NCBI GenBank assembly: GCA_963575745.1
Contig: CAUYUJ010000174.1
Location: 62,001-117,216 of the forward strand
Reading direction: 5' to 3'
Length of the DNA: 55,216 bases
Origin: Prorocentrum cordatum
Lineage: Eukaryota
Both the position numbers and the translations under genes were made by a program. Positions 1 to 55,216 of this stretch are shown in pieces. A model generated the notes under the pieces. That model made no database searches. It saw nothing but the letters and a program-made list of their open reading frames with translations, and was not told the origin of the DNA. How positions within the stretch are numbered: the stretch's first letter is position 1; every line of letters starts with the position of its first letter.

Positions 1-199
1 TCCCTTACTATGGCGCACATCTCCTCCCTATTCGCACATTCGGATGTCGCAGCATGGCGTGGCATCACATGGCATAACATGGTGTTGAAGATTAACGCGT
101 ACCATGACATAGCATGGCGTGGCGACGCCCCATAGTGGGGGGGGGGGGGCTTCTGCGGCGCAAAAGATCAACGCATCGACAACGAACGTGTTTTTTGTA

Positions 200-790
200 T
201 AGCCCTACAGCCCCATAGCCACATAGCCCTATATCATTAGAGCCCTATAGACCCATAACCCAATAGCCTTATGGTCCTATGAATAGCCCAATAGCCCAAT
301 AGCCCGATAGCCTTATAGCCTTATAGCCTTATAGCCCAATAGCCCTATCGCCCTAGATCCAAATAGCTCTATAGCCCTATTGCCCTATAGCCCCTTAGCC
401 CTACAGCCCTAAAGCCCAATAGCCCTATAGCCACATAGCCCTATAGCCCTATAGCCCTCAAGCCCTATAGCCCAATAGCCCTACAGCCATATAGCCCTCT
501 ATCCCTGTAGCCCTGTAGCCCTATAACCCTATAGCCGTATGGCCATATAGCCCTATAGCCCTCTAGCCCTCTAGCTCTATATGCCTATAGCCTATAGCCC
601 TATAGCCCCATGGTCCTCCTATAGCCAAGAGTCCCAGAGCCCCATAGCCCTATAGACCTACAGCCCTATAGTCCCACAGCCCTATAACCCTATAGACCAA
701 TAGCCATGTGGCTCTATAGCCCTATAGTTCCACAGCCCTTGCGCCCCGTAGCCCCATCGCCTTATAGCCCAATAGCACTATAGCCCTAAA
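200..790. repeat. Degenerate (ATAGCCCT)n minisatellite; second tract at ~11510-11652
   Basis: Visible 8-9 nt period. Confidence 0.9.
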
Positions 791-842
791 AAGACTGTCA
801 TTCGGTCTTTTATCCGGTATCATGTTCATATTGTGCAACTGC

Positions 843-1062
843 GGAGGAGGGGGAGGAGGAGGAGGAGGAGGAGGAGGAGGAGGAGGAGAGGAGGAGGAGG
901 AGGAGGAGGAGGAGGAGGAGGAGGAGGAGGAGGAGGAGGAGGAGGATGAGGAGGTAGGGAGGAGAGGAGAGGAGGAGGGAGAGGGAGGGAGGGAGGAGGA
1001 GGGAGGAGGAGGAGGAGGAGGAGGAGAGGAGGAGGGAGGAGGAGGAGGAGGAGGAGGGAGGA
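843..1062. repeat. (GGA/TCC)n microsatellite, representative of many tracts (e.g. 4445-4722, 15820-16052, 18390-18815, 37558-39006)
   Basis: Direct reading. Confidence 0.97.
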
Positions 1063-1165
1063 GGGACGGGGGCGCCCCCCCCCCTCGCGCGACTCCGCGG
1101 TTCGCGCCGTCGACCGCGCCGGCGGCGGGGCCCGGACCCCGGGAGCGCCCCGCCGAGGCCCCCGC

Positions 1166-1228
1166 GCGGCTGCGGTGGCCCGTCATGGTCCGCAGCTTCC
1201 GGCACTGGGCCGCGTCCCAGATCTGGAC
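1166..1228 (-). CDS. FZR1: FZR1 exon ([21 protein letters not shown])
   Basis: AG|G acceptor at 1230-1229; phase-0 continuation of GTNKGE; WD40 motif. The GC donor at 1165 is inferred, so the 3' end is uncertain. Confidence 0.85.
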
Positions 1229-4200
1229 CTCCGGCACAAGAGGACACGCTGGAGGAGGAGGAGGAGGAGGAGGAGGAGCAGCAGGAGGAGGAGGAGGAGG
1301 AGGAGGAGGAGGAGGAGCAGGAGGAGGAGGAGGAGGAGCAGGAGCAGGAGGAGAAGGAGAAGGAGGAGGAGGAGGAGGAGGAGGAGGTGGCCTCGCTGCC
1401 CTGCGGCGGGCACAGGAGGGCACGCTGGCCGCAGGCGGGAGTGCATCCGAGGGGCTGACACCGCGTGGCGGCTCGCCCCTCTTCCTCGCCTGCCCCGTGG
1501 GGGCCCCGCCCGTGCGCTATCTGCACCAGGCTCCGCCGCGTCCCAGGCTGTGATGCCGTGCGCTGGCCTTGGGAGTGCGTTCGCTGTCACGTCAGCACGG
1601 CTCTCGGTAGGGCACAGGACTGCGGATGGCGAGCACGCGTGCCACATCCAGCGGGGGCGCTCTTTCATCGGGGGCGCGCAGACACGGATTAGCGATCCAT
1701 GGATTTGGCGCGCGGCCGCCTGATCCATGGATCGGGGGAGGTGCCCTCCGCAAAATGCGGCCGGTGCCGCCTCGCTCGGCGGCGGGAATCCGCGATTCCC
1801 CATGGAAACGGGACCCGTCGCTAATCCACGCCCCCTTGATCCATGTTTGCGATCGCCTGATCTCAGTAGTGCGCAGAAGGACACTCTGGTGCTGCAGGCC
1901 TCGGACGAAGGTTAGCGAGCACGCATGCCACGTCTATCGGTCAAGGCCCTCCCCTCCCCCCGATGTTCAAAGTTGGCGGTGGGCCTGGTGAGTTGCACTT
2001 CGACCGCAGTCTCCCCCGCGCGTGCCAACTTTGAGCTTGGGGGAGCGGGGGAAAGTCCGCTAATTGTTTCCCCCTACCGACTGTGCCGATGTTGGAGGCG
2101 CACGTCCGACGCGAGCATGTAGTACACAAATCTTCTGGCAAGTGTATCGTTTCCCGTGCGGCCTGGCCAGGATGCGCTCGCCACCGAGCTCATACTACAA
2201 GATTTCTGACCGTGCGCGTCGCCATTGTGAGCGTTCTTTTTATTCGGCGTTTCGGCATTGGGCGAAATGGGGGGGAGTGGGGGGGGGTCTGGCTCCGGAC
2301 CTCGGCTTAACGCGGCTGTTTGGGACCGTGCGTCCTCTGGGGGAGACCCCACCTTCTCGCCAGAAACAGCCGAGGATCTACTCCACGGAGGGGGGGGGGG
2401 AGAGGGGGGGTGCGAGGGCCCGCGCCGATCGGCAAAGCAATGAATCAGCGCTGGACAAACCTCCCTTTAGTAAACCTCCCCTTAGTGAAAACGACCTGGG
2501 GCCGAAATCGAAGGACCTGGACCCGCGAAAAGGACGGCCGCGACGCCCTCTCGCGAACCGAGAACGGCCAATTCCTCAATCGACGTGTCAGGGTAGGAGG
2601 TCTGTCCACCTCCGATTAATAAGCGTCGGGGGCGTCACCCCCGCCGACAGCCCCACATCGACCCCCGTCGCGGGCAGCCACCGCGCGCCGAAGGCGCTAC
2701 GACCCCCGTCGCGGCGCGACGACGAGGCGAGGCTGACCCCCGTCGGGGGGGGGTACCCCCCCGCGCTTACTGAGTAACCCAGAGTATGTATCCCGTTCCT
2801 AGACATGCCCGAGCAGGGCCCCGAGCTTTCCCCCTGCAGGTGCGCGGGCCAGAACTGTCGACCCTGCAGGGCCGACGCACTTACAGGTTGCATCAGCACG
2901 TACGTTTGGGCGGTGCCGACGCCGTGCCCGCGCCTGCGCTCGGGAACCTCTGCTCTCGACGCGTCGCGGCGGCGGCCCCGGCGACGCGCCACACGCCTCC
3001 TCCTCCTCCTCCTCCTCCTCCTCCTCCTCCTCCTCCTCCTCCTCCTCCTCCTCCCTCCTCCTCCTCTGCGAGCGGATGCTGAAGCAGCGCGCCACTCGGC
3101 TCCGCGGGACGGGCGGCGGGACAGGGCTCTCGGGACGTGGACCGGGCGCTCCCAAGTTCGAGATCGACGGGTCGGATCGGCGATCGAAACGAGGCGGATC
3201 TGAAGGGGCCCCGGGACACACAAAAAAATACACACAAAATAAATGATTCCCCATATTTTCCTATATGTTCTGGGTTTCTGTCTTCCCCCCCCACTTCCCA
3301 TACCTTCCCATATTTTCCGAGGAATCGAGGATTAAATGTGTCTGTGTGCTTTTTCCTCCCCTGAGGATCGGCGGAGCGGCGGAACTCGGCGGCCGCGTCG
3401 GGAGCAGTCGAGGCGGCGGACAAATCGGCAGGCCAGCATATGCCTCCCATGGGAACATGGGAATCTGAAGCGGAATCCGGAGTCGAACCGAAACGGAATC
3501 GGAGATCATCGAAACCGAACCGAATCGGAATCGAATCGAATCGGAATCGGAAATCATCGAAATCGGAGTCTAGAACGGAATCCGAAGTCGAATCGGATCG
3601 GAATTGGAAACCATTGAGATCGAATCGGATCGACTCGGAGGACTCGAAACGAGCCCCAACGCGGACGCCTGGAGACAGGGCCGCGTGCGGCGTGCCCCGC
3701 CGGAGCGTGGTGGGCCAGCGTCGGCGGCGCCGCACGCCGCGCAGGAGTTCCCGACCGCAGCAGCTCGCACGGCCTCCTCTTAAAGGAAGACACAGCGGAG
3801 GCCAGTGCACAACAGACCTTCCACAAGAAACCCAACCCTGAGACCCCAGGTCGCCCACTGGTCTTTGTCGTGGACACGTCGCGCTCTCCACCGCAAAACC
3901 ACCGAGACCAAAGCATCCCAGCGCACCCTGGAGGCGAGTAGAGTGCTTCTCGGCGTGGGCCCCCGATGTAAGCCCTGCCTGCATCAACACACGCGTTCCT
4001 CGGAGGTCCGCCCCGAGTCCTTGAATCGGCCCCAGGCCCCCGACGTCGTGACTTTGTCGCGCCGACCCCCAATCGGCGGCGAGCGAAGGGGGTGCGGGGG
4101 AAGTGAGAAGGAGAAGGCCTTCTCGGAAGGCGGCGGGACGACTCAGAAGCCCTCGCGCCTTCCGAGAAGCTTTTGCCTGTCTTCCTGGAAGGATTGGTCG

Positions 4201-4500
4201 GGGATCCTCTGACCCGGGTCAATCCAGACCCGGGTCAGTCAGGCCTTACAGAATCCTGCAGGATCCTGCAAGATCCTGCACACAAACCCGGGTCAATGCG
4301 AAGGATCCTGCAGGATCCCGCGGGACCCTGCACCCAGACCCGGGTCAATGCGACCCTGGCCCTGCAGGATCCTGCAAGATCGGGCGCTCTGGCTGACCCC
4401 CGTTTGCATGGACCCCCGTCTCAAATCTCCCGTCAGGGCAGTTTTCCTCCTCCTCCTCCTCCTCCTCCTCCTCCTCCTCCTCCTCCTCCTCCTCCTCCTC

Positions 4501-4531
<31 letters not shown>

Positions 4532-7500
4532 TCCTCTCTCCCTCCTCCTCCTCCTCCTCCTCCTCCTCCTCCTCCTCCTCCTCTCCTCCTCCTCCTCCTC
4601 CTCCTCCTCCTCCTCCTCCTCCTCCTCCTCCCTCCTCCTCCTCCTCCCTCCTCCTCCTCCTCCTCCTCCCTCCTCCTCCTCCTCCTCCCTCCTCTTCCTC
4701 CTCCTCCCTCCTCCTCCTCCTCCGTCTCTTGAGCCCCGACTTGAGAAACCTCTCAGAAGGCCGGGGGACCTCCGAGCCTTCTGAGGAGGCCCGCCCCTTC
4801 TCACCTCCCCCCCCCCCGCTCGCCGCCGACCCAGGAGAGGTCCGGACCCCTCTCCCCCGGACCGGCCCCTCGTCCCGACTAATTCTAGGTCGGGCCTGTG
4901 CCCCCACAGGGGGACTCTGGGCGAAGAGTGCGAAGAATCAAGAGTAGAGTCGGGGACTGGTCTCAAGGAGCCCAAAAGAAGGAACGAGGCCCCTGTTTTC
5001 CACAAGCTGAACGTCGACTTCCGATCGCAAACAGAAGGAAAGCCTGAGGCAGGCTGCGAAACACCTAAGGAACGCGGAGCCCCTCCCCAACGAAAAGGGT
5101 TCCTACTTCAGGGCCCCGACTGTACACCAACAATATTCAAACATAGACAGAGATACTCAACGAATGCTCCACAGACTTTGAAGGTCGCTGGGGGGGCAGC
5201 GTTGCTTCCAGGGCCAGATCCCGTGCGCTCGGCGGGCGTGCTGGATCGGTCAGCAGCAATCCTTGCAGCCGCCCTTCGCGAGAAGCTCTGATTTACGGTC
5301 TGCTCTAGCCGGCGATTGGGCTGCTCGTGCTTGATCATGGCCTCTCTCCCGCCGCCCCAGAAACACACATCGCGTTTTGCTGCCCCTCGGCGAGCGTCGA
5401 CCCAGACTATCGTTTGACTATGTTTGGATATTCCTCCTGCAGAGGGACAGGCCCTTTGTGGACCCCGGAAGCGGCAGGGCCGATTTTTCACCATTTCCAA
5501 TAACATGTCCCTTGAAAATGGAAACGGCAAAAAAGACGGCGACTGGAAACGGCAAAAAAACGGCTCCAGGATTGGAGCCGGAACCGGTCAAAAAACGGCG
5601 ACGGCACCGGTTAAAAAACGGTGTCGGAACCGGCCCAAAAAACGGCAAAACGGAAACGGTAAAAAAACGGCCCTGCCATTACGGAGCCGAGGCCCGGCGC
5701 GGGGGCCTCCGCGGCGGCGGGAGAAGCGGCCGCGCTGCCTCCGCAGCGCGAGGGGGGGCCTGGGGCGCCGAGCCGCCCCCCCGCCAGCCACTGGCGCGCA
5801 CGGAGCGAGGAGGAGGAGGAGGAGGAGGAGGAGGAGGAGCGCCAGGAGGAGGAGGAGGAGGAGGAGGAGGAGGAGGAGGAGCGCCAGGAGGAGGAGGAGG
5901 AGGAGGAGGAGGGAGGAGGAGAGGGGAGAGGGGGAGGAGGAGGGGGAGGAGGAGGAGGAGGAGGAGGAGGAGCGCCAGCCTTCGGTCGGGCGTGTCCCCC
6001 CACATGGGGATTGCGGACGATATTATCATTAGGGGATCGAAGAATGACACAGACATAAAAACTCGGAGGTCCGCGCGGATTTCTCGGATCGGCGCCAGAG
6101 GCGCCGCCAGGGGGGTCCGACTGAGCCGGATTCGCCCAGATGAGGCCGGTGATCGGCCGCAAAAATGCCAGCGCCGATACAGAATTTAACCTCCCAGGAG
6201 TTGCATCCTAGCCTAAGGCTATGGCAAAACTAGAGGACCGCATCGGAGAACCAAAACTAGAGGACCGCATCGGAGAACCCCCTGTGAGAACGAGCTACGG
6301 CAACCAGGGAAATGAGGCACCAACTGGCCTTTGCTGTTCGAGTTCGCAGGCATCTCCGCAACTTGGGAGGGGAAACGAACCTACCATTAGCTCGGAATTT
6401 GCAGCGGGGGTGCCATTTCCTGTGCAAGATCCGGTTGTGTCTGCGACAAGGGCATCCTTCGGTGCCCGGCTTTCGGGGGGCGCGCGGGAGTGGGATCACC
6501 CCCTGGCATGCAGTGGCTACGGTTAGGTCGGGCATGTCCTCCGAAGGGCGGATTCCCGAAGAGAAACTAAGACAAAAAAAACCGTACCAAAAAATCAAAA
6601 AATGGCCAAACATAGTCGAGACATCGTCCCACCACTATTTGTTGACTATTTCTGAATACCCCTCCTATAGAAGAGGCGTGACCGACTTGAGGCTACCGGC
6701 GCATCGCGTGCGGCGATCGGCGAGCCGCGCGCGCGGGATGCCGCCCTGGCCCAGGCCCGTGCTCCAGGACCCGCGGGACCCGAGAGCGGATCCTGGACAC
6801 CTGGGACTGCTGAACAAAGGCGGGGCCGCCTCCTCCCTCCTCCCTCCTCCTCCCTCTTCCCTCTCCTCCTCCTCCTCCTCCTCCTCCTCCTCCTCCTCCT
6901 CCTCCTCCTCTCCTCCTCCTCACCCTCGATCCTCCTCCTCCTCTCCTCCTCCTCCTCCTCCTCCTCCTCCTCCTCCTCCTCCTCCTCCTCCCCCTCCTCC
7001 TCCTCCTCCGCCGTACCCCGTGCCGGCCCGCTGGGACGGGCGCCCCTCCTCCCCAGGTGGCCCGTCTGCGCGCGGCCTGCCGCGGGCCCGGCAGGAGGCG
7101 GTGTCAGGGTGGGGAGCGTTGGCCGGGCCCTCTCCGTAGGAGGGCGCCAACTATACACCAACACCGATCCTGGCCAGGACCACCCTGGGCCCAGGATCGG
7201 TGTATACGCCCTCCTGCCTGGGGCAGGAAGGCACATACACCAATCCTGGGCGCAGAATTGGCCTGGCCAAGATCGGTGTAGGTGTATAGTTGGTGCCCTC
7301 CGATCTCCGCTCCAGCCTTGGGAGGGGAAGCGGGGCGGAGCGTTATGTTCCAGTCTACTGCAGCCTGAACCACCAGAAGGAGTCTCGAGCACCAAGAGAG
7401 TGCCGAAACTCGAGGGTTGTCGCGCGTCGGGCCCTGGGGGGCACTCGTTGGACACTGTTGCGACACTGTTTCGATACTTTCCCAGGTGCTCGAAATTGAT

Positions 7501-10500
7501 TCTGGGATGTGATCCTTAAGTACAATGAGGGCACCAGAAGCGGAAAGGGGGCTACCTGGACACAGCCGGAGGTCCAGGGAGGAGGTGAGCATTTATCTTG
7601 CCGCCCAGGCCTCCCCCTTGTTCGTGCCCACGGCCAGGTGGGTGCCGCGCTGGATCCAGCTGACCGAAGTGACCATGTCGTCGGCGCCAAGGTCGCACAG
7701 CTTGTTCACCCGTCCAGTGTGGCCACTCCACAGGTAGACCTCGCTGTGCAGCCCGACGGACAACACGTTCGATGACGACCAGTCTACCTTGGAGGCGCGC
7801 ATAACCCACACATCCTCGCGTCGTGACACAAATCACGGCCGAAAGCTCTTGGCGTTTTCCGGGCTCCAGGGGGCCTCACCAGGCTCCAGGACCGTCAAAG
7901 AACGACTCCAGGGAAGAGCGCTGAGAAATACCCATTGGAAAACCAGTCTCAGGGATGGGGTAGAGACCTCGGAGGTCCGCGTCGTCAGTGGCTCTGGGAA
8001 GAAGGCTGGGTGAAGGAGGCCGCCTTCTGACCATACTCACACGGTGCAGGGACGCGTGGCTCCCCAGGGGCCGAGGGGAGAAGGAGGAGGAGGAGGAGGG
8101 GGAGGAGGAGGAGGAGGAGGAGGAGGAGGAGGAGGACGAGGAGGAGGAGGGAGGAGAACGACCTTCTGAGAAGGCCCCTGCCGAGGCCCCCGCCCTCGCC
8201 GTCGTCCTTTTTTGCGTGCCGACCTTGGTTCACACTGGTCCTCCTCCTCCTCCTCCTCCTCCTCCTCCACCTCCTCCTCCTCCTCCTCCTCCTCCTCCTC
8301 CTCCTCCTCCTCCTGCTCCTCCTCATCCCCCTGCGACCAGGTTCAGGTAGAAGTCGTCCTGAAGCTGGGGCGCGTCCAGCACCTTGAAGGGCACCTTGGC
8401 GATCTTGCGGAGCGCCTTGCGCGGGGTGCTCAGGAGGTCCTGGCTCTGGAAGGGGACCGGGGACATGGACCGGAGGGTTCCAGAGGGGGGTTCTGAGGAG
8501 GGGGGGTTCCAGAGAGCCCCCCCTGGCCAGGGACCTCGGAACCTCGTCAAGATAGGGGGTGCGAAGCCCCTGGGGGGCCCCTGCCGGAAAACCCCCTCCC
8601 CAAAAATCGGCATTGGACAAACCTCCCTTTGGCAAACCTCCCCTTAGCGAAAACGGCCTGGGACCGAAACCAGCGGACCTGGACCCGCAAAAGTGACGGC
8701 CGCGACGCCCCTTCGCGAACCGAAAAGGGCCAAGCCGCCAATCGACGTGTCAGGGTAGGAGGTCTGCCCACCCCCGAAGCAAAAACCCTGTGGAACCCTC
8801 CGGATGGAGAACGCGTCGCTCTGCGAGAGCTGCGGCTCGGACCGGAACCGGAACAGGTTCTTGCCCTCCGGAGTCCTCGCCCGGCCCTCGCCGCCTGGCG
8901 GTGCGCCAAGAAGGCTGGGATGGGGCATGTCCTCCTACGGGCGCTTTGTGGGGCACGGAAACGGCAGGGCCGTTTTTTCACCGTTTCCAAAAAAATGCCC
9001 CTTGAAAACGGAAACGGCAAAAAAACGGCGACCGGAAACGGCAAAAAAACGGCTCCAGGATCGGAACCGGAGCCGGAACCGGTCAAAAAACGGCGACGGG
9101 ACCGGTAAAAAAACGGCGTCAGAACCGGCAAAAAAACGGCAAAACGGAACCGGTAAAAAGACGGCCCTGCCGTTTCCAGGGCCCACTAAGTACAGGCGGC
9201 TTCCGAAAGAGAACTCAAAACATCGTCAAAGAATTGGCAGACATGGCTAGACGAGCGCGTTCCACAACTTGCAGAGTACTCCAGATTTCGTAATAAAAGG
9301 GAGGGGGTCTGGACCCTCCAAGACAGGCCATTTCAGACCTCCCCCGTGGGAAAACCATCCAAAACATCGTCCCCAGACCCCCCAGGCCCTCCAAGATAGG
9401 CTGGAAGAGACTCCCCCGAAATGAGACCCCCCTCCCTTTATTACGAAATCTGGAGTATCTACTCGCAAGTGGCCTGGATCCGACGCGGGGGCGATAAATT
9501 ACATCGAAGCGGACATGTGTTTTTGTTTTCGGACACTTGCGAGCATGCACTTTGCGAGTAGTGGAGCGCGCTCGGTGAATAGCCCAAAGAGCACGACTAC
9601 TCGTCCCCAGGCCATTTTGACAATGCTGGGAGGCTCCTCCTGTAGAGAGAGACATGCCCGACTTCTCAGCCTGGCGGTGCGCCAAAAGGGGGCTCGGCGA
9701 TCGAGGTTTGCATTACCAAAGCCCTGCTCACGGCTCCACCTCGCGAGGGGTCAGGGGGGGCTCGGACACAAGCCGGCGTCGAGCTAGGGGGGAAAATGAG
9801 AGAAGGCCCTCTCAGGAGGCGGCGGGGCTTCTCGGAAGCCATCAGGCCTTCTTTCGGAGGTCGGAAAGGGGCGTGGCGTAATGGGGTATGGTGCCAATCG
9901 TGAACATGGCGATGCTATATACGATAGATAACATCGCCTGATTCCCCTTTTAAATAACAGTAGCACCACACCCCTTTACACCAAACCCCTTTCCTACTTC
10001 CAAACTTTTGAGAGGTCTTCTGCGTTTTCCGGGAAGGCTTGGAAAACTTCTGAGACGGCCGGGTGCTTCCGAGCCTTCCGAGAAGGCCCGCCCCCCCCCA
10101 CTTCCCTTCCAGGTCTGGCCGCCGAAATACACACAAGTCCAAGGATTCCCTGCATGATGCTAGATGTTCTCGATGTTCGTCTTCCCCTCCACTTCCCATA
10201 TCTTCCGCACTTTCCTAGGCATCGGCGCCGAGAGAGTCTCTGGAGGCAGAGCTCCTGTCCATGCACCGTCCTGTTGGCGTCCAGAGCTGGAAGGCTACAG
10301 AGGAGGCATGGACGAAGCTCCGACCGCCGCGGGGACGCGAGGCGGGGGGGGGGCTATCCAGGAAGCGGACAGGCAGGGGGCCGCTCGGATGCGAAGAGGC
10401 CTCTGATTGAGGGGGCCGCTCGGCTGCCGCAGGAGGAGGCCTCCGAGCCTCCGATGCGGGGGCCGCCTGTGAACGGGCGACGAACGGTAGAACATAATTA

Positions 10501-13500
10501 TCCCAGTGCGACCCTACCTAGGAGTTGGAGCATCTAGGAAAACATAATCTACATATACACCGACAGCTACATTCACATCTACACCTGCATCTACATCTAC
10601 ATCAACATCAACAGCGAGACTCACATCTACATCTACACCTACATATACACCTACACCTACAAATACATCTACATATACATATACATCTACACCTACATCC
10701 ACATCTACACCTACACCTACATCTACATCGACATCTACAACTTCGCATTGGTGTTGCTTTTGCTTTGCGTTGCCTTGCCTGTGCTAATTTTGCTGTTGCT
10801 GTTGATGTTGCTTTGCGTTTGCTGTTGTCGGTGATTGATGTTGTGTTTGATGTGCCTGCTATGCTCTGCTATGCTATGATATGATATGATATGCTGAGCT
10901 ATGCTATGATATGCTATGCTATGATATGCTTGGCCATGCTATGCTATGTTATGCTGTGCTAATGCTGCGCTGCGCTATGCTGCGCTGCGCTAAGCTAAGC
11001 TAAGGCGAGCTAAGATATGATAAGCTAAGTTAAGCTAAGCCAGGCTAGGCTAAGCCAAGCTAAGCTAAACAAAGCTAAGCCAGGCTAAGTCAAGCTAAGC
11101 TAAGCTAGGCTAGGCTAAGCTAAGCTAAGCTGAGCTAAGTTAAGCTAGGCTAAGCTAGGTTAGGTTAAGCTAAGCTAAGCTAAGCTAGGCTAAGCTAAGA
11201 TGAGATAAGCAACGCTAAGCTAAGGGGACGTAACTGGGGGAACCGCGGGGCGGATACTGGGGGAACCGCCCGGGGCGGTGTGCACTGCCCGGCCCCTTTA
11301 AGAAAGAGAGTAAGAACCCTTCTAGGCAGAGCCTAGGTAGGGAATAAACTTCTTCGCTGTCGGGGGCGCCTGTCCCTGGGCGGCTGGGAAGTCCCCCAAT
11401 CAGAGCCTGCCTCGGCAGGGGTCCTAGCGGATTCATATGGCTAGGTGAGTTGAGCCGCCGATGTCGGTGGCCAGCCCGGGTGCCCGGGTGCCCGGGTGCC
11501 CGGGTGCTCTATCGCCCTTTAGCCCTATAGCCCTATAGCCCTATATAGTCTATGGCCCTATAGCCCTATAGCCCTATAGCTCTATAGCCCTATAGCCATG
11601 TAGCCCTACAGCCCTACAGCCCTATAGCCCTGTAGCTCCTTAACCCTATAGCTCAAAAAAAGATCATGATTGGGGTGTTTCTCTGGTGCCAGTGATACCC
11701 TGACGGTGGCACATTAGGGGTATGTATAAACTTTCCAGCTGCCTGGGGGGCTGGCGTCCCCGACTGCGGAAAAAAGTCGACTGTACATGGAGAGCGGGGG
11801 GGGGGCGTCCAAGAGGTGGGGGCACGCTCTGCGTTACAAGGAGGCCGCCCCCCACACCGCCCTGCCCATGGCCACAACCGCACCCAAGGCGCCTCCTAGC
11901 ATCTCTCTGGCCACCTCCCCGCGCCGCGTCCACCGGCCGGTGGCCACTCTGGGGGCGATTCAGGGCCATCTTGGAGGCTATCTTGGCCGCTCTTGGGTCC
12001 GTCTGAGGAGCCTCTTGTGCCGTCATGGGGCCGTCTTGGAAGCCTCTTGGGCGATCTTGGGGGCCCCCGGGGCCGTCGGAGGGCCGAAAAGAAGGCAGCG
12101 CGCGAAAGTCCTTTTCAAAGGCAGAGTTAACCAGCCTCGAACGTATCCCTATCCCCAAGATGGGCGAGCAAAAAGCGAGGACAATCCTAGGGATAGGCCC
12201 TCAGGAACTGAGGGAATCCTTAAGATCGGCATCGAGGTGAGGTGATGCCAAACATAGGGATAGGGATATGTTTCAAATTGGTAACGAGCGGCGCCCCCCA
12301 TCGGAGCCCCCACGCAGGGCCCGCGGCGCCCGCGAGCGCCCCCCCCGACGGGACCCCTCGCGCGGCCCACCCTGGCCGCCGCAGCCGCGAGGGTGCCCCC
12401 CGTGGGCGCCCCGTGGGCGCCCCGCCCCGTGGGCGCCCCGCACCGTGGGCGCGCCTCGTGGGCGCCTCGTAGGCGCACCGTGGGCACGCCTCGTGGGCGC
12501 CTCGTGGGCGCCCCGTGGGCGCCCCGTGGGCGCCTCGTGGGCGCCTCGTGGGCGCCCCGCCCCGTGGGCGCCCCTCGTGGGCGCCTCGTGGGCGCCCCGT
12601 GGGCGCCCCGCGAGCCGCCCTCCGGGCCGGAGCCCTCGCGGGCTCCATGCTGGCCAGGTTCCCGAGCCCTCGGTCGGGCACATCCCCTCCTGCGGGCGCA
12701 GCCTCGAAGGAAATCAAAGAGCATAGTCGAAGCACAAGGGATCCCAAAGTGGCCAGACGGGGGGCACGAGAAAAAGTTGGTCCCCTGGCTGCGTTTTTTA
12801 CTGTTCGTGGCTCCTCCTCCTCCTCCTCCTGCATCGGGGGCGGCCAAGAGGGGGGCGACCAAGGGGGGGGGGAGCCGCAAATCACGGCCGGCGGCGCGTG
12901 CGCGGCCCCCGGGCCCATGGGGGGGGCCAGGGACGCAATGAAATAGGAGGAGGCGCCATGAAATCTGGGGAGATCTCGTGGCCCACGCCATGGCATCCCC
13001 CCCCCCTGGTCATCACCCCCCCTCTGGCCGCCCCCCGAGCCCCCCGACTGCGACGAGGGACCTGCCCGGCTGCGCCCGAGCCACGGCCCGCCGCGGCCAC
13101 GGGGGGAGGCCCCCCCGGGGAGAGGCCGAGCGCTCACGCGTCCACGAGCACATCGCCGCGGCTCCCGCCGCCCCGGGGGTCTTGCAGGCCTGGAGATCGA
13201 CACCAACACCAACAGGTGTGCATCTATAGAGATTGCAGGCCAGGAGATTGACTGAGATTGCGTTCTGAGAGATTCTATTAGGCGTTTCTGAGATTGCAAC
13301 ACCAACACCAACACCACCCGGGGTCTTGCAGGCCTAGAGATTGACACCAACACTAGCACCAATAGATATCGGCGGTGTGCATCCACCGAGGGAGGAAGAT
13401 CCTCGATCTCGGTGATGGTGGTGATGTTCTGGCTTCCAAGGTGGCCGAGATATTGCCACCAACACCGAAACCGAGGATCGTCTTCCCCCTGTGGAGGCAA

Positions 13501-15678
13501 CCCCCTGTGTTGGTGTTGGTGCCCATTTCTAGGCCTCCAAGGGTCGGCCTCCTCCGGGGCCGGCTTTGAAAGCGCCGCGTGCAGCCGAGCTGGGGCTTCG
13601 TAAACAGGGGTTTGGCTAAACGGGGGCCTAGGCTGTTCCACATACCCCCGTTTACAGTCGGGGCGTTGACCTAAGGAACCCTAAATAAGGAACGGGGCCC
13701 CTTTCTCCCATAAATTACACTTCGATCTCCCATGGAAAACCTCATGAAAACCTGAGGCAAGCTGCAGAACAATCAAGGAACACCGAGCCCCTCCTCAACG
13801 AGAAGGGTTCCTTCGTCAGCGCCCCGACTGCAGGGGTTTGGCTAACAGGGGGCTTTGGCTGTTCCACATTACCCCCGTTGACTGTGCCCCCGTCTGTGGC
13901 GCCCCGGGCCGCCTCAACGAGGAGGAGGAGGAGCACTGTAAAGCAACTAAGGAACACGGAGCCCCTCCCCAACAAAAAGGGTTCCTTCTTCGGGGCCCCG
14001 ACTGACGTCGGGCGCGTCCCCCTACAGTCGGATTTGGGGCTGGGAATGCAAAATACTTACAAAAATGCCCCCAAATAGTCAACACATCTATTCCAGAAAT
14101 AGTCCCCAGACTATTGCTTTATTCTCTTGACGATTCCTCCTGTAGAGGGACAGGCCCGACTGAAAGCCAAGGCTACCGTCGGCCCGGGTCAGAAGGAAGC
14201 GCGATGAGGATTCAGGGGGCCTTGGAAGGCCACGTCGACATTCTGCGAGCGGGGCGCGGCCAGCGGGAGCGGCCAAGGATGGACCGAGGAGGCAAGGATG
14301 CCAGGGTACCCCTTGGGAAAGATGCCCATCCCATCTACGCGGGTTCACTGCACGGTGGGGGCAGTCGATGGGGATTTTTTCTTATATTAGGCAGCATAGA
14401 GGACCACTTCGTGGAGTATTCACCTGCTCGTGACGAGTACGTGTACTACACTCGAGAGCTGACAGGTCGCTAGTGCAGTCGATGAGGGGAACCATTGGAC
14501 AAGGAAGCCGGGGCATGGCAGCCGGTGGAGCTGCGATCGTGCAGTGGCCAGGGGCCCCACCGCCGCCCCGGGCAGCTCCCCCAGGGTCTGCAGCCGCCCG
14601 AGCACACGCCTTGAGCCACGCCCCCACCGCAGCCAGTGCGCTTGGCCGAGGGAGAATTCACGGGCGAAGAACGGTATAAAATGAACTGTTTCGCTGTCGG
14701 GGGCGCCTGTCCCTGGGCGGCTGGAAAGTTTATACCCCTACGGTGGCGCCGTAGGGGTATAAACTTTCCAGCCGCCCAGGGACAGGCGCCCCCGACAGCG
14801 AAACAGTTCATTTTATACCGTTCTTCGCCCGTTTAAAGAAAGAAACCACTGCACAAACGCAAACGTTTGGAGGTCCGCGCGGATCTCGCGGATCTGGGCT
14901 AGAACCCCCTCCTTGGCGCGCGGGGCGCGCCGGGGGTGGCGCCGGAGGCGCCGCCAGGGTCAGGTCGGACATGTCCCCCTACAGGCGGGTTTTGTGTGCA
15001 AATTGAAAATCATCATAGGATACCCAACAACAAACGAAACATGATAGAAAAATCGTCACTCGACTATTTTTTTACTATTTTTGAGTCTTCCTCCTGTAGA
15101 AGGACAGGCCCGACTTCACGCCAGGGGGCCCAGCGCAGATCCAAGAAATCCGCGCGGAGCGTCGAAAATGCATGTTCAGCTTAGCTGCCCCGATGCGCAA
15201 CACGCAACACGTAGCGTATTGATACGGAGCTCAGCTCGTAGACTGAACATGGACGTTTTGAACACGGACGTCTTGAACACGGCACGTGCCACGTGTTACG
15301 TTTCACAACGTGCGTATCAGAGCAGCTAAGACGTTGATGCTTATGGCGTTTTTCTTCTTCGAGGACAGGACCCATCGCGTCGCGCTTGGCGACCCCTCCC
15401 AGCTGCGTTGCACTGGCGGGGGGGGGGTCGAACCCGGGGGGGGACCCGCCGCCTCCCGTGCCAGGGCCCTCCCCCCCTTGCCTCCTTGAGTTGCAAGGGG
15501 GGGGGGAAGGGGTTCGAAGCAGGCCTCCCCCCCTCGTCGCCCGACGTGGGGGGGGGCCCCTGGGGAGAAGCCGAGGACGTGCCGCAGACCTTTCCTCGAC
15601 CCCTGGCCGCCCTGGTCGGGCTGCGCCGGGGGGCGAGCCCCCAGGAGCTCGCTGCGCAGGAGCTGCGAGTAGATCGAC
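1166..15678 (-). CDS. FZR1: Partial multi-exon gene: Cdh1/fizzy-related APC/C co-activator (WD40); 3' part lies left of the window, 5' exons not found
   Basis: Hand-spliced peptide [13 protein letters not shown]...[14 protein letters not shown]...[124 protein letters not shown] follows the Cdh1 order of motifs. YSxLLxxELLG, SQxLLxx[13 protein letters not shown] and VxKLCDL are Cdh1/CCS52-type rather than Cdc20-type. Confidence 0.9.
2452..2608 (+). mobile_element. ~157-bp MITE-like family (core TIR TGGACAAACCTCC...GGAGGTCTGTCCA); copies at 8614-8770, 17641-17798, partial 16401-16515
   Basis: Four dispersed alignable copies with inverted termini and no ORF. Confidence 0.8.
3201..3364 (+). mobile_element. 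~163-bp element (TGAAGGG...GGGACACACAAA...CCTGA) with 5-bp TSD; copies at 16236-16398, 21677-21839, partial ~10125-10215
   Basis: Flanks GGATC/GGATC, AAATT/AAATT and GATTG/GATGG. Confidence 0.8.
6523..6690. mobile_element. MITE family with ~29-bp TIR (TNANGTCGGGCATGTCCCCCTACAGG) and 8-bp TSD; copies at 14003-14164, 14960-15118, 19214-19406, ~8921-9666; isolated ends at ~4885, ~5435, ~5985, ~39405
   Basis: Paired inverted ends. TSDs: GGCTACGG/GGCTACCG, CGCCAGGG (14952-14959/15119-15126), GACGAGCA (19206-19213/19407-19414). Confidence 0.85.
7140..7300. repeat. Imperfect ~160-bp palindrome (foldback/MITE-like)
   Basis: The left arm GAGGGCGCCAACTATACACCAACACCGATCCTGGCCAGG... is the reverse complement of the right arm with scattered mismatches. 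Confidence 0.85.
7611..7787 (-). CDS. FZR1: FZR1 exon ([13 protein letters not shown]...LAVGTNKGE), WD40 repeats 1-2
   Basis: 177 nt, 59 codons; AG|G acceptor at 7789-7788; GC donor at 7610-7609; strong Cdh1 motif match. Confidence 0.95.
8338..8470 (-). CDS. FZR1: FZR1 exon ([44 protein letters not shown]); 5' boundary 8470 (non-canonical) or 8445 (AG)
   Basis: Contains the fizzy signature KVLDAPxLxDDFYLNL; GT donor at 8337-8336; the 8338-8445 core is secure. Confidence 0.92.
8801..8894 (-). CDS. FZR1: FZR1 exon ([32 protein letters not shown]); 3' boundary 8801 or 8797
   Basis: AG|G acceptor at 8896-8895; TPExxNLFRF resembles the Cdh1/CCS52 N-terminal TPE..(N)I/LFxF/Y segment; in frame with the next exon under both splice models. 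Confidence 0.75.
8944..9190 (+). mobile_element. ~250-bp MITE family (TIR CTTTGTGGGCCCCGGAAACGGCAGGGCCG; internal AAAAAACGGC repeats) with 8-bp TSD; copies at 16549-16798 (minus) and ~5454-5690
   Basis: TSDs TACGGGCG/TACAGGCG and GTCGGGGC/GTCAGGGC. Confidence 0.85.
9671..9739 (-). CDS. FZR1: Probable FZR1 exon ([23 protein letters not shown])
   Basis: AG|G acceptor and GC donor; phases match neighbours; its 3' end is duplicated at the next acceptor. No conserved motif. Confidence 0.55.
10498..11347. mobile_element. TIR-bounded insert (CCCTACCTAGG 10512-10522 / CCTAGGTAGGG 11332-11342) filled with (TACAYC)n, (ATGCT)n and (GCTAA)n satellites
   Basis: Perfect 11-bp inverted repeat; removal rejoins a copy of the 14660 palindrome arm. 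Confidence 0.65.
12390..12612. repeat. (GTGGGCGCCYC)n 11-bp minisatellite
   Basis: Direct reading. Confidence 0.9.
14660..14832. repeat. Perfect 173-bp palindrome (84-bp arms, 5-nt spacer TGGCG)
   Basis: 14660-14743 is the exact reverse complement of 14749-14832. Confidence 0.95.
15372..15412 (-). CDS. FZR1: Candidate FZR1 micro-exon ([13 protein letters not shown])
   Basis: AG acceptor and GT donor; phase 2 in and phase 1 out fit the chain. Supported by phase consistency only. Confidence 0.35.
15525..15559 (-). CDS. FZR1: Candidate FZR1 micro-exon ([11 protein letters not shown])
   Basis: TTCTCCCCAG|G acceptor and AG|GC donor; phase 0 in, phase 2 out. Supported by phase consistency only. 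Confidence 0.35.
15639..15678 (-). CDS. FZR1: FZR1 exon ([13 protein letters not shown])
   Basis: Matches the conserved Cdh1 N-terminal YSxLLxxELLG motif; CAG|G acceptor and GC donor. Confidence 0.78.
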
Positions 15679-17413
15679 CTGGGGGGTGGCCGGAAGGGCC
15701 GAGCCCGAGCCCGAGACCGAGCGCCGAGCCCGAGCCCGAAGCAGAGCGCGAGGCCGAGCCCGAGCCCGAAGCCTGGCGCGAGCCCGAGCCCGAGCCCGAG
15801 CTCGAGCACAGGCGTGAGCCCCCCCCTCCTCCTCCTCCTCCTCCTCCTCCCTCCCTCCTCCTCCTCCTCCCCTCCTCCTCCTCCTCCTCCTCCCTCCTCC
15901 TCCTCCTCCTCCTCCCTCCTCCTCCTCCTCCTCCTCCTCCTCCTCCTCCTCCTCCTCCTCTCCTCCTCCTCCTCCTCCTCCTCCTCCTCCTCCTCCCCCT
16001 CCTCCTCCTCCTCCTCCTCCTCCTCCTCCTCCTCCTCCTCCTCCTCCTCCTCCCGCCCGAGCCCGAGCACGAGCCCGAAGGGGGGGCGGGGCAGGCCCAC
16101 GTCGCGGTGCCGTGGACCGCGGTGGCCTCTCACAGCGCGCGGACCGCCCGACCTAAAAACGGCCGCGGCTCTCCGACGGCCCAAACCGCTCGATTTGTCG
16201 GCCGAGTCGGGGCCATTGGCAGCGTTCGGGGATTGTGAAGGGGAACTGGGACACACAAATAAATACACACCAATGAAAATATCCCCCATATTTTCCCATA
16301 TTTTCTGGGTTTTTGTCTTCCCTCCCACTTCCCATATTTTCCCATATTTTCTGGGAAATCCACGATTGATTGTGTCTGTGTGTTTCTTTCCCTCCTGAGA
16401 TGGACAGACCCCCCTTTAGTAAGACGTGGTTTAGTGAAAGCGACCCGAGGCCCACACCTGGCGGGCGCAAGCCTGGAAAGTGACGGCCATGGCGCCCTCT
16501 CGAGAACCGAAAACAGCCCGAACCGCCCGATGTCGGCCGAGTCGGGGCCTTCGTGGGCCCTGGAAACGACAGGGCCGTTTTGTTGCCGGTTCCGTTTTGC
16601 CGTTTTTTGTTTGCCAGTTCCGACGCCTTTTTGTTACCGGTCCCGTCGCCGTTTTTTGGCCGGTTCCGGCTCCGGTTCCAGTCCTGGAACAGTTTTTTTG
16701 CCGTTTCCGGTCGCCGTTTTTTTGCCGTTTCCATTTTCAAGGGACATTTTTGGGGAAACGGTGAAAAAACGGCCCTGCCGTTTCCGGGGCCCACAAAGGT
16801 CAGGGCCACTGGCAACGTTAAACCTTGAACGCCCGCGTCGAAGTCGCCGCCGCGTCAACGCGGCGCTAATCTGCCAGAATCGAGCCGGCCGTTCGCAGCT
16901 GGTCCTCCCGGCGCCTGGGGATGCCCAGGAGCGCACATGCCATCGAGGAGTGTGCCTAGCGGCGGGAGCCCAAGCCAACTGCACGCGGCAGTCTTCGCAG
17001 CCCCCCAGGCCAAAAGAAGCTCCTCCCCGAGGCCGACAAGGTACGCTCCTCTCCGAAATCGAGGCCGAGAAGAGGCGCTCAATATCAGCCCTGCACCGAC
17101 GGACGCGCCATCCTTCTCCTCACCCCAACCAGGCGGCTCAGGAGCGGGACCCGTGGCGGGAAGAACAGGAAAGGGGGACCCTGACCCCCTCGCGGTGTGA
17201 CAAAAAATACGGCGGGAGGTTGCGTCCAAGAGGGGGGGATGCAAATCATGGCCGGCGGAATGTGCGCGGCCCAGGGAGGGGACCAGGGACGTAATGGAAT
17301 AAGAAGAGGCGCTGTGAAATCTGGGGAAATATCATGGCCCGCGCCATGATATCCACCCCCCCCTGGTCATCACCCCCCTCCCCAGACCCCCGACGTAATG
17401 ATTTTTTCATTAC

Positions 17414-17855
17414 GTCGACCCCCAAAGGTCCCGACCCTTTCCCCATGACCGGCTTTGCATCCTGAGTCGTTTTTTGACGCCCCCGAGGCCCGGTGAGGGC
17501 CCCCGGAGGCCGAAAATTAGGAAAAACCTCCCGTCATGATGTTTTTTATTACTCGAGGGGTCTGGGTCTTTGCCGCGCCCGAATATTTTCGGCCTGCGGG
17601 GTCCCTCACCGGGCCCCGGGACCGTCAAACAACTCGGGGATGGACAGACCCCCTTTTAGTAAAACATGGTTTAGTGAAAACGACCTGAGGCCCAAACCTG
17701 GCGGGCGCAAGCCTGGAAAATGACGGCCGCGGCGTCCTCTCGAGAACCGAAAACGGACAATTTACTAATCGACGTGTCACTGTTGGGGGTTCTGCCCACC
17801 CGCGAACAACGACTCGGGATGAAAAGCCGGTCCGGGGACCTCTGGGGGGCCGACG
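17414..17855. mobile_element. Degenerate foldback element with a MITE inserted in its right arm
   Basis: 17414-17500 is the reverse complement of 17600-17633 plus 17805-17855 once the 17641-17798 MITE is removed. Confidence 0.65.
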
Positions 17856-19099
17856 CTCTGCGAGCAAAAAAAAAACCGACGGCGGGGGTCTGGGGCGGCG
17901 GGGCCCACGAACCCTGAGGCCTGGAGGCTGGCAAAGCTGCCCGAAGGAGAAGAAAAAACAAAACAAACAAACATTAAGCATCAAAAACAAAGCAATGAAG
18001 ATAAAAACATCAACATAAAAACAGACAAACAAAAACAATATAAAACCATCAAACAAAAAAAACAATACATCAAAAACGAAACAAAACAAACCAAAACAAA
18101 AACAACACAAACAAACATCAACAACAAAACATCAACAACACATCAACAACAAAACAATCTAGATACATCAAGCAAAAAAAAAAACAATACAACAAAACAT
18201 CAAAACATCAACAAAACATCAAAACAAAAATTAAACATCAACAACAAAACAATATAGATACAAAAGGCCCTGGTCCGCGGCGGGGCCTCGCACGCCCGGC
18301 CTCGCAGGCGGACCGTGGCGCTCTCTGGACGGCCCGGGGGGGGGGGCGGGGGCCGGCCCGGAGGCGACCAAAAGTCATCCGGCAGCCCGACTCCTCTCCT
18401 CCTCCTCACTCCTCCTCCTCCTCCTCCTCCTCCTCCTCCTCCTCCCTGCTCCTCGTCCTGCTCCTCCTCCTCTCCTCCTCTTCTCCTCCTCCTCCTCCTC
18501 CTCCTCCTCCTCCTCCTCCGCCTCCTCCTCCTCCTCCTTCTCCTCCTCCTCCTGCTCCTCCTGCTCCTCCTCCTCCTCCTGCTCCTCCTCCTCCTCCTGC
18601 TCCTCGTCCTGCTCCGCCTCCTCCTCCTCCTCCTCCTCCTCCTCCTCCTCCTCCTCCTCATCATCCTCATCCTCCTCCTGCTCCTCGTCCTGCTCCCTCC
18701 GTCCTGCTCCGCCTCCTGCTCCTCCTCCTCCTCCTCCTCCTCCTCCTCCTCCTCCTCCTCCTCCTCCTCCTCCTCCTCCTCCTCCGCCTCCTCCGCCTCC
18801 TCCGCCTCTTCCTCCGCGGCCTCCCTGGCCGCCTCCGTCTCCGCCTTCTGCGCCGCGCTCGCCCTCAGGCCGGCCGGTCGGCGCCGCGAGGCCTCGCTCG
18901 TCCTCCTCCCTTCTCCTCCTCGGCGCTCCTCCTCGGCGCCCCTTCCCCGCCTGCTCCTCCTCGGCGCTTCTCCTTTCTCCTCCTCGGCGCTCCTCCTCGA
19001 CGCTCCTCCTCGGCGCCCCTTCCCCGCCTGCTCCAGCAGTGGTCGTGTTGCAGCGCAATGCTGTCGTCGCGCCAGTGCCTGTATAGGCGGCGAGAGGCC

Positions 19100-20990
19100 G
19101 CCGGCTCCAGGCCGCGGCTGGACTGCCTCCGGATGTCCACCCCGGACGGATGGCCCGGTGAGGGGCATGCATGACCTGGTCGCAGTCGGCGAGATGGTGC
19201 TCCTGGACGAGCATAATGTCGGGCCTGTCCCCCTACACGGGGATTTTCGACGAAAAACAAAACATACCCCAAACATAGTCCAAAAATAGTCCAAGAATAG
19301 TCCGGGGACTATTTTTTCTGTATTTCTTGACCTTCTTGGGGCATTTTTGGGGGCATCTCTTATTCATCGTCGAAAATCCCCCTGTAGGGGGACACGCCCG
19401 ACTTAAGACGAGCACCGCGTGCGCCCAGGCCCGACTCGGCCACGCCTTCGCGGCCGCCCGCCCCGTGAACTCTGCGGCCTCCACCGCCGCCCCAAGAACT
19501 GTCGGAGCCACTCGAGCCGGCTGCGGCCGGTGGAGACCCGCGCCGAAGCGAGAGCGGGGGACCTGGGCGACTGGCAGGGCGTGCGAGCCTGGCCCGGGCC
19601 GCCGAGAAGCCAGTGCCAGCAGCTATGCGGCTGCTGGCTGTCCTCCTCCTCCTCCTCCTCCTCCTCCTCCTCCTCCTCCTCCTCCTCCTCGTCTCTTCCC
19701 TCGTCTCCTCCTCATCCTCCTCCTCCGCCTCCTCCTCCTCATCCTCCTCCTCATCCTCCTCCTCCTCCTCCTCCTCCTCCTCCTCCTCCTCCTCTTCCTC
19801 CCTCGGTTCCACAGACACCTGCCGGGTGCAGGCGCGGTGCCGCGTGGCTAGGGTGGTGTGGGAGTCGACTGAGCAGCTGCGGCGCCAGCGTCACTACCTG
19901 CGACCTTGTCGGCGCCCTGGCCCAAGAGAACCTTGGGCCTCTCGCGGACGTCCGAATCGGACATGTCGGAGTCGGTGATGTCCAGGGCTGCAGCCGCACC
20001 TTCAGCACAACCCACTCCATTCCGGGCCAGCGCCGCGGTTGTGGCACGCGATGCTGCTGCGCTGGCTGACAAACTCCGCGACCCTACGGCTTCTCATGAG
20101 GGGGGGGTCGTCCACGATGGCTCCCTTGACGTCCCCCTTGTCGTCAGTCTTCCTCTTGAGCCCGTCGAGGTCCGACTGCGGCAAACGTAATGACTGCTGT
20201 CGGTGCCAAACACCTAGCTCGTCGTCGTCGGCCAGGGCGAACGCGCCGTCCTTGCCATTGATAAGTACCGCCGGCTGATACCATGGACAGGGACAGCAGG
20301 CTGGCCATCAGCAGCGCCATCGCAAGGATGCACAGCCCCTTGTAGCTTAGATGCCAGTTCCGCGTCGATCACTGACTGGCAAATGTTCAACCATCTCCCC
20401 ACATCCCTGCAACCACTCCACCGCCTTCCCCACGTGCGAGATAGCGTTGCCGAGCTTCTTTTCCAAGTTCTGAACCTTTTTGAAGTGTCTCCGCCGCTTG
20501 ACGCTCCGAAGGTGTCTGGGTTGGTACGGTGTCATACGCTTGCTTGGCTCTGAGCCAAGCGTCGACTTGTTCACTCGCCTGCTTGCCCCCAAACTTGGAG
20601 GCCAGGGCCGAGAGAGCGTTGATCTCCTCGACGTCGACGTCGTTCGGCACGTCTCCCCCGTCCCAGCTTGCCAGCAAGCGTGGAGGTCCACGCTGCCAAG
20701 GTCCAACAGTCTCTGGTCCTCTGCGGGTGCGACGGCAGCCTCTCCCCGTCTGCAGGCCATGCCCCTTGCACACTCTGTATCAGGAGAGACTTCTGCCGCA
20801 AAAGGCACTCGAAAAAAGAGCACTTCCGCTGTGGCGCCACGGGGCCGCGTCCCCCGCCATCGCGCCGTGACCACAGGGACTGGGCAGCCGGGGGATGTTG
20901 AGCGCCGAGCCATGGCGGACCGCAGTCACCCAGGTCGTTCTGGAGCGTCGGCGGCAGCGAACACAAAATACCTGCTTAAGCCAGAACGGC
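19100..20990 (-). mobile_element. Degraded non-LTR retrotransposon 5' remnant (LINE C): SL relic, frameshifted coiled-coil ORF1, APE endonuclease N-terminus
   Basis: GCCGTTCTGGCTTAAG (13/16 to the SL 3' end) at 20990-20975; removing the 19214-19406 MITE restores AHAVLVQEHHL...GW, an APE motif. Confidence 0.7.
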
Positions 20991-22830
20991 CAGGAGGAGG
21001 CGGAGACGGAGGAGGAGGAGGAGGAGGAGGAGGAGGAGGAGGAGGAGGAGGAGGGGGAGGAGGAAGGGAAGCACGAGGAGAAGGAGAAAAAGGAGGAGAA
21101 GGAGGAGGAGGATAGAGAGGAGGAGGAAGCGGAGGAGGAGGAGGAGGATCGAGAGGAAGAGGAGGATGATGAGGAGGAGAAGACGAGCGTACGAGAGACG
21201 TCCCGATCCCAAGCGGAAGCCGCCCGCCTAGAGGCGAGCACGGCTCAGCGGCGGAGTAACCTCGAAAACCGCCCACTGGTGCTGCACGGAGCCGTCGTGC
21301 ACAGCCGTTACTTCGATCGCGGAGCCGGGGGGAGGAGGTGAGAGGCAATGCAGAAGCAGGAACACGGCACAGGAGCAACGGACAAGCAGATGAAAAGACA
21401 TACATCTGCCTAGCACCACGCTTCGCTTGCAAGAGATGCGCGGTGGAAAGGGGGGCTGAGAGCTGGACAGAACGACTGAAAGCGGGAACCAGGGCAGGGA
21501 ACTCGCACCAAACAAATTGCAACCACCCGAAAGGAAGAAGCTGTCTACTGGGCGTCACTGTGTGAGGTGTAGCTATCAGGGGGGAATCAGGACCTCGGGG
21601 CGGCTCAGAAGTAAGTAGCCCCAGCAGGGCCATCGTGCCCTTCATCCTCAGAGCTAGCCGTATCGCCGTACAAATTTGAAGGGCCCCAAGGACACACAAA
21701 TAAATACACACAAATAAAATAATTCTCTATATTTTCCTACATTTTCTGGGTTTTTGTCTTCCCCCCCACTTCCCATATTTTCCCATATTTTCTGGGGGAT
21801 CGAGGATTAATTGTGTCTGTGTGTTTCTTTTCCTCCTGAAAATTGCCAACCACAGAGGGAGACGAGGGGCATGGGTGACGCACGTCGTGGTGCGCCAGAT
21901 CCTGCACCTCGCATTTCGGGGGCAAGGCTCTCTCGCATCACTACCACTCGTTCCATTATCCTCATCACTGATGTCGACCCCAAAGAGTCAGGGTCGGTTG
22001 GTGACGAGGTGGAGCAGGCCCCCAGAACCAAAGAGAGTTCAATTGCCCCAAACGGGTACCCGTTTCTTGCGAGCTTCAGCCGGCTTGGCCAGACAAAGAG
22101 AGCGGATGGCCACAGCAACCAGGGAACGCAAGTGCCCAGCATGAGCGATCCCGCCCCGTTCACGGGCAAGGTTGAAAGTCTGGTACACCACATACAGCGT
22201 CTCGAAGTGCGCCACATCGGGCTGCCCGAGGCCAAGACGAGAGGCCAAACACGCGGGGAGCGTCTCTTGAGGCCAGAACTCACATCACGATCGGGGTGAG
22301 GGCACATCAGAAAGTCGTGAGCAAGTCTACCAGGGCTGCTGCATCCAAAACGACACTTTTAGCAGACCCCCAGGGTGAAGAATTCTCGAAGAGGTAAGCC
22401 AATCGTTGTTCCAGGGACGGGCCGTCGCCAAGGCCCGACACTGGCGGGTAAGACACAGCAGCTGCCGCAGAGCCTCCCACGGCACTCGGCCCAGAAGGGG
22501 CACGTAGTCAGTGGGCAGACCCGACGAGCGAGCGACGAATCGCAAATCCTGGCGCTCCCTCCGCGACGAGACGGCGGATCCGAGCAGCAGCGGCAGCACC
22601 TCGGGGGCGGGGGCGTCGATCTTCATATCTGAGCTCCTCTTGAATGGCTTCCCGCGCATGCTGAATCCACTCTGATGGCCCCGTTTTCCTCCACCACCAC
22701 CACCACCATGAGTTGGAGGGGGAGGGGGTCCTCCCCCTCCTCCTCCACCTCCTCCACCTCCTCCTCCTCCTCTTGCCTCTTGCCTAACCGCGCGCCAAGC
22801 TCCTCTGACAGGTGGCGCTGGAGAGCTGGA

Positions 22831-25800
22831 CTAGAGCTCTGGGAAGACTACTGCACGTGGTGGGCCAACGTCTTCTGGCTGGGGCCACTGACTGTCATCT
22901 TTTGGGAGCTCCCCTCGTTCGAGGGTCTCGATGATTCTCCTGCCATGGGTAGACAAGGCGCACCTTTGCGAGCACGTCTGGCTCAACTTCTGGAAAGACA
23001 CTGACCCCGCCCCACCACAGGACCTGCACCAAAAGAACCCCCTGAAGGTCATGAGCTGGTGGGACATGTGGATCTGGGCGGGAAAACCTCTGCGCTGTTG
23101 GTCCAGCCAAACGGGTCGGGGACAAGCAGAGGACGGGGAAGAGAGGCAGCGGGTGTAACGGAGCCTGCCTCGTACATCACGCTGCACAGCATGGGCGGAC
23201 GACTGCACGGCGGCCTGGGACGACTCCGTCCGAGCCTGCGCCCTGCGCTTGGCCTCGTGCTGTCTGTCCATCTTGGCGCTGGCTCCGTGGACCTCGGGAG
23301 CCTGGCGCGCTACATGATCTGCGACTGCCAGTAGGTGGGCCTGAACGCTCGCCGCCAGATCATCAATTCCAAAAATTTCTGCCAGGTCCTCCTGCGGCTG
23401 TTGGGCTGCTCTCGATCCCTCCTCAGCACAAAGGTCAGCCACCCTATTGGCTAGCCAACTGGCTGGGGGAACCTGGGCACTCGTTGCCTGCTCAGGGGAC
23501 TGGTGAGAAGAGATTTTCTCTACCGACACATCACAGCCCTAGGCCAAACTCCAAAAGGTGCCCCAGAGCCTCTGATTTGCTGAATGTTGTCCGCTGGGGC
23601 CCTTGCGGATTCCATCCACAACGCTCTGGGCGTCAAAGACAAAATGAACGGGGCCTCTAGTTCTTCGAAGGGCCCCCACTGTTGCCAACAACTCGGCTAT
23701 CGGCACTGACTGCTTCCAGTAGTCAACTGGCCCGAAGGCCCAAGCAATCACTTCCCACCCTCTGAGGATGGAAAAACCCACCCGCACCGACGGACCCGAA
23801 AATCAGCATGATACTTGCCTCCTGAACCGCTGGTTGCTACGATGGTGGCGTGGTCCAAAGAGACTACCTCCTGCTGGGCAAGTTCCCCCCCCCCACCTGG
23901 GGCCGCCCCTGGATCGGGCGGGTCGCGAACGGGTATACCCACAGGACTGGCACTAGTCCTCGGAGCCAGAAACAGGGGTGTTCCAGGATTCCCTCTTTTG
24001 CTTGGCTGGCAAGCTCTCCATGCAGCCCCTCCAGGGCCGCATTTCCTGGACACTCCCAGAACTGGTGAACAAAAAAGCGTTTCTTGTTCTGCTCCACATC
24101 TTGGGCAGGCTGGACTGGTCCACGTGGGGCGGCGGGGATGTCTGACGGCCTCTGAACCTTCCTCCAAGGGCTCAAAAAGCGCCTCTGGGGGCTCAGGCCA
24201 CGCCTGCTCTTCCTCCCACTGGGCCTGCTCCAACATCTGCTCAAAAGATAAAAACCCGTCCTCATCTCCCTCCTGCCCCTCATCCCTGGCCTGATAGACT
24301 GCATTGGCTTGCGGGCCAGGGGTGCCTGACTCCTGCGCCTCCACTGGCTCAAGTGGCTGGGCCCTGGGGGATGAGGGCGAATTGAAGGATGTCTGAGGGT
24401 GGCGCGTCGCCCCCCCCCAAACCTGCGACTGGCTGGCCACAAAGCTCCTGCCATGACCATCCGAAACACTCCTAGCTGGTCATGCCTGCCTTCTTTGCGG
24501 AGCTGTCTCATGCGGCACTTCTCCGTGAACAGGTCAGGGCTATGCTCCAGGCCCTTGCCTTGGTAGTGCTTGGCGGCCGACAACCACGCTTGTTGATCCA
24601 GAGCCCCATAAAGCTCAAAATCCACGATTCGCTCTGGGTCATCAAGCTCTAGGTTGAGATGGCCCCCGTCCTGATTGATCCATTCTCACGGCGAGACCGC
24701 CGAGAAACCTAAATCCTGCAGGGCCGCTACCGTTCCTGAGAGGGTGCCTTTAACTCGCTGCCAGCGCGAATGGGACGATTCCAGCCCCGCCTACGCTTTG
24801 CGCCAGGCGATCTGCACCGCTGAGCGCCGGTCTCTAAGCAGCTCTGGCAGCATGGCAATCCATTCTCGAAAAAGTCTCAGTCTTTCAAAAACCAACGGGT
24901 CCTGGTGGGCCGAGGGGAAGGACGTTCGAATCGTGGTCGTCGCGCACCCTCCTTCCTTTCGGCCAACCATCCCACTGACTTGAGCTCTCATTTTAAAAAG
25001 CTGGAACGGGCCAATGCCTTGGCTCTCAAGACCAGAGGAGGCCTGGGGAAGGTACCCCGTCTTGACTAACGCCACTCCTAATCTGGATGTTTTGGCGATG
25101 CGCTTAATCATTTGTCCTCGGTCGTGGCTGGCCTGCATCCTCTTTTTTCCCGCGCCAATGCTTCTACGATGCGAGGTGCCATCGATCCCGAGGTCCTTGA
25201 CGAATTGACTATGTTTCAAATCTATCCTGTCTTCCTGAAGCCTGGTCCTGATGGCCGCCGCGACCCTAGGGGGATTCGAAACCACCTTGCTTTTGACCGA
25301 GATGGTGAGCCCCAGGGAGGCGCAGCGCTGGAAAAAAAACTTCACTGCGGCTGCCGCGCATTCCACTACAACGCTCTCTTTACCTATGGCGGACTGCGTG
25401 ATGTCGTCAACCCAGCTCTGGACTTCGACTGGCCTAAAAGATGCTTGCATCTCACTGAGCATCTGCCACAAGGCCAGACGCGAGATGTCGACACTCTGAG
25501 AACACCCAGCCAAGAGGCCTCTGAAAGCCTGCAGGGGATCCGAGACCACCCCATTCTCTTGGCACCTACGGGGCCCAAAATGGAGGCTGAGGCCGAGGAA
25601 AAGGTGGGTCAGTGGGTACCCGACTGCTGCACCTACCTGCCAGAGTTGTTCGGGATCCAGGGTGTCGTAGAATTTCTCCAGATCCCACAACACTTCGCAC
25701 CAGGCAAAACCCTGCAGAGAGACGACCTCCAGCCTAGTCTGCCTGAGGAGGGCCGCTCTGAGACAGCTGGGTCCCGCTACTGCTTTATCCCAGAACTGCA

Positions 25801-27744
25801 CGTGCTTTTCCGACCAGTCTGCTACATGCCATCTGCGAATGCGCGACCATACTCTGCATGGCGCTTGGGTTAAATTTATTGGCCTGTCTGCCTCCTCGGT
25901 CTTATACATTAACTGCACTATGTTGACTCAAATCTGCTCTGGCCAGCACAGATTTCTCTCCACGAGGTTGGAGAGGAAAGTGAGGTGGATGAGGCCTTCA
26001 TGCGGAAGCTGTCGCCACCATCGGGGGTTGGTGCGATCCGCTCCCATTCCTATGACCGGCCGAAAACACTTGAGTCCCTCGCTAACCTCGTCACATGTTA
26101 TGGGGTCCAGGGTCAGGCTATGCTTCTTGGCGGCTCGGCGAGAGTCCTTCCACCAAGCCTGCTCTGTTGGTGGCCCTTTCCCTTTCCCCAGAAAAGTAAG
26201 CCAACATTCACCTTTAGCTTGGATATTCTGGAGCGGGTCCGAAATTGTGTGTCCACACTGGTCCTGAATCCTAGACAATTCTCGCTATGGGGTTCCCCAG
26301 AGCTTGGCGTGGCGGTGGACCGCTCCTGCTCCTTTCTTTAAACTGGCCTGCACTCATTCCTTGAAACATCGTGAGCTCTCATGGAGAAAATGGGACTCAA
26401 TGCGACGCACAGCCGCATCGACCCTCTGGGGCCAAACCTTCAGCTGCGCCTCTCCGGGGCCCCCGAGGATGCCAAAATTCCCATGGAGCTTGCTGATTAA
26501 ATGCTTGTCGGACTCACCTTTTAAAACTGCTGGCCGCGTGCGCAAATCTCCTACTGTGATCGCGATCGCCCCCACCGCCCCCGCCATCAAACTAGACCCC
26601 CCCCCCGTTCCCCCAGGCCCAGCAGCGCGTGCAAACGCGCCTGCAGGCCAGACCAGTGAGAGAGCGAGTTAGTTTGCGCCAACCACCCTGTGGGCTTCGT
26701 GGCTATCAGGTGCACTAGGCGAGATTCAGGGCAAAAACCTCTGCACGCGTCGGCCTCAGGCCGTCTGTCGGGCTGTCTGCTGAGCAGCAGATCCTCCGCC
26801 GCCAGCGCGAACTCCATGTACACACAGTCGACTGAGTCCATCGCCTTGTCCCGCAGCTGCGGGTGCTCCATGCCATTGGCTGCCCTGTCCTGCACGTTCT
26901 GCAGGTGGTAGCTCCAAGGGCGGTCTGGTCCGTTGGCGTCCAACACTGGCGTCGGTTGAACCAGGATCCTCTGCATGACTAAATCTGGCGCACAGAGCAG
27001 TTCCCCCACTATGCCGTAGTGTGGTGCCGCCCATGGCCCCACCTTGTCCCATGACAGTTTGATCAGGCCACTGATCTTCTCCGACACCAGGCAGTAGTCG
27101 ATTACTCTGTGGCCTCCCGGTTGTGGGTCGTCTGGTCGTCGCCATATTCCACTGAGAAAAGTGGGCAGGCTTAAACCTGCCATCTCCGTCTCTGTCATAG
27201 TCCAATCCACCATGATGATGTAGGGTAAGCCTTTGGTCCGCACGTATGAGGCCATGCCGTTGATCGCGTCAATGTTCGGCCCTGCCAGGCCCGCGCCCAC
27301 TGCCAAATACATTGCAACGAAAATGGCTTCCATGCCCTTTGTGCGAACCGTCACTGCCGTCCATTGTGCTCGTTCCTGGCCGTAGTCGATAACTCCCTTC
27401 CAAGCCAGCTGCTTCTGGACCTGGAGCCATGCCCCGCCGTGTCCACGCACTCCTTGACCTGCCGCGGCTGCGGCGGGGATGGCCTTGGTGGCCCAACCCA
27501 GCTTGGGCAACTTCTTCTTAGCTTCATTCAATTTCTTGCCCGACAGGTGATGCTCGGCCACCCCGATGACGTGGGCCCTGTGGAGAGGGCCCCCCTCCCG
27601 CTTGATGTAGCTGAGGCCCTTCTCGTTCCAGCTGGTGACGTTGCTGAGATAGAAAAGGAGCGGGGTGCGGACCGAAGCGGATGACCTGGTCGCTGACGTT
27701 CCTGTGTCCTCTTCTCCGCGGCCTGGCGGAGTGAGTCTAGCCAA
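22831..27744 (-). pseudogene. LINE B ORF2 (APE endonuclease, reverse transcriptase, RNase H), broken by stops and frameshifts
   Basis: LSNVTSW/VAEHHL/GHGG/VIDYCLVS (26587-27744); WDLEKFYD, GLLAGC, SWVDD (24791-25918); CPRC/HQFWECP; QSVPIAEL, VFDAQSV, NRVAD; WCRSCG. Confidence 0.92.
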
Positions 27745-27915
27745 TGTCCCACTCGCGGCGGAACAAGTTCCTGGGCCCTCTTCTCCCTGGGGAGCGAGCG
27801 TGGCCTTGGTCCTCGGAGCAGGGCCGCCTGGAGGCCTCGGAGCCTGAGCTGCCCTGCACGGCCTGCCCTGGCCCCTCAGCGTCCTGGGGGGGCCCTATAG
27901 TACGGAGTCGTAGCG

Positions 27916-28986
27916 CTAGAGTCGCCGTAGCCGCTTCGCCTGCCCCTGGAACAGCGCAACGATCGCTGCGGCCCACTGATCTTCCGACACCTCCGAGCCC
28001 CAGCTGGACATGAGCTCGCGGACTCGCTTGTTGGTCCCGCCATCGTCGAGGTTCTGGGCTGGTTCGGAGTCCTCCTCCACGCGGGCGTCTCCCTCAACAG
28101 CGCCCCCACCATGGCCAGCAGGATGAAGGCCGTCACCATGCACATCGCGCTGGCCCCCAGCGCGATCCGAGACCTGCTCCGTGTACCCCTTGAGCTTGTC
28201 GAGGGAAGCTTTGAAGGCCTCCGCGTCTCCTTCAGCTGAGCCACCTCCCCCACCTGGCTCACCAGGTGCCAGCAGCTTGCTGACGAGCTCGGAGAGCTTG
28301 GCCACCTCGTCCCAGACTGCTGGCGGGGCCTGGGTCGGGGGTGGCTCCGCGCTGGCTGCCCCCACACGCTGGACCGCCGTTCGCCTGGCCTCCTCGAGCT
28401 CCTCCTGCGCCTCCCGCAGGGCCTCATGGGCCTTCATGCACTCCAGAGCTGCTTCGCGAGCAGCCTCCTCGGCACTGGAGACTCGCTGCGTGGCCTGGAA
28501 CACTTTGTTCTGGGCCTTGGCGACCTGGGGCGGCAGGTCCGTGTGCTGTCTGGGGTCCTGCAGGCATGCAGCTCTGAGCTTGCGGCGGAAGACCAACTTG
28601 TCGCGCTGGCTCTGGGACAAGCAGGCGGCGCCGATCTGGAACTCCTTATCGCCCATGGCGAGCCAGAACTCCGTCTGCCGCTCATCGAGCTGCTCATCGA
28701 GTTGCGGCTGCGCCGCTGCACCTCCTTGTCCCCCTCCATTATTCTGGTAGTTCGTGTCCTTGCCGCAGCCCTTGCCGTGCCCCCTGCCGAAGCCGCCCTG
28801 CCCGCTGGAGTCGCGCCATGATGCTCCGCGTAGGCGCTGCTGGCGATTCCACTGGCCCTGCAGCGGTGGTGGCGGTCGGTTTGAGGCTGGCACTGGCCCC
28901 TGTGGGTTGTATCCTCCACAGTTGAAGCACCTCTGCTTATTACCACGGTTCCATGCATTGCGCTGCCGACAGCCCCAGCCCACCAT
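27916..28986 (-). CDS. LINE B ORF1: RanBP2-like zinc finger (one Cys changed to Arg) plus coiled coil
   Basis: ATG at 28986; WGCRQRNAWNRGNKQRCFNCG; heptad A/E/Q-rich region; lies between the SL and ORF2. Confidence 0.8.
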   Translation of the reverse strand: MVGWGCRQRNAWNRGNKQRCFNCGGYNPQGPVPASNRPPPPLQGQWNRQQRLRGASWRDSSGQGGFGRGHGKGCGKDTNYQNNGGGQGGAAAQPQLDEQLDERQTEFWLAMGDKEFQIGAACLSQSQRDKLVFRRKLRAACLQDPRQHTDLPPQVAKAQNKVFQATQRVSSAEEAAREAALECMKAHEALREAQEELEEARRTAVQRVGAASAEPPPTQAPPAVWDEVAKLSELVSKLLAPGEPGGGGGSAEGDAEAFKASLDKLKGYTEQVSDRAGGQRDVHGDGLHPAGHGGGAVEGDARVEEDSEPAQNLDDGGTNKRVRELMSSWGSEVSEDQWAAAIVALFQGQAKRLRRL

Positions 28987-29139
28987 TGCACGCGGTGTCT
29001 GGGGAGTGGGCCCACTGAAAACTCTTGGGACGAAATGGTTGCGGGCGAGGCCGCGAACCTCTGGCCACGAGACTCGCGGGGACAAAACCTGACACGCCTC
29101 AATCTCTCGAGCGAGGTTGGGAAGTCCAGGAGCAGGCCA

Positions 29140-29161
29140 CTTGAGCCAAAATGGCTACGGC
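29140..29161 (-). other. Complete dinoflagellate spliced leader GCCGTAGCCATTTTGGCTCAAG at the LINE B 5' end (retro-copied)
   Basis: 22/22 match to DCCGTAGCCATTTTGGCTCAAG; followed by TG rather than the GT donor of an SL RNA gene. Confidence 0.96.
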
Positions 29162-29676
29162 CCTCCTCCTCCTCCTCCTCCTCCTCCTCCTGCCTCTCCT
29201 CCTCCTCTTCCTCCTCCTCCACCTCCTTCCCCCCTCCAACTTGTGGTGGTGGTGGTGCTGGAAGACAGGCCCATCGCACTCATCATCGTCCTGGTTGAGG
29301 ATCCCACCGGTGCTCTCCACGAGCGCAGGGGGCTGCCCAGAAGCGCGGAGGCATGCAAACCCGATCCATGGCCTCGAGCGGGACAGCATTGAAGAGCCCG
29401 TCGCCGACCTCCCTGTTGCCAACAAATAGCTAGCCCGCGCGCACACCTCGTGCTACGGGAAGGCGACAAAAACTTTGAGGATGTGCACGAGGCTGAGCGA
29501 TGGACAGCAGCGGCGGCGTGAAGGGGGGAGGAGGAGGAGGAGGAGGAGGAGGAGGAGGAGGAGGAGGAGGAGGGGGAGGAGGCTCAAGCTTGCCTTCTCG
29601 GTCAGGTCCGAGGAGCTAGGGCCCAAGCCTTTCTTTTTTGCAGAGCGCCAAGTCCACCAGCCGCTCGCCCCACAAT

Positions 29677-30585
29677 ATGGGGTGGACTTGGAATCAGACC
29701 CAGTCACGCCCCAAGAACTGCCGCCCATATGTGGTTTGCACGTCCTGTGGCGCCTGGCAGTACACTTCCAAGGCCAAGAAGAAAGTCTGGTGCAAGTGCG
29801 GCGAGCCCTTCCACATCCCCGACGCTGGTGGTAAAAGCACCCAGCCCAGTCAGGCGAACGAGAAGGGCGCGCCGCAGGACCAAGATATGAAGTCCATCCT
29901 CACTGCGATCCTGGGGGTGCTCAGTGACGCCCAGAAGCAGGAGCTCGGGCCCGCCGCCCAGTCAGCAGCGGCGCTCGTGACAGAGAAGAAGCCCGCCCCC
30001 GCCGCAGCTGCAGTGGCAGCTCTCCAGCGGGTGCGGCAGCACGAGAAGAAAGTTGCAGAACTTGATATCCACGTACAGGAGTTGGAGACCCAGCTCCAGG
30101 CCGCCAAGGATGACCGCGCCAAGGTAACCATTGAGTTGCAGGAGGCGCGCCAGCAGTTCGAGGCGGCCAGCCAGCAGGCCACCGCCCAGTGGGGCGCCGC
30201 CGCCGCGGCCGAGGACGCCATGGAGGAGGACGAGGAGGCGGCGCCCAAGGCGGCCCCCGCGGCCGAGCAGCCCAAGGCCAGCGTCCCCGAGCTGCCGCCA
30301 GGGCTGCGCGCCGCCGTCAGCGGCCTGCAGGGCGAGGACGCCGAGCAGGCCCAGGCCTTCGTGCAGCAGCTCGAGGCAGCGACCAAGGCGGGGAAGGCAC
30401 CACCGCCGAAGCGGCCGCCGCCCACGCGCCAGGGCGCCGCTGGCGGGCCCGCAGCCAGCGCAGCGGGAGGAGCGGATGACGATGGCAGGCGTGGTCGCAA
30501 GACCGACAAGTCGCCCGTTCCCCACCGCAGCCGCAATGAGCCCAGGGGCCGTGGGGGGGCCGCAGGCGGGGGCCAGAGGGACTGA
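29677..30585 (+). CDS. LINE A ORF1: CxxC...CxC zinc ribbon plus coiled coil
   Basis: First ATG after the SL remnant; CTSCGAW...WCKCG; KKVAELDIHVQELETQLQAAK. Confidence 0.85.
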   Translation: MGWTWNQTQSRPKNCRPYVVCTSCGAWQYTSKAKKKVWCKCGEPFHIPDAGGKSTQPSQANEKGAPQDQDMKSILTAILGVLSDAQKQELGPAAQSAAALVTEKKPAPAAAAVAALQRVRQHEKKVAELDIHVQELETQLQAAKDDRAKVTIELQEARQQFEAASQQATAQWGAAAAAEDAMEEDEEAAPKAAPAAEQPKASVPELPPGLRAAVSGLQGEDAEQAQAFVQQLEAATKAGKAPPPKRPPPTRQGAAGGPAASAAGGADDDGRRGRKTDKSPVPHRSRNEPRGRGGAAGGGQRD

Positions 30586-30655
30586 CCGTCTCCCCGAGCC
30601 GGCAGCAGGGCGCACAGACGCGCCCAGCAGCCCCCCCGCAGATGGGGCCCAGCAT

Positions 30656-33600
30656 ATGTTCACCAACGATCAGCCGATAGCAAGTTTCACTAGTCTCGTC
30701 ATCAGCCAGCCGGATGACATCATTAGCCTCAGCGACAGCAGTGAGAGTGACCTTGTCAGTTTTGACCCGTCCGTCGTCTGTGTCAGTGCCGCGGGAGATG
30801 CAGGACACCAGGATGACCAGGATGGGAGGGGAGAACAAGGAGGGGAGCCACTCATGCTGTATCTCGCCAACATCACTAGCTGGCACAAGAAGGCCAGGGA
30901 CTACGTTCAGTCCAGCGATTTTGCGCGGCCGCATGTCATTATGTTTAGTGAAATGCACGTTCAACGAGATAAACTGCGTGACGTGCATAAATTCATGAAG
31001 AAGCAGGGGGACAGGTCCTACGTCTGCCCAGCTGTCAGGACTTCGGCGACGGGGTCTCATGGAGGGGTAGGCCTCTTCGCCCTGCGCAGCCTCTGCTCCC
31101 ACGCCCGCATCATGGGGGCGAAAGGACGTGACCAGCCCCTCTACGGTGGGCAAGGGTGGACAGCTTGCCACCTCCGCCTTCGAGGGCACAGCCTGATTTT
31201 GGTTTCCACTTATCTGCAAAGTGATGCAGGATATAATGAGTACAATACGCAAGTGACCAGCCAGATCGCCACCTTCCTCAGAGCCCACAAGCTGCCCTTT
31301 ATCATCGGGGGGGACTGGAACATGACAGGGAAGCAGCTCATGGAGGGGGGCCTCTGGGTGAAGACCATAGGTGGGGTCCTCGTCGAGCCGAAGGTAGACT
31401 CCACCTGCAACGGGCGGGTGATTGACTTTTACGTGGTGTCTGAGAAGCTAGGTAGGCTCATGCAGGTCACCCCAGATCGCACCAGTCCATGGAGGCCCCA
31501 TCTTGGGTTACGAGGAGAGTTTCAAGTAGAGGTTCGCAGCAAGCACAGCACGTACCCCGAGGAGGCCCCAGATGTCAATATGTTAGGTGCGGCGCCGCGG
31601 CCGTGGGACGAGCTCCAGGTCCTGGCTCTCCAGAAGTTCCCCGAGGCTCCAGAGGTCCTACATCCCGTAGCACAAGCGCATGTCGACGACACCCTCACGC
31701 ATAGGTTTGCCGTCCTCTCGCAGGCCCTGGAGTGGTGGCGCTCGGTTCCAGACCTGGGAGGGCCAACCCGGGCCCAACCCTTCCGCCTGGAGACGCGGGC
31801 GGCTTTCAAGCCCAACCCTCCAGAACCAAGGGGGGGCCCCGAGAGCCGAAGGTGGAGCACCATCCAGCAGAGAGTTCGGGAACGGGATCTTGCCAGGAAG
31901 CGTGACCCCACAGGCCCCAACCATCGGAGGCTCCAGAGGCTCATCGAGGCTACCGTCGTCGACCTAGATTGGGACTCAAACCTCGCGGATGACCAGCAGT
32001 GGGCGCTCTGGCACAGCCTGAGGGAGAGGTCCAGCGAGCCTTTCCCCTTGCACGACCTGCTAGAACAGCAGGTGCAGTTTTACGAGACCCGCGCGCTGAA
32101 GCAGGCCCAGGACGGTTTCGCGGACTGGTTGGAGACCAGCATCAAGCGAGGGGGTGGAGCCGCCCACGCCTTCACCAGAGAGATGGAGGTAGAGGTCACC
32201 CCCGAAGAGGCAGACAACCTGGTCCTGGAAGAAGAGGTCCTCATGGACCCCAGCGACATCCTTGAGGCCAAAAGCGAATTCTGGCAGCAGTACTGGGACC
32301 CTCAGAAGATCCAGGCCACGAACCCCATCTCGGCCCCGTGGATCCAGGAGATACGGGAGGAGGCGATGGAGGACAAGGCTCTGGAGGCCCCCTGGACGGA
32401 GGAGGAGGTTCTGAAGGCCATCAGATCTTTCCCAGGACACTCGGCCACAGGCATGGACCAGTGGCGCGTACGAGATTTTGTTCGACTCCCAGGCCCAGGG
32501 CTCACAGAGCTCACGAGCATGTTAAACACCATCGAAGAGAATCAGTCGATGCCCGCCCAGTGCTTAGGGAACCTTGCAGCGCTCAAGCCGAAGACCGCGA
32601 CGGCGGATAGGCCGATCACGCCCACCACCTCCCTCTACAGGCTGCGCATGAGGATGAGGAGGGGGGAGATCGGCAAGTGGGAGGCGGCCAAGGCAGGACA
32701 CTGGGACGCGGCAATCAAAGGATCCAGCTGTCTGCGCGCAGGCATCGTTTCAGAACTTTTTGCGGAAGTGGGGACGGAACTCCAGATCAAAGTTGTCGAA
32801 GGGCTCTTGGACCTAGAGAAATTCTATGGCACCATCCTCACCCACGTGTTAGCGGCTAAGGCCAAAAAAGTGGGGTACCCAAGTATCTGTCTAAGTATGG
32901 GGATCATGACCCACCTAGCAGTTCGATATCTCACCGCGGAGATGGGGGTCAGCCACCCGATCATTCCCCAGCGCAGTATCTTAGCGGGATGCGGCCAACG
33001 CGTGGTTTGGACGCGAGTTCTGTTGCACGACCTCCTCCATCAGGCGCATCTCAGGTTCAGCCGTCTCACCCTCAGGACCTGGGTGGACGACCTGCGGGCC
33101 CGCATGGTCGGCTCGGCCGCGTCCCTGCTCCAGTCCTTCCCCGAGGCTATGAAGTTTATCAAAGCAGGGCTCGTAGATCTTGGGTGCAGGTTATCCCCGA
33201 AGTCGGCCCTCTTGTCGAATGACAATGACATCAGGAACCAGGTCCAGGACTCCTGCAAGCTCCACGGGATCCCCCTGCAGACCAAGCTGGGCACCAGGGA
33301 CCTCGGGTTGGACTCCACCGTAGGCAAGCGCAGGTACTTAAAGGCTCGCAGGGCTCGGCAGCGTCTGGGATTCAAGAGGCACAAGAACATTAAGAGGCTC
33401 CTGAGGGTGACCAAGAGTGCTCATCGTCTATATCGTGCAGGGGCTAAGCCACAGCTCCATTGGGGACTTGAGGGCCACGGGGTCTCCCCGACAGAGCTCA
33501 GCCAGCACAGGAGAGCAGCAGGGGCGGCCCTGGGGACCAGTAAACCAGGCAGTTGTCTCACCGCAGGGCTCCACCAGTCGAAGTTGCCGCCAGAGGCCCT

Positions 33601-35437
33601 GGACCCCGCCATCTTCCATCGCGTCAATATTTTTGAGATGTGGTTCGAGCTGGTGGAGACCCAGCCGCACCTCAGGAATGGGATCGAGCTCGCCTGGCCC
33701 AAGGTGGTCGCCAAGCTCCAGCGGCCCAGGCGGTGGAACAATGTGGTCAGCCATCTCAGTGCCGTTGTGGCCACTCTCCTCGGCCTGGGGTGGCAGCCCG
33801 ACTCAGCCTGGGCCTGGACAAGCCCAGTCGGCCAGGTTTTTCGAGTCCGACCTGGGAGTCTCCAGGAGCAAGACTATTTCATGTGCAGATTCCAGCAGTT
33901 CCTCCACCACCGAGTCTGGAGTGGGGCCCAAGGGGGACACGCAGCAGGAGGGGTACAGGATGGAATCGATATCAAGAGTTCGCGGTGGCAGATCGAACGG
34001 GAGTATCGCGACGGACAGGAGAACCTCGCGAAGGCGCTCAAGGCAGTTTGTGCTCGTTCAGCCTGGAGCCCCAGGCGACGCTTCGAGGCAGGCTTAGCAG
34101 ACGACTCGGTTTGCCCGTTGTGCGGAGACCATCACTGCGATGATTATCACAAGTTCTGGGGGTGCCCGCTCCTTTTCCAGGCCGAGCATCCCCTCATTCA
34201 GGAAACAGAGGACCTAGTGGACACCGCTCAAGGGGACGACCAGCCAGCTTGTCTGTGGCTCCGAGGGCTCATTCCAGCAGGTCTCGCTCTGAAGGCTGTA
34301 GAAGACACCACACCTCAGCACCCCGTCCTACTTGGGACTGGCGCTTTCCTGGACCCTCCTGAGCCGAGGGGCGGTTGGCGCCTCGGTTCGGTGGATGGCT
34401 CAGGGGGTGCTGTCTCTTCCGATCCCCGCCTGAGGCGTGTAGGATGGGGTGCGGGGGTCTGGGATGAAGATTTAAACCTCCTTGGCACTCTCCGAGGGAA
34501 TGTCATAGGGCTCCAGACCATCAATCGGGCTGAGCTCAAAGGGGCCATCGAGCTCCTCAGGCACACCCAGGGCGACCTTATAGTGGTCACCGACTCGGCC
34601 TACCTCATCCGTGGGTACCACAGGGGTCCCCGTAGGCGAGCTCGTTCCAATCGTAGGCTCTGGGCCGAGCTTTGGAGGGTCCTAGGGGCTCGCACGGGCC
34701 AGCATCGGTGTCTTAAAGTAAAGAGCCATGCCACGGACACTGAGGTCCGCGCCCGTTTTCCCGCCTGGGCCCTGTATGTGAATGAACAGGCCGACGGATT
34801 CGCTGGACAGGCTGCCGCCTCTGCCGCCGTGCCCCAGGACCTGGTCGACCGAGTGCTGGCATTGGACACACTCGCAGAGCAGATCCGAGGGCGATTGGCC
34901 GCTGTCCAGATGATGTGGTGGACCCACTACCCAGTAGAAGAGGCTCCTGCTGAAACCAAGAGAGCTCAGCGTAAGGAGCGGAGTGACAAAGCTTTCCAGC
35001 ACCTTTTAGAGGTGACCGCTCACTGGCCCGAGGTCCGCGATGACCAGGTTTCCTCCGTCAGGTGCGGCAAGCAGACCCACAGGAGGTGCTGCGCTCGCTG
35101 GCTCAAGCTCCCTTGCCCCGCCGCCAGGCCCGCGGCGCGAGCGCAGGAGCCCTCCAGAGCCGCGAGTTCGTCACAAGACATCGGGCAGGAGGCGGCCCTC
35201 CCTGCCGCTGGAGGCCCGCCCCCCATCCATCCTAGCCACCGACCCCACCTCGCCGTCTGCCGTGGGGTCCTCTGGTGTCGGAGGTGTGGGTGCTGGAAGG
35301 TTCGGGCCTCCAGGAAATTCAAAGAGCAGTGCGCCCCACCCCGCAACAGTCAGGGTGGGGGGCACAAGGCCATTTTGAAGCTCACCAAGGAGCAGCTCCC
35401 CCCAGGCCTCAAGGAATGGCCCCGAGGGAGCTCGTGA
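30656..35437 (+). CDS. LINE A ORF2 polyprotein: APE endonuclease, RT, zinc finger, RNase H, C-terminal Cys/His motif
   Basis: LANITSW, FSEMH, GGDWN, RVIDFYV; LDLEKFY, ILAGC, TWVDD; CPLC..H.FWGCP; VDGS, TINRAEL, VTDS, KVKSH, NEQAD; HPSH..WCRRCG. Start taken at the first ATG after the ORF1 stop (uncertain). Confidence 0.95.
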   Translation: MFTNDQPIASFTSLVISQPDDIISLSDSSESDLVSFDPSVVCVSAAGDAGHQDDQDGRGEQGGEPLMLYLANITSWHKKARDYVQSSDFARPHVIMFSEMHVQRDKLRDVHKFMKKQGDRSYVCPAVRTSATGSHGGVGLFALRSLCSHARIMGAKGRDQPLYGGQGWTACHLRLRGHSLILVSTYLQSDAGYNEYNTQVTSQIATFLRAHKLPFIIGGDWNMTGKQLMEGGLWVKTIGGVLVEPKVDSTCNGRVIDFYVVSEKLGRLMQVTPDRTSPWRPHLGLRGEFQVEVRSKHSTYPEEAPDVNMLGAAPRPWDELQVLALQKFPEAPEVLHPVAQAHVDDTLTHRFAVLSQALEWWRSVPDLGGPTRAQPFRLETRAAFKPNPPEPRGGPESRRWSTIQQRVRERDLARKRDPTGPNHRRLQRLIEATVVDLDWDSNLADDQQWALWHSLRERSSEPFPLHDLLEQQVQFYETRALKQAQDGFADWLETSIKRGGGAAHAFTREMEVEVTPEEADNLVLEEEVLMDPSDILEAKSEFWQQYWDPQKIQATNPISAPWIQEIREEAMEDKALEAPWTEEEVLKAIRSFPGHSATGMDQWRVRDFVRLPGPGLTELTSMLNTIEENQSMPAQCLGNLAALKPKTATADRPITPTTSLYRLRMRMRRGEIGKWEAAKAGHWDAAIKGSSCLRAGIVSELFAEVGTELQIKVVEGLLDLEKFYGTILTHVLAAKAKKVGYPSICLSMGIMTHLAVRYLTAEMGVSHPIIPQRSILAGCGQRVVWTRVLLHDLLHQAHLRFSRLTLRTWVDDLRARMVGSAASLLQSFPEAMKFIKAGLVDLGCRLSPKSALLSNDNDIRNQVQDSCKLHGIPLQTKLGTRDLGLDSTVGKRRYLKARRARQRLGFKRHKNIKRLLRVTKSAHRLYRAGAKPQLHWGLEGHGVSPTELSQHRRAAGAALGTSKPGSCLTAGLHQSKLPPEALDPAIFHRVNIFEMWFELVETQPHLRNGIELAWPKVVAKLQRPRRWNNVVSHLSAVVATLLGLGWQPDSAWAWTSPVGQVFRVRPGSLQEQDYFMCRFQQFLHHRVWSGAQGGHAAGGVQDGIDIKSSRWQIEREYRDGQENLAKALKAVCARSAWSPRRRFEAGLADDSVCPLCGDHHCDDYHKFWGCPLLFQAEHPLIQETEDLVDTAQGDDQPACLWLRGLIPAGLALKAVEDTTPQHPVLLGTGAFLDPPEPRGGWRLGSVDGSGGAVSSDPRLRRVGWGAGVWDEDLNLLGTLRGNVIGLQTINRAELKGAIELLRHTQGDLIVVTDSAYLIRGYHRGPRRRARSNRRLWAELWRVLGARTGQHRCLKVKSHATDTEVRARFPAWALYVNEQADGFAGQAAASAAVPQDLVDRVLALDTLAEQIRGRLAAVQMMWWTHYPVEEAPAETKRAQRKERSDKAFQHLLEVTAHWPEVRDDQVSSVRCGKQTHRRCCARWLKLPCPAARPAARAQEPSRAASSSQDIGQEAALPAAGGPPPIHPSHRPHLAVCRGVLWCRRCGCWKVRASRKFKEQCAPPRNSQGGGHKAILKLTKEQLPPGLKEWPRGSS

Positions 35438-36644
35438 GCCCCAATAGTCCCCCTATCGTGTAGGGATCGAGACTGTCCGATGGGGCGCGCGCGCGGAGGA
35501 GGAGGAGGAGGAGGAGGACCGAGGAGGAGGAGGACCCGACGCGAACTGGACGCCGCCGCGCGGTGCGCTTAGACGGGCACACATCGAGGAAGAGGAGGAG
35601 GAGGAGGAGGAGGAGGAGGAGGAGGCGGTAGGAGGAGGAGGAGGAGGAGGAGGAGGAGGAGGAGGAGGAGGAGGAGGAGGGATGAGCACGGGGAGGGGAG
35701 TCAAACCAATAAACATCAACGATGCTGCAACGCACCTTGCCGTGACAAAACCCCGTCACAAGCCCGTCAAGTGTATACAAAGATAGACAAGACTGAGATT
35801 GGCGCTTCGCGCCATGCACTTTGGTCCTTGAGGTATGGCATGCAAGCAGGAGGGCAACAAAATAAAACGAAACACGGCATCGCCGTTGTAATGATGGTAT
35901 TCGTTATCCTTCCCTCATGTTTCCTCCTCCTCTTCCTCATTCCCGCCCTACCCTGCGACTTCGTCCCCATCGTCTGCTCTTGTTGCGGAAGCTCATCCTG
36001 GGATAGCCTCTTGGGGGCCTTACGAAAAAATTGAAAGGCTTGTTGGGGCCTTCTGGAGGCCTCCTAGGTTCCTTCTGGAGGCCTCTGGTGGCTTCACTGG
36101 GCCACCCTGCTTCCAACCGCGGTCTCCCTGAACGACTGGGTCACGATTTGGAATGATTCGGGGGCGTCTTCGGGCCATCTTGGGCCGTCATGGGGCTCTC
36201 TGCGGGCCATCTTGGGGCCCTGTTGGGCCGTCTTGGGGCTCCTCGTGGGCTGCCTGCCCTCTTGGTTGAACTTGAACCGATCCTCTGGCCTCCTGGGCGG
36301 TCTCGTACGCCCAGAAAGCATCCCTCCAATCATGCAAAAACAATAGGACAATCCACGCTTTTGGCGTTTCGAGTGCCTCTTGGGGGTCTTCTGTGGGTCG
36401 TCTTCGGGCGTCGGGTGAGTGTCTGGGGCCTCTGTGGCCCCTCGCGGGGCCGCTCGGCCGCCCTCCTGACCGATTTGGGCCCGTTGCCTAAGCCCAGCAG
36501 TGCTTCAGAAGCCCCGGAAAGCACATGGGGACCGTCTGCAAGAGGCATCCAGGGTGCCCCCGGGGCCAAGGATCCGGGGGGGGTACCGATCATGGGAGAC
36601 GGGTTTGCAGGGTCCCAGATCATAGAAGCATGGCACAGGGAATC

Positions 36645-36711
36645 GATATATATATATATATATATACACATACATACAACATTCACGTGTGTGTATACAT
36701 ATAGCTATGTG

Positions 36712-36757
<46 letters not shown>

Positions 36758-36790
36758 GCATATACATATATATATATACGCATGTATAAT
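36645..36790. repeat. (TA)/(TATG)-type microsatellite; similar tracts at ~39920-40012, 45050-45148, 46265-46400, 50535-50565, 50885-50937
   Basis: Direct reading. Confidence 0.92.
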
Positions 36791-37187
36791 ACCCCTTCGC
36801 GCTCTGGGGGGGCGCCCCCTCAGACGACCAGGGGCGCACGGGCCTGCCGTAGGCAGAAGCCCCGCTTGGAACCGGAGGTGCCCTGCGCCAGCCTTGAAAC
36901 CTGCAGACATGCCCAAGTGCAGAAACAGAACGTTCCGAGCACATGTGAAATTATGGCCCCGCTGTGCAAAGGACCGGAACCGCCCTCCCACCGCGCGGCC
37001 GACGCAAGCTCTCAGGACCCAGTCCGTACGACCTGGAGGAATCTCGCACGAGAGCCCTGGGCAGGAACCGCCATCCACCAGTGTGACTGCAGCACGTGCG
37101 CTCTGGGGGGCAACTACTGGGAGGCTTTCGCTGGACAAATAAAAAAGATTAAGCCCAATTTGGGAGCTGTTACGCTGGAGTGGGCCT

Positions 37188-37312
37188 CGGATTAAGCAAG
37201 ATTAAGCCAGATTAAACAGGATTGAACGGGATTACGCCGGATTAAGCGGGATTTAGCCGAACGGGATTAAGCCGGATTAAGCGGGATTTAGCCGGATTAA
37301 GCCGGATTACGG
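37188..37312. repeat. (GGATTAAGCC)n 10-bp minisatellite
   Basis: Direct reading. Confidence 0.85.
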
Positions 37313-40300
37313 ACCAGGGCTAAATCAGAATTTGACCTCCCAGGAGTTGCATCCGAACATGCGTACCTGTCTGGAGGTCACAGTCCGAAAGAGATCCTGG
37401 GCGAGAGCCGCGATGCGACAAGGAGCCGCCCCTCCGCTCGTGCAAGAGGCGCTGCAGTTGACCAAACGCACGCCGCCGGACGTCTGGGCCCGAGAAGGGG
37501 GGGGGCTGCCCTGTGGAGGCGGGGGAGGGCCACGGGACCTAACAGACGCTGGTGTCCGAGGAGGAGGAGGAGGAGGAGGAGGAGGAGGAGGAGGAGCAGG
37601 AGGAGGAGGAGGAGGAGGAGGAGGAGGAGGAGGGAGGAGGAGAGGCGGAGGAGAGGAGGAGGAGGAGGAGGCAGCAGGAGCAGGAGGAGGAGGAGGAGGA
37701 GGAGGGAGGAGGAGGAGGAGGAGAGGGAGGAGGAGGAGTAAGGAGGAGGAGGAGGAGGAGAGGAGGGGAGAGGGAGGGGGATGCGGAGAGAAGGAGGAGG
37801 AGGAGGAGGAGGAGGAGGAGGAGGAGGAGCGCGAGTGAGGAGGAGGAGGGGCAGTAGGAGGAGGAGGAGGCGGAGGAGGCGGAGGAGGAGGAGGAGGAGG
37901 AGGAGGAGGAGGAGGAGGAGGAGGATGGAGGAGGAGGAGGAGGAGGAGGAGGAGTAGGATGGAGGAGGAGGCAGGAGGAGGAGGAGGAGGAGGAGGGAGA
38001 GGCGTGAGCGAAGGAGGAGGAGGAGGAGGAGGAGAAGGGAGGAGGAGGAGGAGGAGGAGGGAGGAGGAGGAGGAGGAGGAGGAGGAGTAGGAGGAGGAGG
38101 AGGACGAGGACGAGGAGGAGGAGGAGGAGGAGGAGGAGGAGGAGGAGGAGGAGGAGGAGGAGGAGGAGGAGGAGAGGGAGGAGGAGGCAGGAGGAGGAGA
38201 GAGGAGCCCGGCCGCCGAGGGTCGACGCGTGACTGGTGCGCAGGCGGGCTCAGGCACCGATGGCGACGGGGCTCTCCTCCCTGGGAAGGGTGCGCACGCC
38301 AAGCACCAGTCGGCACCCAGGCCCAGATGGCGGTAGGTGCAGGAAGGAAGCGGCGGGGTAGAGCACTTTTCCTCCGCTGGCCAGGCGGCGCCACCGCAGC
38401 GAGCGATCGCACGGGGCCCCAGCCATCTTGAACTCCGCCAGGCGGTGCAGGCGGGAGGGAGGCTGCCCACGGCGAGCAGCTTGCAGGGAAAAGCGCCCGG
38501 CTCAACGGAAGGGCGACCGAGGCCAGCACATGCAGCGTGCAAGGATGCGAGGCAGGGTCTACTTTTTGACTCGGCGGCGCCAGCGGATGCTGGCGCGATC
38601 GTCGGTTCGGGCGGGCCACGCCCAGCGAGTAGCGCAGGAGCGGGTGGAAAAAGAGAGGGGAGGAGGAGGAGGAGGAGGAGGAGGAGGAGGAGGAGGAGGA
38701 GCGAGGAGGAGGAGGAGGAGAGGAGGAGGAGGGGGGAGGAGTAGGAGGAGGAGGAGGAGGAGCAGGAGGGGGAGGAGGAGGAGGAGGAGGCAGGAGGAGG
38801 AGGAGGAGGATGGAGGAGGAGGAGGAGAGGAGGAGGGGGAGGAGGAGGGGGGAGGAGGACGAGGAGTAGAGGAGGAGGAGGAGGAGGAGGAGGAGGAGGG
38901 GGAGGAGTGGGAGGAGGAGGAGGAGGAGGAGGAAGAAGGAGGGAGGAGGAAGGAGGGAGGAGGAGGAGGAGGAGGAGGAGGAGGAGGAGGAGGAGGAGGA
39001 GGAGGATTGGAAGGAGGGAGCGGGAGAAGTCCGACCGCCGAGGGTCGACGCGTGAGTGGTGCGCAGGCGGGCCCAGGCACCGAACTCGGGTGTGCAGCAA
39101 GGTCAGGGTACACGGAGGTACACAGAGGTACACAGTCAGGGGGACGTAAGACCTGGGTACAGGGAACTCGGAAATCCCCGACGAGGTCGTCAAAAAAAAG
39201 ACGAGGCCGAGCCTGCATTTTGACGAGGCCTCCCGCTGCAGACATCCCACGAAACTCCTCCTCGTCAAAATCCGAGGCGCGGTCGTCAAAAAACGATGGC
39301 GAACCCGAGTCCTGGCAAACCCGGGTCTTACGCTCCCCCGACACAGGGGTACAGAGAAGAGGTAAACACTGTCCCCCGACCATGTCTTGAGCATTTCTGA
39401 ATATTCCCCCTGTAGGGGGACATGCCCTTTGAGCAGGGACCGACCGTCCCGGCATTCCTGTAGTCCTACCACGAAATGCTCTTAGAACCCAAAGATGTGC
39501 TAGGAACAACAACAAGGTTCGTAGAACATAAACCCGATGTGGTAAAACAAGACAGTCCCCGCCAGAAATGTTCCAAGAACATTTCGTGCAAACCACAAAA
39601 GGTTCTAAGAGCATTCTTTCGTAGGCCTACAGGGACGCCAGGACGCCTCGCGCACGCATTAGGCCAAGCTCTGCAGGGGCAAGCGGAGGTGCTCCGGACG
39701 GCGCCGCTGCCGCGGCGGCAGCGGGCCACGAGTTAGAAAGAGAGACGTAGAGAGAAAGACCGGCGGAGGCCATCGTGGCCGCATCGCGCGCGCAAGGCCT
39801 TCGCCTGATCCTCGTTCAGCGTGGACAGCACTCCGTATATGACGGGAACCTGGCCGATGGGGTAGGGTGAAAGAGAGAGAGAGAGAGATAAAGGGGTGAT
39901 ATTGCATGCCTATGTTCTACATATATATACATACATGTGCAAACATGTGTAGACACACACATATATATATATACACATACACAAATATATACATACATAT
40001 ATATATATATATGAAAATGGAGAGGCCGGATGGTCTTTCACCGTCCCTGTGGGCGTGGTTGGAGTGGGGTTCCGCGGGGCGGATTGGTGTTGTTGCGTTG
40101 TTGTTGTCGTCGTCGCCATCGTCGTCCTCTCAGAGCGAGGAGGCCGAACGGTCATTCGCTGTCCCTGGGCGCGTGGCTGATTTGGGGCTCTGCGATGCGG
40201 ATTCCTGTGGTTGCGTTGTTGTTGAACTCGACTACTGAAAAATGATGAATGTTGATCCCCTCACTCCGGCGCACATTGCATGTTTTTACTGAAGTGCCCC

Positions 40301-40369
40301 TCCTGGGCACCCTGTTTTATAGCAGGGAAAATCGTGAAGCTCAAATTGGCCCCCTGGCCCCGAACTACT

Positions 40370-40414
<45 letters not shown>

Positions 40415-41173
40415 CCAACAACAACGGCTCTCGCCTGATACTTCCTCACAATCTATTAAGCCCCCCGCTCCCGCTTGAAACTTCCGCCTGCCTGACCCGC
40501 CCGGTAAGGCCCGCAGTCACCCCTCGCTGCTTTTCGCCCGTTCCGATGCCCCTCGCTGGGATGTGCAGAGACATAATAATACAATGTCCTCCTTGGAGGC
40601 GCGCGTCCGACCCGAACATATAGTATACCCATCTTGTAGTATGTCGTTTCCCGAGCGGTGTGGCCAGAAAACGCCCGCCACGACGCATGTACTATAAGAT
40701 TTCTCGGTGCGCGCGTCGCCCCTGGGGGCGCGGCGACGCACATATAGTATAAGTATGCTGAGGTGACGCCGACTCGCTGCCCCTCGCGCTTCCGCAGTCG
40801 GATTTGAGGGCCCCGCCGCTGCCTTCGTGGCCCTCGATGCCTCTTGTGGCCCCGCGACTTGAGCCCCTGGATGCCCTTCGTGGCCCCGCGGTCGCCTCTC
40901 GTAGCCCCATCCCTGACCTTCAGGGACCCGATGTAGCTCTTCGTGGCCCTCTCGCTGCCCTTCCTGGCCCATGTGCACCATTCGGTGGCTCCCTTCCGTT
41001 TAAGGCTGCGCCAAGTACGCGTGGCAGGGGAGAAATATATCCTCCTTGTTAACAGGGGCACGATCGAAGACGAACAGGGCGGGTATCCAGGGCTTGGGAA
41101 ACACATGTTCGTTGACACGCGCGCGTTTTAGAGGGAACAATATGAACATGACTGTTGTTGTGGTGGTGGCTGC

Positions 41174-41215
<42 letters not shown>

Positions 41216-41794
41216 ATGTCGTCCTCGCCCGCGACCCACCCGCGACTCACCCTGCCCCCGCCCCTTTTCATTCTTATCCGCAACTGCGGGGTGCTACGTG
41301 TGTGTGTGTGTGTATGTCTGTATATGTATATACACTTTCATACGAGAGAGCGCATTTCACGGGCACTTGCCTTGGGAACTTTTGACGCGTTTCGAAAGGG
41401 GGAGGGCCCCCCCCACTATTCGGCGCCATCGATCAGAAGCAGGGGGCTCCCCTCCCCCCTAACAACCCCCTCCCCGACCCCCCCCCCCCCCCTGGCGCCA
41501 GCGCCGGCGCCGGCGCTGGCGGCGGCCAGCAGCGCCGACGGCGGGGATGCAGCGACGATGACCAGAGAGGGCCCAGAGGCGGCAGATGGAAATCAAAAGT
41601 CCGGATGTCAAACCCTCGCCCCCCAAAAGCAAACGGGAGGCTCTTAGGAAGGTCCAAGAGACGCCCAAGAGGCGCCCAGGAGGCTTCACAAATGCTCCCC
41701 AGACGCCCCCGAGACACCTCTGACGACACCCCAAGAGGCATCCATTAAAACTCTGACCCAAAACCAAGGCACGGTGGCGGGAAGACCCGAAGGC

Positions 41795-43128
41795 CACACC
41801 ACCACCAGAAACCACCACACCACCACCACCACAACCACCACCACCACCACAACCTACCACCACCGCAACCACCACCACCACAAACCACTACACCACCACC
41901 ACCACCGCCACCACCACCACCACAAACCACCACAATCAACCACAACCACCACCACCACCACCCAGCACAAACCACCACACCACCACCACGACAACCACCA
42001 CCGCCGCCACCACCACCACAACCCACCACCACCACCACAAACCAACACACCACCACCACTACCACAACCACCACCGCCACCACCACCACTACCACCACCA
42101 CCTACCACCCACGACCACCATCGGCAGCATCACCACCACCAACACAACAGCCCACCACCACCACCACCAAAACAAACCACCACGCCACCACCACCACCAC
42201 CAGCACCAGCACCAGCACCAGCACCAACACCACCACAACCCACCACCACCACCAAAAACCACCACACAACCACCACCACAGCCACCACCACCACCACAAC
42301 AACCCACCACAACCACAAAAACCCACCACCACAGCCGCCACCAAACAACCCACCACCAACCCACCATCATTACACCAACACAACCACCGCAATCCACCAC
42401 ACCACCACCACCACCGCCACAACCACCACCACCACGACCACCACCACAACCCACCACCACCACCACAAACCACCACACCACCAGCACCACCACCACCGCC
42501 CGCCACACAACCACCACCACCACCACCAAAACAAACCACCACGCCACCAGCACCACCACCACCGCCACAACCACCACCTGTAACACCACCACAACCTACC
42601 ACCACCACCACCACCACCACCACAAACAAACAAACCACACCACTACCGCCACCTACACCACCACCACCGCCACTACCACCACCACCACCTCCACAACCAA
42701 CGACCACCACCACCATTGCCACCACAACAACCACCACCAAGCACCATCACCACAACCACCACCATCGCTACCGCCACCAGCATCACCACAACCACCACCA
42801 CAACCACCACCGCCACAACAAACCACCACCACACCACCACCACCACCACCAAAACAAACCACCACGCCACAACCAACTACCACCACCACAACCACCACCA
42901 CCACAACAACCACCACAACCACCACCACAAACCACCACACCACCACAACCACCACCACCGCCACCACCACCATCACCACCACAACCTACCACCACAACCA
43001 CTACCACCACCACAACCACCACCACAAACCACCACACCTCTACCGCCACCACCACCACCCCCACAACTCACCACCACCACCACCACAAACCACCACACCA
43101 CCACCACCACCACCACCACCACTACCAC
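41795..43128. repeat. 1.3-kb degenerate (ACC/AAC)n microsatellite
   Basis: Direct reading. Confidence 0.95.
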
Positions 43129-43139
43129 GGGAAGGGCAT

Positions 43140-45113
43140 TGGCTGGCGCCTCGGTGCGTCCGCACTAGCGCGCGCATGCTCCCACACTGGCGGCCAGCCA
43201 ATATTGCGCGACCGACGCTGCCGCGGTGGCGCTAACCACCGCTTGGACCTTTCCCAGCGCGTCTTGCAGGCCGCGCTGGCGCGCGCGCGCATCAGTGCGA
43301 GTCGGTTGCTCGGGCGGGCACCGTATCTGGGCGACGTCGACAACGGCAGACACGATGATCGTAGTCGCAATGCTGGTGGGAATTGTGACAACGACGACGG
43401 AAAAAGGGCAATGACGGCGCCGATGCTGATCACGCCAATGGCGATGATGGTGTCCTCGCGTCCGTGATGGAGGTGTTGTAAGGATTTCGACGTGCGCGCG
43501 CGGTCGACGCGGGCGAGTGGCCCGCATGGTATCGTTGGACAAGGATCGTGCCCCACCAGCGCGGGCGCAAGGGCGCCCGAGTGATTTCGACATGCGCGCG
43601 CGAGACGCACGTTTGGTAGCATTCGATGAACGTGTGGAAAGAAAAGCACGGTTTTCTCAAGAGCCCGCAAGGCCGCGAGCGCAAACGAGTTTGTTGGGCA
43701 TTTCCTGTTGCGAAGCCGCTGGCTCTGCATATGCTTCGGAACGCTCGATGTCAAAATCCGTATGACACCTTCGGCTGTTGAGAGATTTTGGCACGCGCGC
43801 ACGCACTTCGCCTCACCTTTTGCGAGGGATTCTCGCAACAGCACGCGCGCAAGGGCGTTCGACTGATTTCGGCACGCGCGTGCGAGAGGCACGTTTGGTC
43901 GCATTGGATGGAAATGTTTTTTCTCCGAAGAACGGATGGTTGTTCATGAAGATTGCGAGAGCTGGCTTTGTTTTGCAAGCTCCTGTTGCGAAACCGTTGT
44001 TTTGTATCTACTTTCGGCGCAATCGACTTCGACATCCTTGCGCAACCTATAATTTTGAGCGGTTCCAGGATGCACACGCGACAACGCGCGCGCATGCACT
44101 TCGTTGAGTTTTCGGCAAGGGGCTCTTGAAACATGATCTTGGGGAACGAAGAAATGCGTGGGCATTGTCTCATGTGACTGGGATGGCGGGGGGGGGCGGC
44201 AAGCTGGGGCGGCATGAATCCGCGTGGAAAACTAATGAGGAAACGGAACTATGCGCAAATTGCATTGCGCGAGGCCGGGCGAATGATCCCCGCCTCGGCA
44301 GGGTGGTGGAATCGAAGCTTTTCACAGGAAGGATACTTCACCCTGTCGAACTTGAGGTTACCAACTCCACTGCTCATGCAATCTACCCGCCCGCCCACGC
44401 GCAACTTGATTTGCAAAACCCACGCGGCGGCGATTGCGATGGCTGCTCGGCGCTGGCTGGCACCTCGCTGCGGCCGCGCTGGCGCGCAGGCTCGCGCGCA
44501 AAGCGGCCGGCTAGTCTGGCGCGACCGACGCGGCCGCGGTGGCTCTCATCGCCTGGGGCTTCCCAGCGCGTCTCGCAGGCCGCGCTGGCGCGCGGGCACT
44601 TCAGCGCGAGTCGGTGACTCGGGCGGGCGCGGTATCATGGCGACGTCAAAAGCGGCAGACGCGGCGATGATAGGCGCCGCTGGCGACGACGATGACGATG
44701 ACGACGGCCAAGCCAATGACGGCGCCGATGCTGATCACGCCGATCTTGATGACGATGCCAGCGCGTCGGAAATGATGGCTTTGAACAGATTTCGACACGT
44801 GCGCCCGAGTGGCCCGCTTGGTCTCATTCGACAGGGATCGCGCCCCACCACCCGCACCCAGCCCAGCGCGCGCGCGTGGGGCCCGAGAGGCCCGTTGGGT
44901 CATATTTGGTGAAAGTCATGCAACATCTTCGGCTTTTGAAGGAATCGCAAGTGCGGGCGCAAATATTTTCTGAAAGTCACGTTGCAAATCCATGCGTCTT
45001 TGATTCGATTCGGGACAGTCGACTTTGACATCCTTGCGAAACTGAGCCTTATATATACATATACATACATACATACATACATACATACATACATACATAC
45101 ATACATACATACA

Positions 45114-45145
<32 letters not shown>

Positions 45146-48100
45146 CATGTTCGAATCCGCCGACCCTGTCGGCGTGTGGAATGCGGTGTTCGTCGTGGTT
45201 GTTGTCTTCGTACATACTCGTCGTCTTCTTCTCTGGGTCCGTCGCCGCTCCCTCCCTCTTTCCCTGGGCCCTCGTTCTCAAGCGCGCCAGCCAAAGCGAA
45301 ATGAAGCAACCCAGCCACAGCGAAATTAACAACGTTGTCATTGAGTCGAAGGGAAGCAAGCGCCTTCCTTTTGATCCCTTCCCCGCCGGGGGGGGGGGAA
45401 GGTCCTGGGGGGGGTCCCGGGTCAAAATGTCCCCCCCGTTTGCGGCTTTTACAGAGGGGCCTCAAGTGCGCCAGCCAAAGCGAAATGAAGCAACCCAGCC
45501 AAAGCGAAATCAATAACGTTGTCATTGAGTCGAAAAGAAGCCCCTTCCCTTTGATCCCTTCCCCGCCGGGGGGGGGGGGGCGGGAGGGTCCCGGGGGGGG
45601 ATCCCGGCCACCGTTTGCGGCTTTTACAGAGGGGCCCTCTGTAGATGCGCTGGAGGAGGAGGGGGTCGCCACGACGGATCTGCAAGAGAGCCCCTAGACG
45701 GCCCAAGCCCCACAAGACAGCCCAAGAACGCGAAACGACGGCCAAAGGGGGCCCTAAGACGGGTCAAAAGAGCCCCGACTCTCAAGACGGCCCAGAGAGG
45801 GCATATTCATTGATTTTCGGAAAGATTTAGTCCCCGCCCTCTCCCTCCCATTTCCGTCGAGAGCCGAGGCCTCCAGAATTGGTTGCTCCTACTCGCTTCC
45901 TCTCGCTGCTCCCCCACTCCTCCTCTATCCTCCTCCTCCTCTTCCTCCCTCCTCCTCCTCCTCCTCCCGCTCCGCATTCCTCTCGCTGCTCCCCACTCTC
46001 CTCCATCTCCTCCTCCTCCGCCTCTCCTCCTCCTCCGCCTCCCACCTCCTCCTCATCCTCCTCATCATTCCCCCCCTCCTCTTCCCTCATCCGCCTCCTC
46101 CCCCTTCCTCTGCCCCCCCCACTCCTCCTCTCACTGCCTCCTCCTCCTCCTCCTCCTCCTCCTCCGCCTCCTAACCCCCCGCTCGTTTTCATATTCATCG
46201 TCTTCAGGGTCGGCGGCACCGGCCGCAAGGCCTTCGCAGCATATTCAATAGTTTTAACCATGTTTGTATATATACACATCTACATACATGTATATTCCCA
46301 TATATACATATATATATATATATATGCAACATATATATACACACATATATATAACATATATATATATATATATATGTATATGTATGCATCTATGTATATA
46401 CAAGCTTGGCATGCGCGCGACGACGACGAGCGCGCGTGTACTTCGTCCGATCTGGCGCAAGGGATTCCAGGAAATTGGTGACTTTTGATAAACGAATGCG
46501 CGCGAATCAAACGCGCTACAAGGGGCGGCGGGGCCAGTCGACATGCGCGCTAGGTCGACGCGGGCGAGTGGCCCGCGTGGTCTTATTCGGCGTGGGTCGC
46601 CCCACCCCCCATCGTTCCAGCAAGCCCGCATGGGCGTTCGAATAATTTCGAAATGCGCGTGCGAAAAACCCGTTCGGTCGAATTTGACGAACATGTTGGA
46701 CAACCGATGATCCTCGCAAGCGCGCCTTTTTTAAACGCCATGCAACAAAACCGCGCGCACGTGTGTGTATATATATATAAATGCATATAGTTATATCTGT
46801 TTTCGGAGCACTCGATTTTGTCATTCACGCGGAGCCTAACGCTTTCATGAAAAAACAAGCACGCGCGCGCCGACGATCGCAAATGCACTTCGCCCGATTC
46901 TTCAGAAATGATCATGGGTAAACTGGTGATTCTTGGCCGACGTCTGCGCGCGAATATTACCATTTGGCAAGGTTGACCGGGGGGGCTGCGATGCCCGCTT
47001 GGCTGGGGTGGCATGGAACTATATGTAGAATGAACGATGGGGCAGAATGATCTGTACATTTCACATCTCCAGGGGGAGCGCACAATCCTGGGGAGGGGGT
47101 AGATCCTAAATCCTTCTCAGGAGCGAGAACACCCGTTGCGCACTCTGGGCTGTGCAGATCTGAGATTTGCAAGAAGGCGCCACACATGTGGTGCAATCAT
47201 TCAACCCGCTCCGCGCGTGGCCACCTCCCATGCTCGCGCACGCATCCCACCCGCCAGCCCGCCACTTGCTTGCAAACCCCCTGCGGCGGCAATTGCGATG
47301 GCTGCTCGGCGCCGGCCGGCGCATCGCCGCAGCCGCGCTCTGCGCGCGCAGGCTCGCGCGCAGAGCGACCGGCCAGTCTGGCGCGACCGACGCGGCCGCT
47401 GCGGCGCCGACCGCTGGGCGCTTCCCAACGCGTCTTGCACGCCTCGCTGGCGCTCGGGCGCGTCGGCGCGAGTCGGTGCCTCGATCGGGCGCGGCATCAT
47501 GGCGGCATCGGCAGTGGCAGACACGACGATGACAGTAGCGATGCTGGTGACGACGATGACGATGACGGCGGCAAGGCTAAAGACGGCACCGATGCTGATC
47601 ACGACGACGACGATGATGGTGTCCACGTGTCGGCGATGATGGTACGGTGGGAATTTCGATGCGCGCGGACGGCCGACGCGCGCGAATGGCCCGCGCGGCG
47701 TTACTTTGACGGGTGTCGCGCTCCCCCCCCCCCCCCAGCGCGCGCAAGGGCGTTCGGATGATTTCGATCTGCGCGCGCGAGAGGCACGTTGTCTGCACGC
47801 GAGGAAAACGTTGGAAGCAGCCCACGACTTGCTGAACATAATCAGCCAGGGCGCACGCGCAGGCTGATTTTGAACATTCCTGGCGCAAGGCATCGGCTTT
47901 TCATGTTTGGGGCGCTCGATTCTGAACTCCTCACGAAACGGAAAACTGTTCAGTGGATTACGAGTATGCGCGCGCGACGACGCGCACGTGCGCACTTCGT
48001 CCCGTTGTGTTGCTAGGGGCTCATGAAAATTTACGGCTTCTGAAACATGTGCGCGCGTTGTCATCTTTGACAAGGACGGCGGGGGGTCGATGCGGGCCCG

Positions 48101-50450
48101 TGGCACGAGATCGACTGAAATGTGAACGAGGAGGCTGAATCACATGCTGCAAGACGCGAAGGTGAGGAGCCAGTCCGGCCTCGGCTAGGTGGTGGAACCA
48201 ATTTTCATGGAGAACATATGTAGTTCAACATCTGCGGTGCAGTCTACGTGGTGCACTTGTTTTTCATATATAGAAGCAACTCAAGAATGCCGCGCTCTTG
48301 CTGACGTCCCGCCCACCCACCCGCAATTGGTTAGGCAAACCTCATGCGGCCGCGGCCGCGGCTGGCGCGTCTCCGCGCAAGCGTTGGCGCGCGTGCGCTC
48401 TACGCAGGTCGGCCGGCTGGCATGGCAGGACTGACGCGACCACGATTGCGGCGGCCGATGGAACTTCTCAGCGCGTCTCAGAGGCCGCGGGCTACTCGGT
48501 GCATGTCGGCGACTCGGGCGGGCGCGGCAGCGGGACGACGTCGACGGCCGCGGCGACGCGACGAGGGGGGCCATGGCAGAGGCACTGAGGACGACGACGA
48601 CGGCGAGTCCATAAGACGCCGACGATGACGAGGATCACCTCAATATGTCGATGACGAACGCGATCGTGCCGGCAGCGACGGCAATGGCGGCGACCCGCGA
48701 CGACGTCTGCGGCAGTGGCGCGATGACGTCGATGAGGGCGACGGAGAATAGCGCGCGCGTAGAAATTCTAGAGGACCTGGCAGACGTTGCCGTTGAAAAG
48801 CAGAATGGTTGCATAGGTTGCTGGAGAGCCTTATCTTGAAACTCCCATTGAGAACCTATGGTTTCGGAAAGATATTTCGACGCGCGCTCGCGGCGGTGGG
48901 CGCATGTGGCCCGCGTGGCGTTTGTGGCCAAGGGTTCGCGACCTGGGAGCAGGACAGAGCATCGCGACTGCACCGCGCGGCGAGATGAGATCGAGGCTTT
49001 GACGAGATCGTGAACATCATATGGGTTCCGCATGATTTCGGCCATTGCGCGCGGGCAGGATACCTGCAATACTTTGATGTACAACCATTGGGTTTTGAAG
49101 GCTTGTCCGTCGAAGCGCATGCAAACGCAATGTGCGTCGGAATGATTTTGACACGCGCGCACGTGCGCTCTTTTGTACTTTCGGAAAGGACGACTGACAT
49201 ATGCTATATAAAGATAAACGAATACGCGCGCATGGAGTTTGCTGCAGAATACGAGGGAGGCGATGCCACTTGAGCTGGCATGGTACGAACTTGCGAATGG
49301 AATCAACGGGTCAGCAACGTCCCCAGGGGGGTCGATCACCCCGGAGGCGGGGGGTAAAGTCGTGTTCGTATAAAGAAGGGGGGCTCTATGTGATGCGATC
49401 GACTGGCAACTGGCCTGCCCCGCGCGCGACCACCTCCCATGCTCGCGCGAGCACCCCACCCAGCCGCCCGCAACTGGTTGCGAAACCACAAATGCGGCAG
49501 CGACTGCGACGGCTGCTCGGCGCCGGCCGGCGCATCGCCGCAGCCGCGCTCTGCGGGCGCGGGCTCGCGCGCGGAAGGACCGGCTGGTCTGGCGCGACCG
49601 ACGCGGCCGCTGCGGCGCCGACCGCCGGGCGCTTCCCAGCGCATTTTGCACGCCTCGCTGGCGCTCGGGCGCGTCAGCGCGGGTCGGTGCCTCGAGCGGG
49701 CGCGGGGCCGCGGCGACGTCGACGCCGGGGGGTGCGACGACGAAGGCGTGGAGGCAGCGATGCTGGCGACGGCTGCGACGGAGACGACGGCGAGGCCGCA
49801 GACGGCATCGATGCTGATCGCGCCGATGACGACGACGGTGCCCGAGGCGACGAAGGCTTTGGGGCCATTTTGACGCCCGCACGCCGCCGACGCGCGCGAG
49901 CGGCGCGCGTGGGAATATTTGACGAGGGTCGCGCCGCCCCCCCGCACGCGCGCAATGGGCGCCTGAATGACTTGCACGCGGGCGCGCGAGAGGCAAGTCT
50001 GGTCGCGCGGTGAAAGTACGGAGGAACAGTGCACAACGTCCCGAAGAACCAGCAGCAGCGCGCAGACTGAATTGAATTTTCAGAACGCAAGACGGCTGAT
50101 GATTTGCAAGTGTTTGGGACACTCGAGTTTGAACTCCCTGCGAAACTGGAGGCTCTTGGACCATGTCGGCGCGCGCGCGCGTGGCGACGCACGCGCGCGC
50201 GTGCGCTTCGCCCCATTATGTTGCAGTCTTTTGCTTCGGAAATTGACGGCTGCTGATAAACGCATGCGTGCGCATGGAATATTTGACAAGGGTGGCGGGG
50301 GGGGGGGGGGGGTCGACGCCGGCCGGGCTGGGATGGCGCGCGCTCATGCGGAAAGTTATGGAGGCGGCAGCGTCATGCGCACATTGGAACTCGCGTGGGT
50401 AAGGGGCTCAGTTCGGCTTCGGCGAGGCGGAATGCGGTCTCTTCTAGAAC
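43140..50450 (+). repeat. Degenerate tandem array of a ~1.0-1.3 kb CpG-rich unit (at least 5 copies)
   Basis: Anchor GCGCGACCGACGCGGCCGC...TTCCCAGCGCGTC...GATGCTGATCACG recurs at ~43207, 44519, 47381, 48425 and 49592. Confidence 0.8.
45284..45635 (+). repeat. Tandem duplication of a ~180-bp unit
   Basis: GCGCCAGCCAAAGCGAAATGAAGCAACCCAGCC... occurs at ~45284 and ~45468. Confidence 0.85.
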
Positions 50451-51099
50451 AGGATATATATGTGCAGTCATGTCTGCGTGTTGTTATTAATACGATCAGT
50501 GTTATTCGTTATTATTACACTCTGAGCTCTCTCAAGTATATATATTATATATATATATATATATAAGGCTTCCTCTTTTAAAAAAAAAATCGCGCGAGAT
50601 GCCGCAGCGGCGGCTGACAGACGACGACGACGGGAGACGGACGACGACGACGACGACGACGACTCTGCAGCGGTGGCGCGGACGACGTTCGCGAGGCGAC
50701 TGGAGACGGAAAAGGGCGGGGCCGCGCCAGAAAACGCACGACTCTGTTTGTGTGGGGGGGGGGGGCAGAGCTGTCGCTGCAAAACCAGTGAGCTTGGAAT
50801 GTTGGGGCGCTTGCAATCGCGACGAGCGCTGAAATGATTCCCGCACGCGCGCGAGCACTTTTTTGGGGGGCAACGGGCTCCTGGCATATATATATATATA
50901 TATTTACACACATATATACATGTATACATATATATATCTCCCGCCACCTCCAACTCCTCCTGTCACCTCCGCTGTTTCTTGCTGCGTTTCCACTTGCGTC
51001 AACCAGCCAGATCTTTCTCCCCGGACCCGCCCCCCAGGCCCCCATGAGAGCCCACAGGACCCCAAAGGACAACACAGGACTTCACAGGTTGCCACCGCA

Positions 51100-51670
51100 C
51101 GCAACAAGCTTTTCAGTGGGTTGTCTTCCGATTCGGCAAGACCGCGCGTCCCCCTACAAAATATCGCCGGGCATGTACTTCTCTTCTGCCCTTGACACCC
51201 CCGCCTCCTTCAATCACTTGCGTGTACTCAAAGCGCATCGTACACTGACGATCCACCCGGAAGCGTCATTGCCTCTTCGCCTTCTCGCCAATATTTTCGA
51301 CGGCTTTTCTCGCTCGGCCGTCACGTTTTGCCGAGATCGGTCTTCCGCGCCAAGCAACACCCCCGCACATTATGCGTTGAATCCCCGCCTCCGTCAGACA
51401 GGATCGAAATGCGCCCAGAGCTATTGCATCCTTTCGGTGTGCCCTACTCGCACACCGCCCTTTAGACCCCACGAGCATTGCATCCATACCGCAAGTCTGG
51501 CTTGCGCATGTCGAATGTTCTTGAAGTGGCTTCCGCCATTCCGCCGCCCCCCAGAAGAACTTCCGACCATCGTGGAAGATGCATGCTGGCCATCGGCCCC
51601 GCCCGCCATTGTGCCTGGGCTGTGGGAGATACCACGTTGGGGCATACAAGAGTCGTTGTAGATGCCTTTC
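51100..51670 (-). pseudogene. Possible ISXO2/IS1595 (Merlin-like) DDE transposase C-terminal relic
   Basis: One minus frame read through stops gives PGT...ADGQHAS...SHFKNIRH...GVRVGHTERMQ*LWAHF..*RRRGF, echoing the family pattern PG..I.(S/T)DG..AY..H..VNH..G.HT..IE..W. By eye only. Confidence 0.3.
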
Positions 51671-53364
51671 AAGGCCCTCTGGAGGACGCTAGGGAACATC
51701 TGGATAACGCTTATGAGAGTTATTCCAGGTCCCTGGAGGCCTCTTCCGGCACCTCGATACCTTCTTGAGGTCCTTCGGGGCGCCTCCGGGGCCTCTGCAA
51801 GGCTCGAGGACCCGTTTTAGGACAGATAGCTCCTCATGTGAAGTCGTCTTCTTCTCTTTCGCCCCTCTAGCATCCTCTTGGGCCGCTTTGGGATATTTGG
51901 ACATCTCTAGAGCTCCTCTTCGACCCCCAAAAAGGGATGCAATACACTGCAGGGACGCCCACTCATCTCACACACCTTTGCGCACCTACCCAGCAGAGTT
52001 GAGCGGATCTCACACGCATTCCGAATGTGACTCCGGAGCCATCTGGGTCGAGCGTTTCAGCCCCTGTCTCCTTCCATCATCTTTCGCATTTCGACCTGCT
52101 GTGCCATCGAGCGCTTTGCGCAAGCCCTCCGCCACCCCATCACATTGCGTCTGGCACTCGAGAAGAACCCTAAAGACCCCTACCAGCCTAACGATCCCGT
52201 CAGGACCTCGCACCATGTTACAGAACCACACAACAAAAACACTTCTCACTGGAACATCAAAACCCCACACGCCCCACAGCACTCTACAGGGCCCCTCTGG
52301 ACCTCCCAGGCTCCAATCGGAGAACACAAGACCCTTCAAGCCTTCCAGGCCCCGACAAGCTCACCGTACTTCCCAATACCCACACACACCTTTCGCACCC
52401 TACGGGACGCCACAGGACCGCATAGGACAACAATGATTCCAAAGCACCCCAATATTACCTGACGCCCCACCGGACCTCACTGAACCGTGTGCCCCATCAC
52501 AGGCATCAAAAACCCAACGCGCGTCCACATGATCTCATCACGCCACGCGGGAGACCGCAGGACCGAACACGACTGCAGAACCCAAACGTGCCCACATAGA
52601 ACACCAAGGTGCCCCCCAGAACACCAACGATCACCCACAAAACTAGACCCCGCCAGACCCCACCGAAGTTTCAGTCCCGACGAATCCCACAAAAGCCGAC
52701 AGGATTCCGTAAGACCCCAGAACCTCGACGCGACCACAAAAACACCAAGGTCGCCCCCACGACATTTCAAACCTACATCTTGCAAAGCTTCCGAAGTCCA
52801 CACAGGACAACGCAGCCGAAGTGAGAACCCGGCGAACTCAAGACCCCCAAAACCGAGAATGCACCCGACTATACCCAATAAGACCTTTCCGGACCCCACA
52901 GACCCCGCACACCTTTTCGCGGAGCAGATGTTTCTCCACTGGCGGCCACGCCGTCACGAGACAACACCATCTCTTATATACTTTAGGGCGCTGCCTCTGG
53001 GTGCGTGGAGTCGTGCCTCTCAGCCCCTGTCTCCTCATCCGCGTTGTTACCTCCACTTCCTCCTTATCGGCTCTCCGCTGTACCATCCAGACTGTTAGGT
53101 CACCTCCTCCGCCGTAATCCCACCCTGTCCTTTCGTTGCTCTCCCTCTCTTTATCTTCCACCCTCTGCTCACTTCTCTCCGTCATCGCCGCTCCGCGCAC
53201 CTACCCCCTACACCACGCGCCTCTTGCACTTCACCCCGCTCCCTTCCCATAATCGAACAATCCTCTCCCTTCCTTCCTTCTCCCGCGTCTGCTACGCTCC
53301 TTCTCCTACTGTTTCGCACGCCTGTGGCCCTTCTTCGGGTTGGCGACGATCCCATTCGACAGCG

Positions 53365-54826
53365 ATGCTGGACTCCAACGAGCAAAAATCAATACGGTCA
53401 GCCTCGTCTGAGGGCGTACTGGGCGTTGTTTGCGACAAAGACCTTCTCACGTATTGGCATTTGATGTTGCCCTGCCGCAGTTGTATGAGTTACGCTGCGT
53501 GCAAAGATATGTCTCACTTCCCCATCTGTTTTCTCGACGGCAGCTGTTCTTACAAAAAAACACGACCGCGACATTTTCTTGAACGCCGTGCAAAAACGGA
53601 AGAATGGACGAAGAGACATGCACCATTGGATTCCGATAGACAAGTTGCCTGAAGCATTCCACCTACCCAAACTCGCAGACACCATCCAGCCCGAAGTGGA
53701 CCATGATTTCCGCACGCGGAAGCTGAATCACTTTCATCCGATCCTTGACAATACAAGCGCCACCAAGCACTACCTACTGATGGCGAATAAGAAGCAACCC
53801 TTGACGACGTTGGCGCTGTTCATTTTTATGTCTACTTTGTACCTTAATGAGGGCCACTACCTGGTCACGGTCTTAGCCGTTTATCACTGGTTAGCGCACC
53901 AGAAGCAATCTCGACAAGAAATCGTCGCCAGCAGCGCTGCCCGGGACAAGCTCCAAAGCCGCCTCCTGGACGTTCGACGGCACATGTCCGCAGACGAAAA
54001 ACTACCTGCCTTGATCTCCACAGACGCCTACACTGTGCAGCGCTTCTATGATGCTTTGGTGCTTTGTGAGACTCTGTACGGACGACAGCCAGATGCCGGC
54101 TACCACTTGCCGAGCTTCACGCCCGGCGTCGATTCGAAACAGTTGTTGGGCGAAGGCGTTGGCACCAAGCCCCACCGCGTGGCTGTTCGCATGCATCACA
54201 TGGCCCAGACCTTGACGGAACACCAGGCTACCCTGACCGGTAGCCCTGTGCTCATGGTTCAGATGACGAAGACGCTTCTCGCCACCCACGCTTCGTGGCT
54301 CCCGTACCAAGCTCAACTGGTGTATAAACGATTCTTTGAGAGTTCATTCGGCACACTCAATTGGCACCAATCAATTATGTCTGAGCTCACATTTATGGAA
54401 CACGTCGGAGACGGTGACTTCTACTTTTTGAGACACCTGTGCCCGGCGGCCTTCGACATGTACAATGCTCTCGCTGATAGGGAACCCACTGATAGTGGCA
54501 AAAGAACAGTGGCTGCCAACGTCACGCAAGCAGAAAGGGAGCTTGGCCGCACGCTGGTGCAGATGCTGACGTCGCGGCAACACTCCATGGGCCTGCATTG
54601 CCGCGTTAACGCGTTGTTGGGCATGGACCTCATGGATTTTGATGAGACACAATACACGATCTGTGAGAATCGAACTTTCCTGTGGGGGTCCCGCATGCGC
54701 AAGAAAATGGCGACAGACACGTGGCTCCACCAAATGCGCTCCGCGCACAGATCCTGGCACAGAGAAACCCTACTCCCCTTCGTGTGGGGGGCCGTGGCCT
54801 TGCGCGACGGCAAGCGTTCGAGGTGA
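53365..54826 (+). CDS. Intronless ORF with one apparent frameshift (within 53579-53652); putative aGPT-PPlase clade 1 / 5-hmdU DNA kinase helical-domain-like DNA-modification protein
   Basis: The 415-codon stop-free, non-repetitive frame 53579-54826 overlaps an upstream frame starting at ATG 53365. Ordered motifs: FLERR, DHDFRTRKLNHFHPILDNTS, ISTDAYTV, WLPYQ, VGDG..FLRHL, ETQYTICENRTF. Coding status is well supported; the family call is by eye. Confidence 0.6.
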
Positions 54827-55216
54827 TCCTATTGTCTTTCCTGTGAGCCACGCCTGTCTAGACTTCCGCGTCCCCGCCTGCTTACGCCAACGCCGTTGCT
54901 GTTCGTGGGGCCACCGTGCCATCGCTTTCTCTTCGCAAGAAAAGTCACTCCTCATCCTTCTCCTCCTCCTCCGCCTCCTCTTCCATCCCCTCGCCCTCGT
55001 CGTCGCCGTCGCCGCCCCCAAACCGCCCTACCCAACCTGTATTCTAGGCGACGAAGACAGGTCGCCGGGGGCAGGGCCTGCGGCGAGCGCGACGGGAGCG
55101 CCCGCGCTTGCCGTCTCATCGACGAAGCCATGGGCCAAGATTTAAGGCGAAGCGGAGCGAGCCTTCAAAATCTTGTATATATATATATACATATATATAT
55201 ATATGAGATTCGCGAG

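What the first reader, a model, noticed from the sequence alone, without database searches (positions are those of the whole stretch)
8446..8803. FZR1 intron is a TIR insert with no AG at its edge: GA-CG splice or loss of a conserved SP site
Seen: 8474-8799 has TIRs (AGGGTTCCAGAGGG / CCCTGTGGAACCCT, 13/14) and CCGG on both sides. Exact removal of 330 nt gives [17 protein letters not shown], matching the conserved Cdh1 SLSPV...SQxLL segment, but the best splice register is GA...CG|G (8800-8471). The canonical alternative GT(8796)-AG(8446) is also in frame but deletes SMSPVPFQ, including an SP putative CDK site. Read-through hits a stop at 8644. Either outcome is notable: hairpin-guided non-canonical splicing, or TE-driven loss of a regulatory site in a cell-cycle gene.
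Basis: partly seen in the sequence, partly recalled or inferred. Interest (0 to 1): 0.7.

Follow-up and report, generated by a model that had tools for sequence, protein, structure and literature searches.

The report
Exon transposon cleanly missing from mRNA
A small transposon sits inside a coding exon of a dinoflagellate cell-cycle gene (Cdh1/FZR), yet mature transcripts lack it to the exact base with no normal splice signals, so either the RNA is cut out in an unusual hairpin-bounded way or the expressed gene copy never carried the insert.

Summary
The inverted repeat is real but was read slightly wrong. The arms are 18 nt (8470-8487 / 8786-8803, 17 of 18 paired). The palindromic CCGG belongs to the arms. 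The true target-site duplication is the 5-nt TCCAT (minus strand) at 8804-8808 and 8465-8469.

RNA contigs from 4 runs of 4 studies, one a polyA metatranscriptome, join 8464 to 8804. They skip 339 nt, which is the 334-nt element plus one duplication copy. None of the six equivalent registers gives GT/GC/GA..AG, while the gene's other three introns are GC-AG|G, GT-AG|G and GC-AG|G.

The joined message has one open frame and lines up without a gap with dinoflagellate FZR1 orthologues (F-S-[L/M]-S-P-V), so the SP site is kept.

The anatomy matches the non-canonical introner elements of Amoebophrya (inverted repeat 8-20 nt, direct repeat 3-5 nt). It does not match the GH..AG introners known from core dinoflagellates.

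One question stays open. Either the RNA is removed (about 0.5), or the transcripts come from a DNA copy without the insert (about 0.4). No DNA run could be laid.

The parts
8470..8803 (.). 334-nt MITE-like element (no long ORF, GC 0.65) inserted in a coding exon
   Evidence: bounds; GC 0.65; longest open stretch 102 codons, on the + strand. The RNA joint removes it exactly.
8470..8487 (.). Terminal inverted repeat, arm nearest exon B (CCGGAGGGTTCCAGAGGG on +)
   Evidence: pair I1: 18 nt, 94% complementary to 8786-8803.
8786..8803 (.). Terminal inverted repeat, arm nearest exon A
   Evidence: pair I1. Duplex of the two arms as RNA is -34.4 kcal/mol.
8804..8808 (-). Target-site duplication copy 1 (TCCAT on the minus strand)
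   Evidence: Equals the 5 letters that fit on either side of the RNA joint ('both' = 5).
8465..8469 (-). Target-site duplication copy 2 (TCCAT on the minus strand)
8465..8803 (-). Stretch absent from mature RNA (339 nt; may be shifted by up to +5)
   Evidence: table 5: joint 8464->8804 in X8, X9, X1, X3 (contig depth 13.4, 97.9, 104.1, 10.4; side 86); the registers read CC-AT, TC-CA, AT-CC, CA-TC, CC-GT, TC-GG.
8644..8646 (-). In-frame stop (TAA) met if the element is read through from exon A
8605..8777 (.). Core of the element shared with two other repeat copies in the window (2443-2615 at 85.5%; 17641-17806 at 73%)
   Evidence: The other copies do not carry the same terminal repeats.
8809..8894 (-). 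Exon A of the FZR gene (plus one duplication copy)
   Evidence: piece 8804-8889 with 0 mismatches. Upper bound taken from the GC-AG|G register.
8338..8464 (-). Exon B (M-S-P-V ... D-D-F-Y-L-N-L)
   Evidence: piece 8336-8464 with 0 mismatches. Lower bound taken from the GT-AG|G register.
7611..7787 (-). Exon C (start of the WD40 part)
   Evidence: piece 7610-7785; 58-aa translation, 319 hits, nearly all carrying WD40/CDC20-type Pfam families.
15611..15678 (-). Upstream exon (the contig runs on beyond 15678 onto nothing in 1-20000)
   Evidence: piece 15606-15678 and loose end at 15678.
1161..1228 (-). Downstream exon D (the contig runs on beyond 1161)
   Evidence: piece 1161-1227 and loose end at 1161.
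8895..15610 (-). Canonical dinoflagellate intron, GC-AG|G, 6716 nt
   Evidence: joint 8889->15606 in 4 of 4 runs. register 5.
7788..8337 (-). Intron GT-AG|G, 550 nt (inferred; no single contig joins across it)
   Evidence: pieces end at 8336 and 7785. sequence. The frame is continuous.
1229..7610 (-). Canonical dinoflagellate intron, GC-AG|G, 6382 nt
   Evidence: joint 1227->7610 in 4 of 4 runs. register 1.

Best explanation
A 334-nt non-autonomous DNA transposon (18-nt terminal inverted repeats, 5-nt target-site duplication TCCAT) inserted into a once-continuous coding exon of a dinoflagellate Cdh1/FZR gene, inside the codons for the conserved F-S-[L/M]-S-P-V segment. The pre-mRNA is then relieved of exactly the element plus one duplication copy (339 nt), which restores the ancestral reading frame.

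No GT/GC/GA..AG pair exists in any register. I therefore propose that removal works like the non-canonical 'introner elements' of Amoebophrya: the two arms pair into a stem of about -34 kcal/mol that brings the two TCCAT copies together at its base, and cutting and joining happen there.

Shown: the anatomy; the exact 339-nt absence from spliced mRNA contigs; the lack of canonical sites; the canonical nature of the gene's other introns; the restored frame, collinear with orthologues; the predicted stem.

Inferred: that the DNA template of those transcripts carries the element; that the stem guides removal; which machinery does it.
For: 1; in 4 of 4 laid runs (4 studies; X8 is polyA RNA-Seq) one contig joins 8464->8804. 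The same contig also skips the 6716-nt GC-AG|G intron, so it is spliced mRNA. Exon pieces 15606-15678, 8804-8889, 8336-8464 and 7610-7785 match the window with 0 mismatches.
2; 0 of 6 registers are GT/GC/GA..AG. The other three introns each have such a register followed by G.
3; the joint equals the inverted-repeat element plus the 5-nt direct repeat.
4; the joined 531 nt has one open frame; it lines up without a gap with orthologues (F-S-L-S-P-V in L001-L006 and L010, and in P0151, P0154, P0165).
5; a Symbiodiniaceae-like genomic contig (L061) has this segment uninterrupted within one exon, so the insert is lineage-specific.
6; the unconstrained RNA fold closes with the arms (z = -2.89; 0 of 100 shuffles fold as well).
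7. X1-X19 (19 of the 22 listed runs; the 22 come from 7 studies) hold 0.28 of the sampled words, about what the exons give (391 of 1401 bases). A held element would add about 0.22.
8. (PMC7789003, passages): Amoebophrya non-canonical introns have inverted repeats of 8-20 nt, direct repeats of 3-5 nt overlapping the boundaries, no conserved dinucleotides and predicted hairpins.
9; among the 120 listed of 319 hits, no protein is identical to exon C. The best is a P. cordatum protein at 83%. So no annotated insert-free twin was seen. This is weak evidence, because the database is incomplete.
Against: No DNA run was laid, so it is not shown that the template of these transcripts contains the element. 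table 5b, on the joined form in DNA runs, was not given.

No contig carrying the unspliced element was seen. That is equally expected if the expressed DNA lacks it, and contigs cannot show absence.

Only this one element in the 55-kb window has the inverted-repeat-plus-direct-repeat anatomy (1 of 84 pairs), so nothing here shows a general mechanism.

All transposon-made introns described in core dinoflagellates recruit GH..AG from the duplication or the element (passages of bioRxiv 10.1101/2020.10.14.339549). The repeated intron boundaries of Crypthecodinium always contain GG or AGG (passages of PMC5032977).

A diverged paralogue or orthologue exists in P. cordatum (P0151, 83% over exon C). 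It could buffer a knocked-out copy.

The other two copies of the element's core lack its terminal repeats, so the family and its copy number are not established.
Confidence: 0.5

Rival explanations
1. Insertion polymorphism or twin copy. The element is a recent, disruptive insertion present in the assembled DNA copy only. All transcripts seen come from an insert-free allele (other strains) or an insert-free, otherwise identical paralogue. Nothing is removed at the RNA level at this site.
For: Element plus one duplication copy missing is exactly what an empty site looks like. The duplication is perfect and the arms differ at 1 of 18 positions, as in a young insertion. No run among X1-X19 holds the element's words. 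No unspliced contig was seen. The TCCAT duplication supplies no G or AG, so by the rules known for core dinoflagellate introners this insertion would not make an intron. Dinoflagellate genomes are rich in duplicated genes and active non-autonomous transposons (passages of PMC10666404). A related FZR protein exists in P. cordatum.
Against: The window's exons match the RNA of 4 studies with 0 mismatches over 464 nt, so any twin must be very recent. If the twin is in the same genome, the filled copy should also be transcribed, yet no element words are held in 19 runs. This is weak evidence, because contigs drop rare forms and nonsense-mediated decay could lower them. If the difference is between strains, none of the studies holding the exons may have used the assembly's strain, which I cannot check. 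No protein identical to exon C from an annotated twin was found (weak).
Confidence: 0.4
2. Reverse-transcription artefact. The mRNA keeps the element, and reverse transcriptase jumps between the two TCCAT copies across the stable stem, giving cDNA without it.
For: Direct repeats flanking a strong stem (-34.4 kcal/mol) are the classic setting for template switching (established knowledge; not tested here).
Against: The jump would have to be near-complete in 4 studies. Random-primed reads from the 298-nt interior would still appear, yet X1-X19 hold only the exon-sized share of words. A retained element puts a stop at 8646-8644, so the gene would be dead anyway.
Confidence: 0.04
3. The intron is GT(8796)..AG(8446), 351 nt, which deletes S-M-S-P-V-P-F-Q.
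Against: It was not seen in any of the 4 laid runs. All show 8464->8804. It would delete a segment conserved in all 25 translated relatives.
Confidence: 0.01
4. The first reader's 330-nt removal at GA(8800)..CG(8471), treating CCGG as the duplication.
For: In frame. CCGG does occur at both ends.
Against: The RNA skips 339 nt, not 330. CCGG is palindromic and part of the 18-nt arms. The product would carry three extra residues that no relative has.
Confidence: 0.01

Closest known systems
Introner elements / non-canonical introns of Amoebophrya A25 and A120 (Farhat et al. 2021, PMC7789003; passages read)
   Same: Inverted repeat of 8-20 nt at both ends (18 here). Direct repeat of 3-5 nt overlapping the boundaries (5 here). 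No conserved splice dinucleotides. Predicted hairpin that joins the exon ends. MITE-like with no transposase. The boundary cannot be placed within the repeat.
   Different: There it is genome-wide (over 60% of introns), shown with DNA and RNA of the same strains, in a parasitic early-branching lineage where no U1 snRNA was detected. Here there is one locus in a Prorocentrum-like core dinoflagellate whose other introns are ordinary GC/GT-AG|G, and the DNA state of the expressed copy is unverified.
Introner-like elements of Symbiodinium and Polarella glacialis (Roy et al., bioRxiv 10.1101/2020.10.14.339549; passages read)
   Same: DNA-transposon signature (inverted repeats plus a 4-8 nt duplication, including a 5-nt class). 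The intron equals the element plus one duplication copy. The coding sequence is restored.
   Different: Those elements always gain a GH 5' site and an AG 3' site from the duplication (GHNN, AGGH, NAGGH, NNAGG) or from the element. Here the duplication is TCCAT and no register has GH..AG.
Introner elements counted in Prorocentrum cordatum (Dougan et al. 2023, PMC10666404; passages and two supplementary files searched)
   Same: Same search definition as Farhat et al. (inverted repeats of 8-20 nt and direct repeats of 3-5 nt within 30 bases of intron ends). Same genome style as the window (GC 59.7%, mean intron 4.7 kb, 51% GC donors). Found in 2.4% of introns.
   Different: They were sought only inside annotated introns, predicted with tools set to GT/GC/GA donors. 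An intron without such sites would not have been in that set.
Nonconventional introns of euglenids (as reviewed in PMC11282704; passages read)
   Same: Non-canonical borders, end-to-end pairing that brings the intron ends together, duplication-like repeats at the junctions, suspected MITE origin.
   Different: The euglenid pairing is short (typically CAG/CTG at +4..+6 and -8..-6), not an 18-nt terminal repeat. Their removal follows conventional splicing and yields circular RNA. Neither point was tested here.
MITE-derived non-canonical introns of Fritillaria borealis (Henriet et al. 2019, as reviewed in PMC11282704)
   Same: Transposon insertions neutralised by removal at non-GT-AG borders.
   Different: Fritillaria has preferred borders (AG-AC, AG-AT) read by an altered U2 spliceosome. 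No such dinucleotides occur here.

Membership tests
Amoebophrya-type introner element (non-canonical intron with inverted and direct repeats) | Inverted repeat of 8-20 nt between the 5' and 3' ends of the intron | tested here: met
   18 nt, 17 of 18 paired.
Amoebophrya-type introner element (non-canonical intron with inverted and direct repeats) | Direct repeat of 3-5 nt overlapping the exon/intron boundaries | tested here: met
   TCCAT at 8804-8808 and 8465-8469. It equals the 5 ambiguous letters of the joint.
Amoebophrya-type introner element (non-canonical intron with inverted and direct repeats) | Splice dinucleotides other than the canonical ones | tested here: met
   0 of 6 registers are GT/GC/GA..AG.
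Amoebophrya-type introner element (non-canonical intron with inverted and direct repeats) | Removal from RNA transcribed from DNA that carries the element (same strain) | tested here: inconclusive
   RNA contigs of 4 studies lack it. No DNA run could be laid, and the strain of the runs is unknown.
Amoebophrya-type introner element (non-canonical intron with inverted and direct repeats) | Repeated family that occupies many intron sites | tested here: inconclusive
   The core has 2 partial relatives in the window, without the same arms. No genome is held.
Core-dinoflagellate introner-like element (Symbiodinium / Polarella type) | Inverted repeats plus a target-site duplication, with the intron equal to the element plus one duplication copy | tested here: met
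Core-dinoflagellate introner-like element (Symbiodinium / Polarella type) | 5' GH and 3' AG splice sites supplied by the duplication and/or the element end | tested here: not met
   The duplication TCCAT has no G. No GH..AG register exists.
MITE (non-autonomous terminal-inverted-repeat DNA transposon) | Terminal inverted repeats, flanking duplication, small size, no transposase gene | tested here: met
   334 nt.. No Pfam scan of the element's frames was run.
MITE (non-autonomous terminal-inverted-repeat DNA transposon) | Many copies with the same termini at different sites | not testable with these tools
   No genome held. There is no second copy with these arms in the window.
U12-type (AT-AC) intron | 5' consensus RTATCCTY and an AC or AG 3' end | tested here: not met
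   The only AT-starting register begins ATCCGG and ends CC.
Euglenid nonconventional intron | Short conserved pairing near the ends; excised as circular RNA after conventional splicing | not tested
   Features known only from the review passages. Circular RNA cannot be seen in contigs.
Cdh1 / Fizzy-related (FZR) APC/C co-activator (the host gene) | WD40 propeller preceded by the conserved ...S-P-V...[20 protein letters not shown] segment | tested here: met
   translation. One search named hits (FZR1, FIZZY-RELATED 2, cdc20-like protein 1); 611 hits at E of 0.001 or less. The C-box and the C-terminal IR tail lie outside the exons seen and were not tested.

The most novel reading that the evidence does not exclude
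Free-living core dinoflagellates (here a Prorocentrum-like genome) have, beside their GH..AG spliceosomal system, an Amoebophrya-like ability to cut out transposons bounded by terminal inverted repeats and a target-site duplication from pre-mRNA, whatever the boundary dinucleotides, guided by the stem the repeats form. Exonic MITE insertions would then be harmless. This class of intron would have been missed because annotation pipelines accept only GT/GC/GA donors.
Probability: 0.45. Interest if true: 0.8.

Novelty: new member of a known kind. Interest (0 to 1): 0.55.

Why it matters
If removal is at the RNA level, the hairpin-bounded, signal-free intron type known from the parasitic Amoebophrya also works in a bloom-forming photosynthetic dinoflagellate. 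That would push its origin deeper in the lineage. It would also help explain how these transposon-rich genomes tolerate insertions into essential exons.

It would further mean that gene models built with GT/GC/GA-only splice rules lose genes such as this FZR. No protein identical to its exon C was found among annotated proteins.

The locus gives a one-tube test: genomic PCR against RT-PCR across 8336-8889.

If instead the insert is a private disruptive insertion, the finding is ordinary: a MITE knock-out of one FZR copy.

Tried and rejected
no whole genome is held for the window, so family copy number and a twin copy could not be sought.

exon B (45 aa) against the 5.8-billion protein set with lengths 'longer' gave 85 candidates and none at E of 0.001 or less. 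This is a limit of the word index, because one search found 611.

the read-through ORF (exon A plus element, 94 aa), sought as a predicted protein in other data sets, gave 7 candidates and none significant. This is uninformative.

It was repeated with a 50-aa stretch.

no earlier findings for this genome, this sequence or these words.

no Rfam family anywhere in the window.

none of the 61 metagenome loci is the same species (best 89% over 45 aa), and none matched the element. The metagenome scan therefore could not show a filled or an empty site.

Lack of contig cover over 8470-8803: in X8 and X3 the bin depths equal what exon A alone gives, and X9 and X1 show a small unexplained excess in bin 8672-9338. 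I treat this as no evidence either way.

Rejected readings: a U12-type intron, and a bulge-helix-bulge motif at the stem base (the two flanks are identical rather than complementary, and one search shows no pairing of the flanks).

Literature searches, (38 papers held at least 3 of 4 terms, 20 listed; 44 papers, 15 listed): the listings showed no report of non-GH..AG transposon introns in core dinoflagellates. I read passages only of the papers cited, and two supplementary files of PMC10666404. Its supplementary tables S1 and S2 were not among the files held.
Full report
**What is in the sequence**

On the minus strand, a reading frame runs through 8894-8804. It encodes a peptide ending in ...D-A-F-S, then enters a G+C-rich insert and stops at TAA 8646-8644.

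The insert is bounded by an inverted repeat of 18 nt, with arms at 8470-8487 and 8786-8803, 94% complementary and 298 nt apart.

Immediately outside the arms lies a perfect 5-nt direct repeat, TCCAT on the minus strand, at 8804-8808 and 8465-8469.

I scanned the window for inverted-repeat pairs with arms of 12 nt or more, 60-2500 nt apart.
- The window gave 84 pairs, against 26-42 in 10 Markov shuffles.
- It gave 19 pairs with arms of 16 nt or more, against 0-7 per shuffle.
- Only one of the 84 pairs has a flanking direct repeat of 4 nt or more, and it is this one. Two of the 10 shuffles each gave one such pair.

The element is 334 nt and 65% G+C, with no long frame of its own. Its core (8605-8777) is 85.5% identical to 2443-2615 and 73% identical to 17641-17806, but those copies lack its arms. 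No Rfam family matches anywhere in the window.

**What the RNA shows**

In one search, 19 of the 22 listed runs (X1-X19; the 22 come from 7 studies) each hold 0.28 of the sampled words of 7550-8950. That is about the exon share (391 of 1401 bases). No run holds half of the words, which a retained element would require.

I laid four runs from four studies on 1-20000. X8 is polyA RNA-Seq of a marine metatranscriptome. X9, X1 and X3 are guessed to be RNA.

In 4 of 4 runs a single contig covers 15606-15678, 8804-8889 and 8336-8464 with 0 mismatches.
- It joins 8889->15606, skipping 6716 nt.
- It joins 8464->8804, skipping 339 nt, with 5 letters that fit on either side, a side of 86, and contig depths of 13.4, 97.9, 104.1 and 10.4.

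A second contig in each run joins 1227->7610, skipping 6382 nt.

I wrote out every permitted register.
- The 6716-nt intron reads GC..AG|G.
- The 6382-nt intron reads GC..AG|G.
- The 550-nt intron between 8338 and 7787 reads GT..AG|G. This one is inferred, because no single contig crosses it.
- The 339-nt skip reads CC-AT, TC-CA, AT-CC, CA-TC, CC-GT or TC-GG. None is GT/GC/GA..AG, and none fits a U12 intron.

The 339 nt are exactly the 334-nt element plus one TCCAT, and the 5 ambiguous letters are the duplication itself.

**What the product is**

Joining the five exon pieces by coordinates gives 531 nt with a single open frame. The best named relatives of its exon C are as follows (319 hits, 120 listed; 5 fetched).
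- An unnamed Prorocentrum cordatum protein (P0151), 83% identical.
- FIZZY-RELATED 2 of Durusdinium trenchii.
- FZR1 of Symbiodinium natans.

Exon B alone finds 611 relatives at E of 0.001 or less (8 fetched).

I translated 25 of the 61 metagenome loci that encode relatives. In 25 of 25 the frame runs uninterrupted through the site. The seven closest (L001-L006 and L010, 71-89% identical) read F-S-L-S-P-V, where the window's message reads F-S-M-S-P-V.

The GT-AG product would delete the conserved segment. The SP motif is therefore kept. That this serine is a CDK site in human FZR1 is my recollection and comes from no call.

L061 is a 63-kb genomic contig with a Symbiodiniaceae-like sequence. 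It carries this segment inside one exon, preceded by AG|G and followed by a GC donor. The interruption in the window is therefore a lineage-specific insertion into a formerly continuous exon, not an old intron position.

**Which organism**

Three features fit a core dinoflagellate and resemble the published Prorocentrum cordatum genome, which has 59.7% GC, a mean intron of 4.7 kb, 51% GC donors and 80% AGG acceptors (passages of PMC10666404).
- GC of 0.55-0.66 across the window.
- Introns of several kb with GC donors and G after the AG.
- The named protein hits.

I did not try to identify the record.

**How it most likely works**

Two explanations fit nearly all the data.

Explanation A, odds about 0.5: the element is transcribed and then removed from the RNA as a non-canonical intron. 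Its arms pair at -34.4 kcal/mol for the arms alone. An unconstrained fold of 8445-8825 closes with exactly these arms (z = -2.89; 0 of 100 shuffles fold as well). This places the two TCCAT copies side by side.

This is the anatomy that Farhat et al. describe for Amoebophrya introner elements: inverted repeats of 8-20 nt, direct repeats of 3-5 nt overlapping the boundaries, no conserved dinucleotides and predicted hairpins (passages). Related cases are the euglenid nonconventional introns and the Fritillaria MITE introns (passages of the review PMC11282704).

Explanation B, odds about 0.4: the element is a disruptive insertion in the assembled copy only, and every transcript seen comes from an empty allele or an identical twin gene. 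An empty site looks exactly like 'element plus one duplication copy removed'.

Points against B:
- The window's exons match the RNA of four studies with 0 mismatches over 464 nt.
- No element words are held in the 19 runs X1-X19.
- No protein identical to exon C appears among annotated proteins. This is weak, since the database also lacks the protein of the contigs I laid.

Points against A:
- No DNA run was laid, and table 5b was not given.
- There is only one such element in 55 kb.
- Every transposon-made intron so far described in Symbiodinium and Polarella takes GH and AG from its duplication or its end.
- Crypthecodinium boundary repeats always contain GG or AGG.
- The P. cordatum count of introner elements (2.4% of introns) was made only within introns predicted under GT/GC/GA rules, so it neither includes nor excludes this type.
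- A related FZR protein in P. cordatum could buffer a knock-out.

A reverse-transcriptase jump across the stem (odds about 0.04) would need near-complete efficiency in four studies. It would also leave interior reads, which are not held.

**Comparison and novelty**

The element works like, and structurally matches, an Amoebophrya-type introner element. It fails the defining splice-site feature of the core-dinoflagellate introner-like elements.

I file it as a possible new member of the Amoebophrya kind in a Prorocentrum-like genome. This depends on one untested point: that the DNA template carries the element.

My two literature searches (listings only beyond the papers cited) showed no report of such introns in core dinoflagellates.

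**Verdict**

Interest is 0.55. It would be high if genomic PCR from the RNA-source culture shows only the filled site, and low if an empty site exists.

Noticed in passing
window 8940-9195, 16545-16800, 5440-5700: A second MITE-like family of about 220-250 nt has long terminal inverted repeats (core GGAAACGGCAGGGCCGTTTTT, extending to about 30 nt) and an interior of A-run/CGG units. Three copies all lie in introns of the FZR gene, and the copy at 16545-16800 has its interior in the opposite orientation.
   Followed up: partly
window 17641-17806 and 2443-2615: These are copies of the repeat core shared with the exon element. RNA contigs of all four runs were laid on 17656-17805 at 95-99% likeness, with depth up to 447 and fixed differences at 17735 and 17763. 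Close relatives of this repeat are therefore present in transcripts from other loci. The copy near 17.6 kb is nested in longer imperfect inverted repeats (17380/17895 and 17447/17832).
   Followed up: partly
window 7785 / 8336 (junction of exons B and C): In all four runs the contigs break at this junction. The exon-C contig runs 21 nt further and the exon-B contig 4-9 nt further, overlapping by about k-1. This points to a constant branch in the assembly graph, such as an alternative form or a second related transcript. There is no such break at the element's joint.
   Followed up: no
window 7139-7301, 9277-9457, 19218-19402: Further short palindromic elements have arms of 31-32, 21 (perfect) and 28-36 nt. 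The window has 19 inverted-repeat pairs with arms of 16 nt or more, against 0-7 per shuffle.
   Followed up: no
window 2900-3100, 4450-4700, 5800-6000, 6850-7000, 8050-8335: Long (GGA)n/(CCT)n-type triplet runs fill the introns and give spurious long open frames on both strands.
   Followed up: no
window 7611-7784 (exon C): No protein identical to this exon appears among the 120 listed of 319 hits. The nearest is a partial P. cordatum protein at 83% (P0151). The gene may therefore be unannotated or mis-modelled, possibly because its transcript alignment contains a non-consensus intron.
   Followed up: partly
L061 (63-kb metagenome contig), locus 1630-1790: This Symbiodiniaceae-like genomic FZR exon starts at AG|GAGGAT just before E-D-A-F-S-L-S-P-V and ends with a GC donor after ...P-F-K. 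Intron positions therefore differ from the window's gene.
   Followed up: partly

What the first reader, a model, noticed from the sequence alone, without database searches (positions are those of the whole stretch)
53365..54826. Phage-type thymidine-hypermodification enzyme homolog (aGPT-PPlase1 / HMUDK-helical-like) in a 5hmU-containing eukaryote
Seen: an intronless, ordinary-composition ORF in a window where the host gene is split into 35-180 nt exons. Inference from recalled family consensus: six motifs occur in the expected order. These are FLERR (F..ER), DHDFRTRKLNHFHPILDNTS at 53699-53758 (Dpil..ykFtNv.R..DrvS), ISTDAYTV at 54014-54037 (iys.AY), WLPYQ at ~54296 (F.ayQ), VGDG..FLRHL at 54404-54439 (vGPG...l..l) and ETQYTICENRTF at 54644-54679 (E..lCE..K). 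Established: this HhH-glycosylase-fold family acts in phage pathways that hypermodify 5-hydroxymethyluracil in DNA, and dinoflagellates carry abundant genomic 5hmU. It could mark an undescribed eukaryotic 5hmU-tailoring or reading system, probably carried on a mobile or viral element. Caveats: several consensus residues differ (N..R, GPG to GDG, first E to Q), and no partner kinase is visible in the window.
Basis: partly seen in the sequence, partly recalled or inferred. Interest (0 to 1): 0.82.

Follow-up and report, generated by a model that had tools for sequence, protein, structure and literature searches.

The report
Dinoflagellate relative of phage thymine-decorating enzymes
A real, conserved dinoflagellate gene encodes a DNA-glycosylase-shaped protein whose nearest look-alikes are enzymes that phages use to decorate hydroxymethyluracil in DNA, a base that dinoflagellate DNA holds in bulk.

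Summary
The ORF at 53365-54826 (+) is real. An exhaustive phmmer search found 47 relatives, the best 37% identical over nearly the full length. The apparent frameshift is a 7-A run (53554-53560). It is one A shorter in all 3 sequencing runs that cover it, so the natural gene is an intact single exon of 486 codons.

Pfam, PHROGs and PDB sequence searches gave nothing. An AlphaFold model built on the family alignment is confident (pLDDT 89, pTM 0.88). Its 25 best solved-structure matches are all HhH DNA-glycosylase-type folds, including the phage 5-PmdU glycinyltransferase gp46. In the viral library the only superposable hits are 6 phage HMUDK_hel/aGPT-Pplase1 models.

Profile-profile alignment is weak (P 0.05-0.15). 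FLERR is an out-of-frame artefact.

An exact spliced-leader relic and a Prorocentrum cordatum paralogue show that the host is a dinoflagellate.

No kinase, no TET/JBP and no sign of a mobile element was found.

The parts
53365..54826 (+). Whole gene. It is a single-exon ORF of 486 codons plus stop when the A-run is read as 6 A. As assembled it is split into frames 53365-53652 and 53489-54826.
   Evidence: the start Met matches homologue P0004; 47 relatives
53554..53560 (+). Run of 7 A that causes the apparent frameshift. It is one A shorter in public short-read contigs.
   Evidence: run located; table 4: one letter left out at 53554 in X1, X2 and X5, the 3 of 3 runs that cover it
53365..53553 (+). 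N-terminal extension absent from the phage proteins. It holds the conserved G..G..LD.D.L..HL.LP.R...S and FPICF..C.C..H motifs (Cys/His-rich, function unknown). It was not included in the structure model.
   Evidence: alignment with P0003, P0004, P0019, P0040, P0023
53699..53758 (+). Motif I, hD....KLNN...ILD.TS. It pairs with phage 'DPil..kFcN..RE.DR.S'.
   Evidence: the core of the hhalign match; N80 19 of 21, D87 21 of 22, S90 19 of 21
53840..53860 (+). F/YLNEGHY motif. Its N pairs with N107 of the phage 'fR..N' motif.
   Evidence: N120 18 of 20, Y124 18 of 18
54077..54103 (+). YGRQP.aGY motif. Its GY pairs with the phage 'tGAY'.
   Evidence: P201, G204 and Y205 each 20 of 20
54173..54190 (+). 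HRF.VR motif. It is specific to this family.
   Evidence: H229 21 of 24, R230 23 of 24
54296..54316 (+). W.PYQAQ motif. It pairs with phage 'G.FlAYQ'.
   Evidence: Y273 21 of 21, Q274 20 of 21
54404..54418 (+). GxG hairpin (VGDGD here, AGPG in most relatives). It pairs with the invariant phage GPG and is the presumed helix-hairpin-helix turn.
   Evidence: G309 20 of 20; the middle residue is P in 13, N in 3, D in 2 and S in 2 of 21; no difference from the reads here
54650..54673 (+). Q...ICE.R motif. The Cys codon at 54662-54664 is invariant. The motif pairs with phage clade 1 'E..fCE..KY'. In clade 2 the equivalent motif is 'E T . L C', whose Cys is the C6 nucleophile.
   Evidence: C392 28 of 28; E393 20 of 28; position -4 is Q in 17, E in 8 and H in 1 of 26; literature passages

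Best explanation
This is an intact, single-exon nuclear gene of a dinoflagellate. It encodes a protein of about 486 residues that belongs to a conserved family of marine protists.

The protein has the all-helical helix-hairpin-helix DNA-glycosylase-type fold. It is a very distant relative of the phage aGPT-Pplase superfamily and is closest to clade 1 (Pfam HMUDK_hel; M6 gp55, PaMx11 gp50, ViI 130c).

Proposed mechanism:
1. The GxG hairpin holds the DNA backbone.
2. A 5-substituted pyrimidine is flipped into the pocket. This would be 5-hydroxymethyluracil, an activated derivative of it, or possibly 5hmC.
3. The invariant Cys of the ICE.R motif adds to C6, as shown for the clade 2 enzymes. The group on the C5 methyl can then be exchanged or removed.

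Shown here: the gene is real and intact in nature; the family is conserved; the fold; the colinear motifs with an invariant Cys; the dinoflagellate host.

Inferred: homology to the phage family in the strict sense, the DNA substrate, the Cys chemistry, and any link to the 5hmU of dinoflagellate DNA.
For: Gene and family:
- 47 relatives were found, the best with E 8e-69 and 37% identity over residues 23-423.
- A metagenome contig carries a relative uninterrupted over 470 residues.
- The frameshift is absent from 3 of 3 covering runs. Two of the five read-supported substitutions restore residues conserved in the family, V to D and T to N.

Fold:
- The AlphaFold2 model built on 48 sequences has pLDDT 89.2 and pTM 0.88.
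- The second look by pdb_via agrees.

Specific affinity to the phage family:
- Of the 50 Foldseek rows shown from BFVD, 6 have probability 0.47-0.96 and TM 0.29-0.53. All 6 are HMUDK_hel or 'Pplase1' phage proteins.
- The other 44 rows have probability <=0.12 and query TM <=0.15.

Sequence:
- hhalign of the family against 9 phage HMUDK_hel proteins scores 23.5 (P 0.046).
- 60 block-shuffled controls had mean 14.8, sd 2.2 and maximum 21.0. None of the 60 reached the real score. The reversed profile scored 17.3.
- The alignment is colinear over 245 columns. It pairs N/D/S, N, GY, YQ, GPG and CE with invariant phage columns.
- The Cys is present in 28 of 28 sequences.

Chemistry by analogy (passages read):
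- In clade 2 the Cys and a neighbouring Glu are essential, and the Cys attacks C6 (PMC8989533; PMC11472151, Cys247; PMC13458397).

Host:
- An exact spliced-leader relic has 0 matches expected by chance.
- A paralogous fragment is labelled Prorocentrum cordatum.
- 5hmU replaces 12-68% of T in dinoflagellates (PMC11572971 passage).
Against: - No Pfam, PHROGs or PDB sequence match at E<=10 for the protein. No HMUDK_hel or ADDT hit for 18 relatives.
- hhalign is only marginal: P 0.046 to 0.15 depending on the alignments.
- HMM searches in both directions do not separate real sequences from shuffled decoys.
- The Foldseek E-values in BFVD are 0.07-1.1. None reaches 0.001.
- The residue four before the Cys is Glu in both phage clades, and a metal ligand in clade 2. 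Here it is Gln in 17 of 26 sequences, including this gene.
- The catalytic role of clade 1 itself is unproven. M6 gp55 was dispensable in the reconstituted reaction.
- No kinase or TET/JBP is found among the 111 long ORFs scanned in the window (12; 100, one of them also). The genome could not be searched.
Confidence: 0.55

Rival explanations
1. It is a divergent member of the wider glycosylase-fold superfamily with hydrolytic chemistry. It would be either a base-excision DNA glycosylase (for example one removing 5hmU or another lesion) or a Qng1/DUF2419-like nucleoside or nucleotide hydrolase. It would have no special tie to the phage hypermodification enzymes.
Against: - No acidic residue is conserved in the roughly 30 residues after the GxG hairpin, where HhH-GPD glycosylases carry their catalytic Asp (alignment; the position of that Asp is recalled knowledge).
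- The one fully invariant polar residue is a Cys, in a CE motif shared with the phage clades.
- Foldseek picks out only HMUDK_hel/Pplase1 models in BFVD. It finds neither glycosylases nor DUF2419 in the PDB, where the best E is 0.35.
- No Pfam hit to DUF2419 or HhH-GPD at E<=10 in the 19 members scanned.
Confidence: 0.17
2. It is a non-catalytic DNA-binding or base-reading module. It would be a reader of 5hmU-rich DNA, or a helper that presents the base to another enzyme, as may be true of phage clade 1, which is fused to the kinase in SP10.
For: - M6 gp55 (clade 1) was not needed for the reconstituted transfer reaction (PMC8989533 passage).
- In SP10 the HMUDK_hel match lies in a 653-residue open frame. 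PMC5889632 Table 3 lists gp186 as a domain fusion of kinase and Pplase.
- The Glu at -4 is Gln in most members.
- No partner enzyme lies nearby.
Against: A Cys invariant in 28 of 28 sequences, next to Glu in 20 of 28, is more typical of catalysis than of binding. The pocket motifs YQ, GY and N/D/S are kept as strictly as in the phage enzymes.
Confidence: 0.18
3. It is cargo of a mobile or viral element, or a decaying pseudogene copy of one, with no role for the host.
For: - The gene has no intron. It lies in a repeat-rich stretch with retroelement ORFs: RVT_1 at 24794-25927 (-) and RNase H in 30128-35437 (+).
- A 69% identical partial copy sits inside a chimeric gene model of Prorocentrum cordatum.
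- The assembled copy carries a frameshift.
Against: - The frameshift is absent in 3 of 3 covering runs.
- No second copy and no flanking direct or inverted repeat of 50000-55216 exists in the window.
- No spliced-leader relic lies near the gene.
- No relative turned up in 2.9 million viral contigs.
- The nearest retroelement ORF ends 18 kb away.
- The family is old and diverse (20-40% identity between the long members). Its members lie on contigs with GC from 0.43 to 0.52.
Confidence: 0.05

Closest known systems
aGPT-Pplase clade 1 = Pfam PF18723 HMUDK_hel (M6 gp55, PaMx11 gp50, ViI Vi01_130c, C-terminal half of SP10 gp186, phiRSL1, PhiW-14)
   Same: - All-helical glycosylase-like fold. The 6 superposable BFVD matches are all of this family.
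- The motifs are colinear: N..D..S, N, GY, YQ, GPG, CE.
- The size is similar to the ~400-residue Ackermannviridae forms.
- The distance from the Cys to the C-terminus is almost equal: 53 residues here, 54 in ViI.
   Different: - No Pfam hit, even at E<=10.
- Eukaryotic host.
- An extra Cys/His-rich N-terminal segment of about 60 residues.
- Family-specific motifs NEGHY, YGRQP and HRF.VR.
- Gln instead of Glu four residues before the Cys in most members. 'CE.R' instead of 'CE..KY'.
- No neighbouring kinase or dUMP hydroxymethylase.
aGPT-Pplase clade 2 = Pfam PF18724 ADDT / AADT / PUGT (PaMx11 gp46, PDB 8z2m; M6 gp51; ViI gp247; PhiW-14 gp109)
   Same: - A Cys near the C-terminus at a matching offset. 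It lies 38 residues before the end of the aligned range here and 42 in gp46.
- This is the only clade with proven chemistry: Cys attack on C6 of 5-PmdU, then amine or hydroxyl transfer.
   Different: - Profile-profile comparison gives nothing (P 0.67-0.94). The two phage clades reach only P 0.1 with each other on the same test.
- The clade 2 motifs DLDPIY, FGPW and E-T-x-L-C-K-W-K are not shared as such.
DUF2419 / Qng1 queuine-salvage enzymes (PDB 7u07, 7ugk, 7ulc)
   Different: - 7-13% identity and no Pfam hit.
- It acts on a free nucleotide by hydrolysis (titles of the PDB entries; mechanism recalled).
- No counterpart of the invariant Cys motif was tested or seen.
HhH-GPD DNA glycosylases (EndoIII/NTHL1, AGOG, OGG1, MutY, AlkA, MagIII, MBD4, ROS1)
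   Different: No conserved Asp after the hairpin. No Fe-S cluster motif was noted. There are about 90 more residues in insertions.

Membership tests
Pfam PF18723 HMUDK_hel (aGPT-Pplase clade 1) | Score over the Pfam gathering cut-off (25 bits) | tested here: not met
   0 of 19 family members scanned (P0001 plus 18 relatives) hit the model even at E<=10. The 9 phage controls hit it at 5e-33 to 4e-83 and PaMx11 gp50 at 5.6e-41.
Pfam PF18723 HMUDK_hel (aGPT-Pplase clade 1) | Fold like that of family members | tested here: met
   In BFVD Foldseek, 4 HMUDK_hel and 2 Pplase1 models have probability 0.47-0.96 and TM 0.29-0.53 (best: phiRSL1, TM 0.44/0.51, rmsd 5.6). The other 44 rows shown have probability <=0.12. 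The E-values are weak, 0.07-1.1.
Pfam PF18723 HMUDK_hel (aGPT-Pplase clade 1) | Invariant motifs F.N..R..D..S, R..N, AY, F.AYQ, GPG, CE..KY in order | tested here: met
   N, D, S, N, (G)Y, YQ, G.G and CE are paired colinearly and conserved in the family. The R residues and KY are not kept.
Pfam PF18723 HMUDK_hel (aGPT-Pplase clade 1) | Statistically significant profile-profile match | tested here: inconclusive
   hhalign gives P 0.046 (A1 vs A3), 0.14 (A2 vs A3) and 0.13-0.15 (against 12 phage proteins). 0 of 60 block shuffles reach the real score. HMM against decoys gives no separation.
Pfam PF18723 HMUDK_hel (aGPT-Pplase clade 1) | Genomic association with a 5-hmdU DNA kinase and a source of 5hmU | tested here: not met
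   Of the 111 window ORFs scanned (100 ORFs of >=90 aa plus 11 further long ORFs), none hit anything but RVT_1 and RNase_H. Eukaryotic genes need not cluster, and the whole genome is not held. The host lineage does make 5hmU with a TET/JBP enzyme (PMC11572971 passages).
Pfam PF18724 ADDT (aGPT-Pplase clade 2, AADT/PUGT) | Score over the Pfam cut-off (26.2 bits) | tested here: not met
   0 of 19 members scanned hit it. The controls gp46 and M6 gp51 hit it at 1.6e-27 and 1.4e-46.
Pfam PF18724 ADDT (aGPT-Pplase clade 2, AADT/PUGT) | Structural similarity to gp46 (8z2m) | tested here: inconclusive
   [not shown]
Pfam PF18724 ADDT (aGPT-Pplase clade 2, AADT/PUGT) | Catalytic Cys, with a Glu/Thr metal ligand pair at -4/-3 and an N-terminal Asp | tested here: inconclusive
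   The Cys is present in 28 of 28 sequences. Position -4 is Q in 17, E in 8 and H in 1 of 26, and -3 varies. An Asp (hD) before motif I is present in 14 of 19. Structural equivalence of these residues could not be checked.
HhH-GPD DNA glycosylases | Helix-hairpin-helix core fold | tested here: met
   Rows 1-25 of 50 in VIA-align are of this type.
HhH-GPD DNA glycosylases | Conserved catalytic Asp about 20 residues after the hairpin | tested here: not met
   No acidic column is conserved after AGPG in the 12-sequence alignment. The position of the Asp in the family is recalled, not taken from a call.
DUF2419 / Qng1 | Pfam model hit | tested here: not met
   No Pfam family of this kind appears at E<=10 in the 19 members scanned.
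DUF2419 / Qng1 | Catalytic Asp (D231 of the 7ulc entry) conserved | not tested

The most novel reading that the evidence does not exclude
Dinoflagellates, and perhaps other marine protists that carry this family, own a phage-type Cys-dependent enzyme that works on the hydroxymethylpyrimidines of their own chromosomes. It would either convert part of the abundant 5hmU (or 5hmC) into a hypermodified base not yet described in any eukaryote, or act as the missing 'eraser' that exchanges or removes the C5 group. This would be a second eukaryotic 5hmU-tailoring system after base J. It would have been acquired from the phage or bacterial world, as dinoflagellate DVNP was from viruses.
Probability: 0.2. 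Interest if true: 0.9.

Novelty: new variant of a known kind. Interest (0 to 1): 0.62.

Why it matters
5hmU replaces 12-68% of thymine in dinoflagellate DNA. The enzyme that makes it was identified only in 2024 (PMC11572971, passages read). Nothing is known about whether this base is read, removed or built upon.

This is a conserved protein family with the fold and the invariant Cys of the only enzymes known to do chemistry on the C5 methyl of 5hmU in DNA. It gives a concrete candidate that can be expressed, mutated and assayed. It also gives a reason to look for further modified thymines in dinoflagellate DNA by mass spectrometry.

The finding would also extend the aGPT-Pplase superfamily to eukaryotes, with a clade that current Pfam models do not detect.

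In the library searched, I found no paper that links this superfamily to dinoflagellates:
- 'aGPT-Pplase' with 'eukaryotes': 5 papers.
- 'HMUDK': 20 papers.
- 'dinoflagellate' + '5-hydroxymethyluracil' + 'JBP': 6 papers.
- The 2024 paper does not contain 'Pplase'.

One caveat: Iyer et al. 2013 (PMC3763556) is said to report homologues in cellular organisms. It is not held here and I could not read it.

Tried and rejected
Direct sequence searches with no result:
- Pfam, PHROGs and PDB phmmer with the protein: nothing at E<=10.
- PDB with the family profile: 6 chance-level rows.
- PDB with the phage HMUDK_hel profile: 1 chance row. It did not find gp46, so the clades of this superfamily cannot be linked by plain HMMs.

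Word-indexed protein search:
- None with the protein.
- Only P0048 with the alignment.
- 'Longer' gave only the chimeric P0050.

ESM Atlas:
- No usable hit for P0001.
- Scores of 0.75-0.76 for P0003, which are uninformative.

Structure:
- The single-sequence AlphaFold model was useless (pLDDT 38).
- Foldseek against the PDB: best E 0.35, TM about 0.1.

Profile and HMM comparisons:
- hhalign of the family against the single sequences gp46 and gp50: nothing.
- hhalign in global mode: nothing.
- hmmsearch with --max in both directions against shuffled and reversed decoys: no separation.

Related loci:
- Viral contigs: none.
- Prokaryotic genome contigs: none.
- Metagenome contigs: 4 short loci without any neighbouring gene.
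- A viral-contig scan with PaMx11 gp50 returned only PaMx11 itself.

Not available or empty:
- The window's own genome is not held.
The taxa of the 47 relatives are therefore unknown, apart from P0050.
- Rfam: nothing in the window.
- No RNA holder was listed for the gene, so expression is untested.
- A spliced-leader relic near the gene: none within 3 mismatches.
- Earlier findings of this scan for this genome or sequence: none.
- Complex prediction was not used, because no partner is known.
Full report
**1. What is in the sequence**

On the + strand a frame is open from 53489 to 54826, 445 codons from stop to stop. An overlapping frame, 52987-53652, holds an ATG at 53365. The two frames meet at a run of seven A at 53554-53560.

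The upstream frame reads through G..G..D.D.L..HL.LP.R...S and FPICFL..C. This is the N-terminus of the relatives found later. After the A-run, the relatives continue in the downstream frame.

GC is 0.54 against 0.61 for the window. By codon position it is 0.57/0.40/0.67, which looks coding.

**2. The frameshift is not in nature**

One search for public runs listed 18 holders. Four were laid on 52800-55150. In all three runs that cover the A-run (X1 at word depth 28.8, X2, X5) one letter is left out at 53554. That gives six A and a single ORF of 486 codons plus stop.

The contigs also differ from the window at 53501, 54033, 54129, 54237 and 54549, and wherever runs cover these places they agree with one another. 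Every one of these sites is A in the reads and another letter in the window, and every one is a second codon position. Two of them restore residues conserved in the family: V to D in the 'DDD' patch, and T to N in 'LN.SP'.

So the assembled copy carries errors or private changes, and the gene as it occurs in the sea is intact.

**3. It is a real protein family that libraries do not know**

These searches found nothing:
- Pfam, PHROGs and PDB sequence searches, at E<=10.
- The word-indexed protein search.
- The ESM Atlas.

An exhaustive phmmer search of 1.84 billion cluster representatives found 47 proteins at E<=1e-3, 29 at <=1e-10 and 7 at <=1e-30. The best two are 470 and 503 residues long, 37% and 36% identical over nearly the whole length. 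Many of the rest are fragments.

The long members fall into at least two subgroups. Their identity to this protein ranges from 20% to 38%. Eighteen of the relatives were scanned against Pfam at E<=10. They gave only scattered sub-threshold noise, and none hit HMUDK_hel or ADDT.

A metagenome contig carries a 96% copy of P0003, uninterrupted over 470 residues. Three other contigs carry parts. GC of these contigs runs from 0.43 to 0.52, so several organisms are involved.

**4. Fold**

Folded alone, the protein gave a useless model (pLDDT 38). Folded with the 48-sequence alignment, it gave pLDDT 89.2 and pTM 0.88 with 22 helices. The model covers residues from the Lys just after the A-run to the end. 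The N-terminal segment of about 60 residues was not modelled.

Foldseek against the PDB found nothing (best E 0.35, TM about 0.1).

- AGOG, 7.3 and 6.7
- endonuclease III, 6.5
- then NTHL1, Mag1, MIG, OGG1, MagIII, ROS1, AlkA, MutY and MBD4

**5. Which branch of that superfamily**

In the viral library (BFVD) no row reaches E 0.001. Of the 50 rows shown, six have Foldseek probability 0.47-0.96 and TM 0.29-0.53:
- two proteins named 'Pplase1 alpha-glutamyl/putrescinyl thymine pyrophosphorylase clade 1'
- four '5-hmdU DNA kinase helical domain' proteins: Microbacterium phage Lucky3, a Nodularia phage (TM 0.41/0.53), Ralstonia phiRSL1 (TM 0.44/0.51, rmsd 5.6) and Delftia PhiW-14

The other 44 rows have probability <=0.12 and query TM <=0.15.

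I fetched phage members and checked their Pfam labels:
- PaMx11 gp50 is PF18723 HMUDK_hel (5.6e-41) and gp46 is PF18724 ADDT (1.6e-27).
- Eight further HMUDK_hel proteins score 5e-33 to 4e-83, and M6 gp51 is ADDT.
- phiRSL1, PhiW-14 and SP10 each hold one HMUDK_hel match. In SP10 it lies inside a 653-residue open frame.

**6. Sequence-level test**

The nine-protein phage alignment has 19 invariant columns, in the motifs F.N..R..D, R..N, A(Y), F.A(YQ)..D, GPG...G and CE..KY.

Profile-profile results:

| Comparison | Result |
|---|---|
| Family (12 sequences) vs 9 phage HMUDK_hel | score 23.5, P 0.046 |
| Family (48 sequences) vs 9 phage HMUDK_hel | E 0.14 |
| Family vs 12 phage HMUDK_hel | P 0.13-0.15 |
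| Family vs 4 ADDT | P 0.67-0.94 |
| Phage clade 1 vs clade 2 | P 0.1 |

The two phage clades barely match each other, so the test has little power in this superfamily.

As an empirical null I used 60 block shuffles of the phage alignment. They gave mean 14.8, sd 2.2 and maximum 21.0. The reversed alignment scored 17.3. None of the 60 reached 23.5.

The alignment is colinear over 245 columns and pairs these motifs:

| This family | Phage HMUDK_hel |
|---|---|
| KLNN...ILD.TS | kFcN..RE.DR.s |
| fLN | fR..N |
| aGY | gAY |
| W.PYQ | FlAYQ |
| AGPG | GPG |
| ICE.R | fCE..KY |

HMM-against-sequence searches in both directions do not beat shuffled decoys. The sequence evidence is therefore suggestive, not decisive. 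The case rests on fold plus motif colinearity.

**7. Conserved residues and what they suggest**

Among the family sequences that cover each column:
- The Cys of ICE.R is present in 28 of 28.
- The next residue is Glu in 20 of 28.
- The residue four before the Cys is Gln in 17, Glu in 8 and His in 1 of 26.
- Y273 is present in 21 of 21 and Q274 in 20 of 21.
- G204, Y205 and P201 are each present in 20 of 20.
- D87 is present in 21 of 22, N80 in 19 of 21, and S90 in 19 of 21.
- The last Gly of GxG is present in 20 of 20. The middle residue is Pro in 13, Asn in 3, Asp in 2 and Ser in 2 of 21.

The GDG of this gene is therefore a minority form, not a defect, and the reads confirm it. No acidic residue is conserved after the hairpin, where base-excision glycosylases carry their Asp (that position is recalled).

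In the passages I read, the clade 2 enzymes have these properties:
- They need a Cys and a nearby Glu (PMC8989533).
- Cys247 of gp46 attacks C6 of 5-phosphomethyl-dU (PMC11472151).
- In another clade 2 enzyme, C226 is catalytic, while D25, E222 and T223 bind the metal (PMC13458397).

The function of clade 1 itself is open. M6 gp55 was not needed in the reconstituted reaction.

**8. Host and surroundings**

An exact 21-nt match to the dinoflagellate spliced leader (sequence recalled) lies at 29140-29160 on the - strand. No match is expected by chance. It sits at the 5' end of a string of minus-strand ORFs that ends in a reverse transcriptase (RVT_1, 24794-25927). This is a retroposed, leader-capped element.

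The only 'longer' relative found is a 1072-residue model labelled Prorocentrum cordatum. It joins a glycoside-hydrolase-1 fragment (residues 221-352) to a piece (409-519) that is 69% identical to residues 310-420 of this protein. This is a partial paralogue inside a chimeric model.

Marine metagenomes hold the gene itself.

I scanned 111 long ORFs of the window against Pfam: 100 ORFs of 90 or more codons plus 11 further long ORFs. Only RVT_1 and RNase H appear. There is no kinase and no TET/JBP.

The region 50000-55216 has no repeat elsewhere in the window on either strand. No family protein matches the window outside the ORF. No relative turned up in viral contigs or in prokaryotic genome contigs. 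I therefore see no support for 'carried on a mobile or viral element'.

**9. Verdict**

- The gene is real and intact.
- The fold is the glycosylase-like fold.
- The nearest structural neighbours among viral proteins are aGPT-Pplase clade 1 / HMUDK_hel.
- Four of the six motifs align, including an invariant Cys.
- The host is a dinoflagellate.

The protein is not a member of the Pfam families by their own thresholds. I file it as a new, distant eukaryotic variant of that superfamily.

Substrate and chemistry are inferred. The main rivals are a hydrolytic glycosylase or Qng1-like enzyme, and a non-catalytic reader or helper.

Earlier notes of this scan describe kinase-less aGPT-Pplase-like cassettes tied to hydroxymethylcytosine in marine phages. 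I did not check them. They are a reminder that neither a kinase nor thymine is obligatory for this fold. Dinoflagellates also hold 5hmC (PMC11572971 passage).

Iyer et al. 2013 is said to list cellular homologues. I could not read it, so prior mention of a eukaryotic clade cannot be excluded.

Noticed in passing
window 29140-29160 (-), with ORFs 27919-29154 (-), 26590-27894 (-), 24794-25927 (-): There is an exact 21-nt dinoflagellate spliced-leader relic (0 expected by chance). It sits at the 5' end of a minus-strand string of long ORFs that ends in a reverse transcriptase (RVT_1). This looks like a retroelement that was trans-spliced and then retroposed.
   Followed up: partly
window 53501, 53554, 54033, 54129, 54237, 54549: All six places where public short-read contigs disagree with the window involve A. 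Five substitutions read A where the window has G, C, T, C and G. The sixth place is one extra A in the window's A-run. All five substitutions fall on second codon positions, and four are followed by C. This pattern looks like a systematic base-calling or assembly error at A (T on the other strand), conceivably at modified bases. A diverged paralogue is the alternative.
   Followed up: partly
window 30128-35437 (+): An open frame of 1769 codons with an RNase H domain at residues 1435-1563. It is probably another retroelement. The rest of the frame has no Pfam match.
   Followed up: no
protein P0050 (labelled Prorocentrum cordatum), residues 221-352 and 409-519: This gene model joins a glycoside-hydrolase-family-1 fragment to a partial copy of the present family (69% identical, C-terminal third only, including ICENR). 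It is probably a chimeric annotation over a gene fragment.
   Followed up: partly
window 53365-53553 (+) and the N-termini of P0003, P0004, P0019, P0040, P0023: A conserved N-terminal segment with FPICF..C.C..H spacing (Cys/His-rich, possibly metal-binding). It is absent from the phage proteins. It was neither modelled nor searched on its own.
   Followed up: no
window 41797-43128, 37558-38206, 38655-39006, 18391-18815 and many others: Very long, strand-biased trinucleotide arrays: (CAC)n of about 440 copies and (GAG)n/(CTC)n of 117-213 copies. There are 89 tandem-repeat rows in 55 kb.
   Followed up: no
L013 and L014 (metagenome contigs), about 770-1200: Two near-identical contigs carry only a piece of the family about 110 residues long (query residues about 258-363) within 2.1 kb. 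This is either an exon of an intron-split gene in another organism or a gene fragment.
   Followed up: no
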